A stretch of DNA of 64,000 bases from Yuukianura sp. NJ FZ-2021 (taxonomy: Eukaryota), in the NCBI GenBank assembly GCA_046563655.1, contig CM102284.1, positions 3,906,001 to 3,970,000 on the forward strand. Direction: 5' to 3'. The notes beneath the pieces were generated by a model that was not told where the DNA came from, ran no database searches, and was given only the letters and a program-made list of their open reading frames with translations. Position 1 is the first letter of the stretch. Every line of letters begins with the position of its first letter. Positions 1-64,000 of the stretch are shown in pieces. A program made the position numbers and the translations under genes.

Positions 1-944
1 TACAAAAAACCAGGCCAAAAGGCTTTTGTTCTTTTCCCATAGCTTTTTCAAAAAATTCAGGGAGGATTTTGTAAAGATTTTTTTGAAATTTCAAAATTGC
101 GTCCCTCTGGGCCGTGGGGATGGAAAAAGTCTATTGAAATGTCACCCTCTTCTGTTCAAAAAGTGTAAAGAATTGAAAGTCTTTGGGCGTTACTCAGGGA
201 AAAAATGGTATAAATCCAGTGGGAATTCCAGTGATGTTGGCACAGTAGAGATGTAGTCACCACATCTTCAAGATCTGATCTTCCTGATCTGGAAGATCAC
301 TTTTCCTTGTGTCCTCTGTACATACTACTTTGTAAAGTCGTTTTACTATTTTTTACTAACTTTAATTCTTAACGTGTCAGTAGGCTTTACGTAATAAGAT
401 TCAAATTCCCTAGAGAATTCATGGGAGATTCACAATGCAGATTGAGGATCTCCTTAATGTCTGTTCAAGCAGGAATTCAATTTAAATTCACTTTTAGTTT
501 TGAAGAGGACACTCAATTCATAAAACGGTAAGATATCCTGTTTATGGTTTATCAAAATTATAGTAATTTTCAATACACTGTTAAGTTTTCATATTTTTAA
601 ATTACGAAATTATTGGTTAGTGGAAAATGCGCAGTCAGAGGTGTTAAGTGGACTCATTATTTTTTAATAGGTCTCGTGCTAAATCTCCGCCCGCTTCTTT
701 TGCATTCTAAAAATAAACTTTCATCTCTCACAATCAGCGATCATGGGATGATCCGTCCAGTTCTACTTTTCTAACAAACAACACAACCAACAACAAAGTA
801 AGCAAACTTTAGCCTAACTTAAGATACCCTAACTTTACTAACCTTAAATTGCTAAATATTTTGGAAATTCGACATTTCAGTTCAAAATTTTTAGCATATT
901 TTGATTTTTAAATTTCCAGTGCTACTATTCGTTTCGAGTTACCG

Positions 945-2793
945 ATGCTTCCCACCTCACTGTCACTTTGCGGAGTTTTTGCCGCCATTTTCCTGTCGTA
1001 CATCACTTGGCTCATCTACAAACGTATTCAGCACTTTCAATTGTTTCGATCTCTCGGAATTCCTGGACCACAACCTTCATACATCTTCGGCAACATCCGT
1101 GATCTACGATATTCCAAAGGCCTGTCTCCTATAGATGTCCAAGGCACTTGGTCCAAGCAGTTCGGAAGCATCTATGGCTACTTCTCCGGAGCAATTCCAG
1201 TCATCGTCATTCAGGATCTGGACATAGTCAAGGACGTCCTTATCAGAAATGCTCAGAAGTTCATCAATCGACCTAAACTGGTGGTCAACACCAAACCAGT
1301 GTCTCATACTCTCGTAGGACTCAGAGGTCAACGATGGAAAGACGTTCGGTCTGTCCTTACTCCTACGTTTTCTGCCTCCAAGATGCGTCAGATGAGTCCG
1401 CTCATGTCACAAAGTCTAACAGAAACGCTGGAAATACTGGACAGGCTCAAAGATTCTTCCGAAGGATTCGATGTCGTTTCATTGTATCAAGGCCTCACTT
1501 GCGATGTCATCAGCAAATGTGCTCTAGCAATGAAAGTTAACTGCCAGGCTGATCCGAACGACCAGTTCCTGTCAGCCGTCAAGGGGTTTCTGGCGCATGC
1601 GCTGAATCCTGTTGTGATCTTTGCCGTCTGTTTTCCCATCGTTGGCAAAGTCCTTGGGATGATCGTCAATCGATTTGCAGTTTCTGGTCAGATGACGACG
1701 ATGATCATAGAAAACGTGGCGAAGGTGCTGAAATTCCGGAGAGAGGAGGCTGCAAAAGATGTTTTGGAGGGAAGATCAACTGGCCAAGCAAAGTACTTGG
1801 ACGTTCTGCAACTGATGATTGACGCAGCTGAATTCAACGAAGAGCGACGTCAACTGACGGATGACGAGATCATTGCCAATGCCTGGGTCTTTGTCCTGGG
1901 AGGATTTGAAACAACTGCAAGTGCTATGGCATTTACAACGTATCTCCTTACGCTTCATCCCGATGTTCAGGAACGTCTGTTTCAAGAACTCCAGTCTGCA
2001 TTTGGTGTAAGTGGGCTCAAATATTGTTAATCCTAATCCACTTTCTAAGCTCAAATTTTGAAAAATTTTTGTTTTCAGATTGACGAAGTTCCTACTTATG
2101 AGCAAATAAGCAGCTTAGTCTATTTGGATCAAATTATCTGTGAAACTCTGCGTCTGTACCCGCCTGTCGTCACATTTATCGTTAGAGAGGTCGGGGAGGA
2201 GTGCCAAATTGGGCCATATCGAGTTCCGCCTAACGTTACCATCAACATTCCCGTTTGGCAAATTCACCATAACCCCAAACTGTGGCCAGATCCGTACAAA
2301 TTTGACCCGGAACGATTTAGTCAAGCGAATAAGAAAACTCATCACTCCATGGCTTGGATTCCATTCGGTAAATAGTTTAGAATTGTCCTGTTCTTAAATA
2401 TTTTTTAGAAAGTTCCATCCTCCAAATTGGAAGCGCACTGAACTTTTAGTTCAAATTGTGAGTAATTTTTTTCGAAAAAATGTTAAGGTGCTGGACCAAG
2501 AAATTGCATCGGGTCGAGATTCGGTTTACTGGAAACCAAATTGGCAATTGCAAAAATATTCCGAACTTTCAAGTACGTCTACTCAAAATACTAAAAATGC
2601 GAAAGAAAAACTCTGAAAAATACATTTCTTGTTGATTTTTTCATAGTTTAATATGTATTAATTTTTTTTGATGTGGTCTTCTAGATTTCTACCTTCAAGT
2701 CGTACTGAGCAAAAATTGGAGCTTTGTGTCCCTACTGTAGTCATTTCACCGAAAAACGGGATTTACCTAAGATGCGAACGAAGATTAAGTTAG
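945..2793 (+). CDS. Cytochrome P450, CYP3-clan-like; predicted exons 945-2006, 2079-2367, 2488-2572, 2685-2793
   Basis: N-terminal membrane anchor plus proline hinge (IPGP), I-helix GGFETT, K-helix ETLR and PERF. The heme motif PFG|AGPRNCIG is rebuilt across a GT-AG intron. Stop TAG at 2791-2793. Confidence 0.93.
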
Positions 2794-3438
2794 AGGGCCG
2801 CGTTTTTTCTTGAAATCTTCGATTTTCTAAAACTGCTGCTCTATTTTTGAAATTGTGGGTATGATTTTATGTTACCTTGATTTTTATTAGTCATTTTCTT
2901 GATCCTGTTTTAATGTTAGACTTTTTGTTGATTTCCTAATTGTTATAATTATATTTTAACTAGAATAGGAATTGGTATACAATACCAGTTTAGGTAAGAA
3001 AGGGTGTACGAGATCCCACTCTCTACCCTGTGCAACAATGGCCCGGTGAAACAACTGTACATAAAATCATAGACTATAATTTATTTTATAATAATTATTA
3101 ATTAGTATATTAGGTTTTATTGTAACTGTTTGTGTTAAGAGTTAAATAGAGTTGAGAACATAACAATTAAACAATATTATTCATTACCCAATTCTACTTC
3201 GGAAGCACTAAAACCTTCCAAATTAAGGCATCAAAAGAACTCCAGGAAATTGAAGGATTTGGGTGTCCCAGAACTTTTTATTTTCACTCGATCGATATGC
3301 TAAGCATCTTAGCAACATAAGAATAACAACAATGACGAACCTTTTAGACAGCACATGCATACACTCTCACGTATTAAAACTAGCAGTGAGGTCCTTTCTT
3401 CCTAAAAAAAAACTAACTTTTCAGAAAAAAATTTCAAA

Positions 3439-4231
3439 ATGAAACTGAAAATTTTAGTAGTTGGACCCTCTCAGGTACTTTCACTGCTTGAAATTCTGAA
3501 CGAAACTTTTTAATTGTTAAAAATGTACTTCACATTTTTTAGGCAGGCAAAACATCGTTGACGAACGTTTTGGGCAAAGAGAGCATTTCAGTTGACAATT
3601 CAACCAGTGGATCCAGAATTCCTTATTACCCGACACGGGCTGTCAGAATTGTGGATTTTCCTCTGTCTGTCTATGGACCAAAAAAACAAAAGATGGAAGC
3701 CAACATTCAACTCTGGGAAATCGGCGGAGATCCCAAGTGAGTTTGTTAACCTAACCTAATTTCAACTGACCTAGTTAAAATAACTAAACTAACCTGGTTA
3801 TGCCATAAACAATTTGTTGAAAAGTTGGAAGAAACTATAGAACTTGAGTGAATACATTACATAAAATTTTTTCAATAATTTTTGGAAGGTTGAAAGCAAT
3901 TTGGCCTGGAGCTCAGAAAGACGCTGATGGAATCATGATTGTTTACAAGACGCTTGAAGAGATGCAGGTCAACGACGCTTCTGCTTTGCACATGCATTTC
4001 TTGACCCATTCCAATTCAGGACTTACTGCGAGTCAATGTTTCGTCATTGGCAACAATTTTCGGGGAATGCGGGAACTCGGACCACAGAAAATCGTTGGAA
4101 TCAGTCAACGCGTGAGACACATCGCACTGAACGTGGAGGACGACATCAACTACTTGAGGGAAGAATTTCAAAGTTTTATTTCAGGAGTTGCGCAAATCAT
4201 GTTCGAAAGAGAGAAAGGAACAGGGCAATAA
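3439..4231 (+). CDS. IFT22: Intraflagellar transport protein 22 / Rab-like 5 small GTPase (3 exons)
   Basis: Spliced product MKLKILVVGPSQ|AGKTSLTNVL...YYPTRAVRIVDF...IQLWEIGGDPK..AIWPGAQKDADGIMIVY. The P-loop and later motifs match the IFT22/RABL5 pattern (YxPTxxVRI, LWxxGGD, WPxxxKDAxGxxxV). Confidence 0.82.
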
Positions 4232-4367
4232 AATATATTCAGACAGCCAATACTTAAAATTTTGGAAATTTTGAAACTTAAATTTTAGAATTCAGAGGCT
4301 AAACTATTTCTTTAGGTGAAGTTCAGGGTAGAATTCTCTGTATGATTCAAGCTAAACCGATTTTTGT

Positions 4368-5150
4368 TTAAACTTGGTCAAAGTCGTCCGGATTTTCGTA
4401 AATGACCGGCGGTGGTTGTGTGGCATCCGGGCGGGTTTCAAAGTACCCTTGGAATGCACTGGACAGTCTATAGCGGACGACATCAAATGCATCTGGGTAG
4501 CGTAGGAAGTGTGACCAAAGGTGAACTTTGTAATCGAAGTTGTGGATGGTGAAAATGATGTCCTGGTAGTCCTGAAAGTATCGGTCGTCCCTGAATGCGT
4601 CAACGCTGATCAGCGGAATGCCATCTAGGAAGATGTACTCCCCGTCACCAGGAACCACGGCCAAGGCAAACCGCACATCCGGGTAAGCGCTCCTCGTTAG
4701 TTTGTCTGTGGTGGTCACGCCCTCTTCGCAGATATGTCCATTCGTCATATTCTGAATGATGTACCTGTACTGGTTGATGGGATGAGGAACCCACTGCAGC
4801 AGAAGGACCTCTCCCTCTAGGTAATTTTAGTTAAAAGAGAATTATTTGAGATTAAAATAAATAAATATAATATTAATTTTAATATTACCATCGTTGAGTA
4901 CTGGGTTGGATGGTTCCACTACGATAGGGGTTGGGGACTCCTGAGTTTCTTTGAGCAAGTCCTCCGCCGAAATTTCTTCAAGTTGTTCCTATCATTTCAA
5001 AAAAAAAATTCTTTGTGTTCTTCAAATCTGAATTTTTTGAAGATTTTCAAAAAAATTTAAGAAATAGTGAATTATTTATTACTGTACCTCACTAGCTGCT
5101 GCAAAAGCAGCCAGAACCATGAACACAAAAAGTTTACAGAACCTCGACAT
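4368..5150 (-). CDS. Uncharacterised secreted protein (3 exons: 5150-5088, 4988-~4889, ~4818-4368)
   Basis: Signal peptide MSRFCKLFVFMVLAAFAAA and acidic linker EEQLEEISAEDLLKE. Splices in frame through canonical GT/AG sites into ORF 4368-4748. Confidence 0.7.
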
Positions 5151-6065
5151 TTTCGAAAGTGAAATATTTCTTTTCAATTTTAAAATTTTAGCGAAAGTTT
5201 GCAGTTTAGAGTTAAAGTTTTCGGGGATTTGAACGAGGACGAGGAGTTCGGAGTGATATTTATACCTTCGGATTAAACTAGTTCTGTCATCTCATTTTTT
5301 AGATCATGACACATGAAGGCAATGATATTGGATCACTGAAAACTGTTTTTCTACTAAAAGAACTTAAAGCTGAGATAATTTTTACAATTTTTTGGTAAAA
5401 GTCTGAGGCTGTTCGCTGCCTTGCATTTAGATCAGCCTAAATGATCAATCGGCTAAAAATTAAGCAAGAATGGCCTTTTTCTCAAGGAAAAAACTTTTGT
5501 TTTCCATTTGAAATTAGCGTGTCCAACTTTTCCTTTTTCGATTAGCACTAGTTTCGCTAAAGATCTTAAACGTTGTAAAAAGCGGCCGACCTTTGACCTG
5601 CTAATGATAAAGCGGCCGACTTTTGACCTTAGTAACGATTACTAGCCTAGCACCGCACCTTTGACTGTGCAAAATTGTGCAGGCGGCCGACCTTTGACCT
5701 GAAAACAATTTTTTGGGTGTCAAAGTCCACGAAATTGTGGTTTTCGTCGTCAGCATACAAATTCAATTAAAAAAAATGATATCTAAAGATCTGATGGAAT
5801 AATTAGGGGCAGGGATAACTTCCTTCTGGTTAGATTCTTAATTAACGCCTTGGCAAATATCTTAATTAGAAAACTTTTTTTAAACTTGAAATTGTAGCAA
5901 GTTGCTGACAAACTAGTCTAACTGCGAAGGTTAGATTAGTAAGACGTAAGCGCTTGGATATAAATCTGGTAGGTGTTTGAATCGATTTAATCACTTCGCT
6001 TTGAACTGTCAAGCACTCACGTTATTTTGACCTTAGAAATCCAGCGTTGACCAGCAACAAGGAAA

Positions 6066-6447
6066 ATGGGCCTGTTTTGGTTGATTGGAATTTGCTTGTG
6101 CTTGCAATTTGCAACTACTTCTGTTTCCGGGGACATCGAAGATTGTAACTCCAAAATTCGTTACGTCTCTAACTGCATGCGTCAAGCGGAGTCTGCATGT
6201 GCGTCTGGATACGAAATCACCGTGGAGTGTACGGGTACTGGAGAACAGTATTCAGAGTGCTGTTCACAAGAACTTCGGAAATTGAAAAGATGTAATTAAA
6301 CTTAACATTTTAAATCTATTTCAGAAAAATATATCAATTATTACAATGCTTTTAGTTCGAGATGGGAATGACGCTGATGAGAGGATGAAGCGTGGGTCAA
6401 GGTTCAGAGGTTACCCGCCAATTAAGGCTGGACGAGGAGGCAAATAA
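6066..6447 (+). CDS. Small secreted 6-Cys peptide precursor (exons 6066-6291, 6356-6447)
   Basis: TATA-like TATAAA near 5959, signal peptide MGLFWLIGICLCLQFATTSVSG, six cysteines ending in CC, in-frame second exon ending TAA at 6445-6447, AATAAA near 6521. Confidence 0.72.
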
Positions 6448-7822
6448 CAATTTCTAAACATTTTGTTGCTGAAGCGTCGCTTTAAAAGCTGTAATGCCTT
6501 TGAAATTTTAACAAACTACAAATAAATCAATAAATCGGGTTGAATCATGTTCATGACGTAATTTTCAATTAACTTGAATTAACTTTTCATTTGGACTGTA
6601 CAAGTGCCTAGAAGCATTGACCGATCTCCAGTACAGTTATAGCATATTCCGACTCTAGTACTAGACAATAATCGATATAAATCAAGAGCTAAATTACATT
6701 TAAACTTTAATCTAAGCCGAATTAACTCAATTAAGTAAACTTTCAAATTAAACTTTCGTAATTCCTGCAGTAGAAAAGAAATTAAAGAATAGCGTTGTTG
6801 CTGAAACTAAAAACCAAGTTTTTGTGCCCTCTGTTGGCTTTTGTAGCCGAAAAAAAGCCAACTCTGCTCTGTAGATGTCAGATGAGCATGAAAAGCTCAT
6901 CCTCATGAAACACATTTTCAATTGAGCTTATGGAACTTCACAAATTTGGAATTTTCTGGAGTTAGTTGAAGTTTAATTGTAACACTATTATGTTGGTGGG
7001 ATGAGACAATAATTGTTAGTACTAAATTTGGGTTGGAATGTAGTGTCAAAGGTTATTTGATTGTTAGATCAGTTGGATTGTGTTGATGGTTGAGGTTGCC
7101 TTTTCGCCTGAAGTAGGGGAGATGAAGTGGATTTGTGCTGAGACTTTATCTTTGCGCAGCGGCAATATCGTAACCGATGAGGTTTTACCGAGGTGCGATT
7201 ATTGCTAGTTGAAAACTTTAACCAATACTCCGCGCGTGTTGAAGTGAAATACCTTCGGCCGTCGCAATTTTTGGAGACCCTCACGGGTCAAATTTTAAAA
7301 ATGGAAAACACTTCTTGGAAAAGGAGTGTGAAGAAATTCACACTTGCAGAGGAGTGCATGTAAAGATGAAAGTGCATGGAGACAGCAGATTCCAACTTTA
7401 TGATTTTAACGTTTCAAGATTGAAAAAGAACAACTTGGGGAAAGTTTTTTCGAAAGCTATAAATGAAACCATAATGATTAATCGGGTGATGTAATATGCA
7501 AATAAATTCTACACAAACTTGTGTAGAGGAAACATTTTTGCAACAAAAGTTAATTCGAATAGATTTTTGAACTTTTTCTTTTGAATCATTTTTCATAAAA
7601 TCTAAAACGAAGTGGAGAAAGTTGTTAGGGAAACTGCATACTAAACATCCAAACCCTTCATTCTTTGTCACAGGAAGTTATTATAGCCCAACTTTTTCGA
7701 AATTCGCACAAAAGACTGCAAAAAAGGAAGTTTGAATTTTTTGCAACAAAAGTTCACTATTCCGAGGAATTTTGGGAATCTTTCTCTTTTAACTTGAGCA
7801 GTAGTGTGACGGTCTCCTGAGA

Positions 7823-10800
7823 ATGATGGGTACGCTTGCAAATAGACTGGAGAAGTTAGAGAAAGACTTGTACATGTTGACAGCAATGCAGCACTTCATG
7901 GCCGACGCTGATTTTGGACTCGAAGTACATGAACTCCCGACTCGGGATGTTTCGGTGACCAATAATAGAATTCCAAGCGTCAGACCCAAAGCCCCTCCCC
8001 GGAAAATTGTTCGTCCTTCCAGCCCCCCTCGACCTCCACCAGACAGCGCAGTAGCCGCTGATACATCCAATTCCAAAGAACAAGTGGAAGTGACGCTTGC
8101 AGCTCTGCAGCAACAGCACAACGAAACGCTCCAAAAATTATCCTGTGCAGAATCTAAGCTGGAGCTCCAGGAGCAAAATTTTGCAGAAGCCAAATCAGAC
8201 CTTTTGGCAAAGCTTAAACAGGTTCCGTCCGATTCCGAAAAACTAAATGTTCCAAAGAATCTCATTTCTCGGTTTCTAATACTTCTAAATGTTTTTGTTA
8301 TAAATATCAAATATGTAAATGAATTGTAATCAACATTTTTGTTATATTTAATTAAAATTTTAAATGCATGTATTTTTTTCTGCTATTAATAGACGGAGAG
8401 TCAACTTGAGCGTGAGAATGAATGTAAGAATGGACTACTTCGGTTGACCTTGCAAATGAAAAATCAACTTCAGCAAAAGTGTAAAGAAATCACAGATTTG
8501 GAAAACAGCATTGTAACACTTAAGGTTAGTATTACAACTACATTAATTACAACTACATACTACACTGTAGATTTAATTTTAATTAATTTTGTTTAAATTG
8601 AAATCATAATTTAAGTAAACTAAATAACTAACTATAAAACTAATTCAATGCATTCCAATTCAATTACATGAGCATGGAGTAATGCAGGGACAATTAAATA
8701 ACTGTTTAACAATATTGTCTTCTATAGAGCGAAAACGACAAAATTCTGAAAGATGCTGAAGCTACTCAGAAGCAGAGTGAAAAGGCAGTTTTGGATTCAA
8801 CAGAACTTGCCCAGCGATTAGACATTTTAAAACAGGAAAAAAGCGTACTGCAACAAGCCATTTTGGATTTAGAACAAAAACAAAAGGAAGATCAGCGATC
8901 TCATGACCTGTAAATTTTTAATCAAAAACAGCCTTAACTTAAATTAAGTATGCAATTCCAATGTTTTCCAGAAAAGTCGAGACGTGTATCAAACAGGAAC
9001 AGAAACTTCTGAGCCAAGTGAACCAACTAATAGCAAAATGTGCTCAAATTGATCAAGTGAGGCAAACTGCCACGACAGAAGTGAAACGCCTCCAGGAAAT
9101 GTAAGCAATTGTCGTAGTTAGAAAAATTACGTAGAAAATTCAATTTAAAACTTCAGTTTTTCTTAAATTTCAAGACTCACTAACAAGGAATCCGAAGTTC
9201 AGAAATTGGTTGAACAGAATTCCAAGCTGGAATCAGCGATGGAGCGATCTGAAGTGCTCCATCAGTGTGCCTTGGACAAAGTGCGATTAGACTTGGAAGC
9301 TCAAGTTGCACAAGGGAACCAAACGATATCATCTTGCTACAACGTTCTAAAACAGACGAAGGTCACACTACTAAAATTCAATGCCGAAAAGACATCGCTG
9401 CAAGAATCGCTTCAAAAAGAACTCAAGTCAAACCAATCGCTGCAAATTCAACTGGAACAAAAAAGTGCAGAATTTGAGGCCCTTAGGAACACTAAGGACC
9501 TCGACGCAGAAACTACAAAGTCCCTTCTACATGACGCTCAGGGGGCCCTTGAGAAACTCAAACACAAAAATCAAGACTTTCAACGAACATTACTAAAACT
9601 GAAACTTGAAAATTCAAAATTGACCAAACGCATGATCTCTGAAGAAGAACAATTTGACCAAAAATTCAAAAAATTGGAAGAAAGGAACTCTGAACTGGAG
9701 GAAGAAAAGTCGAATTCGAAGTAAATTTTGAATTTTCAGAAATCTTTTTCTGTAGAAATCCATTTCACCTTCTCTATGTATTATCACCTAAACAAAAAAT
9801 TTCTGTTTAATATTTCAGAAAAGAGTTCAAAAATTTGAGTGACAACTTTTCTATTCTACAAAAAATTTCCGAAGACCAAATTCAGTCTATCCAGAAACTG
9901 AAATCGGAAGTTGAAGAATTGCGGAAAACCGAATCAGGCTTAAAAGTTCAGCTCAGAAAAGTACAAGATTCGGAGGAAAGTTATGTTCGGAGATGCAATG
10001 GAGACAAACAAGTGATTGGAGATTTGGAAGATGAAGTGGAATACTTGCAAAACAAACTTGCAAATTTGCAAGATGATTTGAAGAAACATAGTTGTGAGGA
10101 CTTTGTAGAGTCTACTTGTAAAAAGAAAATGATCCAATTGGAGAAAGCAGTTGCCCAACAAAAGTTGGCTTGGGAAAGCTCTATTCAAAATTTAACGTCG
10201 GAACGTGACAAAGCAACCGCTGCTGCCAAGTATCCACAAGCACTTCGAAAATTCCTGAAAAATACTTTTCAAAATATTAGATCATTTCAACTTATGAAAT
10301 TTGAAAAAATTAGGAAAGCGCTGAGCAAAGTGGTTGAGCTGAAAGCAGAGTGTGATGGGAACATTGCCGAGGTTCAATCTCAAGCAAAACAGGAACTGCT
10401 CAAGTACCAGGTCGAAGGTCGCAGAGAACTGTCTGAAAAAATGTTACGGGTAACAAAATTTCCTTTTCAAAAATACAAAACTTCAAAAAAAACTGAACAA
10501 AATCTTTTTTTTGATTCTTCATTCATTTCATTCAAGAGTGATTTTTTTTTTCAAAAACAACTTTTTCAGTAAAATTACATAAAAATTGGACATTTTTTCT
10601 ATTCTTTTACCCCTTGCAACACAGATTCAAACTTTGGAAGTAGAAATGGACCGAATTCGTCAAAATTCTGCACAAACGCAGCAGAGCCTGACTCAGCGAA
10701 TCCAGCAATTACAGTCCGCGTTAAATATCTGCGTCGGTTCATTTACGCAGCATCAGACACAACAACCATTTTTTCAACAAAGTTTCATGCCTCCTCCTTC

Positions 10801-10843
10801 TGGCGGCATTTCCTCAACAATTGGATCCACATTTCTAGGTTAG
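7823..10843 (+). CDS. Multi-exon long coiled-coil protein of unknown function
   Basis: Series of same-strand E/K/Q/L-rich heptad ORFs (7823, 9206, 9835, 10586) separated by short AT-rich introns. Pro-rich patch near the N-terminus. AATAAA near 10897 and 10927. Confidence 0.7.
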
Positions 10844-13800
10844 GAGTGTTTGATTTATGGCTTGTTTTTAGCACGAGCACATTTTTTCCTCAGTTTAATA
10901 AAATTGTACGCAGCAAAAACTTGTCCAATAAAAATCTGTTGTTGATCTGCACAATGTGGAGATCTGCAAATGTCGAGGAAAGATTCAAGTTGTAATTAAG
11001 TAACCATCTGCTTCTGCATCCTAATGTGGGTGCCATTCCATGTCAAATCGTTTCCATCCTACAACAAAGTGGAAAAGTTAGGTAGTACCTAAAAAATTGC
11101 AATCAAGGTGGCAATGGCGTGTGCGTATCAACTTTTTTCTCATTTTTCCAAATTTTTTTGGGGAATTCGTAAAACTCATTTGCTAAAATTCCTCTCTTTT
11201 TTGCAAAATTTCCAAAGATTATTTGGTGTTTCCCGGCAGAGCATAAAAGAAAATTGGTTAAAAAGTTTCGTCTAAATGTCCAAGTTTTTCGACGTTGAAA
11301 GAATCAAAGACTGTTGACCTGCATCGCCGTTTAATAAAAGTTTTTCCCAACTCTTGTGATTTGTGAAGTTTGAGATTCTAAAACATTTTCAAGAAATTAT
11401 GACAAATCCAATCACAAATCGCCAAATCCTCCCTCCTTCGCATAAGTCTACCGCTACCAACCTCTCATCTTTTGTTGCAGTCAGCACATGATAAACGTTT
11501 CAATGTAATTTATTTCACGACATCTCCAGTGCTGACACTTCAATGAGTTAGTTTATCCTAACGGAACTAAACAAAGAAGCACCGTTTGCTGACTCCAAGT
11601 CTGTAATAAATCACAGAAACACACAAACATACAAGTCAAGATCTTTGATTTATTCACAAATTAACAGGACGGAAATAAATATTTTGGATACCAAAAGATT
11701 TTCAATGAATTGGATTTGATTTATGGAACCGTGACCGCAGCGTTGTATTGTATCAAAATTGTATCAAAACCGAATCTAACAATCAACAATTTATCCGAAG
11801 AAATTTTAAAGAAACTGAATGAAACTATTGAAACTTCAAAATTCCTTTGATTTTGAATTTGAAGTTTACGAAATAGAGCTTTTTACTTCTGAAAATGTTT
11901 GGAAGAGTTTCCGGAATTTCTGGGATTTTGAATTTTTGAAAAGTTGAAGTACGCATTGTTAAACTTTATTTTTCTTAATCTTTACACCTTTTCCTTGTTC
12001 AGCTAAAGATGAACTTCAAAGTTTCACTTTGAAGGAAATCCATTGTTGTCTGTGGCTACCGTAGGGCTGAAGGTCCGCGTCAAAGTCAAGGGAGCATCAT
12101 TGTTCCAGGAATAATTCAAATCTTTTCTTCTTCTTTTCAATTGAATCTCTCAACTCTATCACTCAATTTGTCTACTTCAGCAGCCTCATCCCCCAATTCA
12201 ATTCTCATTGTTAGGAAGGCTGGTGGAAGCGTCAGGAATTACGGAAATTGAATCTCACCTGGAATCTTTGAGAAGATTGTTCATGCTTAACCCTGATCTA
12301 CCTCACCACTTCATCATCTCACATCAAGTCAAATTAAATGAAAAGACACGAGTCATCCTCAAACTAACCTATTCAACAGTTCTCTCCATCATCCAATCCT
12401 TAAAACTTAAACTTCAACTTGATTTTTACGTTACTACAAAGTTAGATTTTAGTCAGCGGCTTTAGACTACCCTCAATCTTGAATATTTAGGCGTTTCGAT
12501 CAAAAATATAACTAATTTTCTCCGAGTCGGTATTCGGATTACTGAAAAAAATGAACTTTTCATTTTTGTTTTCATTTTTCGGGTTAGGAAATTTGTATTT
12601 GACGAGCGGATGCGAACTTTTTCCCATGAATTTGGAAATGGGAGTGCCAAAATTTCGTCCGCTGAATGAAATAAGGTGAAAGATTTGGCTCTTCCGTCCT
12701 TTGAAATTCAAAGTAGGGGGAACAGGTTGTTTTGAACAGGAAGTCCATTCATTCTGAAAAAGGCTTTAGGACAGGAGAGGACTTAAGGGCTTCAGTAGCT
12801 CTGGGAAAAGTGGATTTGAAGGGCCTCCAAGATATGTCTTGGAGGCAGGGAAGCTCCACTTTTCTCGACTCTGTCTGTTCCCATGTCAGATGGCAACCGA
12901 AAATTATAAACTTCCAAATTATTCTGGTCGATTTTTCTTGTGCCACAACAGAAGCTCCCTTGGCACACGGGAGCTTAAGGTTACCCACGGTCACACCAAG
13001 GGCTTAAGTCCCACCAGAATTTTAAACAGCCAAAAATGAAATGGATTTGTTCTTTCCCATTCAAAGTTGAAATTGATTTGAGTGTGCTGGTAAAACCTAT
13101 GTTTAAAATAATAAAAATCAAAGTCTATCATCCGATGATTGAAGTTTAAGAACCCGAATGATAAAAAGCGTTCGGTAGCTGGCGACTGTCGTAATTTGGA
13201 AGTGTCAAATCCTTCATCACTTTTAGGCATGGAGCTGCAGATTATGAAATTCCTTTGTCGAGTCTGCTGAGAGTTGGTTAATGGGTGTCAAAGCTGTTTA
13301 GATAAACTGAATCGCTGATCAGCTTCTTTTGTCTTTGATAATGCTGACACGGCGTTTTAGCAGTTCTTGCCTTGAAACTTAAACAATTCTCACGTTAGTA
13401 GAACAAATAGCTCAGCTTAGTTTAGATTAGAATAGCTAGATTTGCTTCATTATAGTTCTGGACTTTGGCAAGTGACGCTTGAATCAACAGTGTGAATCAG
13501 AATTTCGTGTTTAACGTATCTCATAGATCATATTACTTTACAAATTGAATTTATTATAAAGTGTAAATTTATACAAAACATACTTAGAATTAGAATACAT
13601 ATTAAATTTTAACTAATCAAAACGATTGTTGACTTTCTCCAACTGCAACGACTTTCACATAAGGTAAGAATGGTAGAAATATTAGACTAAATTGTCTGGA
13701 TCTTATTTCTGCTCTTCTTATAGACTTACAGTGCAGACATGATTGTGACTACACAAAAAGAAGCACTACTGGTCCCTTCTCGCTCAGCAAAAACAATTTC

Positions 13801-14493
13801 AACCGTCCAAAGGCAAGTTTTAAAAAAAAAGCTCAAAAATTATTATTTTTTGCAAAACTTTTGCAGAAATTTTGTTGAGAAGCCCTATGATTAGTATAAG
13901 GTCTTCAGTTTCCTTGAAATTGCCTGAATCTGCGATCCCTTCCCTGAATTATGAAACTGTAGGGTACTTATTACCCCAAGTATCACTTCATTAACGCCCT
14001 CTTAAGTCTCCCGTAAAGGGCCCACTGTCTGGAGGAGTCTCCTTCCACAAGTGGGGTTAATTTGGCCATATTTTTGGCACTGAGCAACGGCAAATTATCC
14101 ACTTCAACAGCCATTTACGCAGTACTTTAAATTGTTTACGTCTGCTTATTATTACTTCTTTGTTTTCAAAAAGACTTTAATCTTTTTCCTTTTCAAAATT
14201 TGTACTTTCTTCTCGTCCAAATTTTGTATTAATCTTTATAACTAAAACACTTCATGGCTAAAAACAGATGCTGATGATCGATTATAGTGATTGATTTGAC
14301 TGAATTGGAGTTCTCGGTAATTACAATATGAGAATTCCGTATTAATGTTTTTAACTTGACCTTTGACCCGCTCAGAGCAGGTCATATGTAATACTGTTAA
14401 AAAATTAATAAGCTAGCTTGTTCCTACTATCGACACCGCTCAAACAAGAATTTACAATCCAATTTTACACCTTACTACAAGATTGTAGGTCAT

Positions 14494-14878
14494 TGTAGTA
14501 AGTAAGAGATTCGGAAGAATACTGATGATTTATTCAGAGATTCCAGAAATATTTATACTAAGCAAAAAGGTATTGTCCTTAGCTAAGGGTCTGTTTGTAA
14601 CATAATAAAAGGACAGAAAGTATAAAACTGGAATGGAGAGCAAAAACAGTTTTTGGGGTCACCTAATGCTATTGCATGGGTGACCGTCATATGAGGACTT
14701 TTATGACAGTAAAAGTCCTTGCACTTTTAGAATGTCGAAAAGGGAGATTGAAAACAAGTCGGCAGATTCTCAAAAGATTTTAAGAAACTGGATCAAAAAC
14801 AGGATGCTACTTTTATGGTTAGGTCAAGTGACCTGACCTTAAACTTTTTACAAAAACTGAAACTTATTTTTAATTACA
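14494..14878 (-). repeat. 3' LTR (385 bp)
   Basis: Direct repeat of 21527-21910. Starts TGTA and ends TACA. The only difference I see is TTTTTAC vs TTTTGG near 14845. Confidence 0.97.
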
Positions 14879-14890
14879 CGACCCCTCAAT
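14879..14890 (-). promoter_or_regulatory. Polypurine tract overlapping the polyprotein stop codon
   Basis: Minus strand ATTGAGGGGTCG immediately precedes the 3' LTR, in the usual copia TTGAGGGG context. Confidence 0.7.
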
Positions 14891-16493
14891 CTCGATTTTC
14901 CATTTGAATTCCATCGGATGGATCCTGGTTTGCAATCCGGGCGGTGACGTTGATCTTCTTCCGAGTCATCGTGAGGTAGATGAGAATTGCCAAAAATAGA
15001 AGTATCAACGTGAGTAGGGCAATGAAGGCGATGAACCAGGGCGAGTGCTTGCTTCCTTTGTCTTCCATGGTGGCGGCTGGACCGACTGGAATATCCTTGG
15101 TCGCTTTAACCTTTGCGATGATTTCGTCCAAGTTGAATTTCGGTTGAAGATGCCAGTTAGTCTGGAACGTGAAAGATGGCGCCAATGTTTCTTCGTGCTC
15201 CAACTTGAATTCATTTCCTTTGTAGTACTGGTTGTTGATGTGGAAGTTAGAGGCGAGTGGAAGCAAGAAGGTTCCGTTTGGGCATTCCTTTGTGACGGAA
15301 CCAACAGTTATGTTGTTTCCTGCGCAGTAGACGTGGTAGTACTTGTCGAAGTACTTAATTTGAACGAACGACGCGGCATCATTCTCATGTTTCGGATCGC
15401 ATTTTCCCATCGAGAAGAATGAAGACGGGTTTGGAAGTGATCCGCTCGAGACACACTTTGTGTCGGCTAAGTAAACCATATCTCCCTTGTTGACATTTGT
15501 AGTTATGATGCAGTCCTTGTCGGTGGAAATGACAGCGTTCTGTGGTCCGACGTAGTTGATCGTGCATGTCTCGTTTTCTGTTTGATGCATTTGGACAAAA
15601 GCATCGGCTTCCACGAGATGGGCTTGCTTGTTAACGACTGGAACCGTGAAGTCCATGTATAGCTTAGTCTTGTCGTAGGACATCCAGCAGTTCTGCGGAG
15701 TTCCGTGTTGAAGCGGGCAGTCATCTTTGCACGGAAGTGTCAAGTTGAAAAAGTCAAACAAAGGAGCATAGAGCTTCCTTGTACTCCATTTCCTCCTTGC
15801 TTCTTTGATGACTTGATTTCCATAAAGTAGACGGCTTGTGATGTAAGAAATTCCGAAGATGGTGTCTACTTGCGAAGCTTTCAATGTTTGAAAATCTGAT
15901 TCGTGTTCTTTCAGATAGTCAGCCAGCGTTTTCAAATTTTGGTTCAGCTCGTTGATCGCGGTTTCTGCTGCGAGGAGTCGGGCTGCTTCGGCTTCAAGTC
16001 GTTTTTCTTGTTCGGCCATTAAGTTCTGGACGTTCAGCAACTCGTTTTTTGTTTGTACTGCAATGACGGTTCCGGTAATACCGACAGCGATTCCGACAAT
16101 GGCAGTGATGATGATGGCGCCTGCTATTACCATCAGCGTAACGAATCGTTTGTGCTGTCCAAGTTCACGTTTGGATTGATGATGAATCTCGGTTCTTTCG
16201 GTTCCTGGGCAGAGAATTTGGATTTCATCCAAAAATAGCTCTTTGTATATTTTGTTGCATTTTGTTTGTGCTGGTATGACAAGATCCGGGTGCATGGTCG
16301 AGTTATTGAGTAGTTCACAAGGACTGAGAAGCTTTACCAATAGATGTACTTGATTAATTCCACTTGTAACTGGAAGCTTCGAGGGCTTCCAAATCACTGG
16401 TTGTGTCATCATCCATGCGTTTGTTGTGCAAAACAAACACATGATGATGAGCATAGTCACAAGCCGTGACAACTTGCTTGCAACAGGTGGCAT
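14886..16493 (-). other. Env-like domain with class I fusion glycoprotein architecture, fused in frame to Pol
   Basis: Signal-like hydrophobic segment, KR|F site followed by a ~29-aa hydrophobic peptide, heptad repeat, Cys-rich ectodomain with N-x-S/T sequons, C-terminal TM helix and short tail. Confidence 0.8.
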
Positions 16494-19400
16494 AGAAAGT
16501 CCAAGTTTTTCCACCATTGAAGAATGTTTTGTTTTCTGAAGCGTTTTTGTAAAGATGTCTGCTTTTTGTTCCGCTGAGGGAACGTATTTAACTTCAATTG
16601 TCTTGTTAGCGGTAAGTTCGCGGATGTAGTGGAATTTAACATCTATGTGCTTGGTCCGTTTGTGAAATTCTGGATTTTGAGATAGCTTGATGGTACTCTG
16701 GTTGTCGACGAAGATCTGCGTGGGGCTGTCTTGCTTAATTCCAAGTTCTTCAATTTGGGCTCTCAACCAGACTGCTTCTCTTGAAGCTTCGGCTAAAGCA
16801 ATGTATTCGGCTTCTGTTGAGGACATTGCTATTATAGGTTGTTTCACTGATTTCCAGCTGATAAGTGAATTTCCAAGGAAGAAGACGAATCCGCTTGTGG
16901 ACTTTCGATCATTTTTGTCTCCGGCAAAGTCTGAGTCGGAAAATCCGATTAGTTCCAAGGAGCTCCCTCTTTCGTAGCTTATTCCAAAGTTTGGAGTTCC
17001 GGAAAGATAGCGGAGAATGTTCTTTGCTTGATCCCAATGCGTATTGTCATACGCATTGTTGAATTGTGAGAGCTTGGATACAGCGTATGCAATGTCAGGG
17101 CGAGTCAACCGACTTAGGAATAGTAATGCCCCAATAAGTTGTTGAAACGGCAAGTTCTTAGAACATTCCTTCGCGGCTACTAGTTCCACAGTGGGCTGAA
17201 GTGGAGTGGATATGGCTTTACATTCTTGCATATTGAATTGAAGGAGTAACTGCTTCACATATCTTTGCTGGCAGATGAAGTACCCCTGGTCCCATGTAGT
17301 AATTTCGAGACCAACAAAAGTCTCAGCACTGTTGAACGTCAATGTAAAGAATTCCTGAATGCCTTCAACTACTTTAAGTGCCATCTTTTGATCTGGTGCA
17401 GAGATGAGGCAGTCATCTACGTAGAGTCCCAAGTAGATCGGCTGTTTTGTGCTTGAGGCAATGAAGATGGAGTTGTCACTTGGAAGGGCTTTGAATCCAA
17501 GTGAGGACAAAGCTTGCGTGAATTTCTCATTCCAACATCTTGGGGATTGCTTCAGACCGTACAAACTTTTGTTTAGTTTGCACACGACGTTTCCATTGAC
17601 AGTGACACCTTGTGGAACTTCCATGAAAATTTGCTCTTTGAGGTCCCCGTGAAGAAATGCGGTTTTGATGTCCATTTGCAGTAGAGTGTGTTTCAGAGCA
17701 GCTGAGATGGCTAAGATAATTCGAAGCGATTCAAATCTGCATACGGAGGCAAATGTGTCCTCATAGTCGATTCCGTACTGTTGTTGGAATCCTCGAGCGA
17801 CAAGACGAGCTTTGAAGAGCTCAGCGCCATCTGTCCCAGTCTTTATGCGGTAGATCCAGCGGCTATCCAGAGTTTTTGTGTTCACTGGTCTTGGGACAAT
17901 TGTCCATGTCTTGTTAGTCTCATGGCTTTGGATTTCTTCTTTCATTGCTTGAATCCATTGAGCTGAGTCTCCGCTTCTGATTGCTTCATTGTAGTTCGAC
18001 GGAGTCTCTCTCACTTGAGCCATATTAGCTTGGTACTTTGTGGGCGTTTTGAGAGATTTTCGATCTCTTAGTTCCATTTCGAAGGGCTTTTTCTTCTTTC
18101 GAAGGTCAATTTCAACCGATTTGTTGATCGGAACATTCGTAACAAAGTTTCCATCATTGGTTTGGACGCACACTTCCATTGTAGGCGTGGCTTGTATTGC
18201 TGAAAGATCCTCAGGATCCATAGGTTCAGTGTCGGCATTGCTGATATCAAGCTCTTCTTCGTCCTCTTCTTTTACGTCTTCTTCATTACCAAGATCGCTA
18301 TCTGTCTCCTGCTTTGCGTCTTCCTCGGCCTCTTCCTTAGGGAAAACTTCTGATACAGCTGATCTGATGATGACCCGTTGATCCGAGGACTTCTCCTCTT
18401 CGCTAAAAGAAACATTTCTGGCTTCCACGATTTGTCGCGTTTCTGGATTGTATAAACGGTACTGGCCATTTGAATAGCCAACAAAAATCATCTTTTGACT
18501 TTTGGGCTTCCAGACAGATCGTTTGCTTGCTGGGATGTGCATATAAGCTGTGCATCCGAACACACGTAAGTGCGCTAACTTGGGTTTCTTCTTGAAGATT
18601 TGCTCGTAAGCGGTAGTTTCGCCAGATTGCCTATTGATGACTCTGTTTAGGACGTAAACAGAGGTCGCTACTGCTTCTCCCCACAAATGGGTTGGTGTTT
18701 TGAACTCTTGAAGAAGAGTTCTGGCTGCCTCTTTAACTGTGCGGATGTCACGTTCTATTTTCCCGTTGGACTCGGGACAATAAGCTGAAGAAGTTTCGTG
18801 TGTAATTCCGCGATCCGCTAGATGGCTCTGAAGTTCGTCATTGACGAACTCAGTGCCATTATCTGTTCGTAGTGTTTTGAACGTATTTCCGGTTTTGTTC
18901 TCGATGAACTTGATGTAGTCCTGAACGGCTCTTGGTGCTTCTGATTTTTGTTTCAGGAAGTAAACAACTTTGAATCCGGATGCTTCATCTTTCACTAGGA
19001 GGAAGTAGCTTGCACCTCCTAGTGAAGTAACAGCAATTTTTCCACTGAGGTCTGCGTGGGCCATCTCGCCAACAAGACAGCTTCGCTTTGAAGTTGATGA
19101 TGGGAAGGGCTTCCTAGTTTCCTTCCCTAGATGGCAGGCGTCGCAGTTTAACTTTGCTCGTTCGCTGAAGTTCTTGATTCCCGTGGCTGCTTCGTTTTGG
19201 ATCGTGGCTGCAACGTAACTTGAGTTGATATGGCACAAGCGTTTGTGCCATAAGATGCTTTCGTCAATCCTGGATTTAAGTGCATGTTGGGCTTGAAGTG
19301 GCTTGAAGTCCATGATGTAGAGTCCGTTTTGGAAGTAGGCTGTAGGACCGGGCTCTCCGGTGTCTTTTGTGAACATTGTTGCTTGGGCGTTTCTAGTGAT

Positions 19401-20519
19401 AACGTACCCCTTCTGTGCCATAATCGTCTCGGAAAACAGATTCGATGCGTTTGGGATGTAGAGTACTTCCTCAATAATTTTCTTTTCAAATTTGCCACCA
19501 ATTTTTGCTTCTACAAGAATATCACCTTGTCCAAGGGCTTGGACTGGTGAGCCTGACGTTTGGTGAACTTCTTTCTTAATTAAGAAAGGCTTATAAGAAG
19601 TGAAAAAATCTTTATTGCCACAAATGTGTTGGGAGGCTCCGGAATCGGAGTACCATACTAGTTTATCATTACTAGTGGTATTGGCCATTGCTGCATAATG
19701 TGGTGTCTTGTCTTCTCCTTGGGTGATTACGTTGATTTGCTTCATCTGGTTGGCCAGAAGACGTACTTCAGTCTTCATGCGTAGGTACTTCTGAATGTCG
19801 TATCCTGGCGGGATGCCCATCCTTCGCTTTTTGGTGGCTCGGGTCCGCTCTGCTGGTTCTGGATCGGAGTTCTCCGGCTTCAGTGTGCATATGTTCATGA
19901 CGTAGAGGCCATCTTTGCGCGTTGCAGTCATGTCGAAGTCACCATTTTGTCCATAGTACTGAGTACTAAAGTGATTTCTTGAAATTAGATAGCCTTTTGA
20001 TGTCAGGACGCTTTCAGAGATGATGTTGCGGAAGCCTGGCACAAACCAGACGTGGGTTAGCTTGACGTGGCAGAATTGAACATCAGCGTCATCTTGGAAA
20101 TGGCGTGTCGTCTCATTCTGTTTGATGAGGATGTTCACATCTCCGTATCCGGTTGCCTGAGCCTTTTGGCCATTGGCCAATTCTACAGTTCTTCGCTGTG
20201 AAAATCGCTTGAAGTTGAACAGCCAAGCCCGATTCCCCGTCATGTGGTGAGAGGCACCGCTGTCGCTGACCCAGTCCCCTGGATCGACTATTCCACCTGC
20301 CATGAAGGCGGATGCAGATCTGTGCTGCTGTTGGCTCCCTTTTCCGCCATTGTTGCCGCAATGTTGCCCATTGTTGCCGTTTTGCTGTCCATTGTTGCCG
20401 TTCGATGTTGATGGGCTCCGGCATTCCTTCGCCCAGTGGCCACGGCGTCCACATTTCGCACAATTTGTTCTCTTTTGAGCTCCGCAATGTTTGTTTTCTT
20501 CTTTCCATTTGTTTGACAT
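14886..20519 (-). CDS. pol: Copia polyprotein: zinc knuckle, protease x2, integrase, RT, RNase H, env-like glycoprotein
   Basis: CAKCGRRGHWAKEC; DSGAS twice; HKRLCH..CDAC, HADL, RTDNGTEF, SNGKIER; FKARLVARGF, MDIKTAFLHG, SLYGLKQSPRCW, YVDD; FSDSDFAG, SSTEAEY, KHIDVKFH, ADIFTK; then about 535 extra residues. Confidence 0.95.
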   Translation of the reverse strand: MSNKWKEENKHCGAQKRTNCAKCGRRGHWAKECRSPSTSNGNNGQQNGNNGQHCGNNGGKGSQQQHRSASAFMAGGIVDPGDWVSDSGASHHMTGNRAWLFNFKRFSQRRTVELANGQKAQATGYGDVNILIKQNETTRHFQDDADVQFCHVKLTHVWFVPGFRNIISESVLTSKGYLISRNHFSTQYYGQNGDFDMTATRKDGLYVMNICTLKPENSDPEPAERTRATKKRRMGIPPGYDIQKYLRMKTEVRLLANQMKQINVITQGEDKTPHYAAMANTTSNDKLVWYSDSGASQHICGNKDFFTSYKPFLIKKEVHQTSGSPVQALGQGDILVEAKIGGKFEKKIIEEVLYIPNASNLFSETIMAQKGYVITRNAQATMFTKDTGEPGPTAYFQNGLYIMDFKPLQAQHALKSRIDESILWHKRLCHINSSYVAATIQNEAATGIKNFSERAKLNCDACHLGKETRKPFPSSTSKRSCLVGEMAHADLSGKIAVTSLGGASYFLLVKDEASGFKVVYFLKQKSEAPRAVQDYIKFIENKTGNTFKTLRTDNGTEFVNDELQSHLADRGITHETSSAYCPESNGKIERDIRTVKEAARTLLQEFKTPTHLWGEAVATSVYVLNRVINRQSGETTAYEQIFKKKPKLAHLRVFGCTAYMHIPASKRSVWKPKSQKMIFVGYSNGQYRLYNPETRQIVEARNVSFSEEEKSSDQRVIIRSAVSEVFPKEEAEEDAKQETDSDLGNEEDVKEEDEEELDISNADTEPMDPEDLSAIQATPTMEVCVQTNDGNFVTNVPINKSVEIDLRKKKKPFEMELRDRKSLKTPTKYQANMAQVRETPSNYNEAIRSGDSAQWIQAMKEEIQSHETNKTWTIVPRPVNTKTLDSRWIYRIKTGTDGAELFKARLVARGFQQQYGIDYEDTFASVCRFESLRIILAISAALKHTLLQMDIKTAFLHGDLKEQIFMEVPQGVTVNGNVVCKLNKSLYGLKQSPRCWNEKFTQALSSLGFKALPSDNSIFIASSTKQPIYLGLYVDDCLISAPDQKMALKVVEGIQEFFTLTFNSAETFVGLEITTWDQGYFICQQRYVKQLLLQFNMQECKAISTPLQPTVELVAAKECSKNLPFQQLIGALLFLSRLTRPDIAYAVSKLSQFNNAYDNTHWDQAKNILRYLSGTPNFGISYERGSSLELIGFSDSDFAGDKNDRKSTSGFVFFLGNSLISWKSVKQPIIAMSSTEAEYIALAEASREAVWLRAQIEELGIKQDSPTQIFVDNQSTIKLSQNPEFHKRTKHIDVKFHYIRELTANKTIEVKYVPSAEQKADIFTKTLQKTKHSSMVEKLGLSMPPVASKLSRLVTMLIIMCLFCTTNAWMMTQPVIWKPSKLPVTSGINQVHLLVKLLSPCELLNNSTMHPDLVIPAQTKCNKIYKELFLDEIQILCPGTERTEIHHQSKRELGQHKRFVTLMVIAGAIIITAIVGIAVGITGTVIAVQTKNELLNVQNLMAEQEKRLEAEAARLLAAETAINELNQNLKTLADYLKEHESDFQTLKASQVDTIFGISYITSRLLYGNQVIKEARRKWSTRKLYAPLFDFFNLTLPCKDDCPLQHGTPQNCWMSYDKTKLYMDFTVPVVNKQAHLVEADAFVQMHQTENETCTINYVGPQNAVISTDKDCIITTNVNKGDMVYLADTKCVSSGSLPNPSSFFSMGKCDPKHENDAASFVQIKYFDKYYHVYCAGNNITVGSVTKECPNGTFLLPLASNFHINNQYYKGNEFKLEHEETLAPSFTFQTNWHLQPKFNLDEIIAKVKATKDIPVGPAATMEDKGSKHSPWFIAFIALLTLILLFLAILIYLTMTRKKINVTARIANQDPSDGIQMENRD

Positions 20520-21151
20520 TGGAAGGCCTTGGAGGTGCTGGAAGCCGCTTGTGGCTTATTGTTGTGCTCCAGGTCTTCCTGCTTCAGACGGGCGAGCAGG
20601 TTCGGCATTGTCTGCTCAGCTTGAGTGACGCTAAACCACGCCTTGCGGAATCCCATGTACTTGTCTGGAAGCGCGGTGACAAGTTTCGTGATGACCACAG
20701 AGTCATCCACTGGACTGCCTATGTCTTTGAGGCTTCTGGAGAGCTTCTCCAGATCCTCAAATGCTTCTTGGAGAGTTTGATTTTCCTTGATTTTGTAGTT
20801 AAGGAAGGCTGAGAGCGTAAGCTGTTTGTTGAGCTGGCTGGCGTCGGAGTGGATGCTTTTAAGGCGATCCACTATCTCCTTGGACGTTCCACAGCTGATC
20901 ACGTGGCTTGTGTTTCGTTCATCAAGAGTTGGGATGACAAGAGCCTGGGCTTCATTGTCCAGTTCATCCCATGCTGGCTGGTCCTGGGCTTCAGCGGGGC
21001 GTGGCTTCGACCCATCGACGACGCCCATCAACTTGGCTGCTTTCAATATGGCGGTTATCTGGAACCGCCACACCTCGTAGTTTTTGTCATTAAGCTTCAC
21101 GACATGCGTAATGTCGACTTTCTTCTTGGTTGTTGTTGCTGGCGTAGACAT
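20288..21151 (-). CDS. gag: Copia Gag (N-terminal part); the reading frame shifts near 20474, before the zinc knuckle
   Basis: KLNDKNYEVWRFQITAIL...GVVDGS..RP...WDELDNEAQALV and KLVTALPDKY are typical copia Gag (UBN2-like) motifs. Confidence 0.9.
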   Translation of the reverse strand: MSTPATTTKKKVDITHVVKLNDKNYEVWRFQITAILKAAKLMGVVDGSKPRPAEAQDQPAWDELDNEAQALVIPTLDERNTSHVISCGTSKEIVDRLKSIHSDASQLNKQLTLSAFLNYKIKENQTLQEAFEDLEKLSRSLKDIGSPVDDSVVITKLVTALPDKYMGFRKAWFSVTQAEQTMPNLLARLKQEDLEHNNKPQAASSTSKAFQCQTNGKKKTNIAELKREQIVRNVDAVATGRRNAGAHQHRTATMDSKTATMGNIAATMAEKGANSSTDLHPPSWQVE

Positions 21152-21516
21152 TTCTTATTGTTTTAAATATTGTTCTTATGAAATTTAGAACAATAGGTGG
21201 GCTCCGGACACCTTTGACCACAGATACAACTCCGTGTCCAACGTTCCTCTCTAAGTCTCTAAGTCGACCCGTAGGATTGAGATGATAAGTGTCACTTAGT
21301 TACTTGGTGCACAACTAGCCAATTTCACCCTCCACGCGGGAGGAGCTTTTGACTGTATGCGTAACTTGGACAACAAATCTTTTCTCTGCGACTTGTTGAG
21401 CAATTAGAGTACAACTGTCAGACTTTGAGTGTACCCGAGCTTTCGGATGAAGAGAGCTTTCCCTATTGTTCAAAGATCTTGACTTTAAACGTTATTGTTT
21501 TTAGACAACCTCCTTA

Positions 21517-21526
21517 TCTGCTACCA
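21517..21526 (-). promoter_or_regulatory. Primer-binding site complementary to the 3' end of initiator tRNA-Met
   Basis: Minus strand reads TGGTAGCAGA directly after the LTR's CA, complementary to the metazoan tRNA-iMet 3' end (...UCUGCUACCA). Confidence 0.85.
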
Positions 21527-21910
21527 TGTAGTAAGTAAGAGATTCGGAAGAATACTGATGATTTATTCAGAGATTCCAGAAATATTTATACTAAGCAAAA
21601 AGGTATTGTCCTTAGCTAAGGGTCTGTTTGTAACATAATAAAAGGACAGAAAGTATAAAACTGGAATGGAGAGCAAAAACAGTTTTTGGGGTCACCTAAT
21701 GCTATTGCATGGGTGACCGTCATATGAGGACTTTTATGACAGTAAAAGTCCTTGCACTTTTAGAATGTCGAAAAGGGAGATTGAAAACAAGTCGGCAGAT
21801 TCTCAAAAGATTTTAAGAAACTGGATCAAAAACAGGATGCTACTTTTATGGTTAGGTCAAGTGACCTGACCTTAAACTTTTGGAAAAACTGAAACTTATT
21901 TTTAATTACA
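21527..21910 (-). repeat. 5' LTR (384 bp)
   Basis: Direct repeat of 14494-14878. On the minus strand it is followed immediately by the PBS. Confidence 0.97.
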
Positions 21911-22753
21911 GTCATTTTAAGCCATTGCATTCTATGTATATAGAATATCCGATCCCATTTTTCTGTTTTTTTTTATATTTGAAAATATTTGAAATTAAAT
22001 TAACAATAACAGCCCTTAAGGGGTACCGGATAGTAAATGTGAATTTAATGTGCCACTGAATTTGTCAGCATCTTCCTGCCCTTTGATGTCTCTTTTCTGT
22101 GGCGCTGGAAAGTACAATAGGACAGAAGGGCCCTCATGCCTCATCTTCCTGTCCAAAAAATAATTAGGCAAGGCACAAGGGCTGCAGTTATTATTGGAAT
22201 TAAGGGCCCCTCAACCCTTTCCCTCTTGTCCAGAGTGCCCTTTGATGTCCTGGACGACTGCCCTTCCCTAGACACTTTCTGAGTTTCTTTGGAAAGTAAA
22301 GTGTCCGACGGGATCCTTCGGAAGGTGTGCCTCTCCTCATCTTATTAAAAATTAACACAGGGGCCCTTCAAGTCCTTTATTACTTTGATGGGAGGTGATG
22401 GCGTTGGTGATGGGACGCAGATTACCAGGAGATTCAAAATTACTCTGTAGGCTTAACCTAGGGACTAGGGACCCTTCAAGATTCTCTTTCAGATTTTCAG
22501 ATCCCTGACCTAGGAGATGATGAGACGCGGCTGAAGACAAGTCAAGGTCATACGGACAGAAGATCAAGATACGTTGAACTCGGAATAGTGTTCGGAATTC
22601 TAGAGTTTTGGAAAAATTAACGTAAAACCATCTAACTAGAAGCCAGCTTATCGCCGAGAGGTAGCTATTGAAATAATTTTGTCAAATATTCCAAATGAGA
22701 CTGCCGGGAGTTTTTTAAATGATGTCGAGATTGGTCACCGGAATTAAAGGAGC

Positions 22754-22778
22754 GAGAGAGAGAGAGAGAGAGAGAGAG
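22754..22778. repeat. (GA)n microsatellite
   Basis: About 12 GA units. Confidence 0.9.
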
Positions 22779-25700
22779 TTGTTAAGTTTTTGGTTTGTGA
22801 GAAAGTTTGACAAGGAGGATGATGGATGGCAGGGATCCCTTGAAGGGCCCATAATGATCCAATCCAAGTGACGGAAACGCCGGATTTTTTGGGAAATTGA
22901 AGGTTTGAAACTGTGTACATACAATTTTCAACCCCATCGCAAACGTCCCCCGTCTCCTTTAATTGTTCCCTTCAACAAATTAGCCAACAAAAAACCAACA
23001 CGGCACACCAATCATTATTGGAGAAAATTTCTCCAAGGGTCCTCTGTTAGGTTAGTCCAGGATCCCTTATTCTGGATTCTGGAAGGTAAAGGAACAGGGG
23101 GCCCTTGGAAACTGTATTATGATGAACTTTGACAACGTAATGGCATACATCCCATGTTTTTCCAAGGCCAAAGACCTCATCATCAAAGCATTCACTTTCA
23201 TCAACCCAAAAAAGAGGAATCAAGGGCCCCCTTCCACAATTAGAAAAAATCTACTACCCTTGTATTGGCTTCTGTTTTGAAATTTTAACCAAAAATTTGA
23301 AAGTTTAACCAGCACTATTTTGTGCGGAAATTAGATTTTTCAAGTTAGGTTTTAATCTTTAAAATTGGCTTTTTAGTCAATTTTGACTTAATAACAGCCT
23401 ACATTTACTTTTTTCTTGTTTAGTGTCTCCCATTAACCTTTAGGTGTTTGATTTATGAAATTTGATACACAGGATGAATCGTTTTGAAAATTTAAATCTT
23501 ACACCAAAAGTGTTTAATTATAAGGTAAGGTTTGGCTGGTGTAATTTGGAACCATTAGACACTGGGAGGTCAAAATTCAAAAGATTCAAACAGAATTCAA
23601 AGGGGGTAAGTGGAGTAGCCTCATTGATTTCCATTGTCTTCCCACAATCATTTTCCGGTCGTTAGACGGTAGTCGTAAAAAGAAATCGTTTCTAAGCAAC
23701 TCAGCGTCTAACGGAAGAAACAAAAGAATCCAGTCGTCGGCAGTTGAAAGTAGAAGCGTTTTCATATTGATGCTGACGAAGATGAATCAGCAGACATTTG
23801 ATCCACTTCTTTACACCGTGAAATTGTTCACTTTCCTCATCATTTCCTACAGTCTGATTAAGACACAAGATTAACGGGAATCTTGACTCATGACACAAAG
23901 CTCAAAGGATTACAAACTTCTCTTTCAAATTTAGAAAGTTTCGAATCTTTTTCATTTGAAAGTTTTTTTTCTAAATTTTTTTTTCTAAATCTTGGGCTGT
24001 TTTTGTTTTTTCCGACTTCTTCATTTACTTGAGGCGGAAGTGGAGCAGTTGCGCAGACAAATGTACTTCCTGAAGGTGTTGTTGACTAAGAAGATGAGAA
24101 TTTTTGTAAAGAAAAGCTTTGTACTTTTCATAAGGAAGCCCTGCACCTGGAGAGGGCCCTTCAGGAAGTACTTAATATGCTACCTTCACCGCCTGACGCA
24201 CGCTTCTGACAGGCTTTTTCCTTCCCGCTTCCAGATTTCATCAAACAATGAAACCACTTTAAACGAAAGTTTTCGAAATTTAAAAATTTTAGATTATGAC
24301 GAAATGCAAGTTTCTTTTTTATGTTTTTGGTTTTTCAGAAACAAAAAAAGTGGAGAAATGACAAACGACAGCGGGAAGATTGTGTGAAAGTGACACCGGA
24401 GCTTGACGCAGTGCATCCCGCAGCTACTTATCCTTCATCTACGCACCCCTCCTGCGTCTCGTCCACACAATTTGGAATTGTCAACGCAAGTGACACTTTT
24501 CTGAAAGGGGGATGTCTTATTACAGCCACAACTTGGACATGAGGTCATTCATCTTCTGCTTCTGCTTACCAAATGACCCCGGGGTCAAATGAGATCAAAC
24601 CATACCGGTTTTTGATACAAGGCTCTGTTAAAAAATCTTCAAAGCTTCTGCTAGATTCTCAAAAAATTAACTTCTCTGGATTCTTTTTGTTTTACGATTT
24701 TATCCAGACTCATAATTCAAAAAACTTCTGAAAATTCTGGTTGATGATGTAACCGCAACTGGAAATGGAATTCACCAGGCCCTTAAACCTTCCAAGGGCC
24801 CCTGCAGAAGCCTGCTGCGACCGAAGTACTTTGGACCTTGAAATAAAATTTTGGATTTAGATGTCAACCTGTTCACTTGTTACCACAAAGTATGCACAAA
24901 GTTACATGCACTTTTACGACGACTGCGAAAGACTGTGGAGTTTAAGGGCTCCCAACCAATAGTTGTTGTCGTAACTGCTCCTTGGCATGCTGTTTTAATT
25001 AATTTTGTTTCTAAGGAGACTTTTAGTGGAGACCCTTGTCTGACTTTTGACATGACAGTGACCCTTGACACGTACTTAGGAGTCCCTTGTAACTAAATAT
25101 CTGTTGATCACGTATGGACAGTTTACGAATGGCAGAGTGCATTCATCTTACCAGTTTCCAGTCGGCGACACATCTCTTCTCGTATATTTTTCACTTTGCA
25201 TCTATTTTTTTCAAGGAATTTGACGCATGTGGAGGAAGACGCAAGTTGATGCGTTAATTAATGGGTAGGTTCTAATCACAGATGAAATTGTTTACACTCG
25301 ACTGTGCATGATGCATGCACAAAAGTGTTGTACAGAAACAAAGGATCTAATCGAGACAATGGCAGGAGACAGTGGGATTGCATGCAAAAATGTTGAAATT
25401 CAAGTGGATTTCCTCCTTTTGTGTCCATTTACTACAGGAGCCCTTCAGCATCTTGTCTTTTTCTTACCTGTTCAAATTAAGAAAAAAGTTTTCTGTAAAA
25501 AGAAGCCCTTAAGGGCCCTATGTGAATTCTTTTTGCGTGTGCCGTCAGTGTTGGGTCTTAATTGGTGGGGAGGGAGGCGTTTCCTTTGAAATTGAGATCA
25601 GGTCCTCCTCCTGTGCGTAATCAACATTGCGTGAATTGGCAAACGAATCGAACATTTGGATCAAGCGGAAAAGACGGCTCCCTTGATCACTCCAAGACTT

Positions 25701-28700
25701 TACATTTTTTCACAAGTTGAATTTACGGATTTACATTTTTACGAGATTTAAAAAGTCGACGCTTTGTTTTAACTTTGGTGAGAAAAAAAGTGGAACTATT
25801 GACGTTTAGTGCTTTCGTCTACACAACTTAATTAAAGATGTCAATTATCTCTCAAAGATTTGTAATTCTGGTTAAGCTTCTCTGGAAAAAAAATAGGAAA
25901 AGTTTTTTGTCCTTAGCAATTTTGTGAAATCCAATTTCTTAGTTTAACATAATTTTGTCATGTAAGGTGCAAAATATCTACCAATTCTGTGTTAGTCTCT
26001 TCATTTACTTACCATTTCAAAAGATTTGAAATTTTGAAATTTTGTTCTTGTGTTTTTTTTTGAGAATTAAGAATCATTTCCAATTTGAGTTGATGAATCT
26101 CCAGGTAATTTGTGTATTTTTTGATGAAGTTGAACTTGTGAGCGTGTGTCTGATGATGATGCTTGGTTGTTTCCTTTTTGGTGTAAAGATGAAATCGTTG
26201 CCAAGTACATCCACCGTCTGTCGTTCCCTGTGCAAAAGGAGACTTAAGGCACCTGCCTCAGGTGCTTCCGGTGACCCTGCAACTACTACGCATTTGATGT
26301 CAATAACACCTAACCTCTGCGTCAGGTCACATTAGGTCAAATGTGGTGCACGTCAAGTCTAAAAGCTTATAATAAAACAAACTTCCTAGTTTCAGTGCCA
26401 GTCACATATTTCATTTTTGGATTCACCGCATAAGTGAAAGTGAAATCAGATTTCTTATGTCACCCTTAACGATAGGCGGCCAGAACTATGCTTTTCCGGG
26501 AATTTACTTTCCTTGTTCATTATACTGTGAAAAAAAAACCCAATAAAGTCTTTTCAATTTTGAATGCGAATGTCCATTAGTCATTAACCAAAAACTGTTT
26601 TCCTTTACTTCTTTTTGAATGAATTAAAAAAAACAATTTAATTAAAAATGCTATTGCACGTTCTCCTGACTTAACTATATTTGGACACAACTAAGAGCAT
26701 GTAGGAGAAACCGAAATAATTAGTATTTGGCAGCTAAGGTTAAAGAAGTTATAGTTTACAAAGAAGTTTATGCATTTTAATAGTAATGTAACAGCAGCCA
26801 CTACTGTACTGATGCAATTGAGACAATTTACGATTTAATATTAAATATATAGTTCAAGTTTTCGCGGTCGCTTGGCAGAGCCCTTAAACCTTCTCGATTC
26901 CGATTGACCGATGCCCTGTGCCTAGTGCTTTCTTCTCGTTGCTTAAGGTTCTGCCGCCAATTGTCGTAAATTATGGTGATTAGAAGCAGGGATCCAAATA
27001 GTAATGAACGAAGGGTTCCGCTTAATCAGGCTCCTCCACTTAAGTCCCCCTTTGCGAATCTCTACATGCTCAGTTAAGTGCAATAGCTTTAACCATTTTA
27101 GATTCATTTGTATGCACAACAGAGGTCAGACATGCACAGGGAGACTTGACTTTTATTGCAAGTACCTCCTACCGACTCCTTGCTACAATTCAGCATTTTT
27201 TCCTTTTAGTGAATCTGAAGACATAATTTTCATTTAAAACTGATTTGAGGGTTTAAGAATTTTCTAAATTCAAGTTGAAACTTAGAGTAAAGTGGAGATG
27301 CATGGGTCCTTGGCCTTGGATGATTGGGTGGACTTAATGATGTATTTGTGTCAGTCACCCTAACCTTAACTTCTGAACCTGAGAGCACCAAGGAGTCAAT
27401 TAAGGGGTCAGGCAAGGGTTCTAGAAATGATACAAACGAAGACGCTCCTTACAAAGCAATCTTCTGAAGGTGCAAAACTGTTTGGAACTCCTTGGGATCC
27501 GTTCCTTAATAGGCCATACATCATCTCAAGACTCATCTTCGGATCCCTAGGAATCTCCACAACCCTAACGTGAAATCTGAAGAGTCAAGTACTGCACATG
27601 ACCTAGGTCAAGGGACCCTTTGCCGCTCACAAGCACAACATCAGTCTCACAACTAATTGGTACGGGAGGTGGGACCCCATTTGTGGAAATGGATGAATCC
27701 AAAGTAATTACTTTCCTCAATCACCGAAATCACGGTAAGGGCCCCTGCCCTTACCAGATTTTTAGGTGCCCTTAAGTCAGGCGAGGTTACGGACCACAAA
27801 CTTTTCAAAATTAGTGCAAAAGTTGAAACGACTCAACTAAAAAATCAAAATCTTTCCACAGTCTCCGCATTTCCTGTTTATCTGTTTTGGTTTTTACGTT
27901 TTGAATGTTGTTTTGTGGTGATGAATGAAAGCCAAGGGCCCAACCCTTTCGGCACGCTCTTAATGAATTTGAAACCACAAAGCCTCCGAATCCTATTGTA
28001 GTTTTGTTGTTGAAATGGACAGTGGGTAAGTGGACTAACAAGATTCGAACAATGCTCATTTGTCAGTAAGCAATAATATCCTTCTGCTCATCATCATCCT
28101 CATTTTACTATCCACTTCACCCTAACAATATCCACCCTGGACTTATTATCATGTTCCGGTGGCGGGGAACAGGAAGGGCCTTTGGCCAAGGGTCCCCCGA
28201 CACCCTATGGGGTCCCTTTGAAAAATTAACTTTTCTGCCGATCCAACACAAAGGTTCAAAATGTTTTCCTAGTTATTGTGGTGTTCCGATTACAAATTCG
28301 AAATTGACTACCGAAATTTTTCATTTTTCGGAAAGTTGCAAAATATTTCAACTCAACAAATCATACTATGAAACTGGAAAAAACTAAATCCAAAATTTCC
28401 AAATGCTGTTTTTACAACGTTGCAATTCCAAGTGGCGTTTTAATAGTTTCCAGTTTTCCATTTCAGTATTTTTATAATAAAGAGTTCTTACTTAAAAACC
28501 ATGCTTGTTTATAATTTCTGAAAATAATGATGGCTAAAAACAAGGACGAGGGGGTTTCATTTTCCGGAAGCGAGAAGGGGGGTACTTAAGGGTGCCAGGT
28601 TGAAATCTAGTTTTGATTGTTTAGTGACGGATGAAAGCGGGACTGGAGGCTTCTGATTCATGATGAGGTGATAATTATATGGTCCTGTAGGCACGAACGG

Positions 28701-31102
28701 AATCAAAGGCCAAATGATCTGAGACAATTGGATCACTTTCACAAAATGACTTTTGTTACCAACTAGCATGGAAGATCCAACAAGGGCGGAGTTGCTCATA
28801 ATTCCAGTGTCTCAAAAAACAAACAAGATTCGTCTAATTTCTTCAACCCTTAAGGAATATCCAACTCTCTTGTGTCCAAGGGCTCTCTTTTTCTTAACCT
28901 TTCCTAAATAGTCTAATCACAGAGAGGAGACTTTAGAACTAACAATTGGATTCGGAATTTCTGAATCCCTTCATTTTCGGAGAATCAACTATGGTGAGGG
29001 TGCAAGAAACTAAAAAGTAAAATTTTAGTAAAAAAACTAAAATTTTGAAATTCCTCTCCTTCTTTTTTCTGGTTGTTGAACATAGTAAAGTGGAAGCGTT
29101 TAAGGTAGACACTTGTGTTGTTTTAAATCGTGTATTTTAGTAAACACTTTTGACATGGATTTATGTATGGTAGATGTCAGAGGTCCTTCTCATTACCACT
29201 CGTTGGAATTGATTTGATGGTGGAGGCCCTTAAGGACCTTGCATATTTAGGCAGCCTAAGGTAAATGATTCCTCTCTTAATGTTTTCTGACTTTCCACAA
29301 TGGAAATACAGGATGTCTGACATTGATGAAGTCAAAACTGCTTCTTAAGTATTCATTGAAAATCTACCTTGCTGTCCGTGATTACCTAGATCGTATCGTG
29401 GATTCAATGAATCCAACTCCTGCTTAATTCAACCACCAAGAAATATACGACTGACCTACATTCGTAGGATGCTGCAAATGGACACTTCTCATTATTCATG
29501 ACCACCGCGGAGGTACGAAGGTCCGTCTTGAATTCTAACTTTGGAAAAACTAACTTCAATTTGAGGTTTCTGCTTCCTTGATTGCTTCTGTTTAACTTTT
29601 TCAAAATTCAGAAAAAAACGAGATCTTGAACTGGTAAATTGTTCATGTTAAAGCTGGAGATGAGTCACGCGTCCCTAGAATCCTAATTGATTTCAACTCC
29701 GTTTCTATTGTGAGTTGAATTTGGTTCAGCTTGTCCATTGTTTTCACCGGAAACTGTCGTCGAAGTACCCTCTTGCAAGACCACCTGTAAATGCGTGGGT
29801 ACTTTTGGCACCCACAGCACCTTGAATCTAATCCAATAAGAACATAATGCCCTCCAAGGGCCCCCTCTTATTAGATTAGTTGTGTTGCAGAAGATTTGTA
29901 AGCTACAATTGTTCTTTTAGGCGAAGGAAGCCGGACGCTGGACACAAAGTGAAGTACCCATTGATCTGTGTTCGGAGGGCCCTTTGTGTCCGGCGGAGCT
30001 CAATTAGGGCTGCCCAGTGTGTCACTGCGGGTGGGATGAACTGAAAATAGCCCAACGTGTTTCCAATCTGATTGGTAGCATGTAGGGAACCAAAGGTCAT
30101 GGTGTTTTGGCTCATTTGATGAATACAATGGCTACCGCGCAGTAGCAGGTGAAAGGAGCCGTCAATAATCCAGAGATAATTCCGGCCTAAAGTAACCAAA
30201 ACCTTGGAAAAGTGGTTAATTCTAGGTTAGGCTAACCTAACTCTAAGTTTAGCCAAACTTAGAACATTTAACAACGTTCCAGCGGGTCCAACACTGGATC
30301 CGACGAGTCAATACCTAATTTATGACAAGTTAAAATTCAAACGCAGGCGTAAACAAGTTAATTCCTTCTTACTTTCACTTTGGACAAAGTCGTCATTGAG
30401 GTCGAGGTCGGCTTCAAAATTTTGAAAAATAATTTTACTTTCTAGGTCAATAAATAGGTTCATCTGAATTGCTGTTCTCGGTTTTAATTTGAGTTAAGAT
30501 TCCACCTTCTGGATTTTGGTGAAAAAGGGAACATTTTGAATTTTGATAGTAAAATTGTTGGCTTGCTGTTTTCGTTCGAATAGTGAGTTAAACTTTTTAG
30601 CTGGAATCAATTGGACATGAAGAAATTGCTTGGGAAAAGGGAAAAGTCGGAGATTGTTGTGTAGGAAGTCGTAATGAAGGGATGTTGGTGGTTTCGTGCC
30701 AAGGGCCCAGAGGAGCCTCAAGTCCCCTGATTCAGCAGAGATAAGTACCCTCAGAAGAACAATAGAAGTACAGGTAAGAAGATGCTCCTGCGGATGGGTT
30801 ACATAAAACAGGATCACCTATCATCAACTGACTTCAGTTACTCAGCCAGATCTCAACCAGAAACACTCCACGTACAAGGCAAAATTGTTCCACCAATCAA
30901 CAAAAATTTACCTCAAAGTTGCGTGATCTCAAATTTTTAAAACAACAGAGACAAAACTTATAGTGAAGGGATGTGCCCTTTCCCTCCAGGCCCTTAAATT
31001 TTTTACAAAGTTTTCAAATTGTGCTCAAAAACTTCCGTTTTCTAAACACGGCAGTGCCATAATTTACTGTTTTGGAAAAAAAATTGTGACCTTTGACCTC
31101 CA

Positions 31103-32048
31103 ATGTCTTCCGCGGCCGTAGTGACCATGCTTTCTCCCTCTCCAGCTTCAACTTCACGCGTCCAGTTCCTGAACCTTAGTACAGACAGTAATAGAAGGAA
31201 AGAGGACGCTGAATTTCAGAAAACAGAATTTCAGAAAATAGTTTATGAAATTTCGGCCAAAAATCGCTTGAGTGACATGTCGTCTTCAGATGGATTCGAC
31301 ACTCCCAGTCCCCTGTCAAGTCCACCGTCGTGCCACTCATCATCATCCATCGATTCCCAGTCCCACCTCCTCCAGCTCCACCGAACAAACACCAAGACAC
31401 TTCAGATGATGACCAAAGTATTGCATCAAATTAAGACTGAGCAGGAACTGATGGACGAAGGTGGAAAATCAACACTTAAAGAAAGACAGCAAAATTATTT
31501 TGGACTTTCGGAAGACGAAATGAGCAATTCCACTGAGAATCATCATTTCTGTGAAGATTCTGAACTTGACTGTGAGTCATTTCCGTCGGAATCAGGACGC
31601 ACGAGTGTCACACCTCCAATTAAGTCTTCCAAAACGAAGAAAAATTCCAAACCCACAAAAATCAGCAAGAAAAGAAACACGAGAGAGGTAAGTCTTCGTC
31701 GAAATTTTTCCCAAATTCATCTTTTGTAGTGCGTACTGTTTAAGTTTTGGGTTGATTCTAAATTTTGGATGCATGAGAAGCTATTTGCTTTGCTGTGGGG
31801 CGACCAGGTCAAAAGGTCAGCTAAAGTTCACAGGAATTTGTGCTTCATTTCAGGTTGCTCCCATAGTTCGACAGAAGCGTCGCCTTGCAGCGAATGCCCG
31901 GGAACGTCGCAGGATGGAAAATCTGAACGTGGCTTTTGACAAACTGCGAACCGTTCTGCCTTCGGATGCAGATCGTCAACTGTCCAAATTTGAAACGCTG
32001 CAAATGGCGCAACACTACATTGAACAACTCTACGAATTGCTACAGTAA
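31103..32048 (+). CDS. Atonal/amos-family bHLH transcription factor, isoform A (exons 31103-31687, 31854-32048)
   Basis: Ser-rich exon 1 ends GAG|GTAAGT (phase 0). Exon 2 encodes [24 protein letters not shown]...[16 protein letters not shown], the atonal-family bHLH signature. Confidence 0.88.
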
Positions 32049-32324
32049 TTAACACATTAACTTAAGCATAATTAACGAAATTAACAAGTCCAATAACTTG
32101 ACGCGAATGGTACCTACTAACGCCGCTCCAAAATTTAATTATGCTTTTAACTCAGTCTTGTTATCTAGAACTTAAAGTTTCAAGTTGAAGAAACGTGTCG
32201 TCTTTTTTCTTGTCTTTTTTGAGTTTTAAACTTTTTAATTTCCAATTTCCAAACTTTTTCTTTATGAATATTTTTAAGTTCAAAATTTCAGGTTTTGAAT
32301 TTTATTTTTGGTTTTGATGTTTAG

Positions 32325-32522
32325 GTAGCTCCCGTGGTAAGACAAAAACGACGCCTGGCTGCAAATGAGCGAGAGCGTCGCAGAATGCAAAATTTGAATG
32401 TCGCTTTCGACAAGTTACGCACAGTTCTACCGTCCATTGGTGCCGATCGTCAACTGTCCAAGTACGAAACGCTACAAATGGCACTCACCTACATTGCAGA
32501 ACTGGATCAACTTCTGCACTAA
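32325..32522 (+). CDS. Second, paralogous bHLH terminal exon (putative isoform B of the same gene)
   Basis: TTTAG acceptor, phase 0, [32 protein letters not shown]...[14 protein letters not shown], with its own stop codon. Confidence 0.8.
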
Positions 32523-35500
32523 AATTATTTAAGCAAAAGTCACATTTTATTTTATATTTTATACAAAAAGTGATTGTTTTTAGCTCAAAAGAGTGTTGAT
32601 TTCCAAAACTTAACTTTGTGTTCAACCCTAAAACAACAAAGTGTTCGCTCACCCAAGAATCTCTCAAATCTCAAACTTTTTATATAGTATTTTTAATTGT
32701 AATTATTATAATTACTTTAAACTCAAATGTCTGAGTTTACGTCTTCCTTATTCCAAAATTACGCTTAAAAATCTCCAAGTGCCTTTTCCTCAGCTACTAC
32801 AAGTTGAGAGTTGCTTAGTTATTAAAGTAATTAAGTGCTTCCCTGCTGCGATGAAGATGATCCAGAAGAACTTATTCTGTCTCAAATCAACGAACGCCCT
32901 ACTGGAGATCTCTTCCAGAGATCAAGACTTCCTCAGATGAAGATTATGGAGGAGGAAGCAGTTTTAGGCGGGAAATTGGAAAGTGGAACGTTTTTTGAAT
33001 TTGATTCCTCCTGACAGAGGTGTCTGAGATGAATTTTAAAAAGGGATTAATCGGGAAATGTAACTAATTAAGGCCCTACTACTTCCCTTGGGAGAATAAT
33101 CAAAGTCACCTTTAGAATCCAAGTGAAAGTGAAGGGCCCCTGCTCTTCCCAAGGGCCCTTAATTACAGGTCTAACTTATTTTTAAATTCACTTTCATTTA
33201 GACATCATCTGCTGAACACTCAAGTTCATCCTTCAGCACTTTCGGTTTTACCTTATGCAAACTTATTCAAAAAAATTTTAGATTCAAAATTTTCAAAATT
33301 GAACTTAAAAAACTTTTCACTGTTTGAAGGACTTTTCTGACCTAATTTTGTAAGCAGCGTGCTAAAATTTTAGACAAAAAATAATTGCCAATTGTAAACT
33401 TTGTACCTACACCTAGAAGCTTACATTTGAAAAGTATGAATTTGTGTTAGACTATATTAGCGAATGAGTAAATTTATGTTAAAATATATTAATTAGGATG
33501 AAGATTTAAGTTAAATTGAGTTGCTAGAACTAGGTTATAAAGTGAAGCACAATTAAGTTGATATTAATTTAATGTCCTTGTTGAACCTGTCGAATGCTCA
33601 TGTACTTTGAAAATAAAGTGATATGATTCCAGTTTCTAAAAAACATGACACAAGGAGCTCCTCGTGTTCACTCCCCATTTCATTTGTTCAAAAAAAGCAC
33701 AATAAATTAGAAAGGTGGAGCTGGACACTTAGACTTCGTTTTTTGGCTAAGGGACTTAAGGGCTCCAGCTCATTCCAGAGGAATTGAATTATAAAAAAGT
33801 AATAACAGACATTGCACTCCCTTTAATTAATCTTCTTCTTCAAGTCCCTTTGCGATGAAAACGTTTCCTCCGAAGATGGATTCATAAAGATGCAGAGATA
33901 GGGACCCTTGGAGTATGCAGGACCCCTTATGAATCAAAATCCAGGACCCTTTGTGTATAAGTGGACGTCCTCTCATAAAACAGATCATTATTTCCAAAAC
34001 ATTCAGAACGAGAATTGGAATAGAGCCATAATCGTTACTCATCTTCCAGAAAAGTTGGCTTTCTTAATGTTGAAAATTAAAGTTGAAGCAGAAAAGTTAG
34101 CGTTCAAGAAAATTAAAGCTGAAGTGGAAACATGCGATTTATTAAAATGCAAAAATAGATTAAACTTGACCATTTCATTAAGAGAGCAACTTGACCTCAT
34201 GTCAGGTCAAGTTGTTTGAAATTCTTTGAAGCAAAGTGTTTTTTTTTAATTTTCAGAAGTAGCATGCATCGCATGGAGTGAAATTGCGTCCAAGTCAAAC
34301 ATCCCCTGCTGCCAAGCCTGTCAGGATCCAACATGGTTCTTGACAGATTTAATTATGATGAGGATTTTAGAGCCGCGTGTTTTTTGGAAGAAAGCAATTA
34401 AGAGGGAGTGGAGAAATTAACAGGATTCACAGGTTTTTAACGAGAATGAAAACGAAAGTTTTCAAATTTAAGTTGAAAATGCCGCTTTTTCTATAAAGTT
34501 AGGATTAGTAGCATAACCTAACATGGTATAAGCCACTCCACGCAACAATAATCGTTAACAGTTAAAAAGAAGAACAGTCGTTCCAGGGAGGTTCGACCCA
34601 TCAAATACTTGCACTTTTTTTGAATCTCGAAACCTATTTGTCCAACTTACTTTTCAGTTTTTGAAAAAAAGTAGTTTTTGGACAAAAAATCAACTCGTTT
34701 CTATAAAAATCCAGAATGAGAACAACATTTCAGGAAAGTCCGCCTCCTAAATAAGGTTGTTAGGCTGTTTTCAAGTTTAAAGTTAGTGTATTTACTCGTT
34801 CATTTACACTTTGGTGGCAGTTGGGATGAATAATGCTTCGGTGGGATTGTGCAGAGGTTCCACCCAGTCAATTCAGTTTTAAGTTTGGTGGGTTCTGCTG
34901 CCTAAGTAATTTAGTTTTAGTTGTTTTGTTCTTATGGGAGGAGGCGGAGGGTGGGTCCGGTGGATGACAGAGGTCATCCCATAAATATGAATGAGATGCA
35001 GTAGAGGAGGGTAAACATTTGCTTTTACTATCAGATCAAACTCAGCTTAAAACCAAACTCAATTTAAACTCTGTTCTGAACAAATTAAGTTGTTTCAAAC
35101 AAAAAATTCTGATCTGACCAAAAAAAAATTTAGAGAAAATTGACCTCCGCCGAAGTTGTCTCAAACAGTGTAGTAAAGCTAAATTGAAATTGCTTAAAAA
35201 TTGGTCATAACGTTGTGCAAGGTCATAAGGTTACATAAATTGCCACCTCGAATGAACACTTATTTTTGAATTTTTTAAAACAAATTTTGAAAAAAGTGTA
35301 ATGTTGGACACAGAGACTCTGCTGCTGGTTGTCTGAGATTCACACCCGTCAGAACAACGGGCTAATTGACCAGGATTTATTATTCCGCCTGCGCAACTCT
35401 CGGCTCATTCCGTCTTCCGATCACGAACAAATTCAGGTCAGGTCAACAGCCATGTCAATACCCCTGCCTTCTCATTCCGATAAAAGAAACGTATAAACCT

Positions 35501-37702
35501 AACTTGTGCTTCCGACTTAACAAAACACGAATTTAGAAAAGACAGGTTTGAAGAAATTCTGGAAGCCTTGTCTTCTTTCTGGTCCACTGAAGATCCAAAT
35601 CCAGAGGTTTATTACCATGCCACTGGACGGTCACGTTCCAGTGGCTCCGCATTTAAATCCCTGCTTCTCTGCTCTGTTTTACAACATTGATTGTTCCTTT
35701 TGAGCAGGAACTGGAGGAGCCCTTAGAATTATTAGGAGGTCGCGGGGTCCCTTAAGGAACAAACAAGGTTCATTCTAAAAAGCTGCTGGTTGTTCGGTCC
35801 AATTGTTCGTCTGAGAGTAACAAATTGAATTTGTTATTCAACCTGCGTCTGAACAACTCTCTTCCACAGGAACTAAATTTAATCATGATCATTTTATTGT
35901 CTCCCACAGATTCTGGAATTAGGTCACCTACATACTCCAATCACCTGCCCTTCTCCAGTGGAGGGAGTAACTACTCCCATTTCCAGTTTAAAAGAGACTA
36001 TAAAAATTTTCGAAATCATTACTCTATCGTACCGGTTCATTAAAATGTGCTTCTGCCCACTATTTCTTAAAAATTAAGTTTTGATGTCTGACACTTTAAT
36101 CGTGTTAAAAGAGGGAGGAGTAAAGTACAATTTGAAAGATCGAGTGATAGGAAGTTCATTTATTTGCAATTTGGTGTTACGGGTAGGTTAGCCTATGTTG
36201 AAATGAAAAATGTCTCAGCTTAATAATAAAGAAACACATAAAAATTGATGCATGTCTCGATTACGTTGTTCTGGATCCAGAAGTTTAATTAACGTTTGAG
36301 CATATCCATAGAAATTGTGCGTGTTATTGATGGCCTCAACAGTCTTTTTCTTATTGATGACCTCAACAGGTCATCTTCCTTATGCTCCTTCGGTGCGCAG
36401 AAATTAACAATATTTTTTCAGTTTCATGTTGTTAGGCCATAGTCATAAAATAGGTTTTGAAATAGCACTGGCTTTGAACCGCCGCGGTGCTTCTGGTGCT
36501 TGGAAACTAATGGGACTGGATTCTCTTCCAGTGTTTGACGACGAGTCAGCCTCTCACTCCAACTGAATAACTTTATTAACACAATTATTTCAAATTACAA
36601 CAAATTGTAGTTTTTTCTTTAAAAATAACTTTCTGTTTTGAAAATTCGTCCACTTCAAAAAACCCAAAGAGCAGTCCCATTGGTTGGTTGGTATTCTGTA
36701 ACGCTCGCTCAGTCACAAAATGACTTTTTCAATAATTAAGACTTTGGGTACACGGGGTAATACGGTTTGTAGTTCGGGTCAATTTTGAAAGAGTTTTGGG
36801 TCAAAAGCACTTTTGGTTTTGAATTGAAAACCGCAGAAAAGGAAATGTCTCAAAAGTGGTCATTAAAAGCTTCAGCTTCATGTTCGAACATTTTCTACGA
36901 TTGTAATCGCATCATCTCCGTAGTTTTTCAAAAGTCAATTCATGACCTCTGAAATTGTTACAGTTGAATCGATGATGTTCACTTTGTGCTTCTGGTCGGA
37001 AACAACACTTTTTAAAAAACTGAAAATCCATTTTGGGGGTTGGACCGAAATGGATTTTTTGAAGGGAGTAACAACGGAGAGTCTTAAAAAAAGAGTAATT
37101 GGGAAAGGGTTGATCCCTTTGTTTTACTTTTGAGGGAAAAAGAGGAAAATAGATTTTTTGAAAACCGAAAAAAAGTTAGGAAAGCTTCTGTCACGAAGTA
37201 CAAAGTGCTTGTAAGGTTCCTGGGAGGTCTGTAGTGTCCTCCCTTGCGTAAGAGCAGCCCTTTGTAGGTTTCTATTAATCTTCAATTACAGCCAGAATCA
37301 ATTGACCTTCCGAAAGCTTCAATTTCAACACACACCTCATCTTTTACCAACTTCGCTTTTCTTCAATTTTTCAAATTTCATTACGAACCACAACTCAAAT
37401 TGATTTTTTTTTGTCATTGCGACCTCAATTTTCAAACCAATTTGAGTGCCGACACGTGTATGAGCAATTTAAGGGAATTTCGGCTAAAAAAAATTGAAAA
37501 CTGAAAATTCGTATTGAGCAAAACTTCATAATGTGCATCTTCTGACTCAAAGCAATAAATGACACACGTAAGCAGAATACAGTGAAGCCGAGTTACTATA
37601 TTTTTCAACTTTTCTTTGTTACTTATGCGTTGCCGATGCTCCAAAAAATCTCCAACTTTTAACTGCTGAAAACTGTACAGTTTCCGAATCTAGAATTCAT
37701 TC

Positions 37703-38570
37703 GTAGCAGGTGAAATGGCCAAATCAATTTGGCCAAAAGTGAATTGGTCAGAGGTGAAAAGACCAGAAGTGAAATGGCCAAAAAGTGGAAATGTCAGAAT
37801 TGAAATGGCCAAAAAGTGAAAAGGCCAAAATCTAAAAACGCCAAAAAGAAAATGGCCAAAAAGTGAAATGACCAAAAAGTGAAAACGCCAAAAAGTGAAA
37901 AGGCCAAAATATGAAAAGGCCAAAATATGAAAAGGCCAAAAAGTGAAAAGACCAGAATTAGGAAAAGAATTACTTTCAGTGGATAACTCGCATTTTGTTT
38001 ATCTTCTATTTTTAATTACAAATATGAACTCCTAACCATGAAAAAAAATATTTTTGAGCCCGCTCTCAAAAATTTCGAATTTTCAGAAAATTATGAAAAA
38101 TGCAATTTTGCTATAAGGTCACACGTTAATTTTTTCTCAAAATAGATCTTAGCTTATATTTTGTTAGATTAGGTTACGTTTTTAACTGCTTAAACAATTT
38201 TGTTATAGCATTTAGTTTAGATTTGGTTAACTTTCAAAAAATGGGATTTGTTTGTTTAGAAAAAGTTAACATGGAGTATTTTACCATTTTCTACATCTTC
38301 TAAAAATTCGAAATATTTTAAGCGGATCGCAAAAAATATATATTTTCGTGGCAGGGGCGGGTTATATTTGTATTTAAAAAAATGCAGAAAACCGAGTTAC
38401 CCACTGAAAGTATTTTTTCCCTAATTATGGTCTTTTCACTTTTTGGCCTTTTCATATTTTGGCCTTTTCACTTTTTGACGTTTTCACTTTTTGGTCATTT
38501 CACTTCTGGCCTTTTCACCTCTGACCATTTCACTTTTGGCCAAATTGTTTTGGCCATTTCACATGGAATC
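37703..38570. mobile_element. Non-autonomous Foldback/Mutator-like DNA transposon with long TIRs built from tandem subrepeats
   Basis: 9-bp TSD AATTCATTC (37694-37702, 38571-38579). Arms of roughly 400 and 290 bp are diverged reverse complements containing GTGAAA(A/T)GGCCAAAAA-type units. Confidence 0.88.
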
Positions 38571-41500
38571 AATTCATTCAAGCTAACCAAGACTTTTTAG
38601 CATATAAAGAAACAAATTTTTTTTACATCTTTCAGGCTTCTAGTTTCGCAAAAGCGAACGTTAAAAACAGAAGTGTAAATGATGCTAGTGTAATAGGAAA
38701 AAAGTTAATTTCAAAAACCAGCTATTTGTTTTGTAAAATTGCAATTTTTAGACCTCAAGCATTAGAAGAAAGAGAACATACGTACGTTGTACAGTTAAAA
38801 AGTTGAAAATTTGCAAGAAAGTGGCAGCTCTATTTATTTTGAATTTGTTCTAGAAAGTGTAATGTTTAGACCAGAGAAAGTTTGAATTGGATTTTTGAGT
38901 AAAAACCACGCATCGCATGACAATTCAAGTTTTTAGAAAACGCTTATCCATGCTTACACGCAATATTTATCCAGGAACTGGGCACATGGGCCCTTCGTCA
39001 TAGTCGTCTCACCTGTCTATTAAGTACCCTCACCGTGTTCGTTTTCAAGACAAGTCCAGGGAGACTTCTAGATTGACAGATGCCTAGGGTAAGTCAACGG
39101 GCCCTTCGACGGAATATTGGGTCCCTTGGACGAAATTGAAAGTTGGCATAGCGGTGGAGAAGGTCTATGATGATTTTCTTAATCGATTTCACAAAGTAGG
39201 CCGAAATCGCTACCGCCTTTGTCATGTCATGTTCGTCTTAAGTGTGAAGTGTGAAGGTAAATAGTAATCAAAGCGGCCTAACATAACAGCTAAGGGCCCC
39301 CTAGCGTGCTTCTTTTGTTTTCGGCGACATGGTAGAAAGTAAAATTTTAAAAATCTAGGTCAACTTTCGAGAATTTTTAAAAACTAAAATGTAGCGTTTT
39401 TTTTCCAGATTGCACAAGTTTTCTGTGTCACTCGATAGTTTATCTTGTGACTTGATTTCAAATCCAGCAGCATCTCTACAGTTGTAACCGATACGCTGAA
39501 AACCGCGATTACGAAAGGAATAACGTCGTTGTCGAGATGATCACTTGGAACGTTACGGCTCAATTCCGGAGCCAGAGAGCCATAAAGCTCAAGCGGGAAG
39601 TCTAAGGGCCCAACCCTTCTTACTTTAAGGGATCTCAATCGAAATGGCCTGTCTCAGATTTATGCTCATGGAGTTTGGCTTTATGTTGACAGGAAGCAGG
39701 ACACACATCTTGGAAATCCTTCCAAAAACAATCCAGATCTTGATGGTCCTTGGCCACAGAGACCGTAATTTGTCGGTGTCCCTTATTACAGAGGAGGGTA
39801 GATCTAAAGTAAACCTAACGTGGAGTTGCAGAATGACATGAGACAGGTAAGGGCCCCCTTGGACATGTCACTCCTTCTGACCCCACAGTATCTTTGGAGG
39901 CGTAAAACATTCTTGAAACAGAAGCCACTTGCTCAGTGGACCCTTAAGTGGTTTTGGACATTTTGCTCCAGAAATGGAACATCAACGGAGTAGTTTTCCA
40001 GTTTTTTGGACGTTTAGAGTAATGAGCAAAAGTGACAAGCCCATTCATTACCGTAACTTCCCAAAAACAAACCGTTTAAAAAGAAATCACATAAAAATAG
40101 AAACAGTTCAACCTAACATTTATATCCTAACTTAAAAAAGCCAAACTAACCTTATTGTTGTTGTTTAAAAAAATAAGCACAACGCCACTTGAAAATGAAT
40201 TTAGACTCAGACTGTCATTTAATTTGGAGGTGAAAGTTTGGCTACTTATCTCCTCGTGAGGAAGACAAACAAGATTTGAAAGCGAAAGGCACTACGCACG
40301 CTTCTGAGACGGCCAAGCGTGTGCTCATAGAAATAGAAAGTTCGTTGCTGCTTCAAATTAAGTCTCCTCTCCCTTACCCCTTTAAAATAATCGTAGTTTC
40401 CTCATTGTAAAAAAATATTCAAAAGTGACTGACATACGGCTGTCTCAGGAGGACTTAAGGGTCTCCAGTGCTCTCCTTCAAAAGAGATGAGTTTAGATGG
40501 TTCTCCAGCCGATGGCCAACTGTCAAGAACATTCAATGATTCAACTTTTTAAAAATGAGTACACTTCATTTTTTAATTCTGCCTAAATTTTTGTGGATTT
40601 TGATTTTTTTTTTTGGAAATCGCATGGAAAGAATTTGAAGTGAAGCTGGAATAAAAATTACCGCAACGTAATTTTTTCTTCTAAAAACTAAGGTTGAAGA
40701 GAAAGTCATGGAAGGATTGCCGCCCACTGCGTTGTATTCTATCTGATGTTTTGTTTTATTGTTAGACTATCTAATCGCATTTGAGGAATTAATAGGTTAG
40801 AAAAACTAAACCTAGTAGGCTAGGAACCCTAACCTAAGACAAACCTAACTTTTTCCTGAATCTGGATTCCTCCCGAATCTTCTTAATGAGCGTATCCCCT
40901 TGATTGTTCCATTGAGAAGATATTAAAGCGAAGTTTAGTGGATTTATTAGCCCAAATGAAAATCGTTGCTGTAGGTAGTGGAGCCCTTAAGTCCTGACCT
41001 ACCATTACGAATTGTGTGTCTCATATTTCAACATCACGCGTCTCTCCACCTACCCCTTCATTACAGCCCCTCCGAAATGGATTATAATAACACATAACTC
41101 TTCTGTTCCTGGAACCCTTAAGTGACCTCCCCCCTCTTCTGAGGTCAAGTAACCTCAATTGAATATTAGGCTAATAACGTAACTAACCTTACCCAGCCTC
41201 TGCTTCCGTGTCTGGCTTCATCCCCTCCAGGAGTGAACTTGCTCCTGGACAGGCAGGGATAAATCAAAGTCTGTTGTCTCAAGTGTCATTACCACCAAAG
41301 CTCCCTCAAACATTAAGCTTTTCCGTATTTTTAACAAACAGAACATGCATTTCCATTTTTCATTCACGTTTTCGAAAAATAAAGTCAGAAACACTTAAAA
41401 CTGTTCTAAACTGTCAAATTATCTCACAATTGTTGAAGTTTTTGACAGTTTGGATATCTATACTTTTTGATGACGTCGAAATTCTGTTGAATTGATTACA

Positions 41501-42147
41501 AAAAACGGCATTGTATTTTGCAACAAACTCACAGCACAGCGGATATGATTGTCCAATGACGTCAAGAAGTTTTAAAGACCACAATCCAGATTGACCTTTT
41601 GCTGCGTTTGACTCCAAACATGACCTAACTAAGCTTACTCATCTAAAATTATTTTAAAAACAGAGTCGGGTAGTTCCACATGAATTTGGTGTTAGTTTTG
41701 GATCATTAACTATTGTAGGGTGTTAGAAACACTAAATTAATACTAAAACACTGTGTTGCAAGAAACGTTGATGTGACTTGTGTTTTAAACGTCAGTAATT
41801 ACATTGTTTAGTGCAAATGAAGCAAATTTTGATTTGTATGTTAAGCGTTTGGATTTTGTGCAATTGTAATAACACCGAACTGAAGATGACGCAACGGCCC
41901 AATATAATGACAGTGGAACTTTAATTGCAATTAAGTTGTTAAATGAGTGATTATCTCACTTTCACTCTTTTGACTTCGATTTATCACCCACCAAAAAGGC
42001 CAGGTTGAAGGACGCCCTATCTAAAAAAATACAATTGATTCCATACTTAACATCAGTCATCTTGTGCCAATTCGCACTGCTTCACCCTCCAGCGTTCGCC
42101 AATCTCCGCAATTTGCAATTCGGATTGAACGAGCAGATCATTCCATA

Positions 42148-45100
42148 ATGTACCTCAAGGTATCACTTCAAATTCCTAAGAATTACACTTGCTTGAAAAA
42201 ATTGTTGTTAAAAAATTTCTCGATTCTTTGAGAAGAAAAATATTTTCACAATTTTTTTCTGTTTGCAGTTATGGAATTGCAGTTTTTTAGTTTTTTTACT
42301 ATTAGTAATTAAGACTGACGCTGGAACAGTTAGGGCCAGTGATTCAAATGGCACAATAACGTTGGAGGACGTACTGGATGGAAAGTACGCAGCCGGAGGC
42401 TTCAATGGAGTATGGATTGATGGTACACATTTTACAAAACAAAAATTGAAACAAAGCTGAATTTTTTCTGGAAACCTTTTTGAAACTGTTTTTGTTTAAA
42501 AGTTTACTTTTGAAATTTTTCTTAGATACTCGAATTGAGTATAGGGATAGTAAGGGGAACATACGCATTAAAGACGTTGGACCAGTTTATTCTGACGAAG
42601 AAGTGCTTTCTGCTTCCACTTTTGCCGCTTATGAAGTTAGCATTAAAACGACCTTAAAGTTCTGTTTGAAATTTTCAAACATCCAAACTTATTTTTCAAA
42701 TTTTTTCAGGGGGGCATGAGCTTTAGTTATTCCCCAGATCGGGATTATGTCATTGTCAAACACAATGTTAAGCCGGTACTCACTTAACACCTTGAAATCA
42801 ACGAAACAATGGGGGAAGTTTGGTTATCTTGATAATTGTAATCTAAACTTTGTTTTGCAGAACTGGAGATACTCGACCTACGCAGACTACGCTATCTACA
42901 CCATCAGTACCGGGTACATTGTTCCCCAATTTTTCTAACCTAAACCTTTGCTTTTGAACATTTTAAAAAATGACACAATTATTTATGTTCCAGGACTTTC
43001 GAAGATTTGCAGCCTGTGCCCAGCCCGACTGAGCAGATCGCTCTGTTCCAGTGGGATGCATCTGGAAATGGATTCGCAGTTGTTTATGAAACCAACATTT
43101 ACTACAGATCATCCGCCGACGCTGGAACCCCTTGGAAAGAGGTGACAACAAGCGGAGTGAATCCTCCAAACAGTGTCATTTCCAATGGCCTTGCCGACTG
43201 GGTTTATGAAGGTCGGGAATTCAAAATTATGAACAGACTTGAATTTTTGGGAAATTTTTCCAAAAATTGAACTCTCTTTTTAGAGGAGATGCTGGGGAGT
43301 TCCAGTGCAATGTGGTTCGGAATTGACCCGAACAAGTTGGCCTACATTCAGTTTGACGACACTAATGTAAAGGATTTCAGTTTTACAAAGTACGGTGAAC
43401 CTGGAGCAGACACTATTTACCCCGAACAGGTCCAATTTAAGTACCCTAAAGCGGGTGAAACTAACCCCGCGGTTTCACTGCGTGTTGTGCCTGACCTCGC
43501 CCAAGCAGTTGCTGACGACTTCCTAACCTTCGTGTTTCCAGAGTTGGCTGGTGTTGAGTAATACTCACAAAATAATTGTACAGAATTACACAATTTCTAC
43601 GCAAATATGAAACTATTTTTTTTTTCGATTTCTAGAACCTTAATAGGCACCGTCAAGTGGTTAACGTCAGAGACGTTTTTGGTGATTCATTTCAACCGAG
43701 TTCAATCGCATTCGTACTACTACGTTTGCATTATCCCAGCAACAGGAGCACCACAGGACCCTTGTCGCTTGGCCCATGAAGACGTATCAACAGCTTGGAT
43801 TGACCTGTACATTCCACGTGTGTCAACGTCAGGCCAATACTTGATGTCAGTAGCTCCGGTTGAAGTGGCTGCTGGACAGACGTACAAACAAATTGTCCAA
43901 ATTGACCTACAGGATGCTAACCCCGTCACCAGAGTTAAGCACATCACCAAGGAACGCTTTGCAGTGGGCTCAATACTTGGTTGGGACGAGACTGGAAATA
44001 AAGTGTAAGACACGAATTTACTACAAAAACTAAAAATTAGGAAAAATTTGAATTCATGTTTGACTGATTTTCATTTAGGTATTTTTCTGCAACCGGTTTG
44101 GAGTATGACGAAAATGGACAAGCCAGACCAACCCCAAGCTCCACCCACATCTACTCTGTGAGCATAACGGGAAACAGCGAGCCTGAAACTGCAGTGCGTC
44201 TCACCAGAGGATTGAAAAATTCGGATAATGTGATCTGCAAAGCAAACCGAGCGTCATTCAGTACAGGTCTTTCAAATTGGATTCATACATGCTCTGGGCC
44301 GGGCATTCCGGAGGTCGCGATCCGAAGAAACGATCAGGTTATTTTCAAAATTATTTTGGATGACATATTTTATATTAAAATGAATAAAATAATAATTACG
44401 GTATAATTTTTTATGCAGAGCCGGACACATGTAGAAACTGTTCAAGACAATGCCAACCTGCGGACAATGTTACGGGATATTGATTTGCCAAAACAATTGC
44501 ACTATTCCATCCCCATTCCTAATACAAACTTTGCCATCAACGTTAGACTGTTTGTTCCAGTTGATTTCAATGAAAATTCGGGAATCAAGTACCCCCTCCT
44601 CATCGACGTGTAAGTCACCCCGAAAAAAGCCTATAATTAATTTTTCAAAATTTAAAAAAATTTCGGTTTTGTGACATATATTCATACCTGCAGATATGGT
44701 GGACCGGGTTCGCAGGCGATTAGTGATTCATTTAGGATTGACTGGGGTACATCTCTTGTCACGGACAAGAGAGTTATTTACGGGATAATCGATGGACGGG
44801 GGTCAGCAGGTCAGACACAGGAACTGATGAACTCAATCTACAAAAGACTCGGAACTTATGAAGTTGATGACCAGATTTACGCAGTCAAGTAATTTACGCT
44901 TAAGATAACTCAAAATTTAGTATAAAAGTTTAAAAATTTTGACCTTTGACCTGTTTTGAAAATGTTCTAAGGTGGTTGCTTGACAATTACTATTACATTG
45001 ATGCCAACCATACGGGTATCTGGGGATGGTCATACGGAGGATTTGCCACTGCCATGACCCTTGCATTTGACATTGAGGACGTTTTCAAATGCGGCATTTC

Positions 45101-45647
45101 CGTAGCTCCGGTCACAAGCTATCGATATTATGGTACGTTCCAAATTTTTTGAAATTTCAAAAAAAATTAAAAAATTTGAATTGAATAATTTTTGCAGATA
45201 CGATCTACACTGAACGCTACATGCTTCGCCCACAAGACAATCCAGATGGATACCTAAGAGCGCAAATGACAATGAGAGCCGAAGGATTCCGCGACAAAGA
45301 TTTCTTGCTCGTCCATGGCAACGCCGATGACAACGTCCACTACCAAAATTCCATGATTCTCGCCAGAGCTCTGGAATTGGCAGACGTCCCCTTTGATCAA
45401 ATGGTTAACACTTTTCAAAATTGACAAAGTTTTCGGAGATTTTGAAAGAATTTTTGATTTTCAGAGTTATCCAGAAGAAAACCATGGTATCGGAACACCG
45501 CAGCGTCACTTGTACCACGCCTTTGAGCGATTCCTGTTCCGCAGTTGCTTGAAACAGGAAGTTCCTCAAGTACAGAGCAGCAGCGGAGCCTTGGGTGCTT
45601 GGATCAGTCTGACACTCTTGTCCCTCTTGGCTATTTGGTTCATCTAA
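42148..45647 (+). CDS. Dipeptidyl peptidase 4 family (S9B) serine peptidase, multi-exon
   Basis: WRYS, NGLADWVYE|EE, KYPKAGETNP, YGGPGS, IDGRGS, catalytic GWSYGG, HGNADDNVH and ENHGI. Start inferred as MYLK|LWNCSF via GT-AG splicing. Confidence 0.93.
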
Positions 45648-47786
45648 CCTGGTGGTGGATCGCAGACACCCTCCAGGACCACCTTCGGAGGACCTGTAGC
45701 CTCCGAATGTAATTGATTGTGATACAAATACCACAAACAGTCCACAATTGTACAAGTTCAAACCAAATAAAATCTTAAAAAGTTCCCTCCCGCAAAGATT
45801 CCTTGGATCCTATCTGTTCACCCAAAGCATCTCCGACGTTTTTCCCAAAACACAAAACGAGATCCATCAATTTCCAGAAAAAAAGTTGTTGATTAGACCA
45901 AAGAAGCTAGAGAGTGCCGAAGTTCTGGTAGAGGAAGCCGTAGGTGCCTTGATTATATATTTTAATCCGGTGCAGAAGGTGATTAAAGGATTCTTGAGCC
46001 TTAAGGGTCTCTCTGTCTCTCCAAGGGCTCCCGTCTTCAGGATGATGTGGAGAGACCGAGTGAGTGATGAAATCATGTCAAGATCCAGGAGATTCAAGAA
46101 TTTATAAATAGGAAATCGAACTTTCATCTTTCCACAAAAAAGAGAGGGACTTTGAAGGGCCCCCTTGATAGGGACTTGGATAGTGGAAAGTGGTTCATAA
46201 AATAAAGGAGAACGAAAAAGCGGCTAACCCTTTTTCCAAGAAATTGAACATGGACATCAAAATCACCTTAGGAAACCTAACTTTTTTCAGTTTTTTGTTT
46301 CAGTTTTTTTGGAAAATTATTCAAAAAGAAAAGGGAAATAAAAATTGAATGTTGTTTAATTTTTTTTTGGAGTAAAAACTAATTTTTTGTGAGCAGAAGC
46401 AACCCTTTGGGTTCTTGTTCAATTTCCGTAAAAACAAAAAGGAAAGTTCTCATTAAAAGTGGAATAACTTTGGATCTCACGCTGTTTGAACCATGAATTT
46501 TTAAATTTTTTGAATTTAAAAAAAATTGAATTTTTAGACAACCGAAACAACCTGGATTCAGTTATTAATGGAAGGAGAGCAATACTTTCTTCTCCTCCTA
46601 GAAAAAATAGTCTTCGTATCAAGCTTGCTTTTGTTCTTGTATTTCATTTTCGAAAATTTCTTGTTTCTTTATAAAAAAATGTTTATTCTTTTTTTTAATA
46701 AAAATTTTGAAAATTTTTATTACCCAAGAACGTTTTCTTCGTATTTCACTTTGATTGGGCTAACGGTTTGTGAAGGTGAGTCAGAATTTGGATTAATTGT
46801 TAATTTGGTTTAACACTTTAGTTGACCATGATAATCGGTAAGTGTGACCTCACTAGAATAACCGCCGCCTTCCTTAACTTTTAATTTTTGTGTTTTTCTG
46901 CTATGGGTGGGTAGGTGTGACTGAATGGAAAGTGGAGTAGTTTTGTTGATGACCTTTTGAGTGTGTAACGGGAGTTTTGACGTTGATGAGCATCATTTTA
47001 TGATCATTTTTATGACCACATCCACTTCCCACTGATCAATCAAAGGACCAAGGGCTCGTTAATGCTCGGAAACAGCGGAAACCGATTCAAAAGTCCAAGT
47101 GAGATTCAGGGAAGATTAGGTTCAAGGAACTTCACGCTGAGCACCGCTCTCACACTTATGCCATGCTACGAGAGCGTCACTTCTCGCCTCATTTACGAGA
47201 GAGGTCACTTAATCTGAGGATCAATGAGAATTATAAGGACAGATTAAAGGTTAGGTTAGGTTAGTTAGGCTTAAGTCCACTGCTGTAGGTAAGTCCATTT
47301 TACTCTAATTGTACACACCACCTTACCAAATCAACCACACTATCTTACATCTCCCGAATTGTCTTTCTTTGAAACGGTAAAAAGAAACCGATTCCGAGAA
47401 TAGTTGTTTAAAACCTAATCCAATTAAAAAGTTATGTTGCTCATTTTCGAAAAACGGGGGTTTAACTTTTGGAATTTGAATTTTAAAACGGAACAACCTC
47501 GAAAAACCAGGTTGGTTTCCGAGAAAAACGGATTAAGTGGTTGCGTTTTTAGAATTTGCAATTTAATGGTATGCTTTCAACTCCAATTGGATTTGAATTA
47601 ACTCAAGGTCAATTTTTCAAAGCTATTAACCTCGGCAAGTTATGATGAATTTCAGATGTCATGCTGTTAAATACGGTCATAAAGTTGGAAAACGAACATA
47701 TAAATCTAGAAACTCTTGCACACGCTGGTTCGCAAACAGATCTATCTAGACTGCAGAATTTTCAGATTAAGTCTCCCGGGTTTACG

Positions 47787-48322
47787 ATGGATCCGATTTT
47801 TAGTTTCCGCGTTCTGGCGCTTTTAGTTGTCTGTATTCACCTGAGCTCTGGGCAACCACAAGATCCGAACGCAGGAGGCAGCACTACGCCCGCAGCACAA
47901 CCTGGTGCCACTCCGACTAGCGACTCGCCAACCCACGGAACAACAACCTCCGGCACAACTGCTGCTGCTGCTGCTCCAACCACTGCGCCCTCTGTAATGT
48001 CACCAACGACGGCTGCTCCAGGTCAAGCAACAACGGCATCACCAAATCAACCCTCCACACAGCCACCCTCCAACCCCGGGAATTCCCCACCATTCAACTT
48101 CCAAATTCCTTACCCCGGATCAGGAAATCAAAACCAACCACAGCAACGTAAAACTCATTTTCTTGCCCAATTAAAATTTCAAAATCTAGAACTCATTTTT
48201 AAAATTTCTAAAAAATTGAATTCACAGAAGCTACTTTAAGGTTCATCCCTCTGGGGGCATTACTTCTCAGCAAATTCGCAGCAATGCAACAGCAACAACA
48301 ACAGGCGCAACAACAGGGTTGA
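47787..48322 (+). CDS. Small secreted Thr/Pro/Ala/Gln-rich protein (exons 47787-48147, 48228-48322)
   Basis: Signal peptide MDPIFSFRVLALLVVCIHLSSG, mucin-like body, in-frame second exon ending poly-Q-G-stop. TATA-like sequence near 47698. Confidence 0.65.
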
Positions 48323-48790
48323 CAATCCAATAGCATTTTATGAACTTGAAATTTATTCCACGCTGCAATTTAAATTGTATAACTATGAATTTAATGAATT
48401 CACAATTTAGAAAAATACTTAAAAATTCATGCAAACTGCACAAATCGCTAAGCATTTACAAAATGGAATAGAAAAGAAATTGTTTAAGTGCTGCTGCTGT
48501 CATGACAACTGAAAAATTAGGAACTTATTGAAACCGAGTATCGTTATAACTTCTTTTCGTCGGCCACTTTTGATCAGTTGCGTTTCCAGTAAACTCAGAC
48601 CCGCGCCAAGTGCTTGCTCACAGCAGAAATTCATTTAGTGCGCCTTTAGTAGTATTTTTAGCTTTATTTGGTAAGTCACTCTCTTCATAGTGCTGACTTT
48701 TTACTTCTCGGTGTCAGAGTTCAGTGGGCGATGCCTTAAATAGTTTTGGTTGCAGTTTTTGGAATTATAGGAACCAAAGGAATTGCGGAC

Positions 48791-50763
48791 ATGTCAAGGT
48801 CATCGTACACAGACGGGGACGATGACACGGAGAACGAAGTGGATGACGGAAATTGCCGGATCTTGCGTGGCCCTAAGTCACCGGCCGACTACATGGCCAT
48901 GCTGGAGTGTCCAGTGTGCTACGAACTGCTTCTTCCGCCAATCTACCCCTGTATTCATGGTCATAACATTTGTAAAAGATGCAGAGAGCGTGTCACTGGC
49001 TGTCCAATATGTCGCTCCGACATGTCGGAGTGTCGTAACATTTTCTTGGAAAATCTTCTCGACTACTGTTGGGTAAGTTATCGTACAACTGCATTCTTCT
49101 TTCTTTTCATTTACAGAACTGAAAATTTTGGTCCAAAATTTTAGTTTTTTAACAAAATTTTAACTTAGCTGTCCTGTAAGTACAACCCGATGGGTTGCAA
49201 GAATCACTATCATGGAGGTGACATGCTGGGTCACGAAGCGGAGTGTGATTATCGGTAAGGAGATTACAAAAATTCAACGTTTTTCCATTATTCAGTTTTT
49301 CAAAAACTTTTCTTTTGTTGAATTTCAAAATTTTGAAATTGTTTGCAGTCCAATTTTCTGCTTGTGGTGCAATCATCTTGTACGGTATGACGAGTATCTC
49401 CAGCACTTGAACAAGGAGAAGCAAGTTCAGATTGTGGGTGAAGCTGGATATCGTTCTGCGTTTGACATGGACGAGGATTCGCTGGAGAGAGGTCAGAGAA
49501 ACATAATTTCAATGATTTCGAAATTTTGGTTTTCAATTTCAAAATTTTGAAATCTGAATCGTTATTAGCTTGTCATCACATTTGGCACTCTGCCTGGTTG
49601 AAGTACTGCGACAACGACTTTTTCCTGCACATGGACAGCGATGGCAAAGTTTGGTGGATCTTTTTGTCTGTATTTGGACCAAAAGAAATCGCCAAAGACT
49701 GGAACTGCGAACTTATCGTCTTCAATGCGGAAAAGGTTAAAAAAGAACGGTTTAAAAAACTTTGTGTACAAGAAAAAACACGAGAATTTTGAAATTTTAG
49801 AACGTATCAGTCAGTTACAATGGTCCAGTGAACCCGTTTCGAAACCACGGAAGTGACGCTGAGAAACTTGGCTACTGTTTGTCCCTAACCCGCAGCACAG
49901 TCAAGTTCTTCGTTCGCTCAGCCTCTCTCGAAGTTGCAGTCAAAATTTTTCGAGGCGGCTCCACTGCGCTGGAACGACAAAGTCCACTACCAGCTAGAGG
50001 CGGAATGTGCCTGTCTTCAGGCGGATCTCATGCAGAACCGCAGGTCACTAACAATAATCAGCAGCCTGGGAGCCCCAGTGACGTCGTTTACCAAAACGTG
50101 GCCATCCCCATGTTTGCTGTTGTGTCACACGTATCTTCGGACAGCTCACCGAACTCAAGTGACAGTCAAGATCACGGATCAAGTTCTGGAGACTCCACAA
50201 ATACTAGTCCGGAGCAGCCACGTACTAACAATGCAATTGGTAATCACACTGCAGCAGGGTCTCAGACTGACGACGACGTTCGTGGCAGTCGTCGTGACTC
50301 CATGGGGTACATCATCGGTGAGCGACTCAGCAGTTTCACACGGAGTCCCAGCGATCCTGCAGGTCGTGACCATGTTGGGAGTCCGCCAGAGGTCAACTTC
50401 TACAATTCCCAAATGCCATATCCGGTAGTGTCGATTCCACGAATCGAACCAGGTCCACGCAGCATTTTACCTCGACCAGCACGGTTCGATCGAATCATCA
50501 GTGGAGTCGTCCTTGATCATCAATACGGTTCAACTAACTTCCCACCCAATCAGGTTCTGAATCCACGTCTGGAAGGACCTCCGTCGGTAGATGCTCGTTA
50601 CAACACACCACCACCACGCATGCCATTGCGCTTTCCAGCGCCAATTCAATTCCCTAATCCACCACAGAATCCGCGTCATCGTTTCCCGCCACCTCCATCT
50701 CCGGGACAACAAAATCTTCGGCCATTTTCGCCGTCAAACGCACCGTTACCGCAAGGTGGATGA
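48791..50763 (+). CDS. Siah/Sina-like RING E3 ubiquitin ligase with a long Ser/Pro-rich C-terminal extension
   Basis: LECPVCYELLLPPIYPCIHGHNICKRCRERVTGCPICR...RNIFLE, then C-KY-xxx-GC...H...C zinc finger and a beta-rich SINA-like region. Confidence 0.8.
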
Positions 50764-51006
50764 CTCGTGGGGCCACGGTCACCGTGACCAGGAGTTGGAA
50801 CGGTGCTTTGCATTTGCAACTTACAAAAAATGTTTACTTTAGGGTTTTCGTCATTTCCATGTGACAACACGTGAAATGAACTACTGAGAATATTGTTCAA
50901 GTAAAATACTAACATGTAAATTAAAAATTGAAATAAATATTACATTAAAATAGTACAAATTTTGGAGTGTTCACGGTTTTATTATTACTATTTTTGTTTC
51001 TGAATC

Positions 51007-52059
51007 TTATTTCATTGAGTTTGCAAAATTTATCAACCCATCCAGGCACTCTTTCCCCACAATCCAAATTTCCGTTTTCTGGAACTCTTCATACCATTCC
51101 TGGACACGCGGATATTTCTGGAAATCGTACTTTCCAGTACAGTCGCAACATAGAATGGCAGTCGACAAAGCAATGTCAGCAATCGTCACTTCATCTGTTG
51201 TGAACATTGAAAAAAAATATGTAAATGTGGTTGAGAATTGTAAACTAAAATATTTCTTACTTCCAGCCACATAGTTCGTGTTTTGCTTTTTCAAAATGGC
51301 TTCAAATCCAGCCAAAGCTTTCTCCAACTTCTGCAAGCACAGCTTAGACTTTTCCGTTCCAAAAATCAGTGGTAGTACCTGCAGTCGTTCCATAAATTCA
51401 AAATTTTTATTGTTTTTTGAAAATTTCGAAACAGAAAAAACGAAATGGTAAATTTACAAAGTAGTTTGAAATGGCTGGATACAAAGTACTTTGATGGAAG
51501 GAAAGCAATTGGTTGACGAATGCTCTCTTCGTCAGCGATTCTGGATAGAAAGCTTCGTCTTTCTTGTACCTATCTGCTAAGTACTGGATGATGGCAACGC
51601 TAAACAAAAGTACATGAGAATCTATTATTGTTATCAATTTAATGTGCTCAAGTACAGAATTTATCGCTCCGTAAATGGCATGACATGGTATGCGGATTTT
51701 GAGGCAGAGAAAATTCAATTTTTTCAAAATTCTGAACAAAACATTTCACCAACAAATCATGAGGAAATATATGTGTTATTGGATTTTACCTTTCACACAA
51801 TGTAAAATTTCCATCAACTAAAATTGGCACTTGTCCAACTGGATTCAGCTGGAGAATAAGTTTTTATCAAATTTTGAAATTTTGGAAAAGCATGAATATT
51901 GAACTGAATTTTGAAACTTACTTTGAGAAATTCTGGGGTCTGATGTTCTCCCTTCTCCATGTCAACATTGATCAGTTTGTAGTCGACTTGCAAGTACTTG
52001 AGTGCCATACGCACTGCAGTCGATGGTGGACTGTCAGAAACGCTGTACAACTCCAACAT
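51007..52059 (-). CDS. Glutathione S-transferase (paralog of the adjacent gene; GSTu1/gfzf-GST-like)
   Basis: MLELYSVSDSPPSTAVRMALKYL, LNPVGQVP, AIIQYLADRY..FYP..RAFVNQLL, VTIADIAL, YPRVQEWY across short introns. Confidence 0.88.
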
Positions 52060-52594
52060 CTTCTAAGGACAATCCAAATTACTTACTAAATTTTTGCACT
52101 TGTTAGTTTAGTTATGTTAACCGAATTATGGTTACTGAATTAGCGAAGTTGATGAATTTCATAACTCTTTATAGTTCACAATTAAAGTGAAAATTTTATG
52201 AAGGAAGTTGGGAAACCACTACCACTTTCTTCCTGTATGTCCATTTTCCAGGAACTTGTAACAAAATTGTAGGAAGAGTTTACATTTTCGTAAATTTATT
52301 AACATGGTTTTGTAGAGAACAAAAGAATCGGACAATTTTCAAACAGCATTTGAAGTTGCAACTTCTTTTTAGTTCAGTTCATAAAGCATTTTGTATAATA
52401 CTATTTTTAAAAAAAAAACTGAAAAAGAGCTTTCAAACTTTGAATAAAACTGAAATTAAGCAAAATTTTAAATTCCTCAATTTAAGAAAAAATTTGAAAC
52501 AAGAAATGAAAATTTGAGAATTTCATTCTTCGACAATTGGTGGAAAGACGTAAGCGAATTTTCTGTACTCGAAGTAAAACCCATTGACCCAATT

Positions 52595-53910
52595 TCACTT
52601 GAGTTTGGACTTGTCTGTTGGATGAATTGGGTGTTGAAGGTGGGACAAATCAGGCGGATTCTGTTCAAATCCCTTCAGTTCCTCTAGCCCTTGAACTGCT
52701 ACTGCCCAGAGGTCAGGGCACTTGACCTTGTACCCCTCGTACCACCCCTTGATCAGGGGAAATGCACTCAAGGTCTCTTCGAACTCAGCCATGGCCTCCA
52801 AACACACCAAGTCCATCACCAGCGGCAAATCAGCAATCGTCACGTTTTCTAAATATCAAGAAGCTCAGAAATTCAAATATATTATAAAACTATTAATTTA
52901 TATATTAAAAACTCTATTGCCAACAGCTAACCTCCAACTACGTACGGCGTCCCTCCGCGTTTCAAATATTCTTCAAAAACTTTCAGCGAACGAACAAGCT
53001 TCTTTAAATTTTCTTCCGTCCTTGGATACGCGTAGAACAAAGGCAAAAGCTGTAAATTGAAAAAAAGCAATTGGGAATCAATTAAAATCGATACTTTTAA
53101 TCCATAGTTTAACTAAATTGTTTGTATTTTCTTCATTTTTAGATTGATTGCTCCAGATTTGGAAATGTAATACCATGTAATCCAGAATACTTCTGTAGAG
53201 TGTAGTTAAGTGGAAGGCAAGGCGTTGGTTCACAAGTGCGCGTTCTTTTGGATCCGTCGGGTAAAAAGTTTCATCCTTCTTGTACTTGTCCCCCAAATAT
53301 TGCAAAATTGCAACGCTAATTAAGTAGTATCAGAAAGTAGCAAAAAATAGTCTCGGATGATTTCAAAATTTCACTTTTCTTTCAAGGTTTTTGCAAATTA
53401 CCTCTCATTTAGCGTGAAGTCATTGTCAACCAACAGTGGAACTTCGCCCTGAGGATTTTTCTGAAATACAAAAAGACCAAAATTTACTGCAAAAAACGTA
53501 TCGCTGTTACTAAAACGCAAAAAAAAACAAAGCAAAAGCAAACATCTGAAAAATTTTATATCACACTATTTCCCAAAAAAATCAAGGTCGGCTAAACAAA
53601 TCTCGAGTTTTTTCCACACATAAACTTCCTGAGTCATCAAAAACCGTGACAGAACAAAAATTTGGCTTGGACACGCGAAATGCCAATGGTCATCATGCAA
53701 AATTGAAATTTGAAATTCAAACTCAAAATTTCAATTGGAAATTTAAAATTCAGAATTTTCTTTTAGTACCTCCAAATATTCTGGAGTAAGATGCTCTCCA
53801 GCAGCAAAATCGACGTTGATCAGTTCATATTCGATTTCAAGGTACTTAAGGGCCATTCGCACAGCAAGTGTCGGCGGACTATCAGAAACGCTGTACAGCT
53901 TAAGTCCCAT
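52595..53910 (-). CDS. Glutathione S-transferase resembling the insect unclassified GSTu1 / gfzf GST domain
   Basis: MGLKLYSVSDSPPTLAVRMALKYL, NPQGEVP, LNE|S, QYLGDKY, VNQRLAF, TIADL and the characteristic C-terminal FEQNPPDLSHLQHPIHP. Confidence 0.9.
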
Positions 53911-56900
53911 GATATCTTGCCGTTTAATATAGATTGGACCAGTGGAATATGGAGTGACCTCTGACCCCGCGGAGTCTTGGAAGTGACCTGTAGGTGACCT
54001 TTTCAGTTTAGACGAATGTCTTGAAGCGTCGTTCTTAATGTAGCGGTGAGTCAACTGTGGCGGTGGAGGATCCGTTGCCTTTTCGTCTGTTGGAGCGGAA
54101 CTGTCTGAAATGGATCCAATTTTTCCACGGTGATGTGCTGCCAACAATTCTTTACAGGGTGGACATGCCTTGAGCTTCGAAGCACAACCCCCCACTGTAA
54201 CAACAATTGAAATTCTAAACTTCATTGTTAACATACTAATCGTTTAAGCCTTGAGAGGAATTGGTAAGGTTAATGAACGGACACGCCCTTCTTTAAATCT
54301 GCAGAAACTTTTCAATCCCACCATTGATTTTCTTAAAGCTAACAGAAAAACGGATTTGGAGCAGAATTTTAAGCAAAACATGTCAATAAAGAGCTTTCGA
54401 TCGGAAAAATATGAATTATGAGTTTAAGCGGTGTTGGAATTCAATTCAGGTTTTCAATCAAAGTTTCCTCTTTCTCTGTAAAAATTGAACTAACCGAAAT
54501 GGTTTTCAATAATTCAAACCAGCTTTGCCATTGGCGAGTCCAGTTAATTTATGGATTCAGAAAACTTCTGAAAATTGGTCTACTTAAATCAAACAATTTC
54601 CAAAAATTGGAAAAAGGAGTGACCACAAACCATCCTTCTTGTTTTGGCTTGTTCAAAATTCATAGTTTTGCTTTCACTTACTTTTAGGTATTTGTAACCG
54701 ATATGCTGAATTTTGTCAATATTTGTTTAGATATCCACCAACTAGACTTGGCCAAAAATTGTTCAAATCGAAAAGAAAGTATGAACACGAAAATTCAATT
54801 TTGATGCGTTAGCCGTAGCACTGTTTGAAAGAGAAAGTTTGTGTAACTTGCAAGGAGAAATTGCAGAAACTCTGCACTACCTGAGTTGAAATTTGGTGGC
54901 AGACTGATATGGCATGTTTCCAAAACTTTCTTCGGTTTTTATTTTGAAAGCAGAATGTGTGTTATTTTCCGGAGTGGAAAAATCCTTGGTGGTTTGTTCA
55001 CATTTGACGTGACCTTTGAACTTTCTCCTCCCAAAACCATTTAAGGTTCCAGTCGAGAAACTATTATAACAAATCCCTCATTTACCAAAAACCTTTGATG
55101 AAAAAACACAATTCCCATGGAGTAAGTTCAACCATTTTCCATATTGCACGGAATATTGATCTCTACATGCTAAAACACTTAATTCCGGGGAGTTAAATCA
55201 AAGGTCAAAGGCATTAGACGTTTACAGCGACTTTTGACAAATGACTACCAACCGACACGACAACCCTCTCATGCTACGTTCCGCTGCATTCCTTCTTCTC
55301 TTGTTTGGGAACAGTAAAAAAAATCCAGGAAAGCAAGCGTGACACCAAAGGGAAAGCTAACTTTCTCCAATTTATTTATTTTTTCAGTTTTTTTGACAAG
55401 GATTTGCGTGTGTTGTGTCCTGCTGACCCAAATTAAACAATTGATTGAAATGAAAGGGGAGCGTCTTAGATGCAATGATTTTTGGAATTAGTACTACGCT
55501 TATTACGCTTTGTTTGTCAAGCTATTAACAGGCTGTTCCAGTGTTCCGGAAAAGTGGACAAAGTAATCAATGCGTTGGTGGATTCTATTGTGCCTGAATT
55601 AAAAATTCGGGTTATCCAATATCTAATTTTCGACAATTAATTGCGAAAAATAGCGCTCAGCGTAGTGCTGTAGAACTACGTTTCACTAGCACTTCCGGAT
55701 TCTTTGAACCTTTCGTGTATCCGTAGCCCAAGGAAAATTTTTTGGCATTTCTTTTTGTTCGTTTTCAATAGATTTGTGCTAAAAAGCACGAAAAAGGCTT
55801 CCTGAACACCTCCTGGAAGTAACAGAAGTAACACAATACAATACTGTACTGTGTCTAATATTTGAAAAATTTTGCCACAAGATGCACTGACTGTTGTTCA
55901 TAAAAGTCACACGCCATTTTAATCTAAATGCAGAACGTAATGGTTAGGAAACATGCGAAAATGAAAACGAAGGACTGTGTAACATGCAACTCACAGCTAT
56001 CAATTCCAAGTGATGGCAATTTATCTACTTAATTTCTACAAGAATCTTCGTTTTGACACTCTTTAAGTACATAATTGAAGGAAAACCGCTTCAATTTCAG
56101 TTGTTTTCGGTTTACTTTTGTTGCCATTAATTTGGCTCATCCAACTCTGCAAAATTCAACATCCCAAGCCCAAAATCAAAGAATTCTTGAATGGTGTAAC
56201 GATAAAACAGACAAACATGTACAATTTCACAGGTCACGTGACGTAATTGACCTGACCTTGTAGCATTTTGTGTTTCATGTTATGATGGATTGAGATTCTA
56301 ATGCTGTGTAATAGGTTTACAAGGTCATCGGTTTTCAAGCCTAATCGAAATCTCTTTAAAAACACCATTTCGGGAGGCGTTACGTAGTTAGAATGTGGAT
56401 GACAAAATAGAGACTGCATTTAAACAGTTTTTTTTAACCCAGGTTTGGCTTCTGGCTACAGGGTTTAAATTTCAAGGTTGTCCACATTGTAAATGTCGTT
56501 TAGTAGTAACTAATTATGTGAAACACCAAAGGTTGTGTTCTTTTAGACTCACATTTGTGATACAATAACAATGATTTGAGAAACTCGTCAGAACACGTAT
56601 AGGAAAGAGAGTTGTATTGCGGCTTAATACAACAGGCAACTTCTAATTAGTGAAATAGTAAATAGTAAGTATCCATTGGCGTAACCTATGCTTCCAATAT
56701 GGAGAGAACCTCTGCCAGTTTCTGCCTCGTCACTGTGAACTCTTTTCTGGAGAGAAGAAGTACTGCCCCTGGAGAAGAAGTTGAGACGTCAAGTTGAAGG
56801 TGCTACGTTGGTAAAAGATAAAATTAAAATCTGACCTACCACACGAACACAGATGCAAAATAAAAATCAACACTTACGAAGATCCGTTGTGATGCCAAAA

Positions 56901-57916
56901 GGTCATCTCTAATTGTAGGATTCAAAACACTTGGATACGGTACATCACCAAATCTAGCCGCTGCCTGAAAAACAATCACATGGTTTTCCTCATGGTCATG
57001 GTTTCATATCTAACCGGGTAACCAACATGTCAACCTTAAGGTAATATTACCTTACCAAACTTCCAAACTGTCGTTGACGCGGTATACTCCTAACGCCAAT
57101 TCCGGATTCCACCGTAGCCACCGGCTCCGCGATAAGACCCACTCTCTCCATAGGTCTGTCCCTGCACCCAGTGAGGCGCACCCGCTTGGAGTTGATGCTG
57201 TTGCACGGCGACATTTCGCGCTTGCGGATTGGGATTTCCTGGTAGTGCACCAGCGGCGGCTCCCCGTTGTCGTTGCCAGTAGAACGGGTATTGGACGCCA
57301 TTCTCGATGCTGACAGGATGGAGAACAGCTCGATAATCAAAATCGTTCCTAATGGGATATAAATTGAACTTCTCTAATCAGCTGGGAAATTGAACGCTTC
57401 AAATAAGTGCCTTACGGTAATTTTGTTGAAGCGTGAACTACGGGCGGCGAGAACCAAGAGGTATTTTCCTGGTGGCAGAGATATCCACTTGGAATGGTTT
57501 CAAACCGTCCACTAGTTGTCAGAAATGCTTCTGCAAGAGCCTCACGGTATTTAGCGATACTGTAGTCAAGTACTACTTGATTGATGTTCGCTACCACCTG
57601 ACCCTCATAGGTAGTTAGCTAGCTAGTCCTTGAATCGTACGATCGAACTGGTCTGGTACTAATGAATGACACGGCAGGGCGCGAGTGCACAATACGTCCT
57701 TCGTGTTGCGCTAATTGACAAACTAAAACAGGAACGATGGGTTCAATATTTCCCGAGAACATATTCCTCGTCTAGACTTAAAATAATAAAATCTGAACTC
57801 TACTAAAAATACTAATCTACTGCCGTCGGAATTTTAAACCTTACGTCAACGTATCGAATCACAGTGAGGTAAACACAAGTCAATAAGAACCAAAGAATGT
57901 TCCGTTCCGAGCAAGT

Positions 57917-58116
57917 TATAGTTGGGGCAACCAAAATAGACCCAAGTTTTTCTAGAGGATACTCGCACTCACGCCCTTCTCCAACTGGCACCCGCTTCTC
58001 CACTCAACTCCAAAATGAACCTCCCATCTAAGAAGAGACTGCCACAAGCTTTACAGAGGTGTGAGTGCGAGTATCCTCTAGAAAAACTTGGGTCTATTTT
58101 GGTTGCCCCAACTATA
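57917..58116. mobile_element. MITE with perfect ~56-bp inverted repeats and TA ends (Tc1/mariner-like)
   Basis: 57917-57972 (TATAGTTGGGGCAACCAAAATAGACCC...CACTCAC) is the reverse complement of 58061-58116, with an 88-bp spacer. Confidence 0.8.
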
Positions 58117-58209
58117 GTGTGAGGAAGTCCCATTCGTAAATGTAAATCTGTTACCGAACACACTCGCAGCCAGATATCAATTCATCGCAGTAATACCCGT
58201 ACACCGTTG

Positions 58210-58697
58210 GGCATATGGGGCTCAAGCAAATATTATATTTTGCAATATTTGCTTGACCCCCATATGCAAATATTCCAACATTGAAGTTTTAAAAAAGCCA
58301 AAATCAGCGGTTAAGCATAGTCGTTGATACCAAAATTTAATTTTTCTTAATTTTGAGCCAAACGTATGGAAAAAGTTTTTAAAAAAATTATTTTAAATAT
58401 TTTGAAAAACTTGGTTTTCAGAAGCTCAGGCTTTTGGCTAACTTTCTCCATACAACTCTATAGATTTCATCTCCACAAAAATCGAAAATTTAGTGAATAA
58501 AGAACTAGAAAAAGTCAAAAATCCTGAATTTTCTTACTTCATTTTATTTACTAGGCTCAAAAAGAATAAAAATGAAGAAAAATTAAATTTTGGTATCAGC
58601 GATTACGCTTAATCGCTGATTTTGGCTTTTTTAAAACTTCAATTCTGAAATCCTTGCATATGGGGCACAAGCAAATATTATATTTTGCAATATTTAT
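58210..58697. repeat. Compound palindromic repeat, probable non-autonomous DNA transposon remnant
   Basis: Hairpin at 58210-58267, inverted arms ~58243-58350 and ~58573-58680, direct repeat GCATATGGGGC.CAAGCAAATATTATATTTTGCAATATTT at 58210 and ~58655. Confidence 0.7.
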
Positions 58698-59307
58698 TGC
58701 AAAACCTATTTTATTTTACCTATTATTTTATTATTTTACAGTATTATTTTAACCAAATAATAAGCCGCAATACCACTCTCTTTCCTATACGTGCTCGTCG
58801 TCAAGTTTTATGCAAGCCAAGCTGCAGAATTGCATTCTGGAGCATGAAGCTTGACTTTAGAGATGAGCGAGGGACGCTTTTTAGTTTCTGTTGAATTCAT
58901 AGCGTAGTGAATTTGATTCGTTCTGATCTGAACTCTGGATCTGTAGTTGCTTTGAGTGACACATCTTCGCATTTGATAGTGGAAATTGTTTTTTATTGCT
59001 GCTTGACCTTATAGTAACTAAAAGCCTCCAGTTCGTACAGCTTTTCATTCCAATTTTTACCTATTAATTTCTGGTTATTGTGAATACTTAAAGTATCCAC
59101 AGCGTAGAAATTTCCACCCACTTTTTTGTTACGTGAACTTCTAGCCACATCGTCCATCATCCAAGCTTTTCTTTCAGTTTCCAGTTAACAATCTTGCAAG
59201 AAGGACGCAACCAGTATTCTGTACAGTTGAACTGTTCATTCACAGGGTACCGAATAGAACAATAGCATCTCTTTTCCAGCAGCGACTAAAGGAACAACTT
59301 GCATAAA

Positions 59308-60277
59308 ATGGGAATCAAGCTTTACTGGATGCCATTCTCCGCCCCGTGGTTTGTCACAATATAATTTAGAATTGGAATTGAAACAACTGCTAAAATAATA
59401 ATTTTCTGACACTTCTGCTTATTAGTCGGGCTATCACGATGTGCGCCAAGGCTCTCGGAGTGGAGCTGGAACTGGTCCAGGTCAACTTGCTAGCTGGGGA
59501 ACACATGACCCCGGAGTACATCAAGGTAAGACGTTTTTTTAAGAAAAGCTGACAAAGACAAGGTCAAGGTCACAGCTATTTGAACTTCCGACAAATTTTG
59601 GCAGATGAATCCTCAACACACAATTCCAGTGTTGGAAGACGGCGACTTGGTCATCGCGGAGAGTCGTGCAGCTTTGCAGTACTTGGGGAATGCCCACGCC
59701 AAGGACGACTGTCTGTACCCGAAGGATCCCAAGAAGCGAGCCATGGTGGATCAGCGACTCTTCTTCGACGCATGCTCACTTTATACATCTTTCATGAACG
59801 CATATGTAAGACATTGGGCTTGTCGCTTACATTCCGCATTACTTTGCCCTTACACGGATCTTTACGAAAGTAATCTTTGTATTTGCATAGTATGTCATCT
59901 TCCTTGAAAAGAAACGTCCAGAAGAAGCCAAGATCCAAAAATTCGACGAGAAGTTGGGATTTTTGGAAGAATTTCTCACACGGACCAAGTTTGCTGCAGG
60001 AGACAACCTTACTATCGCTGGTAAATTCAGCTACGTTAAGAAATACTTAGAACTGGTTTTTTAAAAATTTCACACACTGATGTCTGTGATAGATTTTTCG
60101 ATTGTTGCTACACTGACAACTGCAGAAGTTTCTGGACACTCCATGGCCAAATATCCTAAAATCACTGCATATTTGGCTACATGCAAGACTCTGATTGATG
60201 ACTACGAAGAGGTCAACGGAAAAGGTGCCACGGAATTTGCCAATTTCATCAACGGTATCCTCAAAGATCTTCCTTAA
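59308..60277 (+). CDS. Glutathione S-transferase, delta/epsilon-like
   Basis: [17 protein letters not shown]...[48 protein letters not shown]...[10 protein letters not shown]. Confidence 0.92.
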
Positions 60278-61400
60278 ATAAAACATAAAATTACTCCGTT
60301 CATCGTCAAACACAGTTTCAGAATCAATTATCAGTAACTTTCCTATCACAAGTTCAACTTAAAATGTTAATATTCAGGCCAGGCTTCCCCAAAAAAAGTA
60401 CAAGTTAAATTCCAATTTGCAACGTCTATCCAACAACCGAACTCTAAACAATAAATCGGTGAATCTGTCTGTCGTTCTTTGTTTGCAAAGTTTCTAACAA
60501 TTGATTAACTTTTGCTGAAAACTGGGAAAATTGCGTGACTGAGAATGAGATGATGATTCGATGACGCCTACTAGTCTCATCGCTTTGTGAAATGTCACGA
60601 ATGAGTGTTTTGAATCTAACAGCCATCGAATTATGGTCTTTGAATGACTTGTTCATTCAACAATCGTTTACTGATTTGGCGTGTTTGGTAAGCTTAGGGT
60701 CGCCATTTTGTCTCTTCAGCATGTCATTTATCTGTTGCATCTTCTGCATTCTGCAACTTTTACCATTGCACATCCACTCCGTGTCCGTCCCACTTGCCCG
60801 TATACCCAAAGAAGGAATGGAATACCCTAAACCCACCCATATTAGCCCCTCTACCACCCGGACCATTGCACTGCACACAAGGAAAGGAACGGCATGCATC
60901 CATGCATCAATTCTGCACAATTCGAGAATTCTAAAAATCTCTCACCCTAGTAAACAAAACAACTGAGGAAGGAGTATCAACATTAGTGGAATAAGACCAG
61001 AGGTAAGAAACTTACTTGTTTGAAACTTGGTTAATCAGTTAACTGCTGACAACGTACCGTTACGAGAGGTGTGTGTGTAAGTTTATATAAGTGAGCTAAT
61101 TTAATTTGATATGAGTCATCCTCATCATCAGCTGTTTTACTCATTTGTATTGTAGGAATGTATTTGATTAAAATTTTGACCACTTCTTATTATAGGCGGA
61201 GCATAATCAAGCCGAGGACGCCAATTAAATTGAGATAATCAACGTGTTTGCCAATTCTGGTTAGCTGAGTTCACAGCTGGTAAGATTCTAAGCTTTCACA
61301 ATTTGGTTCACTTCAACAACTCGCTACAGGAGAGGAAAGTAATATTTTTGTGATATTCAATTAGCTAAACGAATACGGACACGGAGTAGGACCGTAAGAA

Positions 61401-63543
61401 ATGGCGGACAGTGCGAGCGAGAGTGATTCGAGCTCCACCCAAGATGGAACGATGATGCCTCCATCGCCAGTGACGAGAGAGCAACTACACAAGCGGATCG
61501 AGTCCCTTCAGCAGCAAAATCGTGTGCTCAAGGTTGAGTTGGACACGTACAAACTACGGGTCAAAACGCTACAGGAGGAAGCCCGTTCTCTTCGTCAAAC
61601 ATCTGTGAACATTGTAAGCTAAATGCTTCGATAGCAGAGTTGCGTGATTTAATAGGTTAACGAAGTAGTAACCACTGTAACTTTATAATTTGCAGCAAGC
61701 CAAAGCAGAACAGGAAGAAGAATTCATTTCAAACACACTGATGAAACAGATTCAGACACTAAAAAAGGAAAAGGAAACATTGGCTCACACTTTTGAGCAA
61801 GAGGAGGAGTGTTTGACCAACGACTTGTCCAGAAAATTAAACAAGGTGCCTATAGATTGAAAGTCTAAATTAAGTGTATGAACTCTGTGTCGCTTACTTA
61901 TGAATATTTGTAGCTCCGTGCTGAGAAATGTAAACTCGAGCAAACTCTGGAACAAGAGCAAGAATGTCTTGTGAACAAGCTAATGAGGAAGATTGAAAAA
62001 TTGGAAGCGGAAACTTGTGCAAAGCAAAACAATCTGGATCAGCTCCGACGAGAGAAGGTTGAATTAGAAAATACGCTTGAACAGGAGCAGGAGGCTTTGG
62101 TAAATCGTTTATGGAAGCGAATGGACAAATTGGAGGCTGAAAAACGGTAATATTGAATATAATTTTAAAATTCTAGAATTTAATAAGATTAAATGACTTT
62201 ATTAGCGTAAAAGGAAAGTTACTTATTTTGATGTATTGTACTTCCCTGTTCAGGAATCTCCAAAACAAGGTCAGCAATTCACTCAGCTTGAATGTGTTGG
62301 GAGGTCCGGTCACAAGTACCACTAGCTCTGTACCTTTGGTGACAGAAATCCAATTCGGCAACAACAACAGGATTCGCCGCCGAAGTTCTGGCAGCCAGAC
62401 GTTGCAAGGCTTGAACAATTCTCACATGGACAGCAGTAGTGGAAGCATAAGCATGAACTCTGATCCTCAAAAGCATGTGCCAGGAGGCGACAGAAATGCA
62501 GTTTCAACTACGGAAATGGACATCATCTCAATGACTGGGAATGTTCAGCATCTAAGAAACGAGGTGGAGAGACTCAAAGCCCAACTGGCTATTGCTCAGA
62601 ATCAGCGTAAGACTTAAAAAAAATAGAAGATAAACAGCGAAATACTTGGTACTTACTTTTACTTTCATGAAACGTCCATTTTTCAGATACAGAGAAAATG
62701 TGTCACTTTGCAATGGAGGAACGTCAGATTCGTGACGAAAATCTACGTCTGCAACGTCGCTTGCAGTTGGAGATGGAAAGACGGGAACAGTTGTGTCGCC
62801 ATTTGTCAGAATCCGAATCTTCTCTTGAAATGGAAGATGAGCGACATTTTCATGAGTCACTTGTTGGGAGTGGAGCAGTCGCTCCTTCTGGACTTCCTCA
62901 CAATTCAATTAGCAGTGGGTCACTTGTTCCAGTCAGACCGAGACCAGGCTCGTCTCCTGGTCCATTCATGCCTTCACCAGGGAGTGGATCTCGCCCTCTC
63001 AGCCCTGGTAAAATTCCTTATTTTTCAATTATTTTTGAACTTTGATTCATACAGCACTCGAAACATATATTTTGACAGGACTTCATTTGGGAAATCGCAC
63101 TGAGCGTGACATCATGAGTCCTCCTAGCCCAGTGAACCGTTGTAACGTCTGTAATGGTCACGGATGGATCCAACCACTCCTGGTCTCCACCACCAACAAC
63201 TCTGGTCCTTTCTCTCAAGTCGTTTCTTCTTCGTCACCGCCCATCAGACATTCCGGAAATCGCGAGCGATTTGCTCGTCCTGCTCCACCAGCGGGTTCGT
63301 TGAATCTCAGAATATTAATAGTTTCAATGAGATGCTAAAAGTTCCAGTGAGACGAGAAGCCGGACTTGTTAACTGAAGAAGTTTTTTTTTCTATTTGCAG
63401 CGGGTGACAGAAACCAAGATCGAGAGCCAAGGACTCCTGGCGACAGCACCATGTCCAGCCCATCTCCAAGTCCTGCTCCCTTTGAAGTTTTGAGCCCCTC
63501 TGCCCCCTCTCCTTCGCCTATGGACACTTCTACCAAAAATTGA
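61401..63543 (+). CDS. CCDC6: Coiled-coil domain-containing protein 6
   Basis: MADSASESD start, [82 protein letters not shown]. The 3' end is inferred from splicing. Confidence 0.92.
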
Positions 63544-64000
63544 CTCTTTGATGCTGTTCGAAATTACAACACTCAACAATCCTTCTGTGTTTCTAGATTT
63601 GATGGCATAACCGTTTTGGGGAAGACGAATCGTATTGTTAATATTCGGATATAAATGGGTTCATCACGGCCAGGGAGAAAACATGAACAAGTCGCTGCAG
63701 CAGCATTATTTTTTATTTCCTAAGCTGAATCCATAAGCAAAGACTTTCTGGATCATATTAACTTATAGTTAACGTTAAGTATTAACTAAACTAAGCATGC
63801 TGAGTTAATTAATGTTATGTTCTTAAGTGTGAAGCATGGACTCCCGCCCCTACTTTGTTTTCTACCAAATTAAGTCCAAGGGTCATGTTGCTGCTGTATT
63901 TGTCCCTGTTCTACTCATTAAATTCTCTAATTCATAAAAAGTCAAACTTCTAAACAATTTTTTTTCATATTTTGTTTTTAGAAATTGTGAGAAAGCTACT

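Follow-up and report, generated by a model that had tools for sequence, protein, structure and literature searches.

Retroelement proteases are, in the textbook picture, one-domain homodimers, and the timing of polyprotein processing in retroviruses depends on their dimerisation. A covalent link between the two subunits is tolerated, and engineered tethered dimers of the HIV-1 protease exist. Pepsin-like A1 proteases carry two homologous lobes per chain with a catalytic Asp in each; Tang and co-workers are said to have proposed in 1978 that these two-lobed enzymes go back to a one-lobe ancestor that underwent duplication and fusion. Within pol, two papers describe a dual RNase H in retroviruses and some Ty3/gypsy elements, the older copy of which became an inactive 'tether' (PMC4408406, PMC12440569). 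A third paper describes sireviruses such as SIRE-1, plant copia elements that carry an env-like ORF whose origin is unclear (PMC5408684). A description of a tandem protease of the kind reported below was not found in the literature searched.

The locus analysed here lies in a 64,000-nucleotide stretch of DNA (the window) and encodes two diverged retropepsin domains, PR1 and PR2, in one chain, whereas natural retropepsins are single-domain homodimers; any PR1:PR2 pair would therefore be asymmetric. PR1 and PR2 resemble the retropepsins of clan AA, including the XMRV and HIV-1 proteases, in predicted fold and in the D-S/T-G loop, and the predicted pair brings two such loops together. The arrangement is also like that of the A1 proteases in having two homologous lobes per chain, each with a catalytic Asp, but A1 enzymes have a packed inter-lobe sheet where the window element has a long flexible linker, and any packing of its two domains within a single chain would be hypothetical. 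The dual RNase H is similar in that a duplicated enzymatic domain is kept in pol with one copy diverging faster; it differs in the domain and the element superfamily concerned, and the window family keeps the catalytic residue in both copies. Sireviruses are likewise copia-type elements in which an env-like coding part follows pol, but they are found in plant hosts, while the relatives of the window element include an arthropod record and its env-like part has a likeness to F-type proteins that serves only as a lead.

The two domains belong to a complete Ty1/copia (Pseudoviridae) LTR retrotransposon of 7.4 kb on the minus strand, bounded by the following features.

21911..21915, minus strand: target-site duplication ATGAC (5 bp), upstream copy, with the downstream copy at 14489-14493; backed by the empty-site joint
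21527..21910, minus strand: 5' LTR (TG...CA), 384 nt, aligned to the 3' LTR
21517..21526, minus strand: primer-binding-site-like TGGTAGCAGA, adjoining the 5' LTR, read from the sequence
14494..14878, minus strand: 3' LTR, 385 nt, with a purine-rich stretch immediately upstream

Presumably, TGGTAGCAGA is complementary to the 3' end of initiator tRNA-Met. The TG...CA LTR ends and the 5-bp target-site duplication are those of Ty1/copia elements, as is the order of the Pfam domains (Pol_BBD, gag_pre-integrs, rve, SH3_retrovirus, RVT_2). The element family is active or recently active, since the LTRs are nearly identical (2 mismatches and 1 gap in 385 aligned columns), an empty site exists, the sequencing depth of the element is raised and 27 of 30 listed coding differences between copies are synonymous. 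The empty-site joint (14488->21911, with 6 letters that fit either side) was found in three of four public runs, in contigs of X1, X2 and X5, and the depth of the element in run X1 was about 5-7 times that of its flanks. No listed coding difference falls in the protease region, and in gag 22 of 23 listed inter-copy differences are synonymous.

Apart from the proteases, the coding capacity of the element is as follows.

20288..21154, minus strand: gag frame (Retrotran_gag_2, Pfam PF14223, E 9.5e-27); the homologous part stops near 20477
20472..20476, minus strand: gag/pol frame change in the window copy; the gag frame gives the conserved ...IAEL motif, the pol frame RTNCxxCG...
20418..20462, minus strand: CCHC zinc knuckle (nucleocapsid); zf-CCHC 20.5 bits against a cut-off of 20.8, relatives 38-66% identical
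18390..19325, minus strand: integrase (gag_pre-integrs, rve, SH3-like; Pfam)
16521..17915, minus strand: reverse transcriptase and RNase H region, with RVT_2 at 17196-17915 (E 6.9e-61)
14889..16493, minus strand: env-like part in frame with pol, with hydrophobic segments and homology to the C-terminal parts of relatives

Pol and env share one minus-strand frame (20555-14886), which encodes 1889 aa without interruption. Gag and pol share one frame in relatives but occupy separate frames in the window copy, and at the frame-change site contigs of all four runs differ from the window by one letter in length. A CX2CX4HX4C pattern is legible at the zinc knuckle, as in a copia-type gag with a CCHC knuckle. 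Identity to relatives in the RNase H region is 42-60%. The env-like part has its own Met and signal-like segment, a basic, putative cleavage site with a hydrophobic segment after it and, at its C-terminal end, a putative membrane anchor. It matched no Pfam family at that family's cut-off; it is 26-41% identical to the C-terminal parts of 14 relatives, including P0012 (described below). A resemblance to F-type viral fusion proteins is a lead only: the clusters nearest to it in the Atlas have PF00523 Fusion_gly (score 0.97), with a recognition value of 1678, below 2300.

Between the zinc knuckle and the integrase lie the two proteases and the segment that joins them.

19893..20273, minus strand: PR1, upstream retropepsin domain; D-S-G at 20256-20264, 11-aa insert at 20085-20117
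19674..19892, minus strand: linker between PR1 and PR2, 73 aa, basic (K+R 13, D+E 8, pI 9.66), with two predicted helices
19305..19655, minus strand: PR2, canonical retropepsin domain directly upstream of the integrase; D-S-G at 19638-19646

An initial annotation, made from the sequence alone, had described a tandem duplication of two complete but diverged protease modules, each with its D-S-G, joined by a basic linker of about 70 aa, and had proposed a Pfam scan for two protease matches. This description proved accurate. Two stretches of the copia protease domain (PF22936, Pol_BBD) were found in the whole polyprotein (E 2.2e-38), and each piece scanned alone scored far above the 27-bit cut-off: 69.4 bits (E 3.3e-19) for PR1 (19893-20303) and 75.3 bits (E 4.7e-21) for PR2 (19302-19673). 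The motifs quoted for PR1 (VELANG, ATGYGDV, VWFVPG, NIISES, KGY, GLYVM) and for PR2 (ALGQGDI, VLYIP, SNLFSE, KGY, GLYIM) are all present. D-S-G occupies residues 98-100 of the polyprotein in PR1 and 304-306 in PR2, within DSGAS at 98-102 and 304-308, so both catalytic Asp residues are kept although BLASTP aligns the domains at just 37/124 identities (30%, E 5e-20). The linker, scanned alone, matched no Pfam family.

A profile built from 24 single-protease relatives scored 109.8 bits on PR1 and 137.3 bits on PR2, the best of 100 shuffled controls reaching 7.2. At 25 columns, each conserved in at least 70% of the 24 single proteases, the consensus residue is kept at 17 in PR1 and 20 in PR2; PR1 retains the D, S, G, G-x-G, V, P, N, S and K-G. 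Membership of the pepsin-like A1 family was rejected at the sequence level, as no A1 family appeared among the Pfam matches of either domain or of the whole fragment, and a sequence search of the PDB gave a chance-level match only.

The layout recurs beyond the window copy. One contig of X1 (across 19170-20599, one other letter and one gap) and one of X2 (across 18988-20225, no difference) reproduce it, as do contigs of organism B, with 6 differences across 19170-19649 and 21 across 19719-20515; both protease domains are thus present in contigs of two coded organisms. A more distant case is P0012, a 1533-aa polyprotein from a metagenome contig that is identical to the window at 534 of 1510 positions (35%) and runs in the order protease, short linker, protease, integrase, reverse transcriptase, RNase H and start of env, so that, as in the window, tandem proteases precede the integrase and env follows RNase H in frame. 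A zinc knuckle was not found in P0012. Its linker is about 25 aa, against 73 aa in the window, and the two linkers match at 3 residues only. Loss of linker similarity between the two lineages, where similarity of PR1 was not lost, argues for constraint on PR1.

The remaining env-bearing relatives examined are different. All 13 have exactly one protease, also with the HMMER filters off. Twelve are metagenome polyproteins (P0009, P0022, P0026, P0027, P0038, P0043, P0045, P0046, P0058, P0068, P0077 and P0081); the thirteenth, P0033, is OXA56474.1, 'Copia protein, partial', of the springtail Folsomia candida and is absent from the pol tree. These elements fall in the same clade as the window (pol tree, 100*; P0033 left out) and share its order of gag, zinc knuckle, protease, integrase, reverse transcriptase, RNase H and env-like part, but have one protease and carry gag in the pol frame.

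In the protease tree, PR1 groups with the upstream domain of P0012 (support 87/82), these being the two longest branches, and column 96 is I in both but L in all 24 single proteases, in PR2 and in the downstream domain of P0012. The pol tree places the window among single-protease elements, with P0012 outside their group (SH-aLRT 90). By the AU test, a sister relation of the window and P0012 is not rejected (p 0.38), and neither is one of PR1 and PR2 (p 0.263), so one old duplication and two separate ones are both compatible with the data.

Sequence comparison marks PR2 as the canonical copy and PR1 as the faster-evolving one. Identity between PR2 and the relatives' single proteases is 40-48%, PR2 holds the best stretch for 140 of the 150 matches listed, and the end branch of PR1 in the protease tree is 1.37, against 0.48 for PR2.

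Structure prediction assigns the retropepsin fold to both PR1 and PR2, and not to one alone, an outcome that the initial annotation had also considered. PR2 reached a pLDDT of 95-98 in a single-chain AlphaFold model, in which the first 93 residues were unfolded (pLDDT <50), the pTM was 0.45 and nearly all alignment rows lay on PR2. PR1 modelled alone gave a mean pLDDT of 89.4 and a pTM of 0.82, in a model driven by the alignment of ordinary proteases. The best PDB match of both models was the XMRV protease, with a Foldseek probability of 1.00 and a TM of 0.53-0.55 on the target, at weak E-values of 2.9e-3 and 4.8e-3. In a two-chain fold test, PR1:PR2 scored 0.76 and the best of 3 controls 0.00; of 78 solved complexes, 51 reach that mark, as do 2 of 108 mismatched pairs. 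At least 86% of contacts agree between runs, with a partner pLDDT of at least 79. The predicted interface joins residues 96-103 of PR1 (VSDSGASH) to 302-308 of PR2 (YSDSGAS), with paired strands at 190-194 and 385-390. For the suggested pseudo-dimer, a two-chain pair with the two D-S-G loops in contact is predicted; the test does not separate PR1:PR2 from PR2:PR2 or PR1:PR1. The pass may reflect only likeness to, or memory of, solved retropepsin homodimers.

The reading that we tentatively favour, and hold to be nearly as probable as not, is a tandem duplication of the protease module in an env-carrying Ty1/copia sub-lineage, with both copies kept since and PR1:PR2 pairing as the likeliest mechanism. 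PR2 occupies the canonical place just upstream of the integrase and shows the pace of change of the rest of pol, and PR1, between the zinc knuckle and PR2, changes faster while keeping its fold and catalytic Asp. PR1 would pair with PR2, inside one polyprotein or between two, as normal retropepsin subunits do, and D98 and D304 would form one asymmetric active site. The outcome would be a naturally tethered dimer with the working principle of a two-lobed pepsin but no relation to pepsins by sequence. What the data show are the two domains, their conservation, the recurring layout and the recent activity of the family; that the domains pair, that PR1 takes part in catalysis and that the arrangement brings a benefit is what we infer.

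A serious competitor, to which we give roughly one chance in three, is that PR2 works alone as the usual homodimer and PR1 is a retained, catalytically secondary paralogue, in which case PR1 may serve as a structural spacer, control when activation occurs by forming weak or inactive hetero-pairs, or act as a substrate-docking module. The closeness of PR2 to single proteases and the faster change of PR1, with its 11-aa insert, fit this account. So does the upstream domain of P0012, which has D-S-A for D-S-G and E for a conserved P, matches the consensus at 13 of the 25 conserved columns and looks like a domain under relaxed catalytic constraint. There is also a precedent in the retroviral 'tether', a former RNase H domain that is no longer active (PMC12440569). 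However, PR1 of the window family keeps the full D-S-G-A-S and 17 of the conserved columns, the Asp is still present in the upstream domain of P0012, and the fold test pairs PR1 with PR2 at the predicted active-site loops.

It is improbable that PR1 and PR2 act as separate enzymes, each released and forming its own homodimer with a different specificity or timing. A short A-[FA]-M-A motif, which could mark where each unit begins or is cleaved, lies 8 and 9 residues ahead of the conserved Trp in the two domains. Of 9 relatives inspected, 3 have the motif ahead of their protease and others have looser forms of it. The domains also differ in charge (pI 9.17 for PR1, 6.11 for PR2). The motif is, however, absent ahead of both domains of P0012.

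Very improbable is selection of a second protease to process the fused polyprotein at its Pol-Env junction, a tie that the initial annotation had suggested. Both double-protease elements do carry env in the pol frame, but P0012 is the sole co-occurrence among the 14 env-bearing relatives examined, the other 13 managing with one protease, and the env-like part's own Met, signal-like segment and basic site ahead of a hydrophobic segment would suggest cleavage by host signal peptidase and a furin-like enzyme. That the arrangement is a functionless one-off recombination product, nested insertion or assembly artefact is hardly credible: plant gene models with tandem or repeated protease matches do look like artefacts or very recent repeats (half-to-half identity 119/128 in P0056 and 45/55 in P0142; four matches in P0101), but the window copies are just 30% identical in a long open frame, and the reading is contradicted by independent contigs of two coded organisms and by the layout of P0012 at 35% identity.

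Possibly, and with slightly less confidence than in the favoured reading, the lineage carries a natural single-chain retropepsin with two diverged halves, one asymmetric active site and an activation freed from polyprotein dimerisation. If true, a still-mobile element would offer a living example of the step of duplication and fusion by which two-lobed pepsins have been proposed to arise. The element offers a natural system for asking whether a diverged pair can act as an asymmetric single-chain enzyme, how one copy drifts once its partner holds the canonical role, and whether covalent linkage shifts the timing of polyprotein processing. The analysis also brings to light a clade of animal-associated copia elements, so far little described, whose env-like part is possibly F-type and in frame with pol.

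The retroelement is read from the minus strand and is bounded by LTRs with TG...CA ends, whose alignment (385 columns) contains 2 mismatches and 1 gap. A 5-bp duplication, ATGAC, borders both LTRs, and the element is the only copy within the 64-kb window. Its main parts are as follows.

Parts of the element (window coordinates, minus strand)
21910-21527: first LTR
21154-20288: copia-type gag, upstream of pol and in a different frame (Retrotran_gag_2, E 9.5e-27)
20555-14886: single open frame for pol and the env-like part, 1889 aa
20264-20256: D-S-G of the upstream protease domain, PR1 (residues 98-100)
19646-19638: D-S-G of the downstream protease domain, PR2 (residues 304-306)
16493-14889: env-like part, about 535 aa, in the pol frame and downstream of RNase H
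14878-14494: second LTR

Within the 1889-aa frame, Pfam found, in order, a CCHC knuckle, two stretches of PF22936 Pol_BBD (the copia protease domain), gag_pre-integrs, rve, an SH3-like integrase domain and RVT_2 (E 6.9e-61). Scanned by itself, the piece between the two proteases gave no family. Elsewhere in the window, translations read as host exons resembling a cytochrome P450 (912-2030, plus strand), a SINA-type RING protein (48740-49144, plus strand) and a glutathione S-transferase (53743-54243, minus strand), the last presumably arthropod-like.

The initial annotation had proposed a tandem pair of diverged protease domains, each with its D-S-G, and this stands in full: the coordinates match, and both domains pass the Pol_BBD cut-off of 27 bits when scanned singly (PR1 69.4 bits, E 3.3e-19; PR2 75.3 bits, E 4.7e-21). 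A profile built from 24 single proteases gave 109.8 bits for PR1 and 137.3 bits for PR2, with 7.2 bits for the best of 100 shuffles. PR1 and PR2 are identical at 37 of 124 positions (30%, E 5e-20), both keep the catalytic Asp as had been claimed, and they are joined by a basic linker of 73 aa (pI 9.66). Ahead of each domain, with 8 and 9 residues to the conserved Trp, lies a short A-[FA]-M-A motif (minus strand, 20298-20309 and 19683-19694). Of the 9 relatives printed, 3 have this motif in front of their single protease, and others have looser versions of it. It may mark the edge of a domain or a point of processing.

Five public sequencing runs contain the stretch: a single sample of organism A accounts for four, and the fifth, of organism B, comes from another study. 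Contigs of four runs (X1-X3 and X5) were placed on 13000-23400. An X1 contig over 19170-20599 has 1 other letter and 1 gap, and an X2 contig over 18988-20225 has no differences. Organism A is possibly the window's own source, so its contigs are no independent support for the layout. The support from organism B is independent: its contigs show 6 differences over 19170-19649 and 21 over 19719-20515. Among the organism B pieces listed, none bridges the 69 bases between these contigs (19650-19718), and among the 9 joints listed none joins across a single protease domain. An X3 contig (depth 11.8; 24 letters on the shorter side) omits 1113 bases, 19203-20317, a multiple of three; this skip would delete both protease domains, and its support is too weak to interpret.

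Position 14488 is joined directly to 21911 in X1, X2 and X5 contigs. This is the empty site, indicating that the insertion is either polymorphic or absent from those samples. In X1 the depth over the element was roughly 5-7 times that of the flanks, a summed depth and not a copy number. Of the coding differences listed, gag has 23 and the RT-to-env part of pol has 7, and 27 of these 30 are synonymous; the copies thus trace back to lineages evolving under purifying selection. The 40 differences listed, out of 401, all fall outside the protease region. In X5 (organism B) the summed depth was about 150-356 over 15429-18204 (RT, RNase H and the start of env) and only 11-27 across 18552-21674 (integrase, both proteases and gag), with loose ends near 17530-17563, hinting at deletion derivatives, or a related family of higher abundance, in which the 5′ half differs. 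In the 3′ LTR, 21 other letters replace 261 bases (14556-14818) in contigs of X3 and X5, indicating an LTR variant within the element's family.

Two conserved motifs, IAEL and RTNCxxCG, flank the frame change between gag and pol (20472-20476, minus strand). Here contigs from all 4 runs differ from the window by one letter in length and, like the relatives, have gag and pol in a single frame. This copy must thus be either a defective element or the product of mis-assembly at a short homopolymer. The same evidence makes a programmed frameshift at this boundary unlikely, and that reading was dropped.

An exhaustive HMMER search for relatives, with the 336-aa double-protease fragment as the query, covered 1.84 billion representatives. 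At E<=0.001 it yielded 1507 proteins, and the analysis went on with the best 150; the best stretch lay in PR2 for 140 of these, with identity up to 48%. When the 150 were re-scanned with the single-protease profile and the HMMER filters off, 16 had at least two protease matches. In 11 of the 16 the matches are separated by other domains and by 201 aa or more, which marks these as concatenated elements; P0065, one of the database relatives, has gag between its two. The arrangement was tandem in four, three of which are plant gene models: the halves of P0056 from the fern Adiantum are identical at 119 of 128 positions and those of P0142 from Tanacetum at 45 of 55, while P0101, also from Tanacetum, has four matches. 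Such repeats probably stem from gene modelling or are very recent, in contrast to the window pair with its 30% identity.

The fourth tandem case, the metagenome polyprotein P0012, is 35% identical to the window protein (534/1510) and has the same order of parts: protease, a linker of about 25 aa, protease, integrase, RT, RNase H and the start of a homologous env. With the tandem layout in P0012 and both domains in organism B contigs, the pair is not a one-off product of recombination. A word-indexed search with the window double-protease region against near lengths gave 0 of 1203 candidates at E<=0.001; with the P0012 region it returned P0012 itself at near lengths (919 candidates) and none at shorter lengths (946 candidates). 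Scans with an alignment of the window protein and P0012 found only L001, an RT-RNase H locus without the protease region, in metagenome DNA, and no locus in viral contigs.

A pol tree of 22 rows and 954 columns, spanning integrase to RNase H, unites the env-bearing elements in one clade (100*). In it the window element lies among single-protease members and P0012 just outside that group (SH-aLRT 90), and window and P0012 as sisters were unrejected by the AU test (p 0.38). A second tree, of the protease domains (28 rows, 124 columns), groups PR1 with the upstream domain of P0012 (87/82), these being the two longest branches, and PR1 and PR2 as sisters were also unrejected (AU test, p 0.263). 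Column 96 is I in PR1 and the P0012 upstream domain, and L in PR2, the P0012 downstream domain and all 24 single proteases; this derived residue, shared by the two upstream domains, speaks for their common origin. We tentatively read one old duplication as more likely than two separate ones.

Between the window and P0012, identity is 45/109 for the downstream protease domains and 32/123 for the upstream ones, with 46% for integrase, 42% for RT and 48% for RNase H; the linkers share only a 3-residue match. PR1 keeps the consensus at 17 of 25 conserved columns, D, S and G included, and the P0012 upstream domain at 13 of 25, with D-S-A at the active site motif and the conserved Pro lost. These identities and counts indicate that the upstream domain is constrained, unlike the linker, and less so than the downstream domain. 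From its sequence, the P0012 upstream domain may be losing catalytic features.

The env-like part has a Met with a signal-like hydrophobic segment, a basic site and, after it, a hydrophobic stretch of 33 residues, a C-terminal anchor, 14 Cys and 6 N-x-S/T sites. No Pfam family reached its cut-off; as a lead, the nearest Atlas clusters carry PF00523 (paramyxovirus-type fusion protein, score 0.97), and some carry Baculo_F. A homologous part occurs in 14 relatives, P0012 and 13 others at 26-41% identity (P0009, P0022, P0026, P0027, P0033, P0038, P0043, P0045, P0046, P0058, P0068, P0077 and P0081), P0033 being a named record from the springtail Folsomia candida. Each of these 13 has exactly one protease match, even at domain E-values up to 10, and 2 of the 15 env-bearing elements examined have two. 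Given the single protease of the 13 relatives, and env's own Met, signal-like segment and basic site, a second protease is unneeded for a Pol-Env fusion, and the tie to the Pol-Env junction suggested in the initial annotation is not borne out.

The initial annotation had also suggested that the two domains serve as a single-chain pseudo-dimer or have two specificities. In a single-chain AlphaFold model of PR1, linker and PR2, PR2 was well predicted (pLDDT 95-98) and residues 1-93 fell below 50 (pTM 0.45); MAFFT had aligned almost every homologue to PR2, which makes the model no gauge of intramolecular packing. Modelled alone with its own alignment, on which the model depends, PR1 reached a mean pLDDT of 89.4 (pTM 0.82), with strands and helix in the order seen in PR2 and its 11-aa insert as a low-confidence loop. 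The best PDB matches of both models were retroviral proteases, XMRV protease first (Foldseek probability 1.00, TM 0.53-0.55 on target, E-values weak at 2.9e-3 and 4.8e-3) and HIV proteases next; PDB sequence searches with the protease fragment and with env gave chance-level matches only.

The two-chain fold test of PR2 (290-420) with PR1 (85-221) did join both D-S-G loops. Its score was 0.76, where the best of 3 controls had 0.00; the mark was attained in 51 of 78 solved complexes and, among mismatched pairs, in 2 of 108; runs agreed on at least 86% of contacts and partner pLDDT was at least 79. The predicted interface comprises the D-S-G loops (96-103 and 302-308) and strands 190-194 paired with 385-390, the geometry of a retropepsin dimer. 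This pass may reflect memory of solved homodimers, and is silent on PR1:PR2 versus PR2:PR2 or PR1:PR1 pairing. In our best reading, to which we give a little under even weight, PR1 and PR2 would pair to form one asymmetric active site, a plausible but hypothetical mechanism. In the main rival reading, which we hold somewhat less likely, PR2 would act by itself as a homodimer, leaving PR1 as a paralogue with an accessory or regulatory role; the retroviral tether, set against RNase H, provides a parallel for such a PR1 (PMC12440569).

In the openly accessible main texts searched, neither tandem proteases in LTR elements nor copia elements of animals that carry an F-type env are described. One paper describes rotifer Ty3/gypsy-type elements with a paramyxovirus-like env and deems plant copia env-like ORFs uncertain (PMC5408684). 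The tandem layout is common to the window element and one deeply diverged relative, P0012, and the tandem protease duplication is real and retained, in a recently active, env-bearing copia family.
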